The notes under the pieces: model-generated
Told to the model about the DNA's origin: nothing
Database searches by the model: none
The model's input: only the letters and a program-made list of their open reading frames with translations
Part shown: positions 1 through 64,000 of the stretch, piece after piece
Layout of the letters: every line of letters begins with the position of its first letter
Position numbering within the stretch: position 1 is the stretch's first letter
Program-made: the position numbers and the translations under genes
NCBI GenBank assembly: GCA_964187785.1
Contig: OZ076409.1
Span: 14,820,001 to 14,884,000, forward strand
DNA: 64,000 bases
From: Amphiscolops sp. MND2022
Lineage: Eukaryota
Direction of reading: 5' to 3'

Positions 1-1800
1 ATCATGTTTACGTGTTTCATAGGCAGCCTCGTTTGGGTTTGAGTTGGGGTTGATTTTTCTAAAATGTCTTTCTGTAGGTACATCTATCAAGCGCTTTCTC
101 AATGATGTCGCAAAATATTTTGTACACCCCCTCAGCACAATCATTATAGAAACTACGCCAGTTAGCATTATTGATGTTGCCGAATACCTCTTTCGAATAA
201 TTTGCTTTATCGAAAATTTCTTTCGTTATAACTTCTGATTTTGTTTTCATTTCTATCGTTGTAATGATTGAGGTACCTAGAAGATCATTATCTGTATTCT
301 TCAGTGTTCTCAATGTTGTATGAGACACAACGGACTCAAAGGTTTCAGCAGGGGGAAGATCAGTGATAATATAATCGATCAAGGAGCTGGAATTTTCTTG
401 TATCCTGGTTGGTTGGTTATCATTGATAACGCTGAGTCCATAGGAAACAATTACAATATCTAAGCATTGTTTTCATTGCCAATTGAGATAGTCAATATTA
501 TTATCCCCATCAATGATATTGGCTTGTTTTCGGTAAAGTCAAAATCAATGCTTGTTAATAATTTAAGAAAGGAATTTTTGTTCAGACGAATAAGGTCCTT
601 TCTTAATTTGGGATTAGTTGATTTTGGAACGATAAGCATTACTCCACCGCCTCTGTCTTTTAACATTGTTTCTCTATCCGATCGAAATGTTTTGAAAAGA
701 CCTTTTTCCAATTCCCAGAAACTCTTACTATCCTCTGCTTTTAACCATGTTTCAGATAAACCGTATAGTGTTGTTGCCAAGATCCCTGACAAGATTTTGG
801 ATTCGCTTTTTCTTTAGGACAATGCTTTGACAATTCACATGGAAAAACTTCAGTTTTTTGTTTCAGTAATAGAATTAAGGAACAAAATGTATTCAGGACC
901 TTTTTGAACACTTTCAACAGTTGTCCTGGTTTCAACCCATAAGTTTTTTGTTTTATTCGAAATGTTTGATGAGTTTTATTTGATGTAAAATAGGAGCAGG
1001 TAGCGATAGGGAGACAACATAGTTTTTCATCATCTTTGTTGCGAGGCGAGATAGCACCTAAAATCAAAAGCAACAAGATGAACATAGTAGGGGTCAATTG
1101 ATTGATTGAACTAATATTCAGTCAGGTCCAAAATTCAAAATCTTCGATTGAAACAATCTACATAATGGTAAGTTTGTTTGAGATACTACGTGTTAGCCAA
1201 AGAATTGTTATATTGGTGTTGTTGGTAGCAAGGAAAGAAATCTTGTTGTGATTTCATCAAGGGGAGTCCATAAAAGGTGACCAACAGAGCAGTTAAGAAA
1301 TTTGGAAAAATGGCAGGCCAATTCTGTAATTCAGGTGGATATCATCATAGTTGTTGCAATTAGGAACTTTCTGTAATAATTGGGCTACAGGTGGATGTTT
1401 GATTGTAACATTCAGGTCGTTCCACTGGATAAAACAAGATAACAAATTATTGAATTCTTTGATGCGTTCATTTTCATCACGATACCGGTCATTATCTCTC
1501 ATGGGAAGCACTTCACAAAGTAGTCAATATGCAGGTTGAAATTTCCACTGCACATTTTTCACCAGCTCAATATATTTGCCGAAAAGTTCTGCTACTTCAG
1601 AGGTTTTCCTTTTCAAAATAGAATTGGTTCTATCTTGTAACACTACAGTTTTAAGCTTTCTGTCTGGATATTTTTCCAAAACTGCCAATTTTTCAGCAGT
1701 AGTAGAGCCACGATATCCATGGATGGCTACATCTTGAGGAATACTTTTCGAACTTCTCAAAATCGAAAATGAAAAAAAAATCATTTTATCGGACGACAAA
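1..1800 (-). mobile_element. Decayed CR1/L2-type non-LTR retrotransposon (ORF1 esterase plus start of ORF2 AP endonuclease), running off the left edge
   Basis: ORF2 APE motifs YGLSETWL, FRSDR..RGGGVMLIV (460-792) and IDYIITD (59-382), broken by frameshifts. Upstream ORF1 pieces carry SGNH-type blocks. Confidence 0.8.
1293..1799 (-). pseudogene. LINE ORF1 SGNH/GDSL esterase domain, frameshifted
   Basis: FSILR...HGYRGST, VVLQDRTNSI, LPMR...RIKEFNNLL and DDIHLN correspond to GDS, G, GxND and DxxH blocks known from CR1/L2 ORF1 esterases. Confidence 0.7.
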
Positions 1801-3474
1801 TATAAATATCTCCGTAAGGTATGAAATGCAATTTCAACATCAAATACAGGCGCAAAATGAAAACAATTGTTCTTCGAGTTTGCACCCTACCAACTAAAAT
1901 ACATTAATCGATTGCATCAACCAACGTTAAGGTAAAGCAAAATTGTCGTCTTGCTCAGTCAATGAGATGAAAATTCTTGGTATCATGTTTCGGCGCTAAA
2001 TGTGATCAAATTACCCGGGAAAATCAACCCAAATTATGTTTGTAAGTAACCGTGTATATAGCAACTTTTCAGTTCACGTGAACAAAATCAGTTGAGTTTG
2101 TTAACAAAAATCGCCAGATTTACTTTCTCAAGACACGCGAAGGCGACGAAATGCATGAAGCGGTTGATATGAACAACTAGCCTAGGACTAAAGCCTCGGC
2201 CTTGAGATTTTTCAAAATTTTCATAAAACAGCTTTTTTGCATATTAGAAAGACAGCAATTTTGGAGCCTCAACCGGCGAGTCGATTTGAAAATTGTCGTT
2301 TTGTTCAACAACCAGTTCCAAGTTAGTTGATTTCGAGCCTCCAGTTCCGGATGTCTACTTGTAAGTTTAATGATGCATTCCAAAGGGTTACTACTCGTAA
2401 CTCACAACTATCGCTGGTCGCATTTTCTGCCTGCATCACGACTGGTACGCTCGACCTTATCCTCAGTGCTTACATGGCTCCAATATCAGTATAAAACAGT
2501 ATAAAATTAATAATTTCGTCAAACGAAAATCGAGAAATTATCGGGGTTGAGTTATTCAAGTCAAAATTGAAATTGGTTTTGAAACGAAAAGACGAAACGC
2601 TTGTAGCTTTCAACCGGAAAGCTAAGACAAGCACTCCTCCAAATTCTAGCCTATTGATGTGAATCAACAATGCCAAGTCTGGTGTCTTGCAAGTCACTGG
2701 AGTTATATTTAGAAAGAGCACATGTAAAGTATCCAAGAAGAAACCATGTGAATATATCTCTGACTCGATTCGAAATTTGGAACTCAACTCAACTATACGA
2801 AGACAGGTTCCTTGCTATCAAGTAAGGCTTCGATTTTTTGAGTACAGAAAAACTCGCCACTGTTTTTTGGCAACGAGAACCCTTTGTCTCAGAATATCTA
2901 TAGTTCCGACTCCGGTATGAAAAGAACTAATCCAAAGATTCAATATTTGTAGTGCGCGAGTGTCCAGCATTGGGAAACGCCAGAGGATCACAAGCACAAA
3001 TTTACATTGATACAAAATAAACCAATTTGACTCCGAAACAGCATGATCATGAAACCACAGAATGAATTCAATGAAGCACAGCAAACAGGTTTTCACTTTG
3101 AACAGTCAAAGTCTCAAGAAGTGCTTTGAAATTTCAAAAACCCAACAGATTGTTTCGTTGAATGAACTAACGAACAGAAGCTGAAACTAAAATGAATAAT
3201 ACAGCCATACAGATGGAGGCAGTTTACAAAATTTGCTTTGTCGCAAATGGGAAAAGAAATGAAAGCAGATTGGTTAGTACTGTACAGAATGGGAAGAAAA
3301 CAGTCGCATGCATCACAGCCGATTCATCTACATTCAATTGTTTTTTTTTTGTTTTTCAACATTATCATTAGTAGCAGTCGTAGTTTTAATGTGTGTTTCT
3401 TAGATTCCATTTGTTCTGTTGTTTGTTTCACCCCGTAGAGAGAGCGAGCAGTGTGACCTTGTACGGGTTGGGGC

Positions 3475-3768
3475 TTAGCCCTGGAACAAGTCTCTCAAGT
3501 CGCAGAGAGCCTTGGCAATGTTGTCGCGGAATCGGTTGCTGTCTGTGTAGGGGGAGCTGAAGCGACTCGAGATGTGGAAGAAGAGGCAATTCTCTCCTCC
3601 GATGATGTAGGACACACCATAGCCGTTCTCGTCGACTGCGTTGAAACCCCCGCCACAATGCAGTTCCCGCCAGTCCACATTGTGCTGAATCATCTGGTAT
3701 ACAGCGGTCTGACTGGTCGACAAACGCCACTTCTCAGACACAAACTCGTCCAAGAAAGAACTTTTCAC
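3475..3768 (-). CDS. CPT1: CPT1 last coding exon
   Basis: Acceptor [30 protein letters not shown] stop. Confidence 0.92.
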   Translation of the reverse strand: MKSSFLDEFVSEKWRLSTSQTAVYQMIQHNVDWRELHCGGGFNAVDENGYGVSYIIGGENCLFFHISSRFSSPYTDSNRFRDNIAKALCDLRDLFQG

Positions 3769-6700
3769 CTGAACAACCAACAGTCAACCTATTTTTAGTC
3801 GGCGCATTTTAGTTGAACATGAGCGAAACTATTACAGTGGCTAGTTTTTTTCTCAGATAACAGAATGTATGCGTAGTGGACACTTTTTACAGAAACTACT
3901 TAACTACTTTTCTCAACAATTATTTTCAATATCATCCAAACTTTTGAAGCGTTTTCCGACCACGGAAGGCACTTTTGGTGTTTCGACACTTTTATGCGAG
4001 TTTTTCATGAAATAGGTACTGTGCATATATTTGAAACTTTGCGCTTTTCGAGCCTAAGATGGTAAGTAAGAAACGTAAGTAAAGAACCTCAATCAGAATG
4101 AAGCTACTTCAGAAATAAATGCCACATTTTAATTTTCGATGCTTTCGAGGCACAAGTCCATGAATGATTCATGGAAACGGTCAAGGTTCATTAAAGCTTC
4201 ATTGACTTCGATTAGACATATTGTCTCCATTTTAAGATCTCCCGAAATTTCGTCTTGGGAGTAAAATCCAGACTGAAATCTCACCTTCATGTAGCGAGCC
4301 AGCACGTAGAGACAGAACAGATGTCTGTCTACGCCTTTGCCACTCATGCAGTCTCTGTAGAGATCTTGGTGAGCTCGCACACTCTTGTACAGCAGTTTCT
4401 TCAGATCTTCCTTGGACGCAGTTCTGGGACTCTCGCAAAAGGCCCTCACAAACGCAGTAGAATCGTTGGTGCAAGACCTCACAGTCTCGGTTCGGCCCTC
4501 CAAGTACAGTCTAGTCATCGAAGCCTCGTAGGTCAAGTGAAACTCTCCGACATCGCGGAAGTAAGCCAACTGAAGTGCGAGTTGCAGGAAACCGTCTGGA
4601 CTACACTTTACTGTTTTCATGAAACCCTTTCCGAATTCCTTGAAGAAGAGAAGTCGTGAGTCTATATCCTTAACAGCCTCCTTGTTCTCTAGGTAGCATT
4701 CATCCACGAATGCTTTCACGTTAGGGGTGAAATCCCAATGGAGTTTCTGGGGAGCCGGCAGCTTCAGATTGGATTCTCCAAGCGTATGCCCGTCTGCAAT
4801 CAAATTAACTGTTAGAACATTCTTAGGCAAGCAAAAAACCGAGCATAATCCACGAGCAAAAGAACCCATCCAATAAAAATTACACTCATTACAATACACA
4901 TCCTGGTAAAATGGATTTCAGTCACGCAGCGTAATCTGTTTAATCCGTAATTCATCGTGAATCAGTCAAGACGGTCTACTCCTGGAACGTGTAGCTGTGT
5001 CAACGAGTGCAATGGAAAATAGCGTGAACTAGTCAACAAACGCGGTAGTTAGTCAAAAGTGGAAGTTGATCCAAACAATCAATGTAAACTAGTCAACCAC
5101 TGTAATTACCGATGGTGTAAACTGGTCACTGTATGAAGCTGTGTCACCTGGTGTAACAACTTATCAATGCGTGTAATGTGTGACAAGTGTAAAGCTTCGA
5201 AAAAAATCGCACTCATTGGACAAAAAATGAACTAACAGGATCCTGCTAGTTCGTTACCGGGATGTGTATCGTAATGCTAGTTTTTTTTAAAAAAACACAT
5301 AGTTGTAACGGTCATGGAGAATATATCGGTTGAAAATTCTTGTGAAAAACCATCTACTTTTGAGAATTCACTACCCCAGTTCCGGAGAAAATGACAATTT
5401 GGGGGAAAACGCCTCCAAAGGCAAAGACATTCCAAGACTCGTCTATTGTTATTTTCCGCCCATATTTCATATGGGAAAGGAAAATATTTAAATCAAACGG
5501 GTTTTTTTTTACAAAATTTGCCAAGAATTATTTTTTACGTAATATGAAGAAGTACATTCACAGAATTCAACTGACATAAATTTAGTTCCATGCGATATGT
5601 ATTTGTAAAGATTTTTGAACTTTTTTGGGAATGACGGAAATGACCCCATAATGACCCAAAAATGACCCCGAAAATGACAAAAATTCAAAACTTTCTCAAT
5701 TTTCACCGTTTTCGTGCATTTTTTGCCATTTTTTTCGATAAACATCGTCGATTAGAATGTTGAAAACGTTCAACAAGGCACGAATTTGTTGTCCAATAGT
5801 ATTCTGAAGAGATTAATGCGGTTTTTTAAAAGAAAAATTACCAAAAAAATGACAAAAATTCCAAAATTTTTCGATTTTTAACGTTTTTATGCAATTTTTG
5901 TCAAATTTTCGATAGACTTCGTGGATTAGAATGTTGAAAACGTTCAACAAGGCACGAATTCGTTGTCCAATAGAATTCTTTAAGGAGATAAATTCGTTTT
6001 TAAAAAAAATTACCCCAAAAATCATAAAAAAATTCCAAAATTTTTCGATTTTTAACGTTTTTATGCAATTTTTGGCAAATTTTCGATAGACTTCGTGGAT
6101 TAGAATGTTGAAAACGCTCAACGTGACAGGAATGGCAGGAATTCGTTGTCTAGTATGCTTTTCCGAAGAGATAATGGCTGTTTTCTAAATGAAAAATATA
6201 TCAAATTGAAACCGAAAATGACAAAAAACCCAAAATTTTCCAATTTTCAAAGTTTTTATGCAATTTTTGTCAAATTTTCGACAGACTTTGTAGATTGGAA
6301 TGTTGAAAAGAGTCAACAAGGAACAAATTTGTTGTCCAGTAGTCTTTTTCGAAGAGATTTGGGGCGGAAAATATCCCGCTGGTCCGCGGGCGTCTTGTTT
6401 CCATATAAGTTTTGGGGTGTAACATTTTATAAAAATTCTCGGAAATTTTTCTAAAGATTTCCGTTTAAAAAACATTTGGATTTTTGAATTTGCGGAAGTG
6501 CGCATTCCTATTTGAATTCTAGTGAACCTCTCAGCGGACGATTATTTAGCGAGCAGTCGTTCGGTTCATGTGAACAAAGGTATCTTTCCCAGCTGCTAAG
6601 AGAACAATTTGTGAAAATAATCTGGTCGAAAAAGAATTGTCCTTACGTGTTACAATAAATAATATCCTACCGTACGCAGAAATAGTTAAAAACCACTTTC

Positions 6701-9700
6701 CAGGATGAAAAGACAACACAGAACTAGTCTCGCCAACCAATAACTTGAATTCACAGATACGAAAAAACCAGTAAATTTTTAAAATGCCACTTCAAAGTTA
6801 AGTTCAACTCCATTGGAGATGTTAGAGTATACATGCCCAGTGTGTAGCCAAGAGATCTGAGTTCTTGGTAGAATGCGTACTCGAACACTTGGCTCGAAAC
6901 CGGCGCATCTGCCCACGAGTGCTCAAAACTGGCGGAAGCTCGGCCATTCGGGTGCATTATAATTGAGAATGATTTGTCGAACCAATGCATGTGACCGTCC
7001 CCATGAAGAGCCCTTCTCACCGACTCATCCGCTGAAACATTGCATTTTCTCATTTCAACTTACACATCAGTAGTTTCACAATCACACATCTAACTAGATC
7101 AGCATGTGCGGTAAAGGAGTCGGAAACAGATTAAAATATTGAAAAAGTACGTACTTTGTCATTTGATAATTTTTTGACTAATTTAGGCTATGTTTGTCAG
7201 ATCCCAGCCGTACGATTTTGATCTAATTGCACACATAGGGCCCTAATATGATGTGGAATGACTGTAAATCATATGGATAGTTTTCGAGAAATTCGAAGTT
7301 TTCACTGAAAGGACGAGAGAAAAAAGTCACGATTGCACAAGTAGTCGAAAATTTTTTCCGACTCCTAAAAATTAATCCAAATTAACATGGGTGTTTTTGC
7401 AAATTTTCAAAAATTTCGGAAACTTCTTTCAATCCTTAATATCTTTCCAACTACGCATACCAGAGAAATGAATTATTGCGCGTTTGAAAGGTCTGATATT
7501 GGGCTTTCCATTTTGCTTTTAGTGAGCCCCGTTCCATTCTTCAGAATTTTAGTTTTAATGTACTTCGTGTGAGGACTTGTAGTAACAACAGCATATTATT
7601 TGGTTTTGTTGCACCAGGTCTTGCTGTAAAAGGATTTAGGGTTGCCTTTCTTTTTGAACTTTTGAGAAAATTGGGTTTTGCCAAAAAAAGAATTTTGGAA
7701 ATTTTCAACCTTTTTTCGCAAGACAAACCCGTTTTTCTCATGGTTGGAGAACTTCACTTTTGCTAATATGCTTGTCCTGTACGTTACCCGTGAATTGTTA
7801 AATAAAAACTGTGCTAAAGAAGATGGGCTTTTGTCAAAACGAATCAAAAGTTGAAAAAAAGTGTATGCCCCTTTCAAGTACCCCTATGCAATTTAGGGTG
7901 GGTTCACAAAAACCTGCAAAGCTTTCCGGAAAGTCGCAAAAGTAGCGCAGTCCCTTCGCTATTCAGAACCCTTGCCATTCCCAAGGCTCAAAAACTTGCA
8001 TTCCGGATTGGCAGACATATCTAGAGCGTTCATGTACTAAGTTTGTCCTAGTTCGATGTCGAACATTGCCCCTAGGTTTTTCACATGATCGTGGCACGAG
8101 GTCTAGACAAGAAGAATGTTCAGAACATGACATTGAAGATAGTGGAGAAAACTCAAAGCATCTAACTTCAAATGAACCGAATGAAGTTTCGTATTCAAAT
8201 TACTCTAGTCATAAGACAAAATTCAACACCAAAACCAAATCAAGTAGCATCTTGGAGCGCGAAGTTCACAATAGTGGAATTTGACCTTTTGCAGTTCAAT
8301 CCTTTGAAGACGAAACCAAAGCAAATTTACAATTCACTTAATGACATCATGTAAGCTTCACGCCACTTCAACTTAGAATCTATTACGCTCAAAAATGAGC
8401 AAAACCCCTCCCCTGAAAACAAAATTCTTTCGGAAACACCACACTGTTAATGTAACAAAAAATCCATTTCATTCCAACGTGGTGCTTTTTCTATCGTTTT
8501 AGCGGTTTATACGTTAATTTACACCCCTGAAGAAGTTTTTTGAAGAAATAAAACTGATAATATTGGCGACAGTGATGTAGAAATACATTGTGTATTTAAA
8601 TATATTGACAAAAAAAAATAAATGAAATAAATGAAAATAAAAAAAAACTTATAAACGCACCAGCTGATTGTTTGGTAAAGAAAACTCTTGAATAAGATTT
8701 TCAAACGCTATTGCATAGCCGTCCGCGCCTTTTCACGGAATATTGACATGCTGTCTTCGAAATCAAGAAAATGGGACCAAAAAATCAAAAAAATGAGTGC
8801 AGCTTTTCTTTTTTCCAGTTTTCGTTTGTGCCCTTTTATCCCACTGGTATCAACATTGGGTCAAAGCGGCCCCAGCATGTTTTGAAACATGCTGAAAAGC
8901 AATCAGAGACACGACGCGTGCAAAGTTTTGGCGCAAAGTCCGTAGCCAGTGTGAAGAAAGCCCCCAGCCCACCAGTTTAAAAATTGATTGGAAAGCGCTG
9001 ATACTCCTCTTTCTGACGCTCTATAAATTGTTTGTCGGACTTGAATAGTTTAGGAGATATTGCGGTTTAAAGTTTAAGCACCCGATTTTTGGATGGATCC
9101 AGAATTTTCCTGGTCAACTTAAGGTTAACACAAATGTATCATTATGATCGTATACGATCATACGTATTATGATCATATATTTATTGTTAGCCAGCAACAA
9201 ATGAATATATTAATTTGTCCCTAATATTTAATTACTATATTTTAGATTCCTCATAGGGTACATAATTTATCTGAGCCAGTTTATGGCTCTGGCGTAATTC
9301 GACAAGCACAAAAATCTGAGGATTGAAGAAGCAAATGATTGATGACTTACCGGAATCAATAACATCCTCTTTGAAGACGACGTCTTTGTCTGAAAAAGTG
9401 ACGATGAAAGCAGCATTCTCGATTGCACGCAAACTCTCCTTGTTGCTGCCCGATCCGAAGTACTTCTCACGGCCTTCGGCCCATTTGTCTCGGTTGACAT
9501 TGGTCACTGCAGGCAAGTACAGTTCGCTCTCATCCACGGGAGTCGAGGTGGCGTCCTCGATGATTTTGCTGAACTGCTTCTCGAGGTCACATGGGCGCAA
9601 ATGGTCCCCCATGTAGTAGCACTGCATTTTATACCACCTGCAACAAACTACGTTTCAGAGTAGGGTTTTGACATCGCTATTTTTTTCGTTAATCGCTAAA

Positions 9701-12700
9701 CCGCTAAGTTCAAAATCGCTATTTCGTTGAAAAACTTTTTCTGCAAACTATTTAACGTTGACTTCAAGTATGTTTTAAAATTAAAAGAGAAAAAAGATCA
9801 GATTTTTACCAAATATTCCAAACATTATATAGCACACAAAAATTAGACAAAAATTTGTTTCAATATCACTTTCAGAAGCGCCTCACAGATGGAAAGTTTT
9901 AACTGGGGTTTAACTTAAAAAAAACAATTTAAAAAATGAAATTGAATCAAACCGAAATTTTCTAGTCTCGACCAAACCCCAAACTGAACTTGATTGACGT
10001 AGTGTTTACTGCGAATATCAATCGTTATAGCGTGTTTACTCACGAATATCAATTGATTTAAGCATCCAAATATTTTCACTTAGATGAACGCAAATTAATA
10101 AATGTCAAAGGAGCATTTAAAGGACAATGACCTTTAGGAATTCATTCACAAGAACAATGCCCGCCAATGCATCAATTCAAGGTAGTGAGTAGCAGCTTTA
10201 AGCAAACAAATTAATAACCATAGCAGAAAAAACCACGATTCTCAGTCAATCATGATAATTCCTACACTCGACATCGCTTCCTCAGAAACGATGTCTTTTG
10301 ACGGCGGTTCAAAATAGCGTATTTCCTCAAAACTAACGAATTGAATAAGTTGAAGAGTTCTACTATATAGTTCGTTCCGAAAGGAAAAAGTTCAGCTAGA
10401 GTTCGAGGCTATCTCAATTCACGAAAGTCCATAAAGGGCTTTCTATAATTTCATAGGGCCTCTTCTGTTGAGATGTAGATGCAGGCAGGGATGTAAAATG
10501 AAAATCTTATTGGTGCTTTATTTTCAAAAATAGGCCCCTCCGGGGCACACTATTATTTCTGCTTTAATCTTTCATTAATAATAGAATCATATCAGGAATA
10601 CCAATACACTCCTGTTTAATCATTATTTAGCGCACAATTAATCACTGTACAAGTTTACACCGATTACGTACCAAATAACATAGAAGCAAATAACAAAATT
10701 AGTTTCAAATAACATAAAAATGAAATTAGTTTCAAATAACAAATAAAACCGAATACCCGGTTAAACAATCGAACTCAGAAAATTTGATGTGCAATTTCCA
10801 CACTTTTTTCAGTGAATCTTTTGATTGTGAATGCTTTTGACAAATAAAACTTTCTCGGAAACAATTTTATTTTTAAGTTTAGTCAAACTCATTTCATTTT
10901 TATGTAATTTGAAACTAATTTTGTTTTTATTACTTGCTCTTGTTATTTGGGAATTCACCGTTTACACCACCTTTAATTCTTCTCGGACTGAAGAAAAAAT
11001 AACTACTAAGCGTAGACGAAGATTCGCATTCGCATTTGAATGCAGGCGAAGCTCTCAATGAACGAATAATTAACGCATAATTACGAACATCCTCTCGCTT
11101 CATCTCAATGACGTCAGCGTACGAATGCATAACTACCACTCTCTCGTTTCATCGCACGAGAAATAAAATTTCGTCGGCAGCTTGATAAATTTAATTCTCA
11201 CGCTTATAGTCACTGCCGAACAAAATATCTGAATTATTCAGTAACGTGCGAAAAATTTAACTTTAAAAAAGTAGACATCTTGAGATTTCAATAATATTCC
11301 TGCTATCGCAGAAGTAATAAATACAATAAAATTGTTTAGTTTAGGCAAAAATTCAATAACATTAACATGATTTGTTTCATTGCAACAATAATTGTTTTCA
11401 ATGTCTCAATAATTTTGGGCCAACTAAAGACCTTACGGATTAAGCCAACATCCAACCTGCCTGGGCGACTATTTAGTGTAGTTTTTTACCGATTATCGAA
11501 AGACACGTTAACGTGGAAGTGCAAACTTTACTCAAATTCAACAAGCATATCTGGGACTCAAAACTAGTTTCTGCTGTCGTTAAGCAAGATAAGCAATAAT
11601 TGTTGATGTTGATCAATCATTTATGTTTGCTTTAAAAAATCCAGTTATTGAAACAATTATTGGTTTTTGTGCGTGCGCAATAAAAGTTATTGTGAGCTAC
11701 AATACAATAACCATACAATATTTTACACCCCTGGATGCAGGAGCGAAGCGACGTGTCACTACTAGTCTAGCAGCTGGTTTTGATGAAGGCCGATCTGGAG
11801 AGTGGCAAAGCGCCCCGGTATGATGAAGGGCCAGCTATACAACCAATATTTAGAATCAGGGCTGCCCAAAAATTAATTGATTGAAAATTAATTGCAATTA
11901 ATTGCTAGAAATTAATTGATTGCTAGAATTTGCAATTAAAATTAATTAATTTTTTCGTTCCAATTAATTGCAATTAATTGGTGTAATACATGTATTTCAT
12001 GCATTTGCAACTTGCAAATGAATCGGTTGCAGCCGATGACGCAATTTGACTTGAAATGAGGCAATGAGTTTCTGTTGACATAGTAAACAAATAGTGTGAG
12101 CTTTTCAGATTGCATTGTGCCTGCGATTAGTAAATATGCCAGCGTCAAAAGATATTGTTATGCGTTATTTCGTACAAGAAGCTGATAACCTGTGGAAATG
12201 TTCGTGTGGGAAGGTTTTATCGCAGAAAAAGAACACTGGTTTTACCAATCTTTTCAATCATATCAAATCTCAACATCCTGAATACGCGTCCAGTGGATCT
12301 CAGCCGAGCATTAGCTCATGTTTTGCGTTAGCCCCATCATCATGCAAGAAAGGAGACAATATTTACGCATGGATTAGATGGATTTGTGTGGGCATGAAGC
12401 CATTTGAATTCGTTGAAGACCCCCTGACGCGGGAATTTTCACGACTACAGCCAATTTCGGTAACGACTTTGAAAAAATACATGGATTTACTGACCCGAGA
12501 AGTGAAGAAAAAGATAAGTCCGGATTTTGAGGCTGCGATTATCAAAATTATTAATGATTCTGAGAACGAACTATCTGATAACGAAAAAGAAGCCGTTATC
12601 CTGCTAAAGCTCCCTAATTCAAATCTACCGACAGACACTAACAGTGAAACTTCAATCGATTTTGCTGCGACTCTTCTTAAAAAACGAAAAATTGAAAAAG

Positions 12701-15700
12701 CTGGATCGCAATATATGAACGTCAAATTCATATTGCCCACATCTAATTTGGTGGAAAGATTCTTCAGTTCGGCTACATATTCATTCGGTGATTTGCGTCA
12801 AAGTCTGCTACCAATGAATTTGGAGATGCAACTTTTCCTGAAGATAAATCAAAGATTTTGGAACGAACAAATTGTTGCATCAATTGTTGCTTGAATTCAT
12901 TATTGTGATTACTATTTGTGTTGTTATTTAGTAGAGTAGAGATACAATTAATTGCAATTAATTGCAGTTAATTAATTTTTCAGAAGAGCAATTAAAATTA
13001 ATTGATTTTCATCGTTGAAGTGGCAGCAATTAATTGCAATTAATTTTTGGGCACCCCTGTTTAGAATAGTTGATATATTTCAATAATTTGAATTCACCAT
13101 GGCCCTTGATTTTAAATTCGGAGCTATGAATAGTCACATAAATTTGTTTAGTCTCATAAAAAATTTTGTTAAGTCTCATAGTGCCAAAAAATCTGAAAAA
13201 AGGACCATTTGGGATTTTTTAACAATCGTTCTGCTGCAAAATATCGAACAAATTATAGGGAGGATCCTTTGGGGACATTGGAAAATTTTCGAAAAAGTCT
13301 CACAAAGCCTAAAGGGGGTCTCATAGAAATGGGCGTCTCATAGTGCTGAAAAAAGTTATAACCTTCTGCTTCGGAATACTTGTAAAAAAATTAGCGCATA
13401 CGCACGGGTTCGAACACGAACCCTCTGGGTTGAAAAGCAAGCGTCTTACCACCAGATGACACGCTGCGGTTACTACAAGACACCGCACGAGGTAAAGAAA
13501 TTCTGAAGAAAGGAACGCTGGAATGCGGCGACGGACTGACAAAACCAAAATGAAAGCCCAGTATCAGACCTTTCAAGCGCTATAATTCATTACTCTGTAT
13601 ACGTTAATACTCTATAATTTACTCTATAATTCATTACTCTGTATACGTTAGTTGGAAAGATACTGGAAGTTTTCGAAAATTCGCAAAAACGCCTAGGCAA
13701 TTATGGTTACAACCACTGGTTCCAATAATTGATCAACAATGTGCGTCAAAATAATCACTCTTGTCGTCCCATTGACTAGGTTTAATTTCTTGTCGACATA
13801 ATGCATCACTTCCGCTTCTTAGGCCAGTATGCGTACCCTTAATTTCTGATCTGACGAAACCTTTTGTTTGCATATTTACTAATTTAATAAAAGCGGAGGA
13901 CTAATTTATAAAATCAAACAATGAATCACAAAGTAAATGCTCGTCTGTTATATTGCTAGTCATCAAATTATTGAGGGCCTCGTTGATGCCAGGTTAAAAT
14001 GAAAGCCTATCCTTAAAAATTACTGAAATTGGTACTCAAAATGGAATGCATAGTGCTTAGTACTGGTGAATTACAAATTTTTTTCAACAGTGGGATTCGC
14101 TCACTCTGATCTTCGCAAAGGCTTGGAGTTCAGGAAGTTGAAAAACTTACTTTTGTGATGAGATATTTTCATGATATTGAGTAAATTAATTGTTTCACGC
14201 TTGCTTTTCTGTTTTTATTAGAAGGAATTTTATACTTTGTAAAACGTTTTTGTTTGAAATTAATTTGAAATATAGAACGGTCAACCCTGTGAGTGAAGTG
14301 GTAACGTACTTTCCGAAGCAATTGACAGCTATGTGAGTGGTGTTGTTGATGTGTCTGAGCCTGTCTTTGCCCTTCTGCGGCACTCTTGTCGTGTTGAATG
14401 CCCTCACGTACTGGGCACTACAAAGAGGCCGAGTCTCTCGGAGCAGAAGTGGCGGAAGAGTTTCACGCTCAATCATTCTTCGGAATCGCAACAAACCGTG
14501 GACCAAATTGGCCGCCCGAGCAGCTGGTTTGACCTAAATTCGACAACAAACTTTAGATTCAGAAAATATCTGGTCAGACGAATGAAAATAATCAGCAATT
14601 GATGAGCGCTTGGTTCATACTTCGCGATCATGAAATACACTTAATTCGTGAAGTACAATGGCATATTGTAGTTACCTTGAACAAGGAGCATTACATAGAA
14701 AGCTAATCCAAACGGTGAAATTGACGAAAAAATGTGTAAAATTTAAAAGCAGCACGACGAAAGTTTACAACAACCCGTCAACAAAAATCATACAATAAAA
14801 TGATGTTTCTAAAGAATAATTTGACCACTCTACTACTAGGGGCACGAATAATGTCTAAAAAGTGTTTCGGGAATAACTTGTAAAGGAATAACGTCTAAAA
14901 TTCCGTGTATTAAGATTGGGAATGAGCATGACTTGGCATTAGACGTTGGCATTCCTGCTCCCCGAGAAATAACTTACTTTTCCTTCGATTGGATACAGCA
15001 AATTATCCAAGCCGTAGAAACTGGACGAGAAGCCGAGTGGTTGTCTGTTGGACAGGTAGATGTACTCCTCCCACCAATCAGTGACCCAGTTAGAGGACCA
15101 CCAACTCTTCAATGTCAAGTAGAACTGCAAGCGACGTCCGATTCCCTTCTCAAACTCTTCAGACAACTTCACCCAGTTCTCGAATTTTTCGTCGTCACAA
15201 ATGGGACGCACGCTTTTCAAGTGTCTACGCAAAGTCTCTTTCAGTGAAGGAAGCGGCAGTTTGGGCAGGGCATTTTGGAATGAGTACAGCATGTAATCAG
15301 AACCAGCCCACAGTCGCACTACTGTGGCCCAAATTGCAGTTCGCTTGGATATTCGCCCAGGAGGCTCGAAGAGGAATCCTTTATACTTCAAAAGAAACGA
15401 CAAGCCAACGCGAGAAATCAAGACGATCGACAACCATACAATACTTGTGATGATGAGGCTAGCCAAGTAGAAATCCAAAGGAGGGTCCAAAGTTGAACTA
15501 AAATCAAGAGATGATTAATTTTATATACGTACTATACATTTCATCAAAAACCAGGTATTCAGAACTTTTGATAACCTGAAGTATGAGGAAACAGTTCGAT
15601 TGATTTGATATGCAAACGGAAGATCCGCGAATTGCAACGCTAGAATAATGAAGAAAGCCAGAATCCAACTAGCCCATGTGGCTGGATATACTCCAGTAAC

Positions 15701-15850
15701 AATGCGTCGATGCAGCCAAATCAATGATTTCCGCCAGGAACGCAGACCGGACATGAACACAGCCGTCAGGGCATTGTTGTCAATGTGGAAATTGACCCCT
15801 TCAGGAGTGACGATGAATTGAAAAGCAACAGCTGGTTGGGCTTCAGCCAT
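3475..15850 (-). CDS. CPT1: Carnitine O-palmitoyltransferase 1; join of 15850-15576, 15497-14978, 14533-14310, 9637-9351, 7031-6837, 4793-4285, 3768-3475 (2304 nt, 767 aa plus stop)
   Basis: N-terminus [12 protein letters not shown], two hydrophobic segments, [35 protein letters not shown], catalytic [68 protein letters not shown]. All six intron phases match. Confidence 0.96.
4285..4793 (-). CDS. CPT1: CPT1 coding exon 6
   Basis: Acceptor TTGCAG|AC; YEASMTR, GVDRHLF; donor AAG|GTGAGA. Confidence 0.92.
5660..6360. repeat. Tandem array of four diverged units of about 175-195 bp in CPT1 intron 5
   Basis: GAATGTTGAAAA and flanking blocks recur near 5754, 5928, 6103 and 6298. Confidence 0.85.
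6837..7031 (-). CDS. CPT1: CPT1 coding exon 5 (catalytic His); ends at a probable GC donor
   Basis: Acceptor [22 protein letters not shown]. The only nearby phase-1 donor giving GYTLDGH is G|GCATGT. Confidence 0.85.
7385..7530. repeat. Dispersed repeat; an inverted relative lies at about 13535-13695
   Basis: ATCTTTCCAACTA...AATGAATTAT...TTGAAAGGTCTGATA.TGGGCTTT is the reverse complement of the 13550-13660 block. Confidence 0.75.
9351..9637 (-). CDS. CPT1: CPT1 coding exon 4
   Basis: Acceptor [20 protein letters not shown]; donor G|GTAAGT, phase 1. Confidence 0.92.
10486..11733. mobile_element. Non-autonomous hAT-type DNA transposon
   Basis: TIRs CAGGGATGTAAAAT / ATTTTACACCCCTG (13 of 14 match); 8-bp TSD GATGCAGG at 10478-10485 and 11734-11741; no recognisable ORF. 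Confidence 0.9.
11857..13059 (+). mobile_element. Internally deleted hAT transposon
   Basis: TIRs CAGGGCTGCCCAAAAATTAATTG / CAATTAATTTTTGGGCACCCCTG; 8-bp TSD TTTAGAAT at 11849-11856 and 13060-13067; subterminal CAATTAATTG repeats. Confidence 0.95.
12136..12894 (+). CDS. Truncated hAT transposase: BED zinc finger fused in frame to the C-terminal dimerisation region, catalytic core missing
   Basis: WKCSCGK...[14 protein letters not shown] (BED); [21 protein letters not shown]...[18 protein letters not shown] (hAT C-terminus); only 252 aa. Confidence 0.85.
   Translation: MPASKDIVMRYFVQEADNLWKCSCGKVLSQKKNTGFTNLFNHIKSQHPEYASSGSQPSISSCFALAPSSCKKGDNIYAWIRWICVGMKPFEFVEDPLTREFSRLQPISVTTLKKYMDLLTREVKKKISPDFEAAIIKIINDSENELSDNEKEAVILLKLPNSNLPTDTNSETSIDFAATLLKKRKIEKAGSQYMNVKFILPTSNLVERFFSSATYSFGDLRQSLLPMNLEMQLFLKINQRFWNEQIVASIVA
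13394..13467 (-). repeat. tRNA-derived sequence (SINE head or tRNA pseudogene) embedded in a repeat
   Basis: A-box-like TGGTGGTAAGACGC and B-box GTTCGAACCC at tRNA spacing; the acceptor and anticodon stems pair poorly. Confidence 0.6.
14310..14533 (-). CDS. CPT1: CPT1 coding exon 3
   Basis: Acceptor [20 protein letters not shown]...FNTTRVP; donor AA|GTACGT, phase 2. Confidence 0.92.
14978..15497 (-). CDS. CPT1: CPT1 coding exon 2
   Basis: Acceptor TTTTAG|T; donor AAA|GTAAGT, phase 0; contains LPKLPLP and WWEEYIYL. Confidence 0.92.
15576..15850 (-). CDS. CPT1: CPT1 coding exon 1
   Basis: ATG at 15850; donor AG|GTTATC, phase 2. Confidence 0.9.
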
Positions 15851-17567
15851 CTTGATTTCAAAGACAGCTGAATTGAAGAATCAAAACTGTCTAAAATCGA
15901 TCAAATTGCAGAAATCTGTTAAGTAGCTTTAAATAGGTATAACAACCGAATTTCACTGAACATCAACTGAAATGATGATGAAAGTACTCTAGTGCTTCAA
16001 GAATTTAATATCGCCCTTCTAAACTATCGTATGTTCACAAAGAGTTCTATATGACCCAATAGACAAATCTTCTGATCGAGACGTACTTCGGACTGAGACA
16101 TTTCATCTAATCGTGATTGGTTACTATATTTGCAATTAAAACTATGCCAAAAGGCAAAGTCCAAGGACTAGAATTCAAAGTTCATGAGATTAAGATCAGG
16201 TCTTGCTCAATTTTCATTGATGATTGTTGACTACGTACTATTATCCTGTCAATTTAAGTAACATGATTACAAAGAGTTTACACAAATAGGAGGATGATAG
16301 AACAGAGGAGATAATGATGGCCCAGTTCCCATAAAACTTGCATTTTGACCTTTGCAAGGACTATCGTACAATTTATTTTTACGTACTAACTACGGCTTAT
16401 TATAGATGTTAAATTATACATAGATGCTTGAACTGTATTACAGTTGCATGATCGAATAATTTCTTTTCAGACTGAAAAAAATACGAAGTGAAAAGCCGAA
16501 AAACCAAAAAAACGGTGACAAGATCTATTGCAATCGAAAGATTACCATCTTCGTGGACTGCGCAAGAACAATTTGACTAAAAATGTGGCCTAATTGACCA
16601 TTTGTGGCCAAGGAAAAGCTAATTGACCATTTCATAGTTATCACAACAGAGGTGTAGTTTGTAGCAAATTAAATCAGTGCCGTTTTTGCGAGGAAATTTT
16701 CTCAAAAAATACCACTTCTGGCTTCGGATCTGGGAAGAATCAAGTAGACAGCCCTTAGATTATGGACTCGGGCACTTAAGAGAGTTAGACTAGCTGCTAA
16801 GAGAACAAATTGTAAAAATATACGCTGGTCCCATTGACTACCACTAAACGAAGCTCAACAGACTCCCAGCAGCTTCTTTCATGGCAAGAAAAATTTCACT
16901 TTTTTAGCACCGAGTGCACACGGTCCGTATTACTATCATTTTGATAGGAAATGTTTTTGAAAACATCCTAGCTTACGCAGCGATATTCAAAGTAGACTAC
17001 CGTCAGAGGTGGGCAATTATTTATTGCAATTGTTCGAAAAAACAGGCCCAATTGATTTTTCCTCTCTCAACGATAAACCGCCTGGGAAAACAGCGGCTAT
17101 CCACAAGTCCGAAAATAAATTCGGGTTGCACAAGTCCGAAACAATACTTATATCTGTTGAATGGCTCGGTCGCTTCGCTATCTTCGCCAAGTAGCAACAT
17201 TGAGGGGCTTCAAGTCATATTGCTTAATGCCATATTGCTTAAAAATCGACCATGTACGAATTGCTTAAAATTTTTTAAGCAATATGGACATCATTTTAAG
17301 CAATATGGACATCATTTTAAGCAACATGGACATCATTTTAAGCAATATGGACCTAGTACAGTACAATATGGACCTTAGGTCTATAATGATCTAATAGGTC
17401 TTATGATCTAATATGTGTTCTGAGTATGATATGTGTCGTATGGAATTAGATTTAACGGTAGGTCTAGATTTCAGATCTAATTTTATCTAAAATACTTAGG
17501 TCTAACGCCTTTATGATCTAATATGTGTTCTGAAAGCGAAAATATAATGTGGGGCATATGCGACGTA

Positions 17568-18400
17568 CAGGGTTGTCAGTTCAATTACGTTTTTTCTGAA
17601 AATAATTGATCAATTACAAATTTGCCAATTGGAATTGATTTTTTTCAGGGAATTGGAATTGGAATTGAAACGTTTAATTTCAATTGGAATTGGAATTGAA
17701 ATGTTTTTGAGTGATTGGAATTGAAATTCATAAAAATAATTACCGAGAAAGCCTTTTAAGGACAATAAAACAACATCGGGTGGCTGTAAATAGGTCGAAT
17801 TTTTCTGGTCGAAAGGACAGAGGTCGAACCTTTTGATCGAATTGCAGAGATCGAATGGAATGCGGTCGAATTTTATCGTATTTGTTGTATGGCTCGGTCG
17901 CTTCGCTCCCTTCGCCAAGTAGCAACATTGAGGCATGGCCATAATGGCACGTCGCTCCGCTTCGCTTCGCTCCTGCATTTAGGGCACTAGGGGTATGTGA
18001 ACATATCTGACTACGTTATAAAAATTTCGATCCGAGTTGTTTCGATCCCATTCAAAAATCAGAGTATGTCGACCTGAGGACTAACTCTGATTTTCGATCC
18101 CGTTACTTCGACCTATTTCCGCCCACCCAACAACATCAAGTAATAAGGTTGAAACAATTAAGAAATGAGTTGCAATTTATTAACCTAATTTCGAACTTTA
18201 ATATTGCGAAAAATCTCTGAAATTTGGTTGGAATTGGAATTGGAATTGAAAATTTTGCCGCATAATTGGAATTGGAATTGGTTTTATTTTTTGTAATTGG
18301 AATTGGAATTGAAAATCTCGAAAAAGCGTAATTGGAATTGGAATTGAAGACGCTTAATTGGAATTGGAATTGATAATTGGAATTGGAATTGACAACCCTG
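17568..18400. mobile_element. hAT-type MITE with (GGAATT)n subterminal repeats
   Basis: TIRs CAGGGTTGTCA / TGACAACCCTG; 8-bp TSD GCGACGTA at 17560-17567 and 18401-18408. Confidence 0.92.
17778..18128. mobile_element. Mutator-like MITE, copy 1
   Basis: TIRs GGGTGGCTGTAAATAGGTCGAA / TTCGACCTATTTCCGCCCACCC; 9-bp TSD AACAACATC. Confidence 0.9.
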
Positions 18401-18523
18401 GCGACGTATGCACGCTCGCCCTCACCGTCGCAAAGACCAGCTCCCACTACGATCGCTTCGCGATCTCCGTTCCCGCTAGGTCTTTGCTCCTGTTCGACCT
18501 CGCTTAGCAAGATGGGAATATAA

Positions 18524-18550
18524 GCGGCCCCAAGGGCCGCGGGCCACTAG
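18524..18550 (+). mobile_element. Helitron-like 3' terminus (GC hairpin followed by CTAG)
   Basis: GCGGCCC-CAA-GGGCCGC then GGGCCACTAG. The next base is A rather than the usual T, and the 5' end (about 17370?) is uncertain. Confidence 0.55.
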
Positions 18551-18887
18551 AGAAAATGGGGACATATCCGAGGCACGTGTTATAAGTGTCACTTAGATCC
18601 GACGCATTACTCGATTCATCACTCATTACTCAATGTGAAAACACATCCATATTGCTTAAAAATTATTAAGCAATATGTCCACAAAATTAAGCAATATGGC
18701 ATTATCCATATTGCTTAAAAATTATTAATCAATATGTCCACAAAATTAAGCAATATTGCATTAAGCAATATGGAATTAAGCAATATGTCTTGTACCCCCA
18801 TTGAGGCATGGCCATATGGCATGTCGCTCCTCTTCACTCCTCCATTTAGGGCACTAGGAGTATGTGAACATTGCTGACTAGAAATTG

Positions 18888-19440
18888 AACAAGACGGGAA
18901 CGCCTCAAGTCGGCGCTATATCTAAGGCTCAAATAAAATCGGGGTGGGCGGAAGTAGGTCGAAGGAACGGGATCGAAAATCAGAGTTAGTCCTCAGGTCG
19001 GCATACCAAATTTTTGAATGGGATCGAAACAACTCGGATCGAAATTTTTATAACGTAGTCAGATATGTTCACATACCCCTAGTGCCCTGAAAGCAGGAGC
19101 GAAGCGAAGCGGAGCGACGTGCCATATGGCCATGCCTCAATATTGCTATTTGGCGAAGGGAGCGAAGCGACCGAGCCATACAACAAAGACGATAAAATTC
19201 GACCGCATTCTATTCGATCCCTGCAATTCGATCAAAAGGTTCGACCTCTGTCCTTCCGACCAGAAAAATCCGACCTATTTACAGCCACCCATAAAATCGA
19301 AGGGGGACCCTTTCGAGGCAAAAAAATTCAAGAAAAAGTCGCAGTGCCGAAAAAATCGGGAGGGGGGAACCTTTACGCTCATCCGGTTTTGTAGGCTACG
19401 TTTAAAAAGTTAAAGCAAAAGGGGGACCCTTTGGAATAAC
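18888..19440 (+). mobile_element. Non-coding interspersed repeat starting AACAAG (possibly Helentron-associated / DINE-like), interrupted by a Mutator-like MITE
   Basis: AACAAGACGGGAACG...AAGTCGGCGCTATATCTAAGGCTCAA, with an inverted relative at 47036-47082; internal GGGGGACCCTTT units. Confidence 0.6.
18942..19290. mobile_element. Mutator-like MITE, copy 2, inverted relative to copy 1
   Basis: Reverse complement of 17778-18128 with scattered mismatches; its own 9-bp TSD ATAAAATCG. Confidence 0.92.
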
Positions 19441-19539
19441 CTGGATGCGTTTCCGAGAATTCGTTCATTGCAGGCCTGGTATTATTTTCCTTTTGGGTCT
19501 GCGTAATGCAATTCATACGTTTCACAACACCAAAAATGA

Positions 19540-20300
19540 CCGTATCCAATAGTCAACTTATAGTTGCCGGTTCCAATATAAAACTTAAGAATGAAGTAAA
19601 GTATTTAGGCATTATCATCGACAATAAACTAACTTTCGAAACTCAAGTTAAAAGTGTGCATAAAAAATGGCCCCTGGCATAAAAGCAATTCAAACAATTC
19701 GCAACAACCTTTACAAAAATTGTGTTAAAGTGCTGCTTCATGCTCTTGTCCTAAGTCATTTTGAATAAGATAACCTTCTTTTAACGGACATCAGTAGTGC
19801 TCTTTCACTTTCTTTGGAGAAACAACTGGATTGGGCTCTTAAAACCGTTTTCTACAGATCTAGAAACAAATGCTCAACCTCTTAGAGAACATCTGAAGAA
19901 ATACTATGTATGAAACAAAGAATTGACAGAAAATCGTTTGACTTATAATTTTCGATTCTCAAAAACGAAAGGTCAGCTTTTCAGAATCATCTTAAACTCC
20001 CAACAATGAGTTTTCGAAATAATGAACGAAACAAAAAAATAATACTGAAAGAGCCTGGTTCAAGTAAGTTTCTTCATGGATCCTTCTTTCATATCTCAGC
20101 GAAAAGTTGGAAATACTTACGCACTGAATTGAAAACAATCAAAGACAAGAGAGAAAAATGGAAGAAACTTATCAAAGAACACATGCTACTGCTTTACAAA
20201 GAATGTCCAACTTTTTATAAGAACCATATGTGGTTTGGCTTCCAACTTCTGCAATAGTTCAAAAGTGCTACTAATTTCAATTTCATTTTTATTTATTACG
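19540..20300 (+). mobile_element. 5'-truncated, decayed LINE 3' end (post-RT region)
   Basis: Translates as NEVKYLGIIIDNKLTFETQVKSV and LHALVLSHFE, typical of the LINE ORF2 C-terminal region. Confidence 0.75.
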
Positions 20301-20389
20301 CCTACTGAACCAAATAAGTTGTTTCTTTTTATAAGGGTATAGTAATTAGACGTCTTTCTCTTTTATTACCGGGAAAAATTCCGACGACT

Positions 20390-20670
20390 ACGAGCGCATT
20401 CATGCATGAAAAGCTACAGAAATTGGAAACCACTATCCCCACCAATCAAACACGAAATGACAGTTACGCAGACAGATCAAAGCAAAACATTAACAATGGT
20501 CCGACAACAAAAGTTCCACAAAAGTCTTGGAATGCTGAAAACTGTTCCGGAGTCAACAGAATCAAAGATTACAAGCTGGCCAAGAACTCAACCAGAATCA
20601 AAACAGAGATTAGCAGTCGCTTTCCGAGAATAAATTTTCTCCACACCATGATATATATATTGAAATTTGC
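20390..20670 (+). pseudogene. LINE ORF1 fragment
   Basis: SYADRSK...KNSTRIKTEISSRFPRINFLH resembles NYSDEVK...RDSIEIKKALASIYPNEKLLY in the 25822-26316 ORF1. Confidence 0.45.
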
Positions 20671-22062
20671 TCAGAAATTTTGAGCACGTTAGTCCTAATT
20701 CCATAAGTTCTATTCTTTAGTCCGATTTCCATTTCCCCAATTCCTTTTAACTTCATTGAATGTAAGATGTAGTTGACAATGGTTTTGCAGTCTTCAGGGT
20801 TTAGGAGATTCAATGAGTCATGCCAAAAAGAAATGTTCTGCATCTCTTCACTCTTGCCACTACGACGACACATCGGAAACTCCGCCTGCCAATTTGTCCA
20901 AGCGTAATCGGCAAAAACGAAAGAAATGCCGATCAGCATTTCACCTATTTTGATGGCTTCATAACTTTGGAGGTTGAAAAGGGGCGATATAGTGTTACAA
21001 GTTGGTGATATTTCGATGCAACATTTCAGAAACGACTTGTTGTCATTACTTTTCCACTTGAGGTTTCAAAGATGGTTAATGAAGAGGCTGACATCTTGTT
21101 GTTTATATCTCGTACAAATTTGAATTATCAAAAACTTTCCGATTCCAATAACATGACTCTCGAGGAGGTCAGCAACACTGCCCGGGAAAGATGAAGATGC
21201 ATCTTGGGTCCAATGTAGAAAATCGTCTTCTAGTTTGAGCTTCATGAGAAGTTTGACGTTGATGGCTGTACTCAGAAGATCAAGAGGCGGCGTTCCTAGC
21301 AGTAGCTGACATGAGTCGATATTCGGCAAAAATCCGTAACTAAAAATTGTCCTTATGAAATTGTTCTGTACTGCTGTGACGTATTCGAGGCGTTTCTCAA
21401 GCCAAATTGGTGCTGCATAAAAAAGTGAGTGTAAGATGGTAGTTTTGTACAACAGAACTAGCGTTGACACTGCAAGGCTCCATTTTCCATTGCATAACGA
21501 CTTGATCCTATTCCAATTTCGCTTTGCTTTCTCGATTGTTTTAGTAACATGATCCCGGTAGTTGAGCTTGCTATCGATAAATACTCCGAGAGACTTTGTT
21601 GTTTTTATTCTAACTTGACATGTATCACCATTGAGGGACGGGAGTTCGAAGTCATTCTCTTCGCAATTGAATAGATTAATTCAGTTTTTCCTCCGTTCAC
21701 TAACGTCCTTCAATCTTCACGCCGCTTCTCAATGTCAGAACAAGTTTTTTGAAGGATTGCAGATAAAACTGACGGATCTTTGCCACTGACAATGAGAGAA
21801 CTATCGTCTGCAAACGTGAATTTTTGTGCTTGATTACTGAGGAAGTCGTTTAAGAAGATGATGAAGAGCAATGTCGACAACACACCTCCATGTGGAACGC
21901 CAATGTCAATCTGGAACTTCGCCGATTGGTATCCATTCAGTTCGATGGAAACGACTCTGGTTTTTAAAAACGATTTTATTATCTGATACATTTTGCCAGA
22001 TATATTGTGTTCCAACAGTTTAAAGAGAAGACAGTCCAACCACACGCTATCGAACGCCTTTT
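20671..22062 (-). mobile_element. Duplicated 1.39-kb RT/C-terminal segment of the adjacent LINE
   Basis: Near-identical to 22203-23592 (offset about 1530); KAFDSVW, GVPHGGVLS, FADD. Confidence 0.92.
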
Positions 22063-25000
22063 ATGTCTTACTCTGACTTTTTTAGTTCCAATTCCCGTTA
22101 CAAATTAGTTCTAGTTCCGGTTTTTAGTTCCAATTCCGTACCAAATTGGTTCTTATTCCTGTTTGAGAAATTACGAAATTAGTTCTATTTCACATGAACG
22201 TTTCAGAAATTTTGATCACGTTAGTCCTAATTCCATAAGTTCTATTCTTTAGTCCGATTTCCGTTTCCCCGATTCCTTTCAACTTCATTGAATGTGAGAT
22301 GTAGTTGACAATGGTTTTGCAGTCTTCAGGGTTTAGGAGATTCAATGAGTCATGCCAAAAAGAAATGTTCTGCATCTCTTCACTCTTGCCACTACGACGA
22401 CACATAGGAGACTCCGCCTGCCAATTTGTCCAAGCGTAATCGGCAAAAACGAAAGAATTGCCGATCAGCATTTCACCTATTTTGATGGCTCCATAACTTT
22501 GGAGGTTGAAAAGGGGCGATATAGTGTTACAAGTTGGTTATATTTCGATGCAACATTTCAGAAACGACTTGTTGTCATTACTTTTCCACCTGAGGTTTCA
22601 AAGATGGTTAATGAAGAGGCTGACATCTTGTTGTTTATATCTCGTACAGTTTTGAATTATCAAAAACTTTCCGAATCCAATAACATGACTCTCGAGGAGG
22701 TCAGCAACACTGCCCGGGAAAGATGAAGATGCATCTTGGGTCCAATGTAGAAAATCGTCTTCTAGTTTGAGCTTCATGAGAAGTTTGACGTTGATGGCTG
22801 TACTGAGAAGATCAAGAGGCGGCGTTCCTAGCAGTAGCTGTCATGAGTCGATATTCGGCAAAAATCCGTAACTAAAAATTGTCCTTATGAAATTATTCTG
22901 TACTGCTGTGACGTATTTCTAGGCTTTTCTCAAGCCAAATTGGTGCTGCATAAAAAAGTGAGGGTAAGATGGTAGTTTTGTACAACAGAACTAGCGTTGA
23001 CACTGCAAGGCTCCATTTTCCATTGCATAACGACTTGATCCTATTCCAATTTCGCTTTGCTTTCTCGATAGTTTTAGTGACATGATCCCGGTAGTTGAGC
23101 TTGCTATCTATAAATACTCCGAGAGACTTTGTTGTTTTTTTAACTTGACATGTATCACCATTGAGGGACGGGAGTTCGAAGTCATTCTCTTCGCAATTGA
23201 ATAGATTAATTCAGTTTTTCCTCGGTTCACTAACGTCCTTCAATCTTCACGCCGCTTCTCAATGTCAGAACAAGTTTTTTGAAGGATGGCAGATAAAACT
23301 GACGGATCTTTGCCAGTGACATTGAGTGAACTATCGTCTGCAAACGTGAATTTTTGTGCTTGATTACTGAGGAAGTCGTTCAAGAAGATGATGAAGAGCA
23401 ATGGCGACAACACACTTCCACGTGGAACGCCAATGTCAATCTGGAACTTCGCCGATTGGTATCCATTCAGTTCGATGGAAGCGACTCTGGTTTTTAAAAA
23501 CGATTTCATTATCTGATACATTTTGCCAGATATATTGTGTTCCAACAGTTTAAAGAGAAGACAGTCCAACCACACGCTATCGAACGCCTTTTCGAGGTTA
23601 ATTTTAAGCAGAGCCGTCGGCAAACGTGAACGTTTTGCATTTTCGAACAAGAAAAGGAATCTGTAGAGCAATTGAGTGGTGTTTCTTTTCGATCTGAAAC
23701 CCTCCTGTTCGTCCCAATGCAGCTCATTTACATCATGATGTGATTTACTTCTAGTTGCAAGTATTCTTTCCAGCGTTTTTCCAATATAACTGGAGAGTGA
23801 GAGGGGTCGGTATGAAAAGCATTCATCATATCTTCCTTTGTTTGGTTTGCGTTTGAATACGACTCGTGACTCCGTCCATGGCCACACATGATATTCCCAG
23901 CAAGCATTGAAAATAGTCAGCAGAAAAAGTAGTGCTTTAGTGACCAAATTCTTTATCATTGTCACATGGAGACCATCAATATCAAAAGATTTAGTGTTGC
24001 TTGATTTCAAGATGGCAATCTTCAATTCATCGAAAGTAAATTTATCATGAAATACTTCATTATCATGTTCAAGATCATCGTGTAGTTGTTTTATTTTTTC
24101 TTCTACTTGTAGTTGTGCTGCATCGTTGGACATTTGCTTTTTCAGATGTTCTCCTCCGAAGAACGTGGTTTCAAATTTTTTGTTAATTTCCTCTGGAGCA
24201 TATGAGAGCCTCCCTTCCTTACTGCGTATTAGACCTACTTCTTCATGATTAGTATTGAGTAAGGTCTTGTAAGAAGTCCAAAACTCTCCTCCTCTTTTAT
24301 GCCCAAGCAATAACAGATAGTTTTCCATCCATTCAGTTAAACTTTTGTTGAGAAGAATTTTGAAACGTTCCTTCGCGCTGCCTCTACTTTTCGTCCGTTT
24401 TCAAAATTTGATTTGTACTGGAAATTATTGCGTAAAAATTGAAGTTTCTTGCTTGCGTCTGTCAAGTCTGAGTTTCAAAACGGTTTGGTATGATTTGAAA
24501 CACATTTGAATGGTATGTGACGAAGGGAAGCTTCGTGCAGCAGATTTTTGAACTCGTTCTAAAGAAAAACAGGGTCGTCTTCAACAACCATGAGATCATC
24601 TATTTGGCCCTCAATGCAAGAAGCCCCCAACCCGCCCAATCAGCTTTTTCAATCCATAATTTTTTGGTTTTCTCAGTGATGCTACTACATTCCAATCTCA
24701 TAATAACAGGAACATGACCCCTCAGTGGAGCACCGGTGAACAGCTCAGCAAATTCATCCGTAGACAGAGAGTGTTTACATCTATCAAACAGAGGCCCATA
24801 ACAAATGCAGAGATCGATAACAATGGAGCCATTTGCTGCCATAAACGTAGGCTCACCATCATTGAGAATGCTGAAGTGGTCAGCTATTTAAACTAGTTCC
24901 TCGCCTAACAAGTTACACGATTTTCTCCCCAATAGGCATGTCTTGCATTGAGGTCACCCCAAAGAAAAGAACTCCATTCAGGCAATATTTGTCAACATAC

Positions 25001-26316
25001 CTTTTGCAACTCCTAATCTTTTATTGCTTTTCTCAAACCCTCGAAGTCGTCGGGTCTGACATAAGCAGTAGACACAACTAACATGATTCCGCCCAGCCTA
25101 ACAGTGAAAACAATATTAACAGCATAGGCGTCTTCGAGTTGATTAGGTTTTCAGTAAGGGATGTGATTTTTCAATAAAACTGCGACGCCCCCATACAGCC
25201 CATACAACAGATTGTTGTGAAGTTGTTGAATAGATTTGCGCTAATTTGTGTCTTAGTTGTGTTAAGAAAAACGATATAAGCATTGGTTTGTTGTAAGTTT
25301 TGATTCAGTGCTGTTTTACTATGATCACTCAGGCCGCATTAATTATTCTGCAAGAAGTTGAAACCAGAATTAGACATCATTTTTTGACACAGGGTTCCTC
25401 GAAATCGGTGTTTGTAGACCTCGCGACTCATAAACTCTTTGTACCTGTTTAAATAAGTTGGGCAGTCAAGAGAATGAGTTTAGTGGCTTCTGCTGCAATT
25501 GGTACACCTGGCAGGCTGATGAATCCTTGGTGTATGAATTCGACTGGTTGATAGTACAAATGGTCAATGAAAATGCCGTCGATTGTTGCCTCGTCAAACT
25601 GGGCTTTTGACGGAAACGTCAGTTTGACAGTTTGCAGTGATTTCCCATCGCTTCTGACAAGCGTCTGATTCTGACACCTGGAAAATTATCCGTAAGAGCT
25701 GATGTCATGTCCGAGTCGGACACTTCTATGGAACTCCCTGTATTACGGCGATGTGCGGTTCATTCCTGTCACTAGCTCTAGCTCTCCGAACCGAAGAGTC
25801 GCCCCCAAAAAATTCAGCCCTTCATCCCTGCAAAGCACAGTCAGCCTCCTCTGGTGTTGAAAAATCAAGATGTATACTACCACGCGCTGTATTAGAGGCG
25901 TACAGTAGTTTTTCGTTTGGATAAATGGAAGCCAACGCTTTTTTGATTTCGATGCTATCTCTGAATTTCTCATTTGTCTTGATGACCAATAGGTTGCGAG
26001 GATCTCGATTTTGTCTTTTTCCACTTCCTATGTCAGTTGTACTTTCCGTTTGAGTTTTTACTTCATCAGAATAGTTCTCGAGAGGCTCAGTTGATAATGG
26101 GTTGTCAAGCTTGAGTTTGATGGTTAATAGGTCCTTTTTCATGGATTCCATAATTTGTAACTCCGTTTTTCTAATTTCAGTCTCTTTTTTCTTTCGTTGA
26201 TTTATGGCATTCAAGGACTTCCAGACGTTACAAGAACAGCTCTGTAGATGCATGTCTTCGCATTTGGAGCAATACCAATGAACAGAGGCATATTTTGAAA
26301 GTATTGGTAGGTCCAC
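22063..26316 (-). mobile_element. Near full-length decayed APE-type LINE (ORF1 with PHD-like end; ORF2 APE plus RT)
   Basis: ORF1 VHWYCSKCE; ORF2 starts near 25380; GDLNARH near 24950; IDLCIC; YRPLSLSSYIGKTLERI, QEGFR, LEKAFDSV, FADD; several stops and frameshifts. Confidence 0.92.
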
Positions 26317-29300
26317 GCCATGAAAACAAAAACAGCAGGTGGAAGACTGATTGTCGAAACAGAGAATCGTAACATTCCGGACGATATTGTACGAAACTGG
26401 CCAAGAGATCTCTTTGAAAGGTCAGAGTGTTGGCCAACAGCAACGACGAAATCCTTGACGTTGCTTCTAACGGGGGTACCACTACTTGACCATATATCAG
26501 ACACAGGAAGATAATATTCGACAGGAACTCGCCAATACATTCCCGGACTGCGAAGTGCACCGAGTAAAACGTCCCGGCAACTCACCTCTACGCATGGTGA
26601 AACTTACTCTCGAAAATGAAGAGGACGCAGAGCCCGCGCTAGCAGACGGGGTCTGCATAGGAAACCTATGGATAAGACCTGAAAGCGAAACAAATGCACC
26701 AAAGGTCATCCGATGCTACGGATGTGTCAAATGTGGACATATAAAATTGAGTTGCAATTACAAAAATGATGTCTGCAGTATCTGCTCAGAAAGCCACAAC
26801 TACACGAGTTGCCCAAAAAAAGAAGAAAAGCGTGAAAAATTGCTCTGGCAAACATTCAGCGGTCTCAAGATATTAGCCAATGAAGCAGCAAACTTGAAGA
26901 ACTTTGCATTCGAAAAAACTTACCTCTACCTAACTGGCTCGCAAAGACTGAACAAAACAGTCAACAATGATTAAATTTTACGCCATGACAGTAAACATAA
27001 ACAGACTCTCAGATCGCTCGACAGATGCCCGTTACTAGTTCATGAACGAAAACGACATCCAAATCTCGTGCGTAACGGAAACAAAAAGAGAACCCAGTAA
27101 TTGCTCTGACTTCCCGGGATATACAGCATACATAAAACCCCTCCAAGTACTCATGGCAATCGGGTGGAACTCTCCTATTGATACAAAAATTTATGTGTCC
27201 CAACCAAATTAAATTCAATGGTAAAAAAAATCAGTATGGGCCACTTGCAACTTAAACGGCAGACCTTTAACCATAGGAGTATTCGACTGCCGCCCAAACA
27301 ACAGTCTAGAAATAGAGAACACAAAAATACTACAAGGCATCAACTATTTCTGGGACATCGGCATCTCCGATTTCATATTACTGGGTGATTTCAATGCTAG
27401 ACATCCTACATGGGGAGGCAAAAGTAACTCACTGGGTGGAACTTTGTCGAATTTTCTGGAGGAGCAACATCTATACATTCTAAACTATGGTGGGCCCACC
27501 TTCACAAGTGTCGGTGAGGGTCGAAGCATAGTTGATCTCATCATATGCAAGGACAACCTGAAAAAGCAGAGAATAGCTTTAAGTATAGGCGAGTTCACAG
27601 AAATGTTCACCGGCGCACCGAACAGAGGGCACTACCCGGTCAATGCGTCGTTTGACTTAAAAACAGAAGACGGAATCAACATAATAAAAAACTTAGAGCA
27701 AACAGACTGGTCACTTTGGCGTGAAACCTTGGAAGATAGACTCGATGAAGCATGGAACGAAATAGAGCAAGCCTCATCCGGGAAACATCTCTGGGAGATA
27801 ACACTAAGATGTATTAAACAGGTGTCGAAGGAAACCATTCCAACTAAGCAGGTCAGCAAGCATTCTAAACCATATTTCACGGACGAGCTCAAATCTTTAC
27901 CGGCAGATCTTCGTGAGGCCAGAAATCGTTTAAAGGAACGTTCGGACCCCATAAACTCACTCGCCTACGAAAATCAAAAAACTGCCTTTCAATATGCACT
28001 CTTGAAAGCCAAAGCTTGCCACTTCCAGGAAAGCGCTGAAAAGTTAAATAAAAGCACGAGAATAGACTTCTTGAAAGCCAAAGAACTTTTTGGCAACGAA
28101 CGGAGACACGATGTTACTGGGATGTCTTGCATCCAATGGTGAAATCCTCAAGGATGAGGCAAGTAAACTCGAACACGTATTCGATCTGGATGCGGTGATC
28201 TGGATAGCTCATAGTTTGATGAGCATAGCGAAATACAGTCAAAAACAAAAAAATGCCTTCAACTCCTGAAAGTTACAACTCTTTCAATGAGCAGATCACC
28301 GCAACGAAACTGGAATCAACGCTCAAGATGATCCAAACTTGAGGAAAGTCTGAGGATCCAGACAGTCTACATCAACTCATGCTCAAACATGGCGGATCTT
28401 GATTCAAATATACGTGCCTAAAACTTTTCAATATCTGTTTTACGTCAAAAGACTACATCTGGAAGAAATGCAAAGTCATCATTTTGAGACAGCCAAACAG
28501 AGAAGGTTGTTACTTGGCAGGAAGCTTCAGGCCAATAACCTTAACCTCCTATATTGGCAAACTCTTTGAACGGATACTACAACATAGGCTCAGGCAACAT
28601 TTAGAAAAATTCGGATTAACTGATGAAAGCCAGGGAGACTTTCGCAAGAAACGACGTTCAGTACGATGCATTTATCAATTGATTGAAAATGTGAAGGATA
28701 ACAACGAAATGCAACAGCTCTATTGATTGATCTGTAAAAAACGTTTGATTCAACCAGGATAGACGGCATGCTTCTCAAGTTACGGACAGCTGGAATCAGA
28801 GGCACCATGTACAACGTTATCGACAATTTCCAACGGAATCACTTCGTAACGATAAGTCTTTGCACCAAAGATCCAGACCGACAGTGGGCTTACAACAAGG
28901 AAGCCTTCTTCCACCAGTCCTTTTCATACTCTACATTGCAGATATTTTTGATGGGTGCTATGGAAAAACTTCCAAATATGCAGACGATGCTACATCTGTG
29001 GCAAAAGACAAAACCATCGAACAGGCAGTTGGGGAGCTCTCGAAAGACTGTGAAGCCATCACGCAGTGGCTAAGGAAATGGCGCCTCAAGACTTCAGGCA
29101 CGAGAAAGGAAGTAGTATTTTTCAATCAAAAAAGATGAGATACTAGCACCGAGCTTCAAAGTGAACATCCAGGGCCATCAGATAAGGTATGCCACGCATT
29201 CAACGGCGCTGGGAATCACAATGGACAACAAACTAACATTTAAAACTCAGTTTTATTATTCCACACACAAAGCGAAAGCAGCGTTGGCCTCATTGAGACC

Positions 29301-29800
29301 AAAAATCCAAAATTCACTAGTCACTCCATTTTCTAGTTCCAGACTTATAAAGTTGTTTGTCATACCCGTATGGACATATCTAAGTCGCATATGGGCGAAC
29401 CCAAAAAGGTACAGAGGTGACAAGGTAAGGTACAAAATGTTTTCAGCGTCATCCGGCACAGTGTACAATAACAATCTAGCTAAGGTGGAAGTCCTCGGAA
29501 ACTGAAAGATATCAAAATTACATTATCACAGGCAAACTTCGTTCACAAGTACAGCACGGCAAAAGACTCATGCGCCGCAGCTCTGCGGAACTCGGAAAGC
29601 AGGATGAATAATATCATTCACGCGAGTCATCGAAACCTCCTCCGCGTTACGGGACTTGATTAAGGAGCTCAATACACCAACTTCGCAAGCTCAGTCTTCA
29701 GAAAAGAAGTTTTGAGAAAGATACTGGTAAACATTTGGCCAGATTATCCTTCTGGAAATACTGGTATTCCCGTTTTCCCAGAAAAGATCAGTAAACCATC
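26317..29800 (+). mobile_element. Decayed APE-type LINE, head-to-head with the previous one
   Basis: ORF1 zinc knuckles RCYGCVKCGH and CSICSESHNYTSC; GDFNARHPTWG; VDLIIC; FRPITLTSYIGKLFERI; GLQQGSLLPP; KYADD; LGITMDNKLTF. Confidence 0.9.
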
Positions 29801-29809
29801 CAACAAATT

Positions 29810-30796
29810 GGCTATAATGTTGACCATCCAAAGTAACGTAAATGATTTTCAATTCACGATTTGGAGGACTGCCTTGTAGGCTGCATTATGAAATTTCGAA
29901 GTCTCCAAGAAATTTCAGCACATGTTGCGCGACCACGCCATGTGACAAAGGCTCATTTTCAAAGATAAGTTCTCCCAGGAAGATCTGCAGATTAATACCT
30001 GACGGCGGTAGTGTTGCTAACAGAATACACGATAAGTAACGGCCTTGGGTATCATATGTTTCGTCGTGAAACAGCAAAATAGATTAACCCTGAATTGCAA
30101 CCTTTAACTTTTTGATGCTTGCTTTGTATGCGTCTTCGACCTAAGGAGAAGACCGCGACGTTTGGGAATACAGCCACCGGAGACTACCCTTTCCCGAAAA
30201 GGTTCCCTCATGACTGGGTTGTCGGTAACATTGTGCGGGGTATTTGAGGCGGCACACGCGCGAATCCAATTTGTAACCAATGCGATGTTTTCGAGACGTG
30301 TCACATTTGGCACAGGAAACGAGGTATGAAGTGTTTTTTGCGTTTTGCTGGGCTTAGCTATGTTTTTCTTGTGACTCTCTGATTTAATGTGCCGAGTCAA
30401 AACACTTTGACGAGAATAATCCACAGCAGTGTTGTAAACGCGGCAAAACAATTTTGTTCCCTCCGCCCGAAAAAGTGCGTTGCTCCTTCGCGACGCGCGC
30501 TTTTTTGTTGTAGCCGTTGACGTATGCTGTTGCTGACGTTTTCTTTCTTTTGTTCGCTGTATCGAACCACTAGTAAGTGCGACGAGAAGTCGGTCGTGCT
30601 CACGGTCGCTTCTTGACGACATTGTTTACACAGGCAAAACTGCTGACCTGAAACGCATTGAAAAGAAATTACACACCACTTACCCAAAGAAAGTTGAACA
30701 AATTACGGCGATTACGCTGGCCGGATGCGGGATTTGCATCAGTCAATTACGAGGCAATTAACCGGGATTACGCGCCACGTAATTATGACAGACCTG
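29810..30796 (-). mobile_element. Truncated hAT transposon with CGGBP1-like zinc finger
   Basis: FRAEGTKLFCRVYNTAVDYSRQSVLTRHIKSESHKK, ACAASNTP...NPVMRE, first catalytic motif FHDETYDTQGR; one hAT-like end CAGGTCTGTCATAATTAC at 30796 with ATTAC subterminal repeats; no second end found. Confidence 0.75.
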
Positions 30797-32379
30797 CTTT
30801 AGTTTCCTTTAGTTGAACATACTGAATGTTAACGTTCGTCGCTTCGAGTCTGTCCTAATGAAAAAAACGAGTGACTGTAATAGTCGGGTTCTTTTCTTAA
30901 GACAAGCGCCGACTGAAAATGTTTTTTTTCCATCTTTGAACGGAATTCATTCCGGTTCAACCCAGTCAGCCATTCAGATTGGACGAGTGAAAAAAACTAC
31001 GTTTAAACGACGCTGGGATTTCTGAAATCTTACTAGACGGGGAAAATTTATTGTATTCTTCCGGACTTTAACCAGACAACGGGAAAACAACATAACAACA
31101 GGAATAAAATCGAAAAACACTCTCAGATGACACAGATCGTCGTTTTCAATCTAGTGCCGTGTAGGTCAAAAAAGGGGGCCTGATGACAGATACTTCTGGT
31201 CTGCAAACAAATGGAAACGAAATATACGATGAAGCACTCAAAGTGGAATTTAACAGTTGGCTTCACTGCAAAGTGTCACAGAATTATCCAATCACAAGTC
31301 ACTGAGCCTATTTTTTTGGAGTCCCAGGCCAGAAGTCCACAAAATTAGGCCACGTCCACTCAAACTTGAGCAAGGGCTAAAAACAACTTATTCAAGACTT
31401 AAACTAAATTGATTAACGAAATGTTTGAGAACTACAAGCGAAAAATGTTACGAAATGGTTAGCATGTTTTTTGTATGTCTCGGTCGCCAAGTGACTAAAT
31501 CCATTAGGGGAAAAAACTTTGGCCAAGTGACTTTAAGTCAAGTGACTTTAAGCCAAGAGACCATATACCAGTTATCCGTCGTATTACATTGTCTACGTAC
31601 AGAGTCACCGAACATTTTTAAAGAGTTGAGAACATTGGACTGCGCAATCATCCATATCACGACTGACGATCTGAGCAAGTCAGAGCAGCGGAGTGATGTT
31701 CTCAAAGAAAAATATAAAGCTTTGAATCAATCTAGGCATCTCGAAATCAGATCACTTGGTGTAGTCGACCTTACTACGCGAACGTGAAGATCTTGAAAAC
31801 AAGACGCATCAAGCCAAAACCTCAGAGAGGCTAATCTCAAAGGAGAAGACAACTGAAGGTGATCTTTAGGAGTCTCGCACTCGAAGCCGCTTTTGTAACC
31901 ACCTAGGTAAAAAGCTTTTCAAACCAAATGTGAGAATTAGGAATCTCAGACGCATAGCACCGTTTTTGATTCACAGCCATTAGTTCTCAAATTTTTTGAT
32001 TTGTTTTTTTCCGAACATTTTCGATCAAATCCAATAGATAGACTGGACATGAACTTAAAAAAACGATCAAGCACTTATGTGGCATATGGCGTCCAGGGCG
32101 CCAGCTCGTATTTTGAAAATAAGCTGCGTTGGAATGAAGAACTGCTTTGAGGTTTATTGGTTATGATCACGCTTGGTTTATGTAATTACAATTGCAAATG
32201 ATAGTAGAAGTGGTTCAGCATCGAGTATATATAGCACAGTAACAGGTACCTGTCAGTCAACAAAAATGGGTGGTTTCAATAGTTGTGTGTTGCATGGCAC
32301 AAGTAGGTACTTGAATGCGCGGCATCAAAAATTGTGTTTGCTATGTCATCTGGCACTTACTTGAACTTTAGGGTTCGTG

Positions 32380-34000
32380 AGTTTGCGAGGCCGGTGGCAA
32401 ACCTTGACGCCCCGCATTGCCGACAGCCGAGCTAAGTGATGTTGCGTCTTCGTCCTACCCAGTCCCTTCCTGAAAATGTCAACGCAATTGTCAACAATGT
32501 CAATGAACATCAGATCAATCTACTGATTCTTTACTGTCTCCCGCACCTAAGGCATATCGCTTGCAAAGTGTTCCTCTTTGCACTGTGATCTACTCTGGTT
32601 GCCAATGCTAAGCACGAATAACTGTCCGTGAACAAAGTCGTCGCCACCGATTCTCCAAGGATGTCCGTACAAGTGCACCGATTCGTTGTCGGCACCGCTA
32701 GAGGCATGAAGTTTTGCCTCGGTGGATGGTCGAAGATGCTACACATTTGACATCTAGCAGCCCACGATACAGCCCCGGAAATCTATGATGTTTCGTCTAT
32801 CGCCCTTGCAGCTGACATGGTCTGAGTCTGTGTACATGTTCAGGCCTGTATCATCGCACTTCATGACTTTGTTCATGTTTTTATAATTGCAATTGATTGT
32901 AGAAGTGGTTCAGCATCGAGTATATATGGCACTGCGACAGGTACATATCAGTCAACAAAAATGTGAGGTATCAAAAGTTGTGTGTACGATGTCATCTGGC
33001 AGGTACTTGAACGTTAGGTGTCGTTGCTCATCATTCGATCAAGCCCGACTAGCGAGGCGGAAGTCAAACCTTGACACGTGTTGGAAAGAAAAGGAACACG
33101 GAGGCAACACTTGGAAATAGAGGACCACCTGCTGCCGGTGCCCTAGCAACTGATTGTCAGGTGACTGATTCCTTCATGAAGCAGTGCAGCCTCGAAGAAA
33201 CAAACAAAAAGAACATTCGGCGTAGTTCATCTGTTGCCTTTTATGGAAAAACCTCGTTCACAACCAAAGTATACATTTTTTAAATTCAACCACAATTATA
33301 GATGAGAAAGAATTAAAATTTTGTGTTCTCAGAGCTAAATAAGCTTGCAGATGCGTTAAGTCTGACAATAGACCTGTTGTCGGGAAGGCTTCCTTCGACT
33401 CGGGTGAGCAAAGGGGGCATAAGGGTATTCCTGAGACAACAGAGCCGAAGGTCCCCATTGTTATACGGGGCAGTCCTGTAATGCGTTACGCCAAGGGCTC
33501 TGCGAGGTGGATTGCCATTTTCATCCGGAATGAGAAGCAGTTTTTGTCAACCTTCAAGGAATGCGTATAAATAACGCTGCTTTTGATGGTCTTCCAGAGG
33601 CTCCCTGACGACATAAGGTTCTCTACCCAGACCCAGTAAGAGAACAGTATGTGGAGGTCATCGAGGACATCAACGGTCATTCGATTGAGCACGTCTCGCT
33701 CCTTGCAAATGGTGGTTAGGGATGGAATTGTTAGAGTTGTTGGCACATTGATTCCAACCCGGGAGGGAGCGTTGTCAGCCAGCTGGAGAGGAAGAACAAG
33801 TTGTGGTCAACAGAACGCGTATAGTACCTCCATTAAAAAGACTTCCTTCTCTGCACAGTACGCTCCGCATGACTAGCTGCAGTTTCGGGAACACAAAGTG
33901 TACTGCATCCAGTAACCCAGCGATGTGGTTCTCTTCTCCCCATTGGCCACAGACTGTGTGTTGACAATACCAGCGCAGCTGCTTTGATGACCACCACACG
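32380..34000 (-). pseudogene. Very decayed Ty3/Gypsy pol-like relics
   Basis: Faint RT-like LNRMTVD and integrase-like ESVATTLF fragments; no continuous frame. Confidence 0.3.
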
Positions 34001-35043
34001 GAAAGTAGAGGAAGCATAGAAAGAACGAGTTCAGCGCCTAGGGTGCAGTATCAACATCAAGGAGCAAGACGGCAATAAAGGAGCCGTGTTCGAGAGGGCG
34101 AAATATGGAAAAAGAAGGACCAGATTTTTCTGAGGAGAGGCTCATTTGAATCATTATAAAAGTACAATATACAAAAAACACGGTTCTTCAAAAGTGTTTC
34201 ACTTGATGTAGTTTCAAATCGCACAGCTGTTAATTTGCGAACAAACTCGATAAACCTCAGTGACAATTGGCTCAAAATCATTCCGGAGGAGAAATGTCTC
34301 TGCAACACTGAGCCTTATCCCCAGTAAGATTGAAGCACACAATGATTCACTTGAGGTACTTTCAGATCGCACAGCTGTTAGTTCGCGAACGGACTCGATA
34401 TGTGTTTCCACATTTTAGGGGAGTCAATTTGAAATATATTCAAATGAAAATAGGCACCATTGGTCAATGAAGAACGCACTGATTTCATTCAGATGTCGCA
34501 ACGGGACAATACGCAGAAACCGACTACTTTGCTCGACTCCGAGAGACTGCCCGTTACTGCAACTTTGTCAATTTCAAAAACATTTTTCGATCATGAAGCT
34601 GGAAACCCCCAATTACAATTTGTAGCCGGACTACGAGAAGGCTTGAGGCAAACAGAGCAAACAACAACTTGACGATACAAGAACTGCTTCAACTCATACA
34701 AAATAGAACCCACGCCCAGAGATTTCCTGAGAGCTCAATTCACCAGTCAACCTGGAATGTAGTTGCAATTGAGAAAAATATCGCCCTGATAGTAAAAAAA
34801 TTTGTGTCGCTATGGGAAGACAGAGCAGTGTAGACGATGTCGAATGAAAGCAACATCTAAAAAAAGTGTCGAATTGTTCGAAGCAGTGACACTAGTCCAG
34901 TATTTGCGTGGCAATAAACCGCCTCGCGACCAGAATGGAAAGCCCATTGAAAGTCAAACGCATCATGTACTTTGCCTTTGGAGAAAGAAAATCTGGAGCA
35001 CCCTCCTCATCCCTGCTTTTTTTGAACAATATATCGCGACGGT

Positions 35044-35343
35044 TGTTGTTGACAAACAACATAAGCAAGTGACAACTATTGATTGACAGCTCTTTTAGAG
35101 TATGAAACCCCTAAAACTAGTATGATTGACAACAACTTTGACCTCTTACCTAACAGGCTGGTACTTTCGCGTCTGGTTCGGACTGTGTTCAATAATAAAG
35201 CACTAAAAATCCTTTCATACGGAAATTGTAAACCTCATGTGCAGTAAATACATACCTGAAAACGATCGCTATTTGTTTTGACATCATTAAAGCTTCAAAT
35301 TAATTCTTCGAGTTTTTTCTCCTTTTTACTGTCGTCAGTAAAA
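35044..35343 (+). repeat. BEL 5' LTR
   Basis: TGTTGTTGAC...GTCAGTAAAA; 11 substitutions versus the 3' LTR by manual count. Confidence 0.95.
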
Positions 35344-35346
35344 TTC

Positions 35347-35364
35347 TGGTGCCGCGACCCGGGA
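35347..35364 (+). promoter_or_regulatory. Primer-binding site, tRNA-His-like
   Basis: TGGTGCCGCGACCCGGGA, 3 nt after the LTR; resembles the complement of the tRNA-His 3' end. Confidence 0.8.
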
Positions 35365-35386
35365 CCACCAAAAGCTCTCCCAAATT

Positions 35387-35549
35387 ATCCATCCTCCAAT
35401 CGAGAGAATATCCATCCTCCAATTGAGGGAATATCCATCCTCCAATCGAGGGAATATCCATCCTCCAATCGAGGGAATATCCATCCTCCAATCGAGGGAA
35501 TATCCATCCTCCAATCGAGGGAATATCCATCCTCCAATCGAGGGAATAT
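35387..35549 (+). repeat. Seven copies of a 23-bp minisatellite in the BEL leader
   Basis: ATCCATCCTCCAATCGAGGGAAT x7; the first two units have one change each. Confidence 0.97.
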
Positions 35550-35868
35550 TCCTGGAACCCGCTGTTTCTGGGCCTGTCGTGTGGTCGGCGTGTGGAGTCG
35601 CTGGGCTGTCTCCCAAGCTGTAACGAAGAAGGCAACCCCGTTCGAGGGGTCGTGAGTAAAACACTTGACAAAAAAAACCAAACTGAAAAAATATATATAA
35701 TGTTTTTCTTAAATCTCTGAGGCATCAGCGCCTTCCCCTCCTTTTGTTTACTTGTCTCTGACACTTGCGTCAGATCCTTGAGCACTTTTGATCTTTTCGA
35801 AGCATAGTCACAATACCAGACGCAAAAGTGTAACCAGACCTTGATTTGATTCTGATTTTGATTAGTCG

Positions 35869-36467
35869 ATGGTGTACATCATAGGCGCAAGCGGACTCGC
35901 TGGATTGTTTCGAAAATTTTCCTATGCAGAAAAACGCCGGTACGGGCCAAAGATCTTCGCTGTGGGTGGCTTGAGTTTTAATCCAAAAGCAAACAACAGG
36001 TTGAAAATCTTACAAAATTTGCTTGGCAAGGTCCCCTGCGAGGTAGGCGGGACATTGTGAATTGACACGGGGTCATTAGCAACACTGTCGCTGCACATTC
36101 AACCAACAATTTCCAACCCTGTTCGGCCGAGGATCTTTTGCCCATACTTGCTGAGTTTAAAGACCGCATTGCGGCAATTTTATACCTGCAACGCACTAGT
36201 GAAAGGATAAACATCGTTCGAAAACTCTTCCAAAGTAAAATTTTGATTTTCGACGTTCGCAGACACCTGATATCCCGCCTCAAAAGGCAAAATAGTTCTG
36301 TCCAGGCCAATTTGGGGCAATTTTATCCTAGTGTACGTTGCGAAAAACGTCTTTTTGAAACAATCCTTCGCCATCAAAATAACCTTAAAAGTCTTCTCCA
36401 GTTCAGAGCAAAAACCAAACGCCTTTCAAAGGAGAGAAGAGCGAGACTGAAATCCAAAGTCTTGTAG
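35869..36467 (+). pseudogene. Accessory ORF of about 199 codons upstream of BEL gag, SGNH-hydrolase-like
   Basis: MVYIIGASGL...AVGGLSF, a frameshift near 36031, then RDIVN*HGVISNT...IAAILYLQR...ILIFDV...LGQFYPS and a basic tail. Confidence 0.55.
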
Positions 36468-36764
36468 AAAATAACTCACCTTTTGATAAGAGCGAATTAT
36501 CGATCCAGCCCGTTTTTTTTGTTTTTCTAGCGCCTTTCTATCTCTTGGTTGATTTCTGCCCCAACTCATTGGACACTAGACCGCCTAAGATGGTCGTGGC
36601 CTACCGAGTTGGGACTTGAGAATCATTACCTCCGCCCCTCGCAGTTTCGTTTTGGCTAGGTTCTCTCTACTCAACGGACAACAGACCGCTTAAGACGGTT
36701 GTGGCCTACTGAGTTGAGAGTCCTCGTTTTTTGCTCTTTTTTCGACTTTTTTTTGAAGCAAAAA

Positions 36765-39700
36765 ATGGAAGCGTGTGGTTCTAAACCGGAATCATTGCTT
36801 GAAACAGCTTCCAGGCTGTTCAAATCCTGTAATAGATTTGAGAATGAGCTCAGAAATACATATGAAGATCTCGAATCTGTGCTCACCTCTGATACCAAAC
36901 GAAAAACGAAGGTCGAAAGCCTTTTAGGACGCGCCGAAGAGAAGTTGCAAAAAGCTATTGCTCTTAACAACCTACTGAGAGACCTTGCCCCAAACACTAA
37001 TGATCGTCAGAAAACTATCGAAGACCTAGACCAATGGCTCCAAAATGCAATGGCTTGTCACGACAAAACCACGACAAGGGCTCGGGATTATTTGGACGGC
37101 ACTAGCGATAAGGCCACGGAAGATGCGGAATCTGTTCCGTCCCATAAAAGCATTGACTCACGCTCGCATAAAAGTTCACAACCTTCTTCACGAGCTGCTT
37201 CCATGACTTCTAGCCAACGGCGACGCGCCCTGGAGGCTACTAAGTTACGAGCTCAAAAAGCCGAACGTCAAACTGCAGCTGCGATGCAACTTGAAAAGGA
37301 CCGCTTCGACCTAAGACTGAAAGAAATTGCTGAAGAAAAACGCCGCAAATTGAATGAGCTAAAAATAGACGAAATGGAGTTAGCAGGTGATTCAAGTGTT
37401 GCAAATGATGTAAATTTGGCGCCTTTAGGTGTCAACGATGAGGATGGTGGCACTGGTAAGCTAACTGCGGTTTGGGTGCACTCGATCGTGAATCAGACCG
37501 AACGGGAGATGGGCGTTCCTCTCCCAACTGATGTCGTTTCCCCAGCGAGCCGTGCCTTAGACCAGGCTACCAGCTCTATCCTCGACAATGTGAAATCCAC
37601 TACTCACATTGAAGATAACCTGAATCAGTTTGCAGACAACGCGGCGACCGACCAATCCAATGTTATCGACAACACCATTGTGCCGTCACTTCAGCAACAC
37701 TTGAACTTTAACTCCGAAGCCGTGGCAGAACTGCGACCCAACGTCTTTGGTCCGACTGTCATCTCCACTTCGCATTCGCAACAACGTCCTATTTTTAATG
37801 GACAGTCTTCTCTTCTGACTAATTCGTTCGTTCCAAAAATGTCTCTTTGGGTGAATAACCATGCAGCCGCTACGACGTCCTCGTCTCTTACAACTACGCG
37901 GCCTGCTACAATCTTTACTGCTTGTATAAACACGAACGTCGTGTCAACAACTTCAGTTATTCCGCCGCGTGCACATGGTTCTGTTCATTATGAGAGCTCG
38001 CCCTTTCCCACACAAACGCTCATCTTACCGAATACTGGGCCAATATCCGCGCCAACAGGTCACCTTACTCCTTTCGCTGCCTCAACAATTAACATCGCTC
38101 AGCCCGGAGTCACAATGCAAAACTTAGTCGGAGCCTTGAAATCGAACCGCAAGGGCCTTTCCCGGAGTGGACACTTTCCAAGTATGACGGAGACCCGTTG
38201 TCATGGCATGAGTGGTCGGGTCAATTCAAGAGTGCGATCGACTCAGCTAACTTGACGGAGGACGAGAAACTCACCTATCTGAAGACTCTTGTGACTGGTA
38301 AAGCCAAATTAGCCATCGCTGACGTTGCGTACTCCGGACGGTTCTATAGAGATAGTCTGAAAACGTTAGAACGCAAATTTGGCCAGCCACGAGCAGACGT
38401 GGGTGCCTATTTTGATAAGTTAGCTAGTTACACACCTGTCAAAATACATAGTTTCGAACAAATAATTGATTTCGCGAATTTCATTGCAAGTATTATAGGT
38501 GTTTTCCGTTCACTGAACTACGAAAATGACTTGAGAGGAGCTGCTATGTTGAACCAAGCTGTTTACAAACTACCACCAAATCTTCGTGAGCAATTGTCCA
38601 TGCACACAGTAGTAAAAGACATGCTGCGACCTACGCTTATCGACTTTAACGATTGGCTCAAACGAAAAGCAGAAACCCATGAGCGAATGAACGTCTCAGG
38701 AACAAGCAAGCCAAAAGCCGAAGAAAGCAAAGTCAAAAGTAACAGTAAGTCCTTTTCCGCCACAGCAGCAGCTACCGGGTCCACTTTGTCCACTACTCCC
38801 AGGCATGCGCGACGGACCAACCCGGAAAGTGAATTTTTGCCCTGCCCGTGTTGCAAAAGCAAGCACCCATTGTGGAACTGTGATGAATTTAAGACGAAAA
38901 CACCTACACAGCGCGCGAAACTCGCCGCTGATAACAATTTCTGCTTTCGATGCGTGAATGGTGTACATAGAGCCAGTGAATGCGACAAGGACATACACTG
39001 TACATCTCCAGACTGTCAAAATCCACGGCAGCATAATACTTTGTTGCACGGCGCAAGTCGCATCTTCCCATTGCGTCAGAAAAAGTCTTCTTCACCGAAG
39101 TCGAATAAAACAGCTAGCGCTACTGTCTCGAGCGGTAGTAAGTCTACCTGTAGTTATGCCGCAACGGATATCGACACAAGGGGTCTTATACCTGTCGTTT
39201 TGGTGAACTTCTCCAATCGTTGTGGATCTGCGGAAGTCTTAGCTTTGTGTGATACTGGGAGCGTTTACTCTTGGGTATCTGACAAGCTAGCCAAATCATT
39301 GTCTCTCACCGGCTCTCCCTCGAAGGTTGCCCTCAGTGCCATTTTATCCAATCAAGAAGTCATAACCGAACGTGTTGAAGTTGTAGTTTCGTCCCTGTAT
39401 GCCGATCCTCCCTTTTCATTTGACCTTAAACCATTCACAAAATCTTTGACACTCGGAAAGGAGCTCATTGACATACTGGAACTACAAACGCAACATCCGC
39501 ATCTCGCTCCCATCCCTCCCATCGTTTATAATTACTCCGATATTCAGCTCATTATTGGTCAAGACGCGTATTACGCTATTCACCCAATTATTGCCTTCAA
39601 GGGTGACCCCATGAATGACCCGTGGGCTGTTCAGCTGCCGTTAGGGTGGGCTCTATGTGGTGCAACACCTGAGCGAACGTCCGCTTCGTTGTCTCCACGT

Positions 39701-42700
39701 GTTTTAAGGCTACTGTAGAAGATCTCTCATTGGCGGAACAGGTGAAAGCGTGGTATGACCTGGAATCTTATGAATCTTATGGTTCCTGCGTCCAAGCCGA
39801 TCCTCGCTCTGCTGCGGACAAGCGTGCAAACAAAATCCTCGAGGCAACCACCGTGCACGATGGAGAGCGATACTCAGTCGGCATGCCCTGGGCGACAGAC
39901 AACGTTTCGCTGCCTAACAATTACTACACTTCACTGGTCCAGCTGAAATCACTTGAACGGAGACTGGAAAAAAACCCAGAACTCAAATCAAATTATATCA
40001 ACACTGTCCACGATGATCTTCAAAAGGGTTGTGTGATCCCCGTTGGTGAGTTTAACCCCGAATGCCGTTCCTCACGAGATTGGTATTTGCCACATCACCC
40101 CATGGTAAACCCGAACAATCCGGGGAAAGTTCGACGGGTACTAAACGGGGCGTCAAAGTTTCATGGCAAGTCGCTGAATAGTTGCCTGTTAACAGGCCCT
40201 GATCTCTTGCAAGACCTGTTAAACGTCCTCCTTCGCTTCCGACAGTATCAGTATGCAGTTTCAGCAGATATTGAAGGAATGTTCCTTCAGGTCGGTGTGC
40301 CTCCTCCAGATCAAACAAGCTTGCGTTTTTTGTGGCGGGAGGACCCCACACAGAATGTGGAGACACTCCAGTACACGAGACACATTTTTGAAGCGAGAGA
40401 CTCGCCGACGTGCGCTAACTTTGCGCTTCAACAAACAGCTAGAGACAATGAAGCCACTTATCCTCTTGCCGCAAAAGCCGTCCAACAGAAGTTCTATACG
40501 GACGACTACCTCGACTCTGTTGAGTGTCCTGAAACTGCTTTGAAACTGAGTCAAGAGCTAATTGAAATGCTCAAACTAGGGGGCTTCAAGTTAACAAAGT
40601 TCATTAGTAACGTAAACGATTTATCCGAAACACTTGAACCGTCCGTTCCTGTCCCACAAGTTAAAGAATCAGTCCAACACCCAACGATCACGTCGCATGT
40701 TTTAGGTCTCAGATGGGATCACAAAGCTGACACTTTGAATGTGAGCCGAGGCGTTAAGTTGAAGGAAAATCGACCCAACACACAACGCACTGTGTTGAGC
40801 ACGGTCTCTGCCGTTTTCGATCCGCTGGGAATTGTCGCACCCTTTACCGTCGTTGCTCGCGTGCTCTTGAAAGATATTTGGAAAATCAAAGGGCAACAGT
40901 GGGACGATCCACTGCCCGAAGACCTCTCTCGCCGATTTAATGTTTGGTGTTCCGGACTACCGTAGCTTCAAGACTTAACAATCCCTCGCGCATATTTCTC
41001 TAGCCCAGTCGAAGAAATTGAGCTGCATTTGTTCGGTGACTGCTCCAAGGACATATTCTGCGCTGTAGGCTTCCTTCGAGCTAAGTGTCAAGGTTCAAAT
41101 ATTGCGCATTTGTCATTCGTAGTAGGCAAAGCACGTGTTGCGCCTATGAAACCAATAACAATTCCTAAACTCGAGTTGCAAGCTGCGCTCCTCGCTGCAC
41201 ACTTACGTCAGAAAATCCTCGGTGCAATAACTTTTGATGTGCCACAGTCTTTCATGTGGACTGATAGCAGCACAGTGCTTCAATGGCTTGCTTCGGCAGA
41301 TAAACAGCCTGTTTTGTTGCGAACCGCGTAGCGGAAATTTTGGAAACCACGACAATCGACCAATGGTTTCACGTTCCTACTGCTAATAACCCTGCAGATG
41401 CTGGAACGCGCGGACTCGCTGCAGCAGATCTTCCAAGTTTTTGTTGGGTGAAAGGGCCTAATTTCCTTAGAACATCCGACTGGCCGTTTGAACCGGAACC
41501 ATCTGCCATTTACACTATTAAACCAACGGAAACGTGTGCAACTGACGAATTACAGTCCAACTCGCTGGCAGCAGCGTCGCCGCCTAACTCCTCCGTCATA
41601 GCTTGGAGTAACTATAGTTCTTATCGCAAGCTAATCCGAATTGTCGCTTACCTTCTTCGGCTTTCGCCTCGTTACCGCCATTTTCGTTCCATTAATGGCA
41701 AAATTGAGGACCCGAGCGAGTTGGAGAATGCCGAAACGAAACTACTTTACTTGTTGCAAGTAGAGTCTTTTTCTAACGATCTTCTTGCCGCCAAAGGACA
41801 AAAGTCCGGCAAACTCCGTCTCCTATCATATTCCCCTTTCATTGGACCCTGATAAGTTGCTACGTTCACAGAGCCGACTGCGGCGTCTTTCAGACGTTGG
41901 GTACGACACCAAACACCCCGTAATACTTGATGGCAAACATCCTTTCGTCAAGTTAATGCTGATACATCTGCATCAAATGTACCATCACCTGGGCTTTGAC
42001 TACGTAAGAGCCCAAGTGGGCCATAAGTACATCATTCTGAAGAACCGCTCCATCCTCCGAACCATCCGCTACCAATGTATTCCTTGTCGAAAACGTGACG
42101 CCGTAATCGTAAACCCCATGATGGCAGACTTACCGAAAGAAAGGCTTGGTTATCTGGAACCACCCTTCAGTAACTGCGGGGTGGATTACTTTGGCCCTTT
42201 CTTTGTTTCTATTCGGCGCAGCTCGGAGAAAAGATGGGTGTTCCTGTTTACGTGTCTCACCACCCGAGCAATACACCTGGAAATAGTTAGTTCAATGGAC
42301 ACCAGTGCGTGCGTTGCCGGAATTGAACGCTTCATAGCTCGGCGAGGAATGCCCAATGTAATATGGTCCGACAATGGAACTAATTTTATCGGGTCCGAAA
42401 AAGAGCTCCTCGAGGTCACCCGTCGTTGGAATGACTACGCGCCAGCGGCACTCGTGTGTAAGGGTAATCGGTGGAAGTTCAATCCGCCCAGCGCCCCGCA
42501 TCATGGTGGGTCCTGGGAAAGAATGGTCCGGAGTTGCAAGAGAGTTTTCTACAGTATCCTCGGGAACCGTAGAATGACAGATGAGACTCTGAACACAACC
42601 TTTTGCCTGGTCGAACAAGCACTGAATAATCGCCCGCTGACGCCCGTTAGTGACGACCCGAACGAATTGGAAGCGCTAACGCCTAATCACTTCCTTTTAG

Positions 42701-43116
42701 GCCGATCATTCCAAGCATTACCAAGTCTAGTTCCGGGAGATGAACCAGATCTCCTCCGACGGTACACTAAAGCCCAAGCCTATGCCAACGCAATATGGGT
42801 TAGGTCGATGAAAGAATACGTACCATCGTTGCATAAGCGTGGTAAGTAGAACAAGAACTCTGATATCAGCCTGGAATCAGGGGACCTCGTGTGGGTTGTC
42901 GACAGTGCAAACCCACGAGGCTGTTATCCACTCGCTCGCACAACATCGTTGCGTTATGGAGCCGATTCCGTGTCCCGCTCCGCCGAGCTGCGAACTTCTA
43001 CCGGTTCACTTTTTCGTCCGCTGATCAAACTTCCTCCTGTCTTCGGGCCAACATCTTCGTTGGGGGCGGAGGATGTTGTTGACAAACAACATAAGCAAGT
43101 GACAACTAATGATTGA
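36765..43116 (+). pseudogene. BEL gag-pol polyprotein with several frameshifts and stops
   Basis: KLTYLKTLVTGKAK; three zinc knuckles (CPCCKSKHPLWNC, CFRCVNGVHRASEC, CTSPDC..HNTLLH); protease ALCDTGS; WYLPHHP, SLNSCLLTGPDL, ADIEGMFLQV, FYTDD; TIPKLELQAA; NPADAGTRG; integrase GVDYFGP, SDNGTNF, GGSWERMV, LTPNHFL. Confidence 0.95.
43062..43073 (+). promoter_or_regulatory. Polypurine tract
   Basis: GGGGGCGGAGGA immediately before the 3' LTR. Confidence 0.85.
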
Positions 43117-43373
43117 CAGCTCTTTTAGAGTATGAAACCCCTAAAACTAATATGATTGACAACAACTTTGACCTCTAACATAACAGGCTGGTATTTTCGC
43201 GTCTGGTTCGGACTCTGTTCAATAATAAAGCACTAAAAATCCTTTCATACGGAAATTGTAAACCTCATGTGCAGTAAAAACATACATGAAAACGATCGCT
43301 ATTTCTTTTGACATCATTAAAGCTTCAATATAATTCTTCGAGTTTTTTCTCCTTTTTACTGTCGTCAGTAAAA
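43074..43373 (+). repeat. BEL 3' LTR
   Basis: Direct repeat of 35044-35343, followed by TSD ACGGT. Confidence 0.95.
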
Positions 43374-43869
43374 ACGGTAGAAGACGTTCATCTCATTAGA
43401 AGCAAAGCAGAAATTCATAGCCTCAAGCTTAATGATCATAACCAATATTGACACTAGTTCCTCAGTGACATTTGGCTCGGCTTAAGTTTGGAAGAAAGTT
43501 GTCTCGACAACACTGAACACTATCCCCAGTAAAATTGAAGCATACAATGGACACATAAAGCAGTAACTTGGTCATCTAAGGTGTGCGATCACATTGGGAA
43601 AAAATCTTTGCGTTGACGTTGCAGTTCTTGAGTTCGACAAAAGTCGGACTGATCGACAGAGACGTGAACCCAGATGATAATATTCACAATGCTTCTAAGA
43701 TGTCTGATGTAAAGGTCCTGCCCGACATCTGGGAAGTTAAGGCTTTTGTCAAGCTGAAGCTTGATTGACGCAGACTCACTTGTTTGTCTTCTGTTCCATT
43801 TGCCATGGAAGCCCCGATCATGACAGTATTGGTGAAATTTCAAGCACAGGGAAGCATTGCCCCGGTAGA

Positions 43870-43990
43870 ACCATGAGTAGTCATGAGTGCATCGCCAGTC
43901 GTGTTCCAAAAGAAGAAAACCGGATCCCGTAGGGTTTGTGTAGGTTTCAAAGATTGCCCGCTTCCCGATCCGACAATCTCAAAGAATAAC
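43870..43990 (+). pseudogene. Ty3/Gypsy reverse-transcriptase relic
   Basis: SASPVVFQKKKTGSRRVCVGF..CPLP matches the WASPVV.VKKK.G..R.CVD...YPLP pattern. Confidence 0.6.
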
Positions 43991-44304
43991 AAATGCATCC
44001 GCAGTCCTTCAATGAACATTCGAGAACATCATTCAAATCGCAGAGTGTTTGGTCTTTCGTGCTAGAATTCACACTGGGATACCCGAATCTGTGCGATACC
44101 CGCTACTAGCGATACCCGAATGTGTGCTTCATGAGTGGGTTAAGATTGGCAAGGCGTGGGAAGCAAACTGAACTTTTGTTGCAAGAGAGACCGTGTAAAC
44201 AGTCGCTTTCGACTTTTTTAGCGTCATTTGTGAGCTACACAGACGTTTGCTCCAAGGCGCTGACCAATAGAAATCGTTACCTGATGAATAGCAAGCTTTA
44301 CGCC

Positions 44305-44794
44305 CAGGTTTTGTTAGGGAACGCTGAACCATTGCAACTTGAAAACGCCTGGATGAGTGTTGGAAGTTTTTTGTCCATTTTTGCTATAAAAATGAAAGAT
44401 AACTCTTGAACATCGGTTGGTTCCGTATTGTCTTGATCCCATCGATTGGAATCTTTTGTTTCTTGGTAATACCAAATACTTCTAAATCGCTCTAGTGAAC
44501 GTAAAAAATTTCCAGAACGTTTCCCAGAACTAAAATAAGTTTCCCAAAACGTAGCTGTTAGGAAAACACTCGTGCCGAAAGCAGAAGTCAAAAAGACAAG
44601 AAGTGCTAACAATGACCAAGATGACATCCCTAGATCTTCCAATTCCGACGACAGGTTTCGTTAGTGAACGTTGAACCATTGCATTTTGAAAACGCCTGGA
44701 TGAGTGTTGGAAGTTTTTTGTCCATTTTTGCTATAAAAATGAGAGATTACTCTTGAACATCGGTTGTCTCCGTTTTGTATTGATCCCATCGATT
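44305..44794 (+). repeat. Pair of 143-bp direct repeats (44305-44447 and 44652-44794)
   Basis: Shared GAAAACGCCTGGATGAGTGTTGGAAGTTTTTTGTCCATTTTTGCTATAAAAATGA core; offset 347. Confidence 0.9.
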
Positions 44795-46849
44795 TTTCTG
44801 CATCATCATGGCATTTCAGCTGAATACAAGCTATTCTCTCAGAAGACTTGTTTCATTTTCGCGTCGTTCACCGATCTCGACCTTTTTGTTCTCGTAATGC
44901 TTGTTTCTGTTCCGTAGTGGTGATTTGGATGTTGGCATTTTTTGTTTAACTCATAGAAGAAGAATAAGTTTGTTGCAGCCGGGTCCAAATCTCTGCGCTG
45001 AATACACGAAGTCACAGGCATCAATTGAGTAAAATCTTCAGCCATTCGACCAACTAGAGCTTTTACGCAATGCCAGCAAAAGTTCAACTTTGTTACCATA
45101 GCCCTTGAAAGTAACAAACAGTGATAAGGGTTTTCAGGTTTTGATACCTTGCTATCCTATTGTAGGTACTCGTAAGCTGTCCAGGCTTTTGCCGTATAAC
45201 TACAATGTGTCTGTCAACAATTGGATTTGACTACCAGATCCAAGCTCTGTTTCATCTGCAGAGGACTGAAGGAAAGCAAAAAACAATTCGTATTTTTTTT
45301 GTTTCGTGTGTTCAACAAAATCACAAGCCGTGTAAAGCAATTTCAAACTTTTCCGAGAGCGATTTAGAGATTTCATTCACTTCATCAGAGTAATCGTCGC
45401 AATGGGCTACAGTGTCGAGTATTTCTGAGTTGTGCAGGCTCGAAAAACGAAAATTTGAGCCTCTCAGTACTGCACTCCTTTGTGTGGCTCGATCCTGTAA
45501 TATCGCTTTTTAATAAATGTTTTCCGTATTTGCACAGCCACATAATCGCGATCCTTTTCTTCTTTGCATCGTCCAGCACATGGTAGTGCTGAGACAGTGA
45601 TTAGGTTGCTTGGACCGGATAATGTAGTCGTTACACAATCCTAGGCACAAGTTTTTCACCCAAATGTGCTTACCTTAGAGACTTTTTGAACTTTGAGCAG
45701 ACACCTCGTTTATAGCTCCGCGGCGACATACTGACACACTCAAACTCAAAACACTTCCCATAAGCTTGTAAAAACGGGTTCCTTGAGACTTCGTACATGC
45801 CTCCGAACATACATGCCTCTTTGACTGATTCTGAGTACCCGCCACATTGTTTTCAGTATCCGCCAGAATATTTTGTGCGCAGTATTGCTTCATTTTTCGG
45901 AAGTGAAACCAGGTTTTGCCACCAGACTAGTGGACGTTAAAACGTTGTCCGAGCCGTTCTATGCCTTCCTCTGTAAACGAGAGTTAGCATTGAAGTTTTG
46001 ACCGTCATCATGTAAAGGTGCTGTTTCACCATCAACGCACTTCAAGAATATAGAACGTGCTGCCCGAAGTTTTGTACAAGCATAGCCGGCCGTCTTAGGT
46101 TGCTCATTTGAAATGGATTATAGCATTGAAATGGCTTTTTAAAAAATTGGATGTTTAGCATCATTTTGAAAATGTTTTTAACTTTTGAATTAGCAACGTG
46201 TTGTTGTAGTATTTTCGAGACCTTTTTGAGACAATAAGTTCCAGTTTTGTTAGAAATTCGGTCAGTTAAGCAGTTATTGGTTACAAAACTAGTTCCGTCG
46301 AGCGTTCATTAGCTTGGCATAAAGATGATGACAAAAATATATAAAGGTGCTAAACAATGAATTGGACTTCGAATGGTTGGATCGGCACCAAAGTGGGACT
46401 TACCCTGGTAGTTATGGCAACAAATTAAAACTACCATCGATGTCAAACACTCAGCTATTAGTTCTAGCATTACTGGTTAAAATGAAAAACATTTTACCAG
46501 CACCAGTTTCAATTTTTCGGTGATCAGACCAATTTCTGGTGGTCCATACTGGACAGTCCTTTGCGTTAACATTCAATTGTGTCTGCTTCCATCTCGGTAT
46601 TATGTTGCATGTTACAAAGGACTGCATGGCCCTCAGCGTGAGCTTCTTTTTAGTCGGAGCATTTTAGTAGAAAATGTGCCCGACTCTTACAGTGGGTAGT
46701 TTTTTAGACACGAAAGGTCCATTTTTTTGTTCAGTTCATTTGTTTAACAACTTTGGGGAGGTTCAAAACGCGGAGGTTCAAAACACTCGAAATCTCAGAA
46801 CCTTGTGCAAACCAAAATAAAAGAAACAAACGGACGTCCTTGAAAACAT

Positions 46850-47082
46850 AATAAGGGTCCAAAGTTAGACATTTCCAATTTTTTTCGGCACTATGAGACA
46901 TTTTTTCGAATTTTTATTGTTACTGGAAAAATTTTAAATGTCTCCAAAGAGATCCCCTTTTCATACTTTGGAACAAACTGGAGTTTCTAAAAGCCCAAAA
47001 GGTCCACCTTTTTACAATTTTCAAAACTTCGCGCTTTTTGAGTCTTAGATATAGCGCCGACTTTGGCCGTTCCCGGCTTGTT
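46850..47082 (-). mobile_element. AACAAG-headed interspersed repeat (same family as 18888)
   Basis: Ends TAGATATAGCGCCGACTTTGGCCGTTCCCGGCTTGTT. Confidence 0.6.
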
Positions 47083-47199
47083 TCTTTCGATCGAAGTGTC
47101 TGTCGATCTTTAGAGCTGTCGCAAAAGTTCTTGATGTGTCTTTCTGCGCACTAGTTGAATTTTTATGTTGCTTGAATTCGATCTTCCCAATCTGGCAAA

Positions 47200-47800
47200 A
47201 AGTGTGAACTAGTAGCAAGGATTGCAATGTCCTACTTTGCACTCTTACCATTACCTCTCGAGTGAGCTGTGATTGATCTATTAGGCGTTTTTTGTGAAAC
47301 TTCCATGCCATCTTGCGCAATCTCTGCTGTGAAGTTTGTTGCATTTTCCGACAGCACTCTACCAGGAGTGCCATATCTGGCAAACCATTTCTTAAAAAAA
47401 GATTTAGTTGTTGCATTGGCATCAAACTTGTCAAGACCACACGGCAATGCTTCAGCAAATTCGATGTCACGGATTTCAAGGATGAGTAGCAGTCCTGTGT
47501 GTCTTAATACTGACTTACATAGCTTCGAACGATCAATATGACTCAGTCATTAAAGTTGCTATTATTGATGCTTTACAGTTGTTAGCAGAGGTTCCAGGCG
47601 GGAAGTTTCGTCGGCTGACTAACCAAACAATCTTTGAGGTGAATCACTACACTCGCTAGACACTTGGTTATCTATGTGTCTCTTATATCCTTGCTAGTAC
47701 CTTTGCCAGCTCCTGATGTCCTGAATTGTCCGGTGTTCTTTTCAAGATTTCCTGTTATAGCTGCATCATGAATACAGTCGCACGTGCACTGGGTGCTGTT
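47200..47800 (-). pseudogene. Ty3/Gypsy integrase relic
   Basis: FAEALP...WFARYGTPGRVLSENATNFTAE...TAHSRGNG. Confidence 0.75.
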
Positions 47801-48152
47801 GAGGCGTCAAGGTCATGAAGAGGAAGTTAAATTTCCTTCTAATTGTTGTTTCGTCGTACAAAGTTGCAAATTTTTGTCGCCCTTGCAGTGCTAAGATGTT
47901 AACAACTTTGCTTTATTACGGAGTCTGCGCATAGCATATCGGTACCCTCCAAAATGAGAACGCCAGTAGCTTGTCGCTGGCGTTGCGAGTGTAGCCTGTT
48001 TAAAGCTGGGTCATATGTATAGGTGTCTAGATGTTTTGCTAGGTAAAATTTGGTCCATCGATTTCATTCAATTTAGGACTTGTTTACTTTCGGATTTGGA
48101 CTTTTTTGTATAATGGATAGAACTGGTAATTGTCCTCGAGCTCCCGGAAACT

Positions 48153-49737
48153 TCAGATGGCCTAGCATTGACCTGCCGTGTTTGTATATGAAAACTAGCG
48201 GTACTCAAAGACTTGCTGAGAAAAGAATTTGAAATCCTTGCACACTCCTGGTAGTACTTTTTTCTTTTTTCTTCAATTATATAGTCTTTTGCACTCTTGC
48301 TCAGATTTTGTGTTGAGGTCTATGGATTGATAAAACGTGATATCGATCGAGACACTCTATCCAGCGTCCCAACATGGTTTGGTTCAATGAGTATTTCTTC
48401 AGCAACAATCTGGATAACATTCTTCTTGAAAGTGGAAAAAATTGGACAGTCTCTGTCACGTCTGCTCGATCTCTTCAGTTAACCAAGTTTTACGCCGCCC
48501 TGTGTTCTGCGCTCAGTACTGCGCATCGGTACCGGACACTGCTTGTTTCGTCACTTAGTGAAGACAACAAAAAGACTGTATCTTCACTTAGTGGGATCAA
48601 ATTGTGATATCATGTAGATATCATGACCTTCAAAACAACGAACCTAGACAGAGATCATACTATTGTTGTTAAACATAAAACTCTAATTACTGTCAATTTG
48701 AGTTTACTACATTTTGTGTTGTACAATAGATCATTGACCATTGTACTTGAGATTGATACCATAGATTAGTTACTGAAGAAGATACAAATTTATCGTCTTA
48801 GATAAAGAACCTTTTTACCGTGATAGACCGAGATTACAACATGGCGCAGTCAGCAAGATTTACTTTTATCCGTAAATTCAATTTTAACCTACCAAATACC
48901 AATGACGACGACCAAGAGTAATTTATTGCTACCATACCTCGAAGATACCGGACTCGATGGGAAAAAATTATACACCCCCAAAGAATGGACCGAACGATTA
49001 CGGCATTACATAAAACGATCCCAAATTAAACCTCTTCCTTGTAACGTAACACGTCCAACACTCCAGAAAGTGAGAGTAACTAACTTAGTCGTCCTTCAAT
49101 TGTGGCGAAAAGTCGAAAGATGTGAAGGAATGAATTGAGAACTAAAGTGGTCCTTAGACCTAGCTTGCATACAGCTTTGCAATCGGTTTGTGTTTAACTA
49201 GATCCAACTTACAACATTTAACTTTACAACTATTCGATAAATTTAAGATGAAGTATAAAAATTGACATTTTTGTGTATTATGATCGCTTTTGGCTATGTA
49301 AATAAACCTTATGGCGAGTCGTCAATGTCAGCTAGGTTGTTTCAAACGTTACAATTACACAAGGCAATTATTACTGATGTAAAGGCGTGGCATTTGCAGT
49401 AGCGCAATGGGGCTGATCACGCTATTTGAATGCCGAGTAAAGTGACCTTGTAAAGTACACCTATCAGGGTAAAAGTGCTCAAAAAAGAAGATGACCTTTC
49501 AACTTAGCCCAGGTATTTGTGGTGTTCCCCTGCAAACGTGTGCCCTGTTTCATATATGTATGAGTACCAATTTCCGAGAAAACCAATATGGAGGGGTTGA
49601 AGAAATGTGCGATTGTATGGCTTCAAAAATTCATGAATATTCATAAGCATTTTGATTTCTAACCATCATGATTGTACTCGACTTTAATCAATTGCGACTG
49701 ACTGGTACCTAGTTTCATTGTGGAAAATGGTTTCGTT
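48153..49737 (+). repeat. Copy A of a 1.58-kb direct duplication
   Basis: Matches 50687-52271 at offset 2534 with scattered substitutions. Confidence 0.95.
48603..49020 (+). mobile_element. 5' stub of an LTR retrotransposon: LTR 48603-48841, PBS and gag start
   Basis: TGTGATATC...TTACAACA followed directly by TGGCGCAGTCAGCAAGATT, then MTTTKSNLLLPYLEDTG...KEWTERLRHYIKR. Confidence 0.7.
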
Positions 49738-50686
49738 CTCAGCGATCATTATCCCACTGTGTTCAAATGCGCAGTGGTGAAGTAATCTGCCAAACCTGCA
49801 CTCTCAACTTGTTCATTTTCGTTTGATTCAACTGAACAGATTTCGTTGTTCCTTGCAGCATGGTCGGATTTTGAATTCCGGAGAATTTCCTCAGCCTACA
49901 TCTGTCGACCTTCCATTCTCATCTAATATTTGGAATTTAGCAAATCTCTATATTGAAAACGAGGCTGCAGGATAATTCGTTCTTTTCATCTTCTCTTTCC
50001 GAAATTGATCAAACACCGAAATTACTGATGAACCAAAATTGATCCGAAATACCACGCAGAAAACTTAAGGAAAAACGGAACGGCAAAGAAGGATTTCTGT
50101 TTATGTTTTGCGTTGGATAAAGTTTGTTTTCTGCTCAATGCTTCAGCTCAAAGCACGCATTACGACGCCAATCGGGGTTTTTTTTTCAAGAAAAGACAAA
50201 AGTCAGTTTTCGCACCTCCCAAAATGTGTTTTCGAGAATTCACAAAAATTGTACACTTCAACGAATCAGCAGCGCCGCCAAAATGATTGGAAAATTCACA
50301 CACTATTTTTCTTGAACACCCTTCTTGAACATGTTTCTGAAAAGTCTCTGGATTCTCTAACGCTTTCGGGCATCTTCAAACATTTTTTCGAATTCATCGA
50401 ACGCTTTCGCAAGTCTGGGAACTTTTTATTGAATTGAATAAATCGATGAAGAAACGAAACACTGATACACAAACTGTATTTGATTAGAACAAATTCCAAT
50501 GATAATTATGTTGTTTTGTGCAACATTGTTTTGTTTCATTTTTTGTTTCTAGATATTTCTTTGGTTTTAATTTCAAAAAACGAGGACGTTTTCAAAAAGG
50601 AAGGAAGTCTTGAATCTCCTGAATGACTGAAACTTGGATACCTCTCTACTTTAATCAATAAAAATCTGATTCTGTGATGAATTGTC

Positions 50687-52271
50687 TCAGATGGCCTAGC
50701 ATCGACCTGCCGTGTTTGTATATGAAAACTAGAGGTACTCAAAGACTTGCTGAGAAAAGAATTTGAAATCCTTGGTCACTCCTGGTAGTACTTTCTTCTT
50801 TTTTCTTCAATTATATAGTCTTTTGCACACTTGCTCAGATTTTGTGTTGAGGTCTATGGATTGATAAAACGTGATATCGATCGAGACACTCTATCCAGCG
50901 TCCCAACATGGTTTGGTTCAATGAGTATTTCTTCAGCAACAATCTGGATAACATTCTTCTTGAAAGTGGAAAAAATTGGACAGTCTCTGTCACGTCTGCT
51001 CGATCTCTTCAGTTAACCAAGTTTTACGCCGCCCTGTGTTCTGCGCTCAGTACTGCGCATCGGTACCGGACACTGCTTGTTTCGTCACTTAGTGAAGACA
51101 ACAAAAAGACTGTATCTTCACTTAGTGGGATCAAATTGTGATATCATGTAGATATCATGACCTTCAAAACTACGAACCTAGACAGAGAGCATACTATTGT
51201 TGTTAAACATAAAACTCTAATTACTGTCAATTTGAGTTTACTACATTTTGTGTTGTACAATAGATCATTGACCATTGTACTTGAGATTGATACCATAGAT
51301 TAGTTACTGAAGAAGATACAAATTTATCGTCTTAGATAAAGAACCTTTTTACCGTGATAGACCGAGATTACAACATGGCGCAGTCAGCAAGATTTACTTT
51401 TATCCGTAAATTCAATTTTAACCGACCAATTACCAATGACGACAACCAAGAGTAATATATTGCTACCATACCTCGAAGATACCAGACTCGATGGGAAAAA
51501 ATTATACACCCCCAAAGCATGGACCGAACGATTAGGGCATTACATAAAACGATCCCAAATTAAACCTCTTCCTTGTAACGTAACACGTCCAACACTCCAG
51601 AAAGTGAGAGTAACTAACTTAGTCGTCCTTCAATTGTGGCGAAAAGTCGAAAGATGTGAAGGAATGAATTGAGACCTAAAGTGGTCCTTAGACCTAGCTT
51701 GCATACAGCTTTGCAATCGGTTTGTGTTTAACTAGATCCAACTTACAACATTTAACTTTACAACTATTCGATAAATTTAAGATGAAGTATAAAAATTGAC
51801 ATTTTTGTGTAATATGATCGCTTTTGGCTATGTAAATAAACCTTATGGCGAGTCGTCAATGTCAGCTAGGTTGTTTCAAACGTTACAATTACACAAGGTA
51901 ATTATCACTGATGTAAAGGCGTGGCATTTGCAGTAGCGTAATGGGGCTGATCACGCTATTTGAATGCCGAGTAAAGTGACCTTGTAAAGTACACCTATCA
52001 GGGTAAAAGTGCTCATAAAAGAAGATGACCTTTCAACTTAGCCCAGGTATTTGTGGTGTTCACCCGCAAACGTGTGCCCTGTTTCATATATGTATGAGTA
52101 ACAATTTCCGAGAAAACCAGTATGGAGGGGTTGAAGAAATGTGCGATTGTATGGCTTCAAAATTTCATGAATATTCATAAGCATTTTGATTTCTAACCAT
52201 CATGATTGTACTCGACTTTAATCAATTGCGACTGACTGGTACCTAGTTTCATTGTGGAAAATAGTTTCGTT
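50687..52271 (+). repeat. Copy B of the duplication, cut at 52271 by an LTR
   Basis: Matches 48153-49737; includes the second LTR-PBS-gag stub at 51137-51555. Confidence 0.95.
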
Positions 52272-52580
52272 GTCGAACCCATGCTGTTGGGCCGGCTTTG
52301 AAGGACCTTTTGAGCTAGACGGCTGAGATTCGTTATTATTCTTGCTTACTATCGCCATCATTAAGTCCTTCAGTTGACTAAACTCCTGGTGTAACTCGTT
52401 AATTCGGCGTTCATAACTTTCTTTTATTTCAGATAACTGAGAAGAGATATCTGAATTGTCGTTGGTGTCAGAATCATTTGAGTTTGCCTGAGCCATGTCT
52501 GGATCTGTTGGAGAAGATGTTTCTGACGAAGAATTTATGACTCTACCGCTCCTAAGTTCGGTACCTTGATCTGGGTTCAT
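52271..52580 (-). CDS. ORF start inside the LTR (probable gag N-terminus, coiled coil), open across the LTR end
   Basis: MNPDQGTELRSGRV...SQLSEIKESYERRINELHQEFSQLKDLMMAIV...QHGFD; LRSG is a common gag N-terminal motif. Confidence 0.55.
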
Positions 52581-54190
52581 GTAGCCGAGAGAAAAGAATT
52601 ATGAGTGAAGACTGGATTATTTGAGATGCTATTCGATGTATTTTACTGATTTAAATGGCTATTCGATCTCAAAATTCACTAATCTGAACTGAGATGTTTT
52701 AGAGATGAAGTCGTACAAGCAAGTAAGTCGTTAGGTGAGAATAAGGAAATTAGCAAGGTAGTTAGGAAAGTTCATCCAATTTTCATCGCAATCGTAGATG
52801 CACCAAGGAAATTACTCAGTTTCAGTTCTATAGTTTCTGAAGATGAAATAGAGATATATTTTCAAGTAGATTTTGGCGTGAACTATTCAACTGGATGGTA
52901 GCTTGTCGCAATTCGGTCTGAGTAATCGCTAATGGCGGTCCAAATTACAGCAGTTCACGTGTCTTTTCGGTTGGTAAGACGCTAAATCTCTTACCAACCT
53001 TCTCTCATTGGCTGTTACCAGCTGGTGTTAAAATGGTAAGTCACGTGACCGGTGTTGTGAACTGCCGCAAAGTGGCCACGCATCATGGTACATCTACATA
53101 TGTTAATGGTGTTTAGTCATCAATTTACAATGTCGCAATTGCCTGCACGCAGCATCATGGTTTCTATAGCAACTAAAATTAGCTCAAATCATTCAATAAC
53201 GCACTAATTTCAAGTCAATTTAAGATAAAGCACGATTCGGGATTGGAAAACGATGTTTTCCGCTGATTCTAGCGCCAAAACCAATGATTTAAAAATTGAA
53301 GATGGAAATGCGATGAACTTGTAAGAATATTTGCTGATTTTCAAGTCTAGTTTAGCTCTGGATGAAAATGCGATGAATGGTGGTCTTTCTCGCTCGAAAA
53401 TCAACACAATTTAAACTGACGATGATAAAAGGATGAACTCCACGTATAATTTGCCAATTTCCAGCACAGATTAAAATGACGATGAATTCGGGATGAATTC
53501 AGTCGATAAACGCTAATTCTAGCACAATTGAATTTTTGGCGATGGGTTTAAGATGAACTTGTCAGTTAAAACAGCAAATACCAAAGCAATACAAATTGGC
53601 GATGAGTTTAGGATGAACTCACCAGTTAAAACACCGAATACTAAGGCAATTCAATTTAGCGATGAGTTTAGGATGAACTCATCCACTAAAATGGTTAATT
53701 ATCAGCACGAACGAAATCAAGATGAATTAAGGATGGGTTTACTAAACAAATCAGATAACCAGCACTTTCACTCTTTTTTAGGATGGATTAAGGATGTACT
53801 TTCTCATTTCCCTTCTACGCTAGTGAATACGATGATTAAAGGATGAATTACTGTCCTTTAAGTAATGAGAAGCACATTGAAATTTCTTTACATGAAATAC
53901 AACGATGAATTTAAGATGAAATTACTAAAATAAGGTCCCATAAAATCCGCTGATGGATTAGTGATGAAAAGTCAGTTTAACGTCCCAATCGTTGTTCATA
54001 TGCAATTCCGGAGATGAAATTGCGATGAACTTCATTCAAAATAGCTCTAAATTGAATCCGCTGATGGATCTAATGAATTTATCAGTCAATTCGGGTTCAT
54101 CGTTAAGTCCGCTGATGGACTAGCGATGAACTTCATGAAAGTGTTGTCACGACTACAAGTCCTGAGGCGGGGAGCTAGTAGAAGTTAACA
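52271..54190 (-). mobile_element. Putative long (about 1.9 kb) LTR, probably the 3' LTR of a large Gypsy element
   Basis: Minus strand reads TGTTAAC...GGTTCGACA and is preceded by purine tract AAGAGAGACGAAA; it abruptly interrupts the duplication. The 52271 end is firm; the 54190 end is less so. Confidence 0.6.
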
Positions 54191-55057
54191 TTTCGTCTCT
54201 CTTGTATCTCTCGGTCCAGTTTGACCCGAAAAACTTCTCTCCCTTGTCGTGACAAACCAATATTTATGAAATATAGCACATTCGAGACTATTTGGCAAGA
54301 TCATTTATGCGGACACCGGAACTAGAGCGCTCAGTATTAAGTAAATATATATAACTCAAACTCATGGGGGAATGGGGATTAAGTATAAGTAACGTAGGGT
54401 TGCTCACAACCATGGTTCTTATTATTTGACATCATATTGCCCATATCTAAGTACATAAGACATAATATTTACATTACAGATATTTAGTAGATTATATTTC
54501 CATCATGCTGGCATGACACTCCTCGGGACGGGATTTGGACTGAGAGTGCAGGGGCCAAATGTGCAGAGGATGGTTGTCTCGGCGTTGGCTTCGACTGTTT
54601 CCTTCGTTTGGTTAGGGAGAAAATTGATCCTTCGTTAGTTCTGAATTGGCATTTCCTTCGTTTGTTCTGTCCTGTGTAAACCTTCTCTGAGAAGAGGACT
54701 TTCGGCAATCGTCATATCTGGCTTCATGCTGGGTGATTTTGGTTATACTGTTTCGACGCGGCAACTCTAGTTCTTGGCCCATCGAATGTCCGCTGATCTG
54801 CATTTTATTGGTTGTCATGCTTTTGATGGGAGTTTCGGCTGGTTATTTTTCGGTAGAAGCTGATTTCTCGGAGAAAAGTTTCCCTCCAAAACGCCTACAC
54901 TGAACAAACAATTCGACTAACCTCATTGACAAGTTGGCAGCGAGTCGGGGATGAATGAACGATAAATTGTTTACACAGCGAGACATCGATGTTGATTTAG
55001 CAGACGACTGGCGCCGTTGCTCTACTATCAGTTTTCGCGATAGGAAAGAGATGAATT

Positions 55058-55157
55058 GTTGTCATAGCAACCGTTGAAGCTACTTCCGCTGTCTGACTTC
55101 TCAGCGATGAGAGAGAGATGAACTGTCGCCATAGCAATCACTGCTAAATCTGATTGG
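55058..55157. promoter_or_regulatory. Two RFX X-box-like motifs and a CCAAT box upstream of the antisense gene
   Basis: GTTGTCATAGCAAC (55058-55071), GTCGCCATAGCAAT (55125-55138), ATTGG (55153-55157). Confidence 0.5.
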
Positions 55158-55660
55158 CTGAAAACTGAATTTTCTGAACTGGAGGAGATCCAACCGGTCA
55201 TCAACAAACAGTCTCATCCTTGAATCATCTTTCGTCAAGTCGGTTTGAAAATCGCCACGATTTCCTTTGCGCGTTTCCGCTCAACTTCATCGGTATTGAT
55301 CTGAGACTGGCAGCTGTCATCAAAATCAAATACTTGAAGCTTTTGTAGTCAAATTCTCGGGGGTGATTCATTTTCAGAGAAAATTGTCAAGTTGGTTGAA
55401 CTTGGAAGAAAAGTGTAGGCAGTCATTGAAATCGGAGAGTTTTCATCGAATTTTCATCTTCTGAATTTCAAGTATTTGGTTTGTCCTGGCACTCAAGCTG
55501 CATTCGCGCTCTTTGAAATTTTCCGTGAATTTGTATCTCGCAATCATGGTTGATCAGACCATTTAATTACTGATCAAATTCTTGTCCTCAGATTCTTCGA
55601 TTTCGTTCCTTTCTTCACTCTCTTCCGTTCCTTTTCAGATTGTTTTGCAAACCTACAGCG

Positions 55661-58600
55661 ATGTCCGACATCCACTTTGTTTATTCTCTTCCAGAGACTG
55701 AAGCTACAGAAAGTAAGTGCACTATTTTTCTTTTCTTTCACAAACGGGTTAGGGAACAATTAGGTACTGAAGGCGCGTCTTGGTTTTAGCGGACTCAGTT
55801 CACTCTGTCGGCGTCATTTCTGAGCTGACTACCTTGCAGACCGTGCTGCCTCAAGAGGCTCCTGAAGTTCAAGCAGCAGCTCCCGTACCTCAGTTTCAAC
55901 CTGATCAACCGCTTGGTCAGGCTCCCAACGTCCCGTACCTTCCGCAGTGTAAGTTCTGTCCTTCCAGATCTTCAATTCAGTCTACCATCTCTTCATTTCT
56001 CATCTCTGGTCCCTTCAGATGTTGACTCTTTCCGTTTGATGTTTAGATCACTATCCTTGGTATGCTTCCCTCGGTAGCATCACCTTCGGGTGGTATGATC
56101 GCCACATGCGGGACATGCTACGAGATAGCATCCAGCAGTATAGTGAGTTGACTCCTTTTCAATTTCCGTCAGTACTAAGGCATCGTCCGGACACTCCGAT
56201 GTAATTCCGATATAAACATCTCATCTGCATGTAGTGCCCTTCGCGGTCGATTACCTATAAAATTCTTTTTTTAAAATGAATTTAGGATGTGTCATGGACG
56301 TTCACAGTCCTTCGTGACTGATTCACTGCAAATTCTATTTTTGAAGATGATTTTTAGATGAATTCTTCTCCGGTCTTCTTTCTTCGCGCGGCGTACGCGC
56401 TCGTTCTTCTCCAATCGTCGTCATCTGATTACTGTTTCTTCTTTCAGGCCCGACTCCCATCCATGCGCCAAGACCTCGTCCTATTTCCTACTCAGTGGGT
56501 ATAGGGACGAGTGATTTTGGTGCATCCCAGATTGATGCCGGCACACAAGTGCGCCTCCTCCCTTGGAGATGTCTTCTTTTCTCCAGGACCTCTGTTTGGA
56601 TGCAGTTAGCTCTCCAGTGGCACGTGCCCCAGTGTCGGTGCTTTCGCCGAACTTTCAGCGATTCCTGGACCGCGAGTCAGCAATTCGAAGTCCTCCTCCT
56701 CCTCGCGTCACTGTAGACGCAGGAGTCAGTGCCGTCGTCACTCCTGTGGATGTGGCAGTCGATGCCTGCGTGGCTGTTGTTGACCAGTCCATTCAGGCCG
56801 TTGTGGAAACTGGCGAGACTTCCACGGATTACGATCCTCCTGTGGAAACTCTTTCGGCTGCTCCCTCTTCGCCAGCTGCTAGTGTCCCTGAAATTGTGGA
56901 GGCTGACGTTGAGCAGTCTGACGTGCCATCAACTGACAGCACTGAGACCCTTCTTGAGGCAGTCGAGGATGTCCCTGCTGGTGATTCTCTGTCCGCTGAG
57001 CCTGCTCCGGAAGGTGCTGTTCCCGGTCTGGTTCCTGTGTCTGCTGAGACGTCTCCCATGGGACCCAGTCTGGTGGACTCCGACGACGAGCCCATTGCGT
57101 CTCGTTTACCAGGTTACCTAAACAGCTTTAACCCTGTGAAGTATCTGATCGGTAGCTTTTATTCATTTCTTTTTTCGTTTACACTTTCACTAGCGTTTTT
57201 TACGTCTTTCTTCTTTTCCATCTATTTTCCATCGTTTTTATGTTTTCGCTATATGGTTTTCTGCAGTTTTTCATCACTTTCTCATCGTCAAAAGTCTTGA
57301 ATATAGCGTTTTTCTTTTCTGGTCATTTTTTAGAACTTTCCATCTCTTTTACATCCTTAAATTTTTTCGTTCGTCTTTTAGCTATTTTTCGTCGTTTTCT
57401 TTTCAGTTTACATCTCTTTTTCATCGTTAAGTTTTTTTCTTCGTTTTCGCTTATATTTCCAATGAAAATATTATTTTACATCATGTTTTCATCACTCCGG
57501 GTGAACGTTTTTGATTTTTACGTTTTACTTTTGCATTTTTCGATTTTGCGGATGTGTGACGGATGATTTTAGTCGTTGTCTATGATGATTTGTAATGATG
57601 TTACTTTTGTTCTAGTGTTTTGTTGTGATCATCAGGAAGGAAGGTGATCAAGTCCGGATGGTTTGATCATCCATACTGCGGTCTGGCGCTAGGATATGCA
57701 CGCAATCACGAGTCGCGCATGTCCTATGTGCGATGCCTAATGTGCAAGAGAGACGTTAAGGTGGGCAGCCGAGGCATTACCACCTTTATGGAACATTGCC
57801 GAGGACTGCGTCATCACCGTCAGGATTGTGTGATCCGTTTACACCGTGGGCTTCCGTTGCGGCGACGTGATGGAACGCTCATGACGAATGAAGAGAGCGC
57901 CGAGTGTCGTGTGAACTTAGGTGGGGTGACTGTACCCTTCATTGAGACCTGTCCGTCACTCAGTGTTTTGGAAGTATTAGAACTGGAGGGGGCTGGGCAG
58001 CCAGTGTGGGGAGAAGACGAAGAGGGGGAAGACTGGCCAGAAAAGACTGTGCGCTTGTTTGTATGCTTCGTGGTCGACGCTCTGTACCGCGATTGTCAAT
58101 TTAGTGGAGTTGCTAATTTGTGGGAAGTGCTGGTGTCGTCGGATCCCCAACATGCGGTCTTGTTTGGGCCAACTTGCGCGTTGTCCGACGTGATGGTGAG
58201 AAATTTGATTTTGCGTTTTCTGTTACGTTCGATATAGTATGGATTTTCTATTGTTTACTATTGAAAAGGAGGGTGGGGGGGGCGGTATAATATTATGATG
58301 TATGGTTTCGAAAGACCTTATGTTGATTTTAGAGCGTTGTTCTGCTTGGCTTGTGGCCGTACGTAATGCGGAGACTGATTACCATCTGGAGCAATAGTGA
58401 GTACAGCAGTTTCCATCTGACAGTGACTGGTGGGCGAGTGACTGGTACGGTTACAGTGTGTGGCATGGACGGAGTTAGTCACTACACTGTCTTCTGCTTC
58501 AAAATGGCTCGTGACTGGGAGGGTCGAGTGATCACTTGGCTGGTAAACATGTGGTGTTGTATGCTCGGAGAGCCTGTTCCACTTGGACTGTGCTGTGATG

Positions 58601-60219
58601 CGTTGCCGCAGCTGAGTGGACTGTTCCGAAGCACCACTGGGGTTGGCCTCGTGGACGTAAAACCCTTCACATTGTCGGATGTGAGTCGGACGATCGTGGA
58701 TGTGGCTGGTCAAGTGCTTGGTGGGACTGATATCCATGTGGTTCTTAACCATCTTCAGAAGCGCTTGAAAGGATTCGTGAAGGATCCTTTGCTGTTGGCG
58801 TGTCCGCATTTGCTGCAAGTACGTATGATTTCATGATGTGATGGTATCTATGTGTAGTAACGTGTGAACGGAGTGTTGAGGGGGGGTTTGTATTGAACTT
58901 CATAATGTATGCAGTTAATTAATATGATGTTATTTACAATTTAGGCGGTTCTTTCTGGTGAGGTATTTGTGTGGACGCTCGCTGATGTGTGCGAGGAATT
59001 GAGGAGTAACCTGGCTGACATTGTGTGTCTGTGGCGATTTGCCAGTGGAGATGGACCATTGGACACACTTGACCTGACCTTGCGAGCAGAGATTGGGATT
59101 CCAATCAGGCTACAGGCGCTCAGTCTAGTTTACCGTGCTCGTTAGTAATTGTTATATTCCTGGTGGAGTCTTGTCGGGTCACTTCTAGATGGGCTATTGT
59201 GGGGTTGTTATTTTCGTTTGAGTGAGGGGGGGGGGTGGTCATACAAGTTGCATGTGGAATTTATTGTACCTTAATGTTTCAGTGGTGAATTCCTACGAGA
59301 AGAGTTTTGGTGCCTCTTCAGTACGCAGTTGTTACTGGGCGTTGGAAAGTGCCAGTTTCATAAGAGAACTGATGTCGACTCTGGATGACGATGACCGATT
59401 GCCAGCAGCATCGGACACGCGTTCCGTTTGTTCGTGGACGTGGAGAGTTATGCCATCTCCGAGGTTAAACAACAAGTCCTGATTGACAGTTTTCTTGCCA
59501 ATAATGAAGTGGATGTGGGCGGATGTCTTTATGATGAAGATATGTCCCGAGTGCCAGTCTTCATTCTGACTGTCGTGAAAAATGTCAGCGCATTGCCAGG
59601 AGTCCGGGATGATGTGTCCTTTGTTCGGAGTGTGTTTAGTCTCCCAAGTCTCAATATTGTTCCTGAAGATGTCCTATTGGCCGAAATCCGGGTATTTACG
59701 GATCTTCTTGTTGAGTTAGGCCGAATCTCGTATGCAGAGCAAGGACACATGGAACGTGGCTTCCTGGAATTCATCAGTAACTATCGACGTGGTTCTGGGA
59801 CGACCGGAAGTGCGATGAATCTGTCGGTGTTGGACCTCCTGAACTATTGTACTAATCGAGGTGCCCAGAATTTATTGCGAAGTATATTTTGCTTGGACGG
59901 AGGCATTCAGAGTAACAATACTTTGTTGTGTGACGGAGTTGGCCATTTAAGCAGCGACGTAACGAGTGGTGTATGTGCCATTATAGTGAGCTATCTTTCT
60001 TCCAGCAGTATTCGGAGCTATGAAAGTGTGAGTGGTCCTCTTCTAGACGAAGTTGCAGAGTCACACCGGCGCTTAGTCGATCTCAACGAGCTGACCGAAA
60101 GTATGTTGTGGGACGACATTGGGATTGTGGCTGGCGAAGATTATAGACTGCGCTTATATTCAAACCTGGGGTACAGCATAAACGGGGAGCGGGCTGCTAG
60201 TCCAGAAATTGGTGTTTAA
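55661..60219 (+). pseudogene. Multi-exon gene, lightly frameshifted, encoding an acidic/Pro-rich N-terminus, a BED-like zinc finger and a hAT-transposase-like body
   Basis: Phase-compatible exons 55661-55712, 55790-55948, 56019-56142, about 56358-56392, about 56449-57112, 57636-58195, 58333-58818, 58945-59140, 59283-60219. Motif VRCLMCKRDVKVGSRGITTFMEHCRGLRHH. Apparent frameshifts near 56040, 56550 and 59420. Confidence 0.7.
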
Positions 60220-62872
60220 CGCCTGTACTTAGTTCACGTTTATTTGAAACTGTTTTATCTTTCATGTTATTTTGTTTTACTGTATGTTATAGTATTGTAT
60301 CTAGCAAATGGGTGACCAATTTATATGTCGCATAAAGTGACATGAGAGGAAAAGAAGAAATGCGCTGCGTCGGAAAAATCGGCAGTGTACTATGTACAAG
60401 TTAAATATTTGGCACCCGAAATTGTTTCTCTCTTGAGTTAATAGTGAGTGGGAATGCAGGTAGAGTTCAGTTAGTTTCACACTGGTTAAGTTCGTTTGGT
60501 AGGTTGCGTCAATCGGCGGCTCTGTGTTTTCATTGGTCATCGCTTTCACATCACTTTTCAGTTGATAGAATTTGTAGGAGACTTTTGTCATGTTGTTCAT
60601 CGTTATTACATCTCGTGTAAATGTAGTTAGATAATCAGTGCTTCGTTTTGATTTTTCATCTCATTTTCATCACGTTTTCCTCAGTCGGCCGAGCGACGTC
60701 GCGAAAACTGTTTTTCTCATCTTTTTTACATGGCTCGTTATATGTGAATCAGTGCATGTTGTTACATGTGGGTTTTCTACATAGATCATCGTTTTTTCAT
60801 CTTGCGTTTTCATTTTATCATTTTGGCGAGTTATTTGCTGTAGTTCATCGTTTTTGCATCGCAAGTTTTGACTTGTCGAATTTTTGCTCATTTTGCTGCA
60901 TAGTTCATCTTCTTTTCATCGTAATTTTGGAAAATGTTTATTTTGCGTGTTTTCGTGTTTAGTTTGCTATAACGTAATCGAGGATTGCGTCTTTTATGGT
61001 GGATGAGGGCATTTTATCAATTTTGCGGTGGTTTCGGAGTGTTTTCTTCATGTATTTTAGTGTTAAATGGTGTTGATCGTTTGTCAGGTTGTCGAGATTG
61101 CATGAATTTTAGTGTACATGTGTTATACTCATTTTCGTTGCGTTTCGGATTTGTCATAGTTTGAACATCATTGCATGAATCATTTTTTCGGACTCTTGTG
61201 ACCGCCGCTCGCGTGGCAGTCGAAGAGATGTTCACTCAGCAATGGTATTGGTACCCCGTAGGCGTGCAAGGTACTTGAGGTACCAATCCAGAGCTGGGTG
61301 AGTGGAGCTGCTCCGCTCCTTTCAGATGAATGAAATCTTTCGGATTTGAGCTATATATAGTCTTCATGTTTTTTTTACGGTCGGTTGTTTGTCATCAGAC
61401 GTCGAAATGGGTTTGTCCATTTGACGTTTAATCTGATCAATCAGGGTGATTGACATCTACGGCTTTGCATGTTTCGAATTTTTAAAGTTTGTGATATTGT
61501 GTGGTTTCATGTTCGCGTGTTTTCATAATGTATTCCTTTAAATGGGTTGCCCCATTATTGACATGTTGTTATATGTTCGGTGTTAGTTTCATGTATTTTA
61601 ATTTGGTGTTTTTATTTTCGTTCATTTGGACAGGGATTTGTCGTCACAAAGCCCCTACAAAACTAACTGAGAATCCACTAGCCGCTGGATAACCAACGCA
61701 GCAAGCTTCATCCGAATATGGTTGTGAGCTCCCCGGCTCAACTAACCAGCACTCTTTTCAGAGAATTGCCAGCCAGTACGAAGAAATGTTTTTGGCTTTT
61801 CGATAGGGGTATTTTGCTTGTTATGAACTGATGTTTACTGGGGGGGCTCACTCCTTTCTTCGTTTTGTGGTTGTTTCGTCAGTTCTTATATTTTGCATGT
61901 AAGTTAGTAGGCTTCATGTATTTTCGATTGTTTGTTTCATTTTTATTCGTCTAGGTTTGTATGGCGTTGGTGTGAATTGCATATATTATCTCGTTCATTT
62001 TTAAACGGTACATGTATATTTCCGTGTGTTGCTCATTTGTATTGCATGTAGTTTAGATTTGTCAATTTCTTTCGTGACGTCATTGATTTGGCAGGTCTTT
62101 GAACCTTACATGTATTGATCATTTCATTTTTGTGTGGCATAATTCTATTTGCGTGATTCGAAATAAAGTCGGCTGTTTTTATCGTTTCGTGGAGTTACAT
62201 GTTGTTTGGGAATTAGCTGATTTATTGTGATGTTATGTGGATGGTGTTTCCCATCACAAGGAGGTTTTCGTAAGTCATTTAATATTTTCGAACTTCCATT
62301 TAGACTAAATTCATCGTTTTGACATCCTCCAGCGAAGCTAGAGTATCGTGTCAGGCTGACGATAAATTCGATCACGATTTGATGGTAGTTTCCATCACAA
62401 ATTCATCTCATTAATTGTTTTCATGTAAGTTCTGAATAATTGAATCGAGTTCATCGCTAATTCATCCTCTAGCCGAGCTAGAGTATTATGATAGCATGAA
62501 CGTGAGTGCGTTCGCATTCTGATGGCATTTTCCATCTCCAATGCATCGCTAGTAAATATTGCATGTTGATTGGTCAAATTTTTGACTAAGTTCATCACTT
62601 TTTCATCTCTCGTGTGTCTGAGATAAATTTTCATGTGATTTCATCCTTTTTCATCTCAAAATTTTTATGTGTTGTTTTTCTGGTTTTTTGGTCGTTTTTC
62701 ATCCGTTTTACATCGTGTTTCGTCTTTTTGCGTATTTCATGTAGTTTTAAGTGATTGTTCATCTATTTTACATCTTCATGTTCGTTTTAAGTTGAAATTG
62801 CATGTAATTGACTCGTTTTTGTGAATTTTCATCCGTAACTCATCGTGTGTTTAGAAATGTGGTTTTTCATGG

Positions 62873-64000
62873 CTAAATCGTTACGTTTACTTTGTTGGTC
62901 TTTCTCAGTGCGTTTCTAGCTGCAGTAATCTCATGAATGAGGAAATCAGGATATGTTTTCGGTGTAGGGTTCTCGCGTAACCTGTACCTACTCTGATTGT
63001 TTCTAGACGGTCTAGAACTCATCCTTCCCTCATCTTCAGTTTGCGTGTTTGTCTGTTGTGATTGATTTTCGTGTTGTTCGTCTCTCAGAGGTACTCTTAT
63101 CCTACTTTCATCGCGGGGGGGGGCGGTAGAATAATTTCCTCTTGCGTTCCAAATCTAACTGTAGGTGGTCTAAAGTTGTTGTGGTCAGTTTCTACTTGCT
63201 GATAGTCTATTCTCGTGGTTATTTCTGGTGGAATTACTTGTGGACTGTGTCGTTCTTGTACCTGCGGAACTATTTCTTCTGAAGGCTCTTCTTCGACTAA
63301 GTCTTGATCTAGATTGTCATTCTCATTCTGATCTACTTCGTCGGAATATTCGAGTCGAAAATGTCCGTGTCTTCAACCCTTTCAGTGTCTTGGTAGAGAT
63401 GTTTGGACACCTTGATGTCATCAATCGGAAATTCCGGTTTGAACAACCTCAGTCGCATTCTGTGGACGCACTGAGTCTGGTGTGTGCCTACTTTGCGGAT
63501 GATGTAGTTGCTATCGGATAGCACTTTCATCACCTTGTACGGTCCTTTCCAATGGAAAGTTTTAAACTCTTCTTTGCTTCTCTGAGAGTCGTACTTAGGA
63601 TCTAGTAGGAACACAAATTCATTCACCTTCAGTGGCTGTGCTCGTGCTTTTCTATCATAGTACATTTTGTACTTGTGATATGTGGAAATGATGTTATCTA
63701 GATTGTCTCTGAAGATGAAGTTCATTTTGTCTAGAATTTCATTCACGTCCTTGCACTTTGTTTCAGCCGGCTTGTTTGCGTTTCGGAATTGCAGATCTAG
63801 TGGGTTGTATGGTGTTCTGCCGTGGAAAATTTCAGTTGGTGAACATTTCAGTGAATCATGATACGTTGTGTTATGGGCCATGATTGCTATGTCGACATAG
63901 TGGTCCCATTGTGGTCTGTCTGCGTTTACACTAATTTTAAGGATCTTTTTCAGTTTCGCGTGCGTTCTCTCCACCATGCCTATTGTCTGTGCGTGCTTTA
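62873..64000 (-). mobile_element. Ty3/Gypsy integrase C-terminal half and tail; the element continues past the window
   Basis: HAQTIGMVERTHAKLK, WDHYV..AIMAHNTTYH..LKCSPTEIFHGR, WKGPYKV (GPY/F), VHRMRLR. Stop at 63333, then a tail with RYRLRENPTPKTYPDF. Confidence 0.92.

Follow-up and report, generated by a model that had tools for sequence, protein, structure and literature searches.

An antisense, intron-containing gene with exchangeable alleles in a Ty3/Gypsy retrotransposon of Amphiscolops sp.

Here, we describe a 19,126 bp Ty3/Gypsy element of Amphiscolops sp. MND2022 that, judging from its sequence, is almost certainly a single element carrying a selected, spliced gene in antisense orientation. 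The window, the 64,000-nucleotide stretch analysed here (GCA_964187785.1, contig OZ076409.1, positions 14,820,001 to 14,884,000), contains the 3' part of the element. The best explanation for the whole, to which we assign a probability of about 0.45, is that a captured, dead transposase may serve the element as a self-regulator working in the manner of VANC and TnpA.

The element and its insertion site

48153..52270, no strand: host tandem duplication with a unit of ~2.53 kb, the element sitting in the second copy
52266..52270, no strand: 5 bp target-site duplication (TSD) TTCGT, with the other copy beyond the window, past the 5' LTR
52271..54518, minus strand: 3' LTR, 2,248 bp, TG...CA, defined by comparison with the 5' LTR
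52271..52580, minus strand: start of gag, the first ~100 codons inside the LTR; in the 5' LTR the frame crosses the PBS into gag
54519..54535, minus strand: PPT position, short and atypical in this family
60220..62870, minus strand: non-coding 3' region, longest stop-free frame ~120 codons
62873..64000, minus strand: C-terminal part of integrase (end of pol), Integrase_p58_C, with frameshifts in the window copy
64001-71401 (window-equivalent; contig 14884001-14891401): rest of IN, RH, RT, PR, gag, PBS, 5' LTR and second TSD, outside the window
69154-71396 (window-equivalent): 5' LTR, beyond the window, pairing with the 3' LTR

An earlier note made from the window had placed an LTR end at 52271, cutting a host duplication, and this end stands, the segments 48153-49740 and 50687-52274 being 98% identical. 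The note had also anticipated a matching LTR to the right of the window, then the target site and the continuation of the host unit; past the 5' LTR located there, the second TTCGT is indeed followed by sequence with 99% identity to window 49732-50688. The LTR pair is 98.6% identical (26 mismatches and one 5-nt gap). The inner LTR end needed correction: it had been set at 54190, and the TG at that position is internal and repeated in the 5' LTR, as is the purine tract AAGAGAGACGAAA, mistaken for the PPT. With partner LTR and TSD located, a solo-LTR reading of 52271-54190 was rejected, and the matched LTRs, the 5-bp TSD and a tRNA-type PBS together support the claim of one element. The label "giant" did not hold, since the 14.6-kb internal region falls below the 20-kb internal-region limit for giant Gypsy elements in the accessible text of PMC6431247; at 19.1 kb the element is nonetheless large. 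Across elements with both LTRs inside the examined range, 24 of 26 have a 5-bp TSD, and the first 1,920 bp of the LTR yields at least 41 matches (40 scored of 1,639 candidates).

Integrase_p58_C, rve and H2C2 domains bear out the reported minus-strand Gypsy integrase ending near 62873, and the flank, where RT and gag had been predicted, encodes both, together with RNase H, protease and two CCHC knuckles in gag, in the order gag, then PR-RT-RH-IN. The overlap of gag with the LTR is also seen in a second Gypsy family, which has a canonical purine run at the PPT position. A PBS starting with TGG directly follows the LTR in 10 of 10 close copies (that of the window copy is 3 nt shorter), and in one copy it runs on over 46 nt as the 3' half of a tRNA, which we take from general tRNA features to be that of tRNA-Leu. 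The window yielded no complete tRNA gene, and neither ARAGORN nor Rfam detected one at two PBS-like loci. The space between IN and the 3' LTR is occupied by the antisense gene instead of env, and the longest minus-strand frame there in the window is 170 codons, with no env-sized sense ORF.

The linkage of integrase, cargo and LTR, which the note had proposed to seek in other copies, holds throughout the family, which is large and has spread recently. Among 21 loci selected by cargo match only and examined with 17-25 kb, 19 have an opposite-strand integrase downstream, one is an 8.6-kb two-LTR element without gag-pol and without exons 7-8, and one has one LTR and the cargo with no pol within range. 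The second Gypsy family (RT 62-64% and IN 57-59% identical to the first) has a homologous cargo gene. CpG transitions between LTRs are about four times as frequent as other transitions (44/3,148 vs 153/45,422 sites), so the host probably methylates these element copies, and only mildly, as element CpG observed/expected is near 1.

The antisense gene and its introns

55639..55712, plus strand: cargo exon 1, acceptor before 55639, ATG at 55661, 52 coding nt
55790..55948, plus strand: exon 2, 159 nt
56047..56142, plus strand: exon 3, 96 nt
56448..57112, plus strand: exon 4, low-complexity and Ser/Pro/Asp/Val-rich; window copy frameshifted near 56540
57636..58195, plus strand: exon 5, 560 nt, BED-like zinc finger and helical region
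58333..58818, plus strand: exon 6, 486 nt, predicted RNase H-type domain
58945..59140, plus strand: exon 7, 196 nt
59283..60219, plus strand: exon 8, 938 nt in other copies, all-helical; window copy frameshifted near 59420

The gene between integrase and 3' LTR lies on the opposite (plus) strand and has 8 coding exons and 7 introns, encoding a protein of ~1,050 aa in the family of the window element. There is probably an additional intron in the 5' UTR, a polypyrimidine-AG acceptor just 5' of the cargo ATG being conserved in 12 of 12 copies compared, and the earlier count of about eight introns was thus fair. GT/AG dinucleotides stand at the exact position in 314 of 317 splice sites (25 copies), whereas a displacement of 1-3 nt leaves 0-23 of 317. 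Exon lengths are nearly constant, while introns differ in length, 96 out of 152 being not divisible by 3. Introns 4-7 are common to both Gypsy families at the same position and phase. During exon mapping, a frameshift and a longer 126-nt form of exon 3 were dropped, as the 96-nt exon fits the copies.

Introns are expected to be lost from retroelement cargo. Very young copies (LTRs 99.7-100% identical) retain every intron mapped in them, a result to be expected if splicing of the genomic RNA passes over introns that lie in antisense; this supports the earlier proposal that antisense orientation preserves the introns, the splicing step itself being one that we infer. An intronless copy was not seen among 141 exon-8 matches, where the longest exon-8 frame is 384 aa. 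A 603-aa open frame at C9:51.89 Mb, considered as an intron loss, still has ~510 nt, in frame, between exons 4 and 5.

The cargo gene is under purifying selection within the family (median dN/dS of cargo exons 0.06-0.31). It is highly improbable, and largely refuted, that the gene is a passenger, that is, a nested DNA transposon or host gene riding along or serving the host. Several copies have lost parts of it, including the 8.6-kb element described above, and the window copy is frameshifted, all of which would suit a passenger; the window copy is, however, broken in gag-pol too, all 21 cargo-selected loci have an LTR-element context, and selection has acted on a gene whose exon structure is fixed across families ~37% apart in RT.

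Exchangeable alleles and the predicted protein

57450..60550, plus strand: exchangeable cassette, from the second half of intron 4 to ~300 bp beyond the stop

In copies otherwise mostly 93-99% identical to the window element, this cassette is swapped for a deeply diverged version. RT dS is only 0.03-0.23 in pairs with exon 5 synonymous-saturated, and backbone and cargo trees are incongruent. One reading of such diversity, which we hold to be improbable, makes the cargo a self/non-self or counter-defence factor (copy-number control, subtype exclusion or host-silencing antagonist) whose old alleles would be under frequency-dependent selection, comparable to retroviral env interference groups. 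The ~nine deeply diverged cargo types found in 12 elements over two shallow backbone clades speak for it, as do the sharp cassette borders and a divergence that is greatest in exons 7-8 (minimum identity 35-36%) and, within exons 5-8, least in exon 5 (56% minimum). Yet the pairs that could be used show no sign of positive selection (dN/dS never above 0.52, with most exon 5-8 pairs saturated), the motif arrays described below would be left unexplained, and such a factor can coexist with a self-regulator, the reading that we prefer.

The likeliest identity of the predicted protein is a hAT-type transposase that has lost catalysis and retains its BED finger and fold, and we consider hAT origin as such probable. 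The ligands of the BED-like finger in exon 5 (Cys33, Cys36, His53 and His59) are kept in 31-33 of 34 alignment rows; the zf-BED profile is matched by 8 of 34 members (best E 0.0016), and Atlas leads at 0.81-0.83 include zf-BED clusters. The exon-6 model, of low confidence (mean pLDDT 58), has the RNase H-type topology helix-b1b2b3-a-b4-a-b5. A match to hAT/Hermes had been noted as a hypothesis before the fold search, in which Hermes 152-263 came top of 48,161 chains; the match is weak (Z 5.3, rmsd 3.8, 99 residues, 4% identity), its Z lying below the tool's guide value of 8 and within 1 unit of unrelated chains. In a second structure comparison, Hermes chains rank 1-5 (Z 4.9-5.6); over both comparisons the first-ranked Hermes match has Z 5.3-5.6, rmsd 3.8-3.9 and 96-99 aligned residues. 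Foldseek with the same model returned nothing at E <= 0.001, RNase H and glucokinase ranking first. Against hAT ORFs of this genome, neither an HMM search (best E 0.009, on a BED finger) nor hhalign profile-profile comparison with a shallow hAT alignment of 10 sequences was significant.

In 19 exon-6 rows, strands 1 and 4 (placed from the model) end without a conserved Asp and no CxxH motif is present, and Dimer_Tnp_hAT matches 0 of 22 exon-8 members. Two fold searches with the exon-8 model were uninformative, and neither a PDB sequence search nor an Atlas search with exon 8 gave anything usable. Pfam scans of the cargo exons lack TRP28 (PF04195), and no inverted repeat of >=40 nt was found in 52-64 kb. 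Relatives were not found in JGI metagenome or IMG/VR scans, nor, as weak evidence, were longer homologous proteins with one exon 5 or an exon-5 alignment.

Motif arrays, proposed role and known systems

53200..54190, plus strand: dense GATG-N7-GATG(AA) array in the LTR, 16 per LTR, 15 of them on the plus strand
53536-53715: degenerate 60-bp repeat within the LTR array

A family-specific motif array is present in the non-coding DNA of the element, as in VANC/TnpA-like systems. GATG-N7-GATG, with half-sites 11 bp or about one helical turn apart, occurs at 44-76 sites per element in each of the 11 family elements counted, where no other spacing exceeds 6; the count is 0-2 in 4 second-family elements, and 44 kb and 86 kb of host DNA hold 2 and 1 sites, respectively. 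Array density peaks in the LTR, with further arrays in intron 4, the 3' region and gag-pol; in the 3' region (60220..62870) 14 of 15 sites lie on the minus strand, the reverse of the LTR array. In all 8 diverged copies compared, conservation is 93-98% in half-sites and 74-89% in spacers, a difference that may be inflated as sites were picked in the window copy. The motif is unchanged across all cargo types of the family, despite exon 5 identities of 56-98%, and changing DNA specificity therefore does not explain the allele diversity. The second family has few sites of its spaced motif, ACTG-N7-CAGT: 7-9 per element, most of them the same few present in both LTRs, and a single one in one of the 5 elements.

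These arrays also bear on an alternative that we judge unlikely, in which the cargo is a selected accessory protein of a particle or integration step (a chromatin-tethering or target-choosing integrase partner, or a nuclear-import or RNA-export factor) and the arrays are unrelated host transcription-factor sites or RNA signals. In its favour, BED fingers are DNA- or chromatin-binding modules, host factors would be expected to act in the LTR, where the arrays are densest, and swapping the cassette leaves the motif unchanged. For plant antisense ORFs, a role in regulation or import has been proposed (PMC7264820). The strict 7-nt spacer, the spread of the arrays beyond the LTR and their opposite orientations flanking the gene sit poorly with this alternative, and elements with exon 8 identity as low as 36% have integrases that are 93-100% identical, which is hard to reconcile with a tight IN partner.

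Under the preferred self-regulator reading, a Ty3/Gypsy lineage would long ago have gained an intron-containing gene, antisense, between integrase and 3' LTR; because the genomic RNA is transcribed from the other strand, the introns would be unseen by the spliceosome and copied intact. The cargo would be expressed as a separate spliced transcript, with the structure given by comparison of copies, and its product would be a nuclear, oligomeric DNA-binding factor that recognises the GATG-N7-GATG arrays and keeps cognate copies active or unsilenced, like VANC and TnpA. Recombination, presumably through template switching, would place old versions of exons 5-8 in new combinations on a young gag-pol backbone, where diversifying selection would maintain them, perhaps in response to host silencing or competing copies. 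That the cargo regulates through the element's own arrays is plausible, if somewhat short of probable. A more specific version, in which a domesticated hAT gene is a dead, sequence-specific regulator of the LTR arrays with ancient interchangeable alleles exchanged among nearly identical backbones, giving what is probably an animal retroelement a VANC-like system in an anti-silencing arms race, is possible but doubtful; in this version the arrays may descend from the subterminal repeats of the hAT element, and their opposite orientations on the gene's two sides would then be accounted for.

The nearest parallels in position are Retand/Tat elements (Grande gene23, RIRE2, Retand TRP28) and fungal Boty, which likewise have a family-wide antisense ORF in the interval from pol to 3' LTR, as well as a long 3' region, the Grande ORF having its own promoter and a nuclear protein, and DNA binding and a regulatory role being proposed for antisense ORFs (PMC7264820, PMC11963269). 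The available text of these papers makes no mention of introns and states that no transposon origin could be shown. Their hosts are plants and fungi, and the gene described here differs in its 7-8 spliceosomal introns, its BED-like finger and predicted RNase H-type domain, and its swappable alleles. VANDAL elements with VANC share an accessory protein and a family-specific short motif in dense one-orientation arrays in their own non-coding DNA (PMC5735166, as far as accessible), and TnpA is reported, in the accessible text, as a transposase descendant (bioRxiv 10.64898/2026.08.24.746577); VANDAL/VANC and Spm TnpA, however, are plant DNA transposon systems with shown binding and demethylation, whereas the present element is an LTR retrotransposon known here from sequence. 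With hAT transposases (Hermes) and catalytically dead transposase-derived factors the cargo would share the order BED-like finger, helical region, predicted RNase H-type domain, the last superposing weakly on Hermes 152-263; it differs in having no conserved Asp or CxxH and no detectable Dimer_Tnp_hAT, in its added low-complexity N-terminal part and in its residence in a Gypsy element. Giant Burro (planarian) and Ogre (plant) elements share long LTRs and extra coding capacity, but the extra domains of Burro lie in or beside a huge polyprotein, with antisense unmentioned in the available text (PMC6431247), and the present 19 kb element has an ordinary gag-pol. Arabidopsis Copia produces spliced, multi-exon antisense RNA from in or near the 3' LTR, reported in the accessible part of the source as non-coding (bioRxiv 10.1101/2024.04.02.587720), in contrast to the protein-coding cargo gene. 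In the literature searched, no LTR element is described with an antisense gene that is rich in introns and derived from a transposase; most subscription papers, the main plant extra-ORF survey (doi 10.1007/s10709-012-9654-9), Repbase-type entries and supplements lay outside this coverage and may hold prior art.

A gene with seven or eight introns has persisted in these elements from a time before the two Gypsy families diverged, and very young copies still have it. To our knowledge, LTR retrotransposons are not generally known to carry their own DNA-binding regulator. A DNA-transposon origin is probable for this antisense accessory gene, one of a class for which reviews regard origin and function alike as unknown. 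The combination of old cargo alleles with a young backbone suggests that the function under selection lies beyond the basic replication cycle, and the candidate target motif makes the function of the cargo directly testable. If the regulator reading is true, sequence-specific anti-silencing would extend from plant DNA transposons to retrotransposons.

Boundaries and copies of the element

The element is a minus-strand Ty3/Gypsy retrotransposon of 19,126 bp that encodes gag, PR, RT, RH and IN, with a plus-strand, spliced gene (the cargo) lying antisense between IN and the 3' LTR. The TG...CA unit at 52271-54190, taken in an earlier note for part of this element, is repetitive in a search of the 1.07-Gb genome, with a partner copy 16.9 kb to the right and at least 41 matches of 90-100% identity, many of them in pairs 13-22 kb apart. 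Flank comparison corrected the claimed end at 54190, since the repeat extends 328 bp further and the LTR spans 52271-54518. The proposal of a single element held, with two LTRs that are 98.6% identical, TTCGT duplicated at each end, and the predicted continuation of the duplicated host unit found past the element's far end. Frameshifts interrupt gag, pol and two cargo exons (4 and 8) of the window copy. Other features of the window are as follows.

4129-15514, minus strand: host gene for a choline/carnitine acyltransferase (exons)
12100-12894: BED-containing hAT-like remnant between these exons
17778-19290: MITE- or foldback-like element of 1.5 kb, inverted arms of ~350 bp with 95% identity
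20610-28142: LINE-like RT and endonuclease-like frames
20671-23592: tandem duplication of 1.5 kb within the LINE-like region
35036-43373: BEL/Pao LTR element, LTRs ~300 bp and 96% identical
35363-35572: 23-bp tandem repeat, with the BEL/Pao element

BEL/Pao elements occur in animals, and together with hAT elements and the split acyltransferase gene they point to a eukaryotic host that is probably an animal. Among 31 elements examined, 24 of the 26 with both LTRs in range have a 5-bp target site duplication (TSD). In the two TSD-less elements (fetched loci L064-L065 and L089-L090), an LTR is apparently common to a neighbouring element, in the manner of a tandem array, and gag or PPT-like sequence lies beyond it. 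LTR-pair identity ranges from 90 to 100%, so the spread is both old and recent. One family member sits directly at a satellite array with a ~53-bp unit (L066:1-3471).

The PBS immediately follows the 5' LTR. A pattern of 23 letters that runs from the PBS on into tRNA sequence, CCA included, matches the genome at 18 places against none for the control; two of these were inspected, and one adjoins the end of an LTR as a tRNA 3' half of 46 nt. Such a stretch of 46 nt, CCA included, follows the 5' LTR of an 8.6-kb element on contig C2 (L070-L071, G000:C2:1968001-1985000; tRNA part L063:1500-1546); this element has a TSD and an LTR pair of 99.8% identity, but neither gag-pol nor cargo exons 7-8. 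A further match is found shortly before a different gag-pol (L079). The 18 matches suggest recurrent primer read-through. Gag starts inside the LTR (window 52271-52580; L009:6154-6463), and its reading frame crosses the PBS, both in this family and in a second Gypsy family of the same genome; each 3' or solo LTR therefore holds the beginning of gag (about 100 codons in the window element's family), facing host DNA.

The antisense gene in two Gypsy families

The cargo gene was modelled by hand on one young copy; the model has 1,057 codons in eight coding exons, and its only stop is terminal. Exon 3 was later shortened to 96 nt, a better fit to the copies. Splice sites were tested in 25 family elements, where 317 of 350 sites were testable (14 of them from the reference copy) and 33 were left out as belonging to exons that were deleted, frameshifted or scoring too low. 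GT or AG stands at the exact position in 314 of the 317, compared with 0-23 after shifting. Exon lengths stay near 52, 159, 96, ~670, 560/563, 486, 196 and 938 nt; the introns vary in length, which in 96 of 152 is not divisible by three. A splice acceptor is also conserved shortly upstream of the ATG (12/12 copies shown). Across 13 elements, median dN/dS of the cargo exons is 0.06-0.31 versus 0.065 for RT and 0.11 for IN, using pairs with dS of 0.1-2 (7/78 for exons 5 and 8, 15/55 for exon 6, 22/78 for exon 7). In the genome, 141 matches were scored for exon 8 and at least 150 for exon 5. At 21 loci chosen by cargo match alone, integrase lies downstream on the opposite strand in 19, and the remaining two have LTR sequence and no pol. 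We put the probability that this architecture is real and family-wide at about 95%.

A distant homologue (representatives search, 87 hits) led to the second family, with LTRs of 1.1-1.2 kb, a total length of 15.2-15.4 kb, the same PBS type, and identities to the window family of 62-64% in RT (53-56% in one broken copy) and 57-59% in IN. Its homologous cargo gene has the same place and orientation. The counterparts of exons 5, 6 and 7 are 563/566 nt long in 24, 489 nt in 22 and 211 nt in 23 of 25 loci, six of them near-identical, with sites sought within 15 nt and in frame. Introns 4-7 match between families in position and phase even though exon 6 identity is only 12-19%; the first cargo exons differ. 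Two ENA homologues share at most 34% and 48% identity with this genome, so the gene is probably present in other species.

Exchange of the exon 5-8 cassette

In a comparison of 13 elements, RT and IN share 93-100% identity, while identity in cargo exons 5-8 falls to 56, 44, 35 and 36%, with synonymous sites saturated. Three copies that elsewhere are mostly 93-99% identical to the window copy hold an unalignable block at ~57.45-60.55 kb, which still codes for exons 5-8 (one with an exon 8 frameshift). Trees built from 12 elements place members of both backbone clades within every one of the three well-supported cargo clades. The swapped blocks and mixed backbones show that the cassette recombines. 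We infer that exchange proceeds by template switching and that cassette diversity is under diversifying selection.

Motif arrays, protein fold and known systems

The LTR contains GATGAA 19 times, against a mean of 1.5 and a maximum of 6 in 300 shuffles; the 3' region contains its complement, likewise 19 times, against a mean of 2.8 and a maximum of 9. All 11 family members counted have 44-76 copies of GATG-N7-GATG, with any other spacing at 6 or fewer. The window copy carries 16 of these sites in each LTR, 15 in the 3' region, 7 across gag-pol, 6 in intron 4 and a single one in exons 5-8; elsewhere there are 1-2 in 44-86 kb of host DNA and 0-2 in the second family, which has a weaker palindromic ACTG-N7-CAGT (4/5 elements). 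The GATG half-sites are more conserved than spacers and flanks in 8/8 comparisons. A second enriched word, CATGT/TACATG, is found in the 3' region (window 61700-62870), with 23 copies of CATGT in 60220-62870 against at most 15 after shuffling, and ranks high also in non-coding DNA of the second family. An intron 4 block (57430-57505) at the cassette's left border, among six motif sites, looks conserved between diverged copies and is possibly a crossover site or internal promoter.

The array pattern is that described for VANDAL/VANC (PMC5735166, seen in part), with binding here putative, and in plants dead or split transposases are reported to serve as regulators (bioRxiv 10.64898/2026.08.24.746577, in part). 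A regulator acting on its own candidate motif arrays is the best, if tentative, reading of the cargo from sequence; the constancy of the GATG motif whatever the cargo type counts against it.

Exon 5 encodes a Cys-x2-Cys...His-x5-His finger, and a degenerate hAT transposase was suspected from the gene layout before exon 6 was folded. In the exon 6 model (52 sequences, pLDDT 58) a helix and three strands are followed by two helix-strand pairs. Its top fold match among 48,161 chains is Hermes (Z 5.3, with 99 residues aligned at rmsd 3.8 and model positions 1-108 lying over Hermes 152-263), which also took ranks 1-5 of a second look. The Hermes score is low and no better than a tie with those of unrelated chains, Foldseek with this model returned nothing significant, sequence-profile tests of the cargo against hAT failed, and Asp is conserved at none of the expected positions in exon 6. 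On balance a hAT origin of the cargo protein is probable, in which case the enzyme is dead.

Our search, weak on subscription papers, supplements and Repbase-type entries, found no direct precedent. The portions seen of papers on extra ORFs, giant elements and accessory proteins (PMC5408684, PMC6431247, PMC13317346, PMC12786077, PMC8220671, PMC13547354) contain no intron-rich antisense gene, and spliced antisense RNAs of Copia are described as non-coding (bioRxiv 10.1101/2024.04.02.587720, in part). In plant Retand/Grande and fungal Boty, ORFs running antisense between pol and the 3' LTR are well known, their origin and function being stated as unknown (PMC7264820; PMC11963269, the latter in part). 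To this known architecture the Amphiscolops elements bring three unusual additions: deep intron retention, a probable transposase origin and cassette exchange.

Follow-up and report, generated by a model that had tools for sequence, protein, structure and literature searches.

The window, a 64,000-nucleotide stretch of the 1.07-Gb genome of Amphiscolops sp. MND2022, runs into a 19.1-kb Ty3/gypsy LTR retrotransposon on the minus strand. Its order is gag-PR-RT-RH-IN, its 2.25-kb LTRs form a TG...CA pair, and TTCGT stands on both outer sides as a TSD, all as in Ty3/gypsy elements. The gag reading frame begins within the LTR; gag with its zinc knuckles, protease, RT and RNase H lie beyond the window. 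The carrier lineage is present in very high numbers and has been active recently, and in four of five whole elements the two LTRs are 98.6-100% alike. Between the 3' LTR and the integrase, on the plus strand and antisense to the carrier, lies a further gene, here called the cargo gene (Table 1).

Table 1 Features of the carrier element and predicted exons of the cargo gene, in window coordinates
Feature	Position	Strand	Remarks
TSD, 5 bp, TTCGT	52266..52270	.	identical 5 bases after the other LTR, about 7.4 kb past the window end
3' LTR, TG...CA	52271..54518	-	98.6% identity to the 5' LTR (extended coordinates 69154-71396)
Oriented GATGAA cluster, inner (inferred U3) part of LTR	53271..54146	+	60-bp tandem units at 53536-53715
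Predicted exon A	55661..55712	+	ATG start; copy comparison
Predicted exon B	55790..55948	+	Pro/Gln-rich; copy comparison
Predicted exon C	56047..56142	+	short aromatic motif PW..LGS...GWYD in all three clades
Predicted exon E	56448..57112	+	acidic Pro/Ser/Thr-rich linker; frameshift near 56550 in window copy
Left cassette exchange point	57400..57600	.	E/F intron, conserved intronic block; locus comparison
Predicted exon F	57636..58195	+	BED-like C-x2-C-x16-H-x5-H finger, then helices like the transposase pre-catalytic region
Predicted exon G	58333..58818	+	aligned to RNase H-like core
Predicted exon H	58945..59140	+	W of RW motif retained, R gone
Predicted exon I	59283..60219	+	helical insertion domain, Glu helix without Glu; conserved LWDD...ERAASPEIG tail at end; frameshift near 59425 in window copy
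Spacer, cargo gene to pol	60220..63090	-	19 GATGAA on minus strand, 3.2 expected
Integrase, C-terminal part	63333..63998	-	rest of pol beyond the window

Comparison of copies divides the cargo gene into eight GT-AG exons (55661-60219), with splicing predicted from conservation. The preliminary description had placed the coding region at 57636..60219; this part is real, and the motifs quoted for it lie on the plus strand where they were said to be, but it holds only four of the predicted exons (F-I), about two-thirds of the gene at its 3' side, and four more lie upstream, from the ATG at 55661. Under one eight-exon model 6 of 13 copies have an uninterrupted frame of 1043-1062 aa from ATG to stop, while the window copy is broken by its two frameshifts. 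The first exons encode an added N-terminus of 320-340 aa that is acidic and Pro/Ser/Thr-rich (13-14% D+E, 4% K+R, 11-13% P). For the four F-I blocks, lengths and AG/GT ends are constant across 27 copies with few exceptions. Identity between copies is 37-64% in introns, 73-98% at codon positions 1+2 and 38-69% at position 3. Since GT-AG sites and exon lengths recur despite divergent introns, and change falls mostly at third positions, the exon pattern is not due to chance.

A DNA search gave at least 42 matches at 67-100% identity, with 40 of 265 candidates scored. Protein searches of the genome returned 933-1257 candidate matches, totals that are not copy numbers (127-150 candidates were scored in each search), and these fall into three deep clades, which are well supported in a tree of 20 complete rows. 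The lowest identities are 21-25% in exon I, 26-38% in exon G and 43-48% in exon F. In each of the clades tested the cargo gene occupies the antisense site between pol and the 3' LTR: opposite-strand integrase and pol of the same lineage adjoin it in all four whole elements and all four divergent loci tested.

The cargo gene is under purifying selection. In all six between-subfamily pairs dN/dS was 0.07-0.13, which refutes neutral evolution in the comparison across copies that had been proposed as a test. Seven close pairs gave 0.22-0.65; higher values are expected here, because of mutations arising after insertion. Among 11 further pairs the seven that were unsaturated gave 0.04-0.26, and exons A-E gave 0.17-0.28. 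None of the pairs compared showed an excess of amino-acid change.

The zinc finger of exon F is the best conserved part of the protein. In 33 exon-F sequences, with identities as low as 43%, the two Cys never vary and the two His hardly do, and 17 of the 26 invariant columns of the exon fall within residues 32-82. The Cys and His pairs had been recognised correctly at the outset, but the spacing between them is x16 rather than x17. Pfam zf-BED matched 12 of the 33 members, all below the cut-off (best E 0.0016), and Atlas gave leads to zf-BED clusters at 0.80-0.81. Exon F thus opens the transposase-like part with a BED-type finger, as is found at the N-terminus of hAT-derived proteins.

A possible source of this part was found through a hAT motif, which pointed to a fragment from a different DDE family and from there to 37 related places. 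Eight of the 37 were used, and a metagenome scan supplied 80 loci out of 297 relatives. The proteins of this donor-like family share a finger with spacing identical to that of the cargo, to which it aligns, together with the motifs FDE, MDGP, CGLH, RW and VERGFS. Against an Ac-type hAT profile the family scored 55.4 over 306 columns, a pair compared without a shuffle baseline, and the alignment covers the finger, both Asp, CxxH and RW; PF05699 was weak in 2 of 20 donor-like proteins scanned. One family in the genome has CAGGG...CCCTG TIRs in all four copies, and the three testable copies have TSDs of 5, 5 and 6 bp, while no TIR with a TSD of at least 5 bp was seen in 20 metagenome loci of the donor-like family. 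The family thus shows the features of the hAT superfamily, namely the DDE, CxxH and RW residues with an Ac-type profile match and short TIRs with a TSD. According to PMC12730594, hAT5 and hAT6 are the groups with 5- and 6-bp TSDs; the donor-like family fits these groups by their TSD description. Its subterminal repeat is TCAGGGAA.

We compared the cargo with a transposase profile to which 151 ORFs, and no cargo sequence, had contributed. Alignment with hhalign scored 61.3 over 593 collinear columns, from the finger to the C-terminus (P 2.6e-6). The maximum was 21.4 in 30 column shuffles and 27.8 in 20 block shuffles, and the reversed profile gave 16.7. The exon I profile matched by itself (91.6%, P 8e-7), as did that of exon F (P 7e-4), while exons G and H had no match singly (P 0.12 and 0.08). 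In the other direction, a cargo HMM at E<0.01 found 37 of the 151 transposase ORFs and none of 334 other ORFs from the same loci. The P values are pairwise and the whole-profile match would be borderline at the size of a Pfam library, so that collinearity and the controls carry the argument; with the hAT5/6-like family, collinear homology spans the core, the insertion domain and the C-terminal region. Against Ac-type hATs from the same genome only the finger matched, within the shuffle range, and searches of Pfam, Atlas, PDB sequences and fold libraries gave no significant match to the cargo. In exon G the model (pLDDT 57) has the expected order of helix, three strands and helix, and that of exon I (pLDDT 54) is all-helical; neither had a match in a fold search. 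On the strength of the profile alignments, exons F-I very probably descend from a hAT5/hAT6-like DDE transposase. The hAT-derived scaffold proposed in the preliminary description is thereby supported, with the link to canonical hATs appearing as a two-step one, through the hAT5/hAT6-like family.

The active site has been lost, as had been suggested for the catalytic Asp and the ER.FS Glu. The YSSFHLTV strand aligns to the FDES strand of the first Asp and the NLLRSIFCL...HLSSDV block to the HGQASVERGFS block of the Glu, and neither acid is kept. Cargo columns opposite D, D and E hold Y/H/S/G, V/A/E/S and L/N/V, and the cargo alignment has no conserved acid (at least 85% D or E) near any catalytic column; the CCDAL Asp is present in clade 1 only. 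Confidence per column is low at the catalytic positions (0.12-0.43), but the absence of conserved acids holds whatever the exact register. CxxH and the R of RW are also gone, while the W is retained in 97% of rows, so the cargo has neither the DDE triad nor the CxxH/RW signature of active hATs. The coiled-coil tail of the transposases is replaced by a conserved acidic motif. The cargo thus resembles hAT5/hAT6-type transposases in end-to-end alignment but differs from them in lacking D, D, E, CxxH, R and the coiled-coil tail, in its new N-terminus and C-terminal motif, and in its place inside an LTR element. Its transposase-derived part also has three introns, whereas long donor-like ORFs have none.

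Comparison of loci showed that the exons derived from the transposase move between elements together, as a cassette, with the right exchange point in the spacer near 60500-60600. Four of five whole elements have a common pol, with synonymous differences of 0.02-0.24, while their cargo exons differ by 0.53-0.86. In one pair of elements the difference is 0.02 in RT, 0.08 in gag and 0.68-0.78 in the cargo. The integrase has a pS of 0.05-0.13 against 0.5-0.87 for the cassette. Four of 11 divergent loci share mostly 86-99% identity with the window up to about 57400-57600 and then 40-66% over F-I; three of these four are back to 84-86% at 60600. A near-identical backbone with a divergent cassette implies that recombination swaps old transposase-derived alleles between backbones.

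The non-coding parts of the element carry dense arrays of an oriented short motif. Of all 6-mers, GATGAA shows the strongest enrichment in the LTR (19 on the plus strand, 1.8 expected) and also in the spacer, where its orientation is opposite to that in the LTR. Its density per kb is 9.8 in the LTR and 7.0 in the spacer, against 1.5 in the cargo gene and 1.1 outside the element, and the pattern recurs in four other whole elements. It differs from the subterminal repeat of the donor family. TTCATC also leads in gag-pol, more weakly (13 against 2.8 expected). LTRs commonly contain short motifs in many copies, which could be host-factor sites. At 21 loci with the finger helix ITTF (clades 1 and 2) the 3' flanks hold 119 TTCATC and 1 TCCATC, while at 11 clade-3 loci, 10 of which have Ser in the finger helix, they hold 11 TTCATC and 33 TCCATC. 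This covariation of motif and finger is suggestive only, because it amounts to a single evolutionary change on one branch of the tree. Clade 3 differs throughout, not in the finger alone.

Our best model, which we rate at slightly better than even, is that the cargo would be a self-targeting transcriptional or anti-silencing regulator. The protein may bind the GATGAA-type arrays of its own element, whose promoter would be switched on or kept open. The fingers of hAT transposases bind subterminal repeats, and the BED-like finger, which probably works as part of a dimer like theirs, would read the oriented arrays in U3 and spacer in a similar manner. The dead transposase body could serve as a multimeric scaffold, with the acidic Pro/Ser/Thr-rich N-terminus supplying an activating surface, and host pressure or self/non-self specificity may keep many old cassette alleles circulating. 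We infer this function with the motifs in its support, and in the same way the transcription, splicing and binding of the cargo and the direction of its effect.

We consider it unlikely that the cargo is a self-repressor, a copy-number brake or source of sub-lineage immunity whose binding to the LTR array would damp cognate transcription or integration. PMC11963269 cites antisense proteins of retroviruses as regulators. The motif and finger evidence could be used equally well for repression, which looks the same as activation in the present data, and swappable, deeply diverged alleles suit a self/non-self system. However, an N-terminus that is acidic and rich in Pro/Ser would be more usual in an activator, and the abundance and recent activity of the lineage, with its closely matching LTR pairs, also speak against a brake. 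A role after reverse transcription is similarly improbable. Here the protein would bind the motif arrays on the cDNA ends and partner the integrase in nuclear import, end pairing or chromatin tethering, reusing the end-synapsis scaffold of the transposase; this would agree with the retention of a full-length transposase body, beyond the finger alone, and with motif clusters in both LTRs. Half of the motifs, however, are found in the internal spacer, a long way from the ends, and the free recombination of the cassette beside an integrase that hardly varies speaks against a closely co-evolving contact surface.

Less probable still is a counter-defence through protein contacts, in which the cargo would inhibit piRNA or chromatin factors or serve as a decoy for them, or a role as a selfish toxin-antidote factor, with the arrays being host-factor sites. 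The body does diverge faster than the finger, from exon F through G to I, and old alleles persist, yet no pair shows an excess of amino-acid change, the finger is the best conserved part and the motif variant follows the finger clade. Finally, the likeness to transposases might be a chance match of helical profiles in a protein of other origin. The failure of Pfam, PDB sequences and fold libraries to give a significant match, the lack of a direct Ac-type match beyond the finger and the search for the donor family by way of a hAT motif would all fit such an origin, but a collinear alignment from finger to C-terminus, the shared finger spacing, a score far over all shuffles and the selective recovery of transposase ORFs by the cargo HMM make it very improbable.

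Antisense accessory ORFs are known from plant Ty3/gypsy elements: Grande gene23, RIRE2 and Retand TRP28 (Transposase_28, PF04195) (PMC7264820; PMC11963269). Like the cargo, they lie between pol and the 3' LTR in most copies, with repeats nearby, and have been proposed to be nuclear regulators. The Retand TRP28 ORF is the nearest precedent. It is, however, a short plant-only domain of unknown role, whereas the cargo appears to derive from a whole DDE transposase and has eight predicted exons; PF04195 had no match among the cargo members scanned. The origin of the plant ORFs was left open, with no likeness to other TEs (PMC7264820; PMC11963269).

The proposed regulation has parallels in plant DNA transposons. 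VANC binds dense, same-orientation short motifs in the non-coding parts of its own element (PMC5735166), and the GATGAA arrays are likewise dense and oriented; VANC is described as MAIN-like in PMC13547354. According to bioRxiv 10.64898/2026.08.24.746577, in which the word retrotransposon does not occur, transposases can be activators with sequence specificity, and a transposase gave rise to TnpA. VANC of VANDAL and TnpA of En/Spm combine an element-encoded factor, dense oriented non-coding motifs and lineage-specific variants, as proposed for the cargo, but they serve plant DNA transposons, whereas the cargo, known from sequence alone, would be a class II enzyme serving a class I element. Host-domesticated FAR1/FHY3 and MUG share with it a retained DNA-binding domain, a degraded triad and purifying selection. 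Such proteins are fixed host genes, unlike the cargo, which would have been domesticated by a mobile element and has high-copy, exchangeable alleles. ZBED and ZNF862 proteins are also host-domesticated transposases. Full-text literature searches, judged by titles and abstract starts and with Repbase Reports, subscription journals and supplements outside their scope, found no hAT-derived accessory gene in an LTR element, although a Repbase entry could exist. Antisense accessory gene and transposase-derived regulator are thus known kinds, and their combination is new within the literature searched.

LTR elements are known to carry accessory genes in antisense orientation, with their origin and role stated as open (PMC7264820). 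For the cargo an origin can be traced, in a complete cut-and-paste transposase apparently disarmed and retained by a retrotransposon. As a tentative proposition, at somewhat less than an even chance, a class I lineage may have turned an entire class II transposase into a sequence-specific anti-silencing factor for its own use, with a four-exon activation domain, matching LTR arrays and shuffled cassette alleles. If true, this would be a transposon-encoded anti-silencing system outside plants, in which a transposon of one class has tamed one of the other. The candidate target motif, together with a putative specificity variant that occurs naturally (helix Thr/Ser against TTCATC/TCCATC), would make the idea of transposases as ready-made regulators testable across transposon classes. 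The old cassette alleles on a common pol point to an unrecognised conflict, and the cargo and its cassette system may help explain the rise of the lineage to the order of a thousand copies.

The gag frame of the Ty3/gypsy element starts within the LTR (window 52271-52598 and 69154 in extended coordinates, which carry the window numbering on past its end at 64,000) and stays open across the primer-binding site (TGGTGACA...); the gag start is therefore duplicated in the 3' LTR. Within pol, past the end of the window (locus L031:1577-4978, - strand), a weak dUTPase match was observed (E 0.098), placed between the protease and the RT. A dUTPase-like segment between these two domains is unusual for Ty3/gypsy. 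The site into which the element inserted is a tandem duplication of ~2.5 kb, 98-99% alike (window 48153-52274, extended 71397-72352), and further features of the window are tabulated below.

Neighbouring features in the window
Feature	Position	Strand	Remarks
BEL/Pao-type-looking LTR element	35036-43365	+	broken gag-pol; LTRs 96% alike; class from motifs by eye
23-bp tandem array	within 35036-43365		inside the BEL/Pao-type-looking element
Exons resembling a carnitine acyltransferase host gene	4129-15514	-	by eye
hAT fragment	12100-12894		near the carnitine acyltransferase-like exons
Inverted-repeat element, 2.1 kb	17151-19290		near the carnitine acyltransferase-like exons

Turning to the cargo gene, C54, H60, C64 and C105, in the part of exon F at window 57736-57950, are invariant across the 33 sequences compared, in addition to the four ligands of the BED-like finger. 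These four residues could form a second metal site. Exon G is fused to the C-terminal tail in deleted cargo copies, and at some loci the cargo exons are tandemly repeated (P0028, P0033; L081; L123-L125). The donor-like hAT5/6-like DNA transposons at L181, L182, L187 and L188 are internally deleted, measure 1.3-1.6 kb and carry the subterminal repeats TCAGGGAA; Pfam holds no model specific to their transposase family.

Within the introns of the cargo gene, blocks at 56200-56400, 57120-57150 and 57400-57500 are 83-88% conserved across subfamilies, and the donor of exon E is an unusual GTTACC/GTTACA. The conserved blocks and this odd donor may serve the sense RNA as cis signals, or they may mark exchange hot spots.
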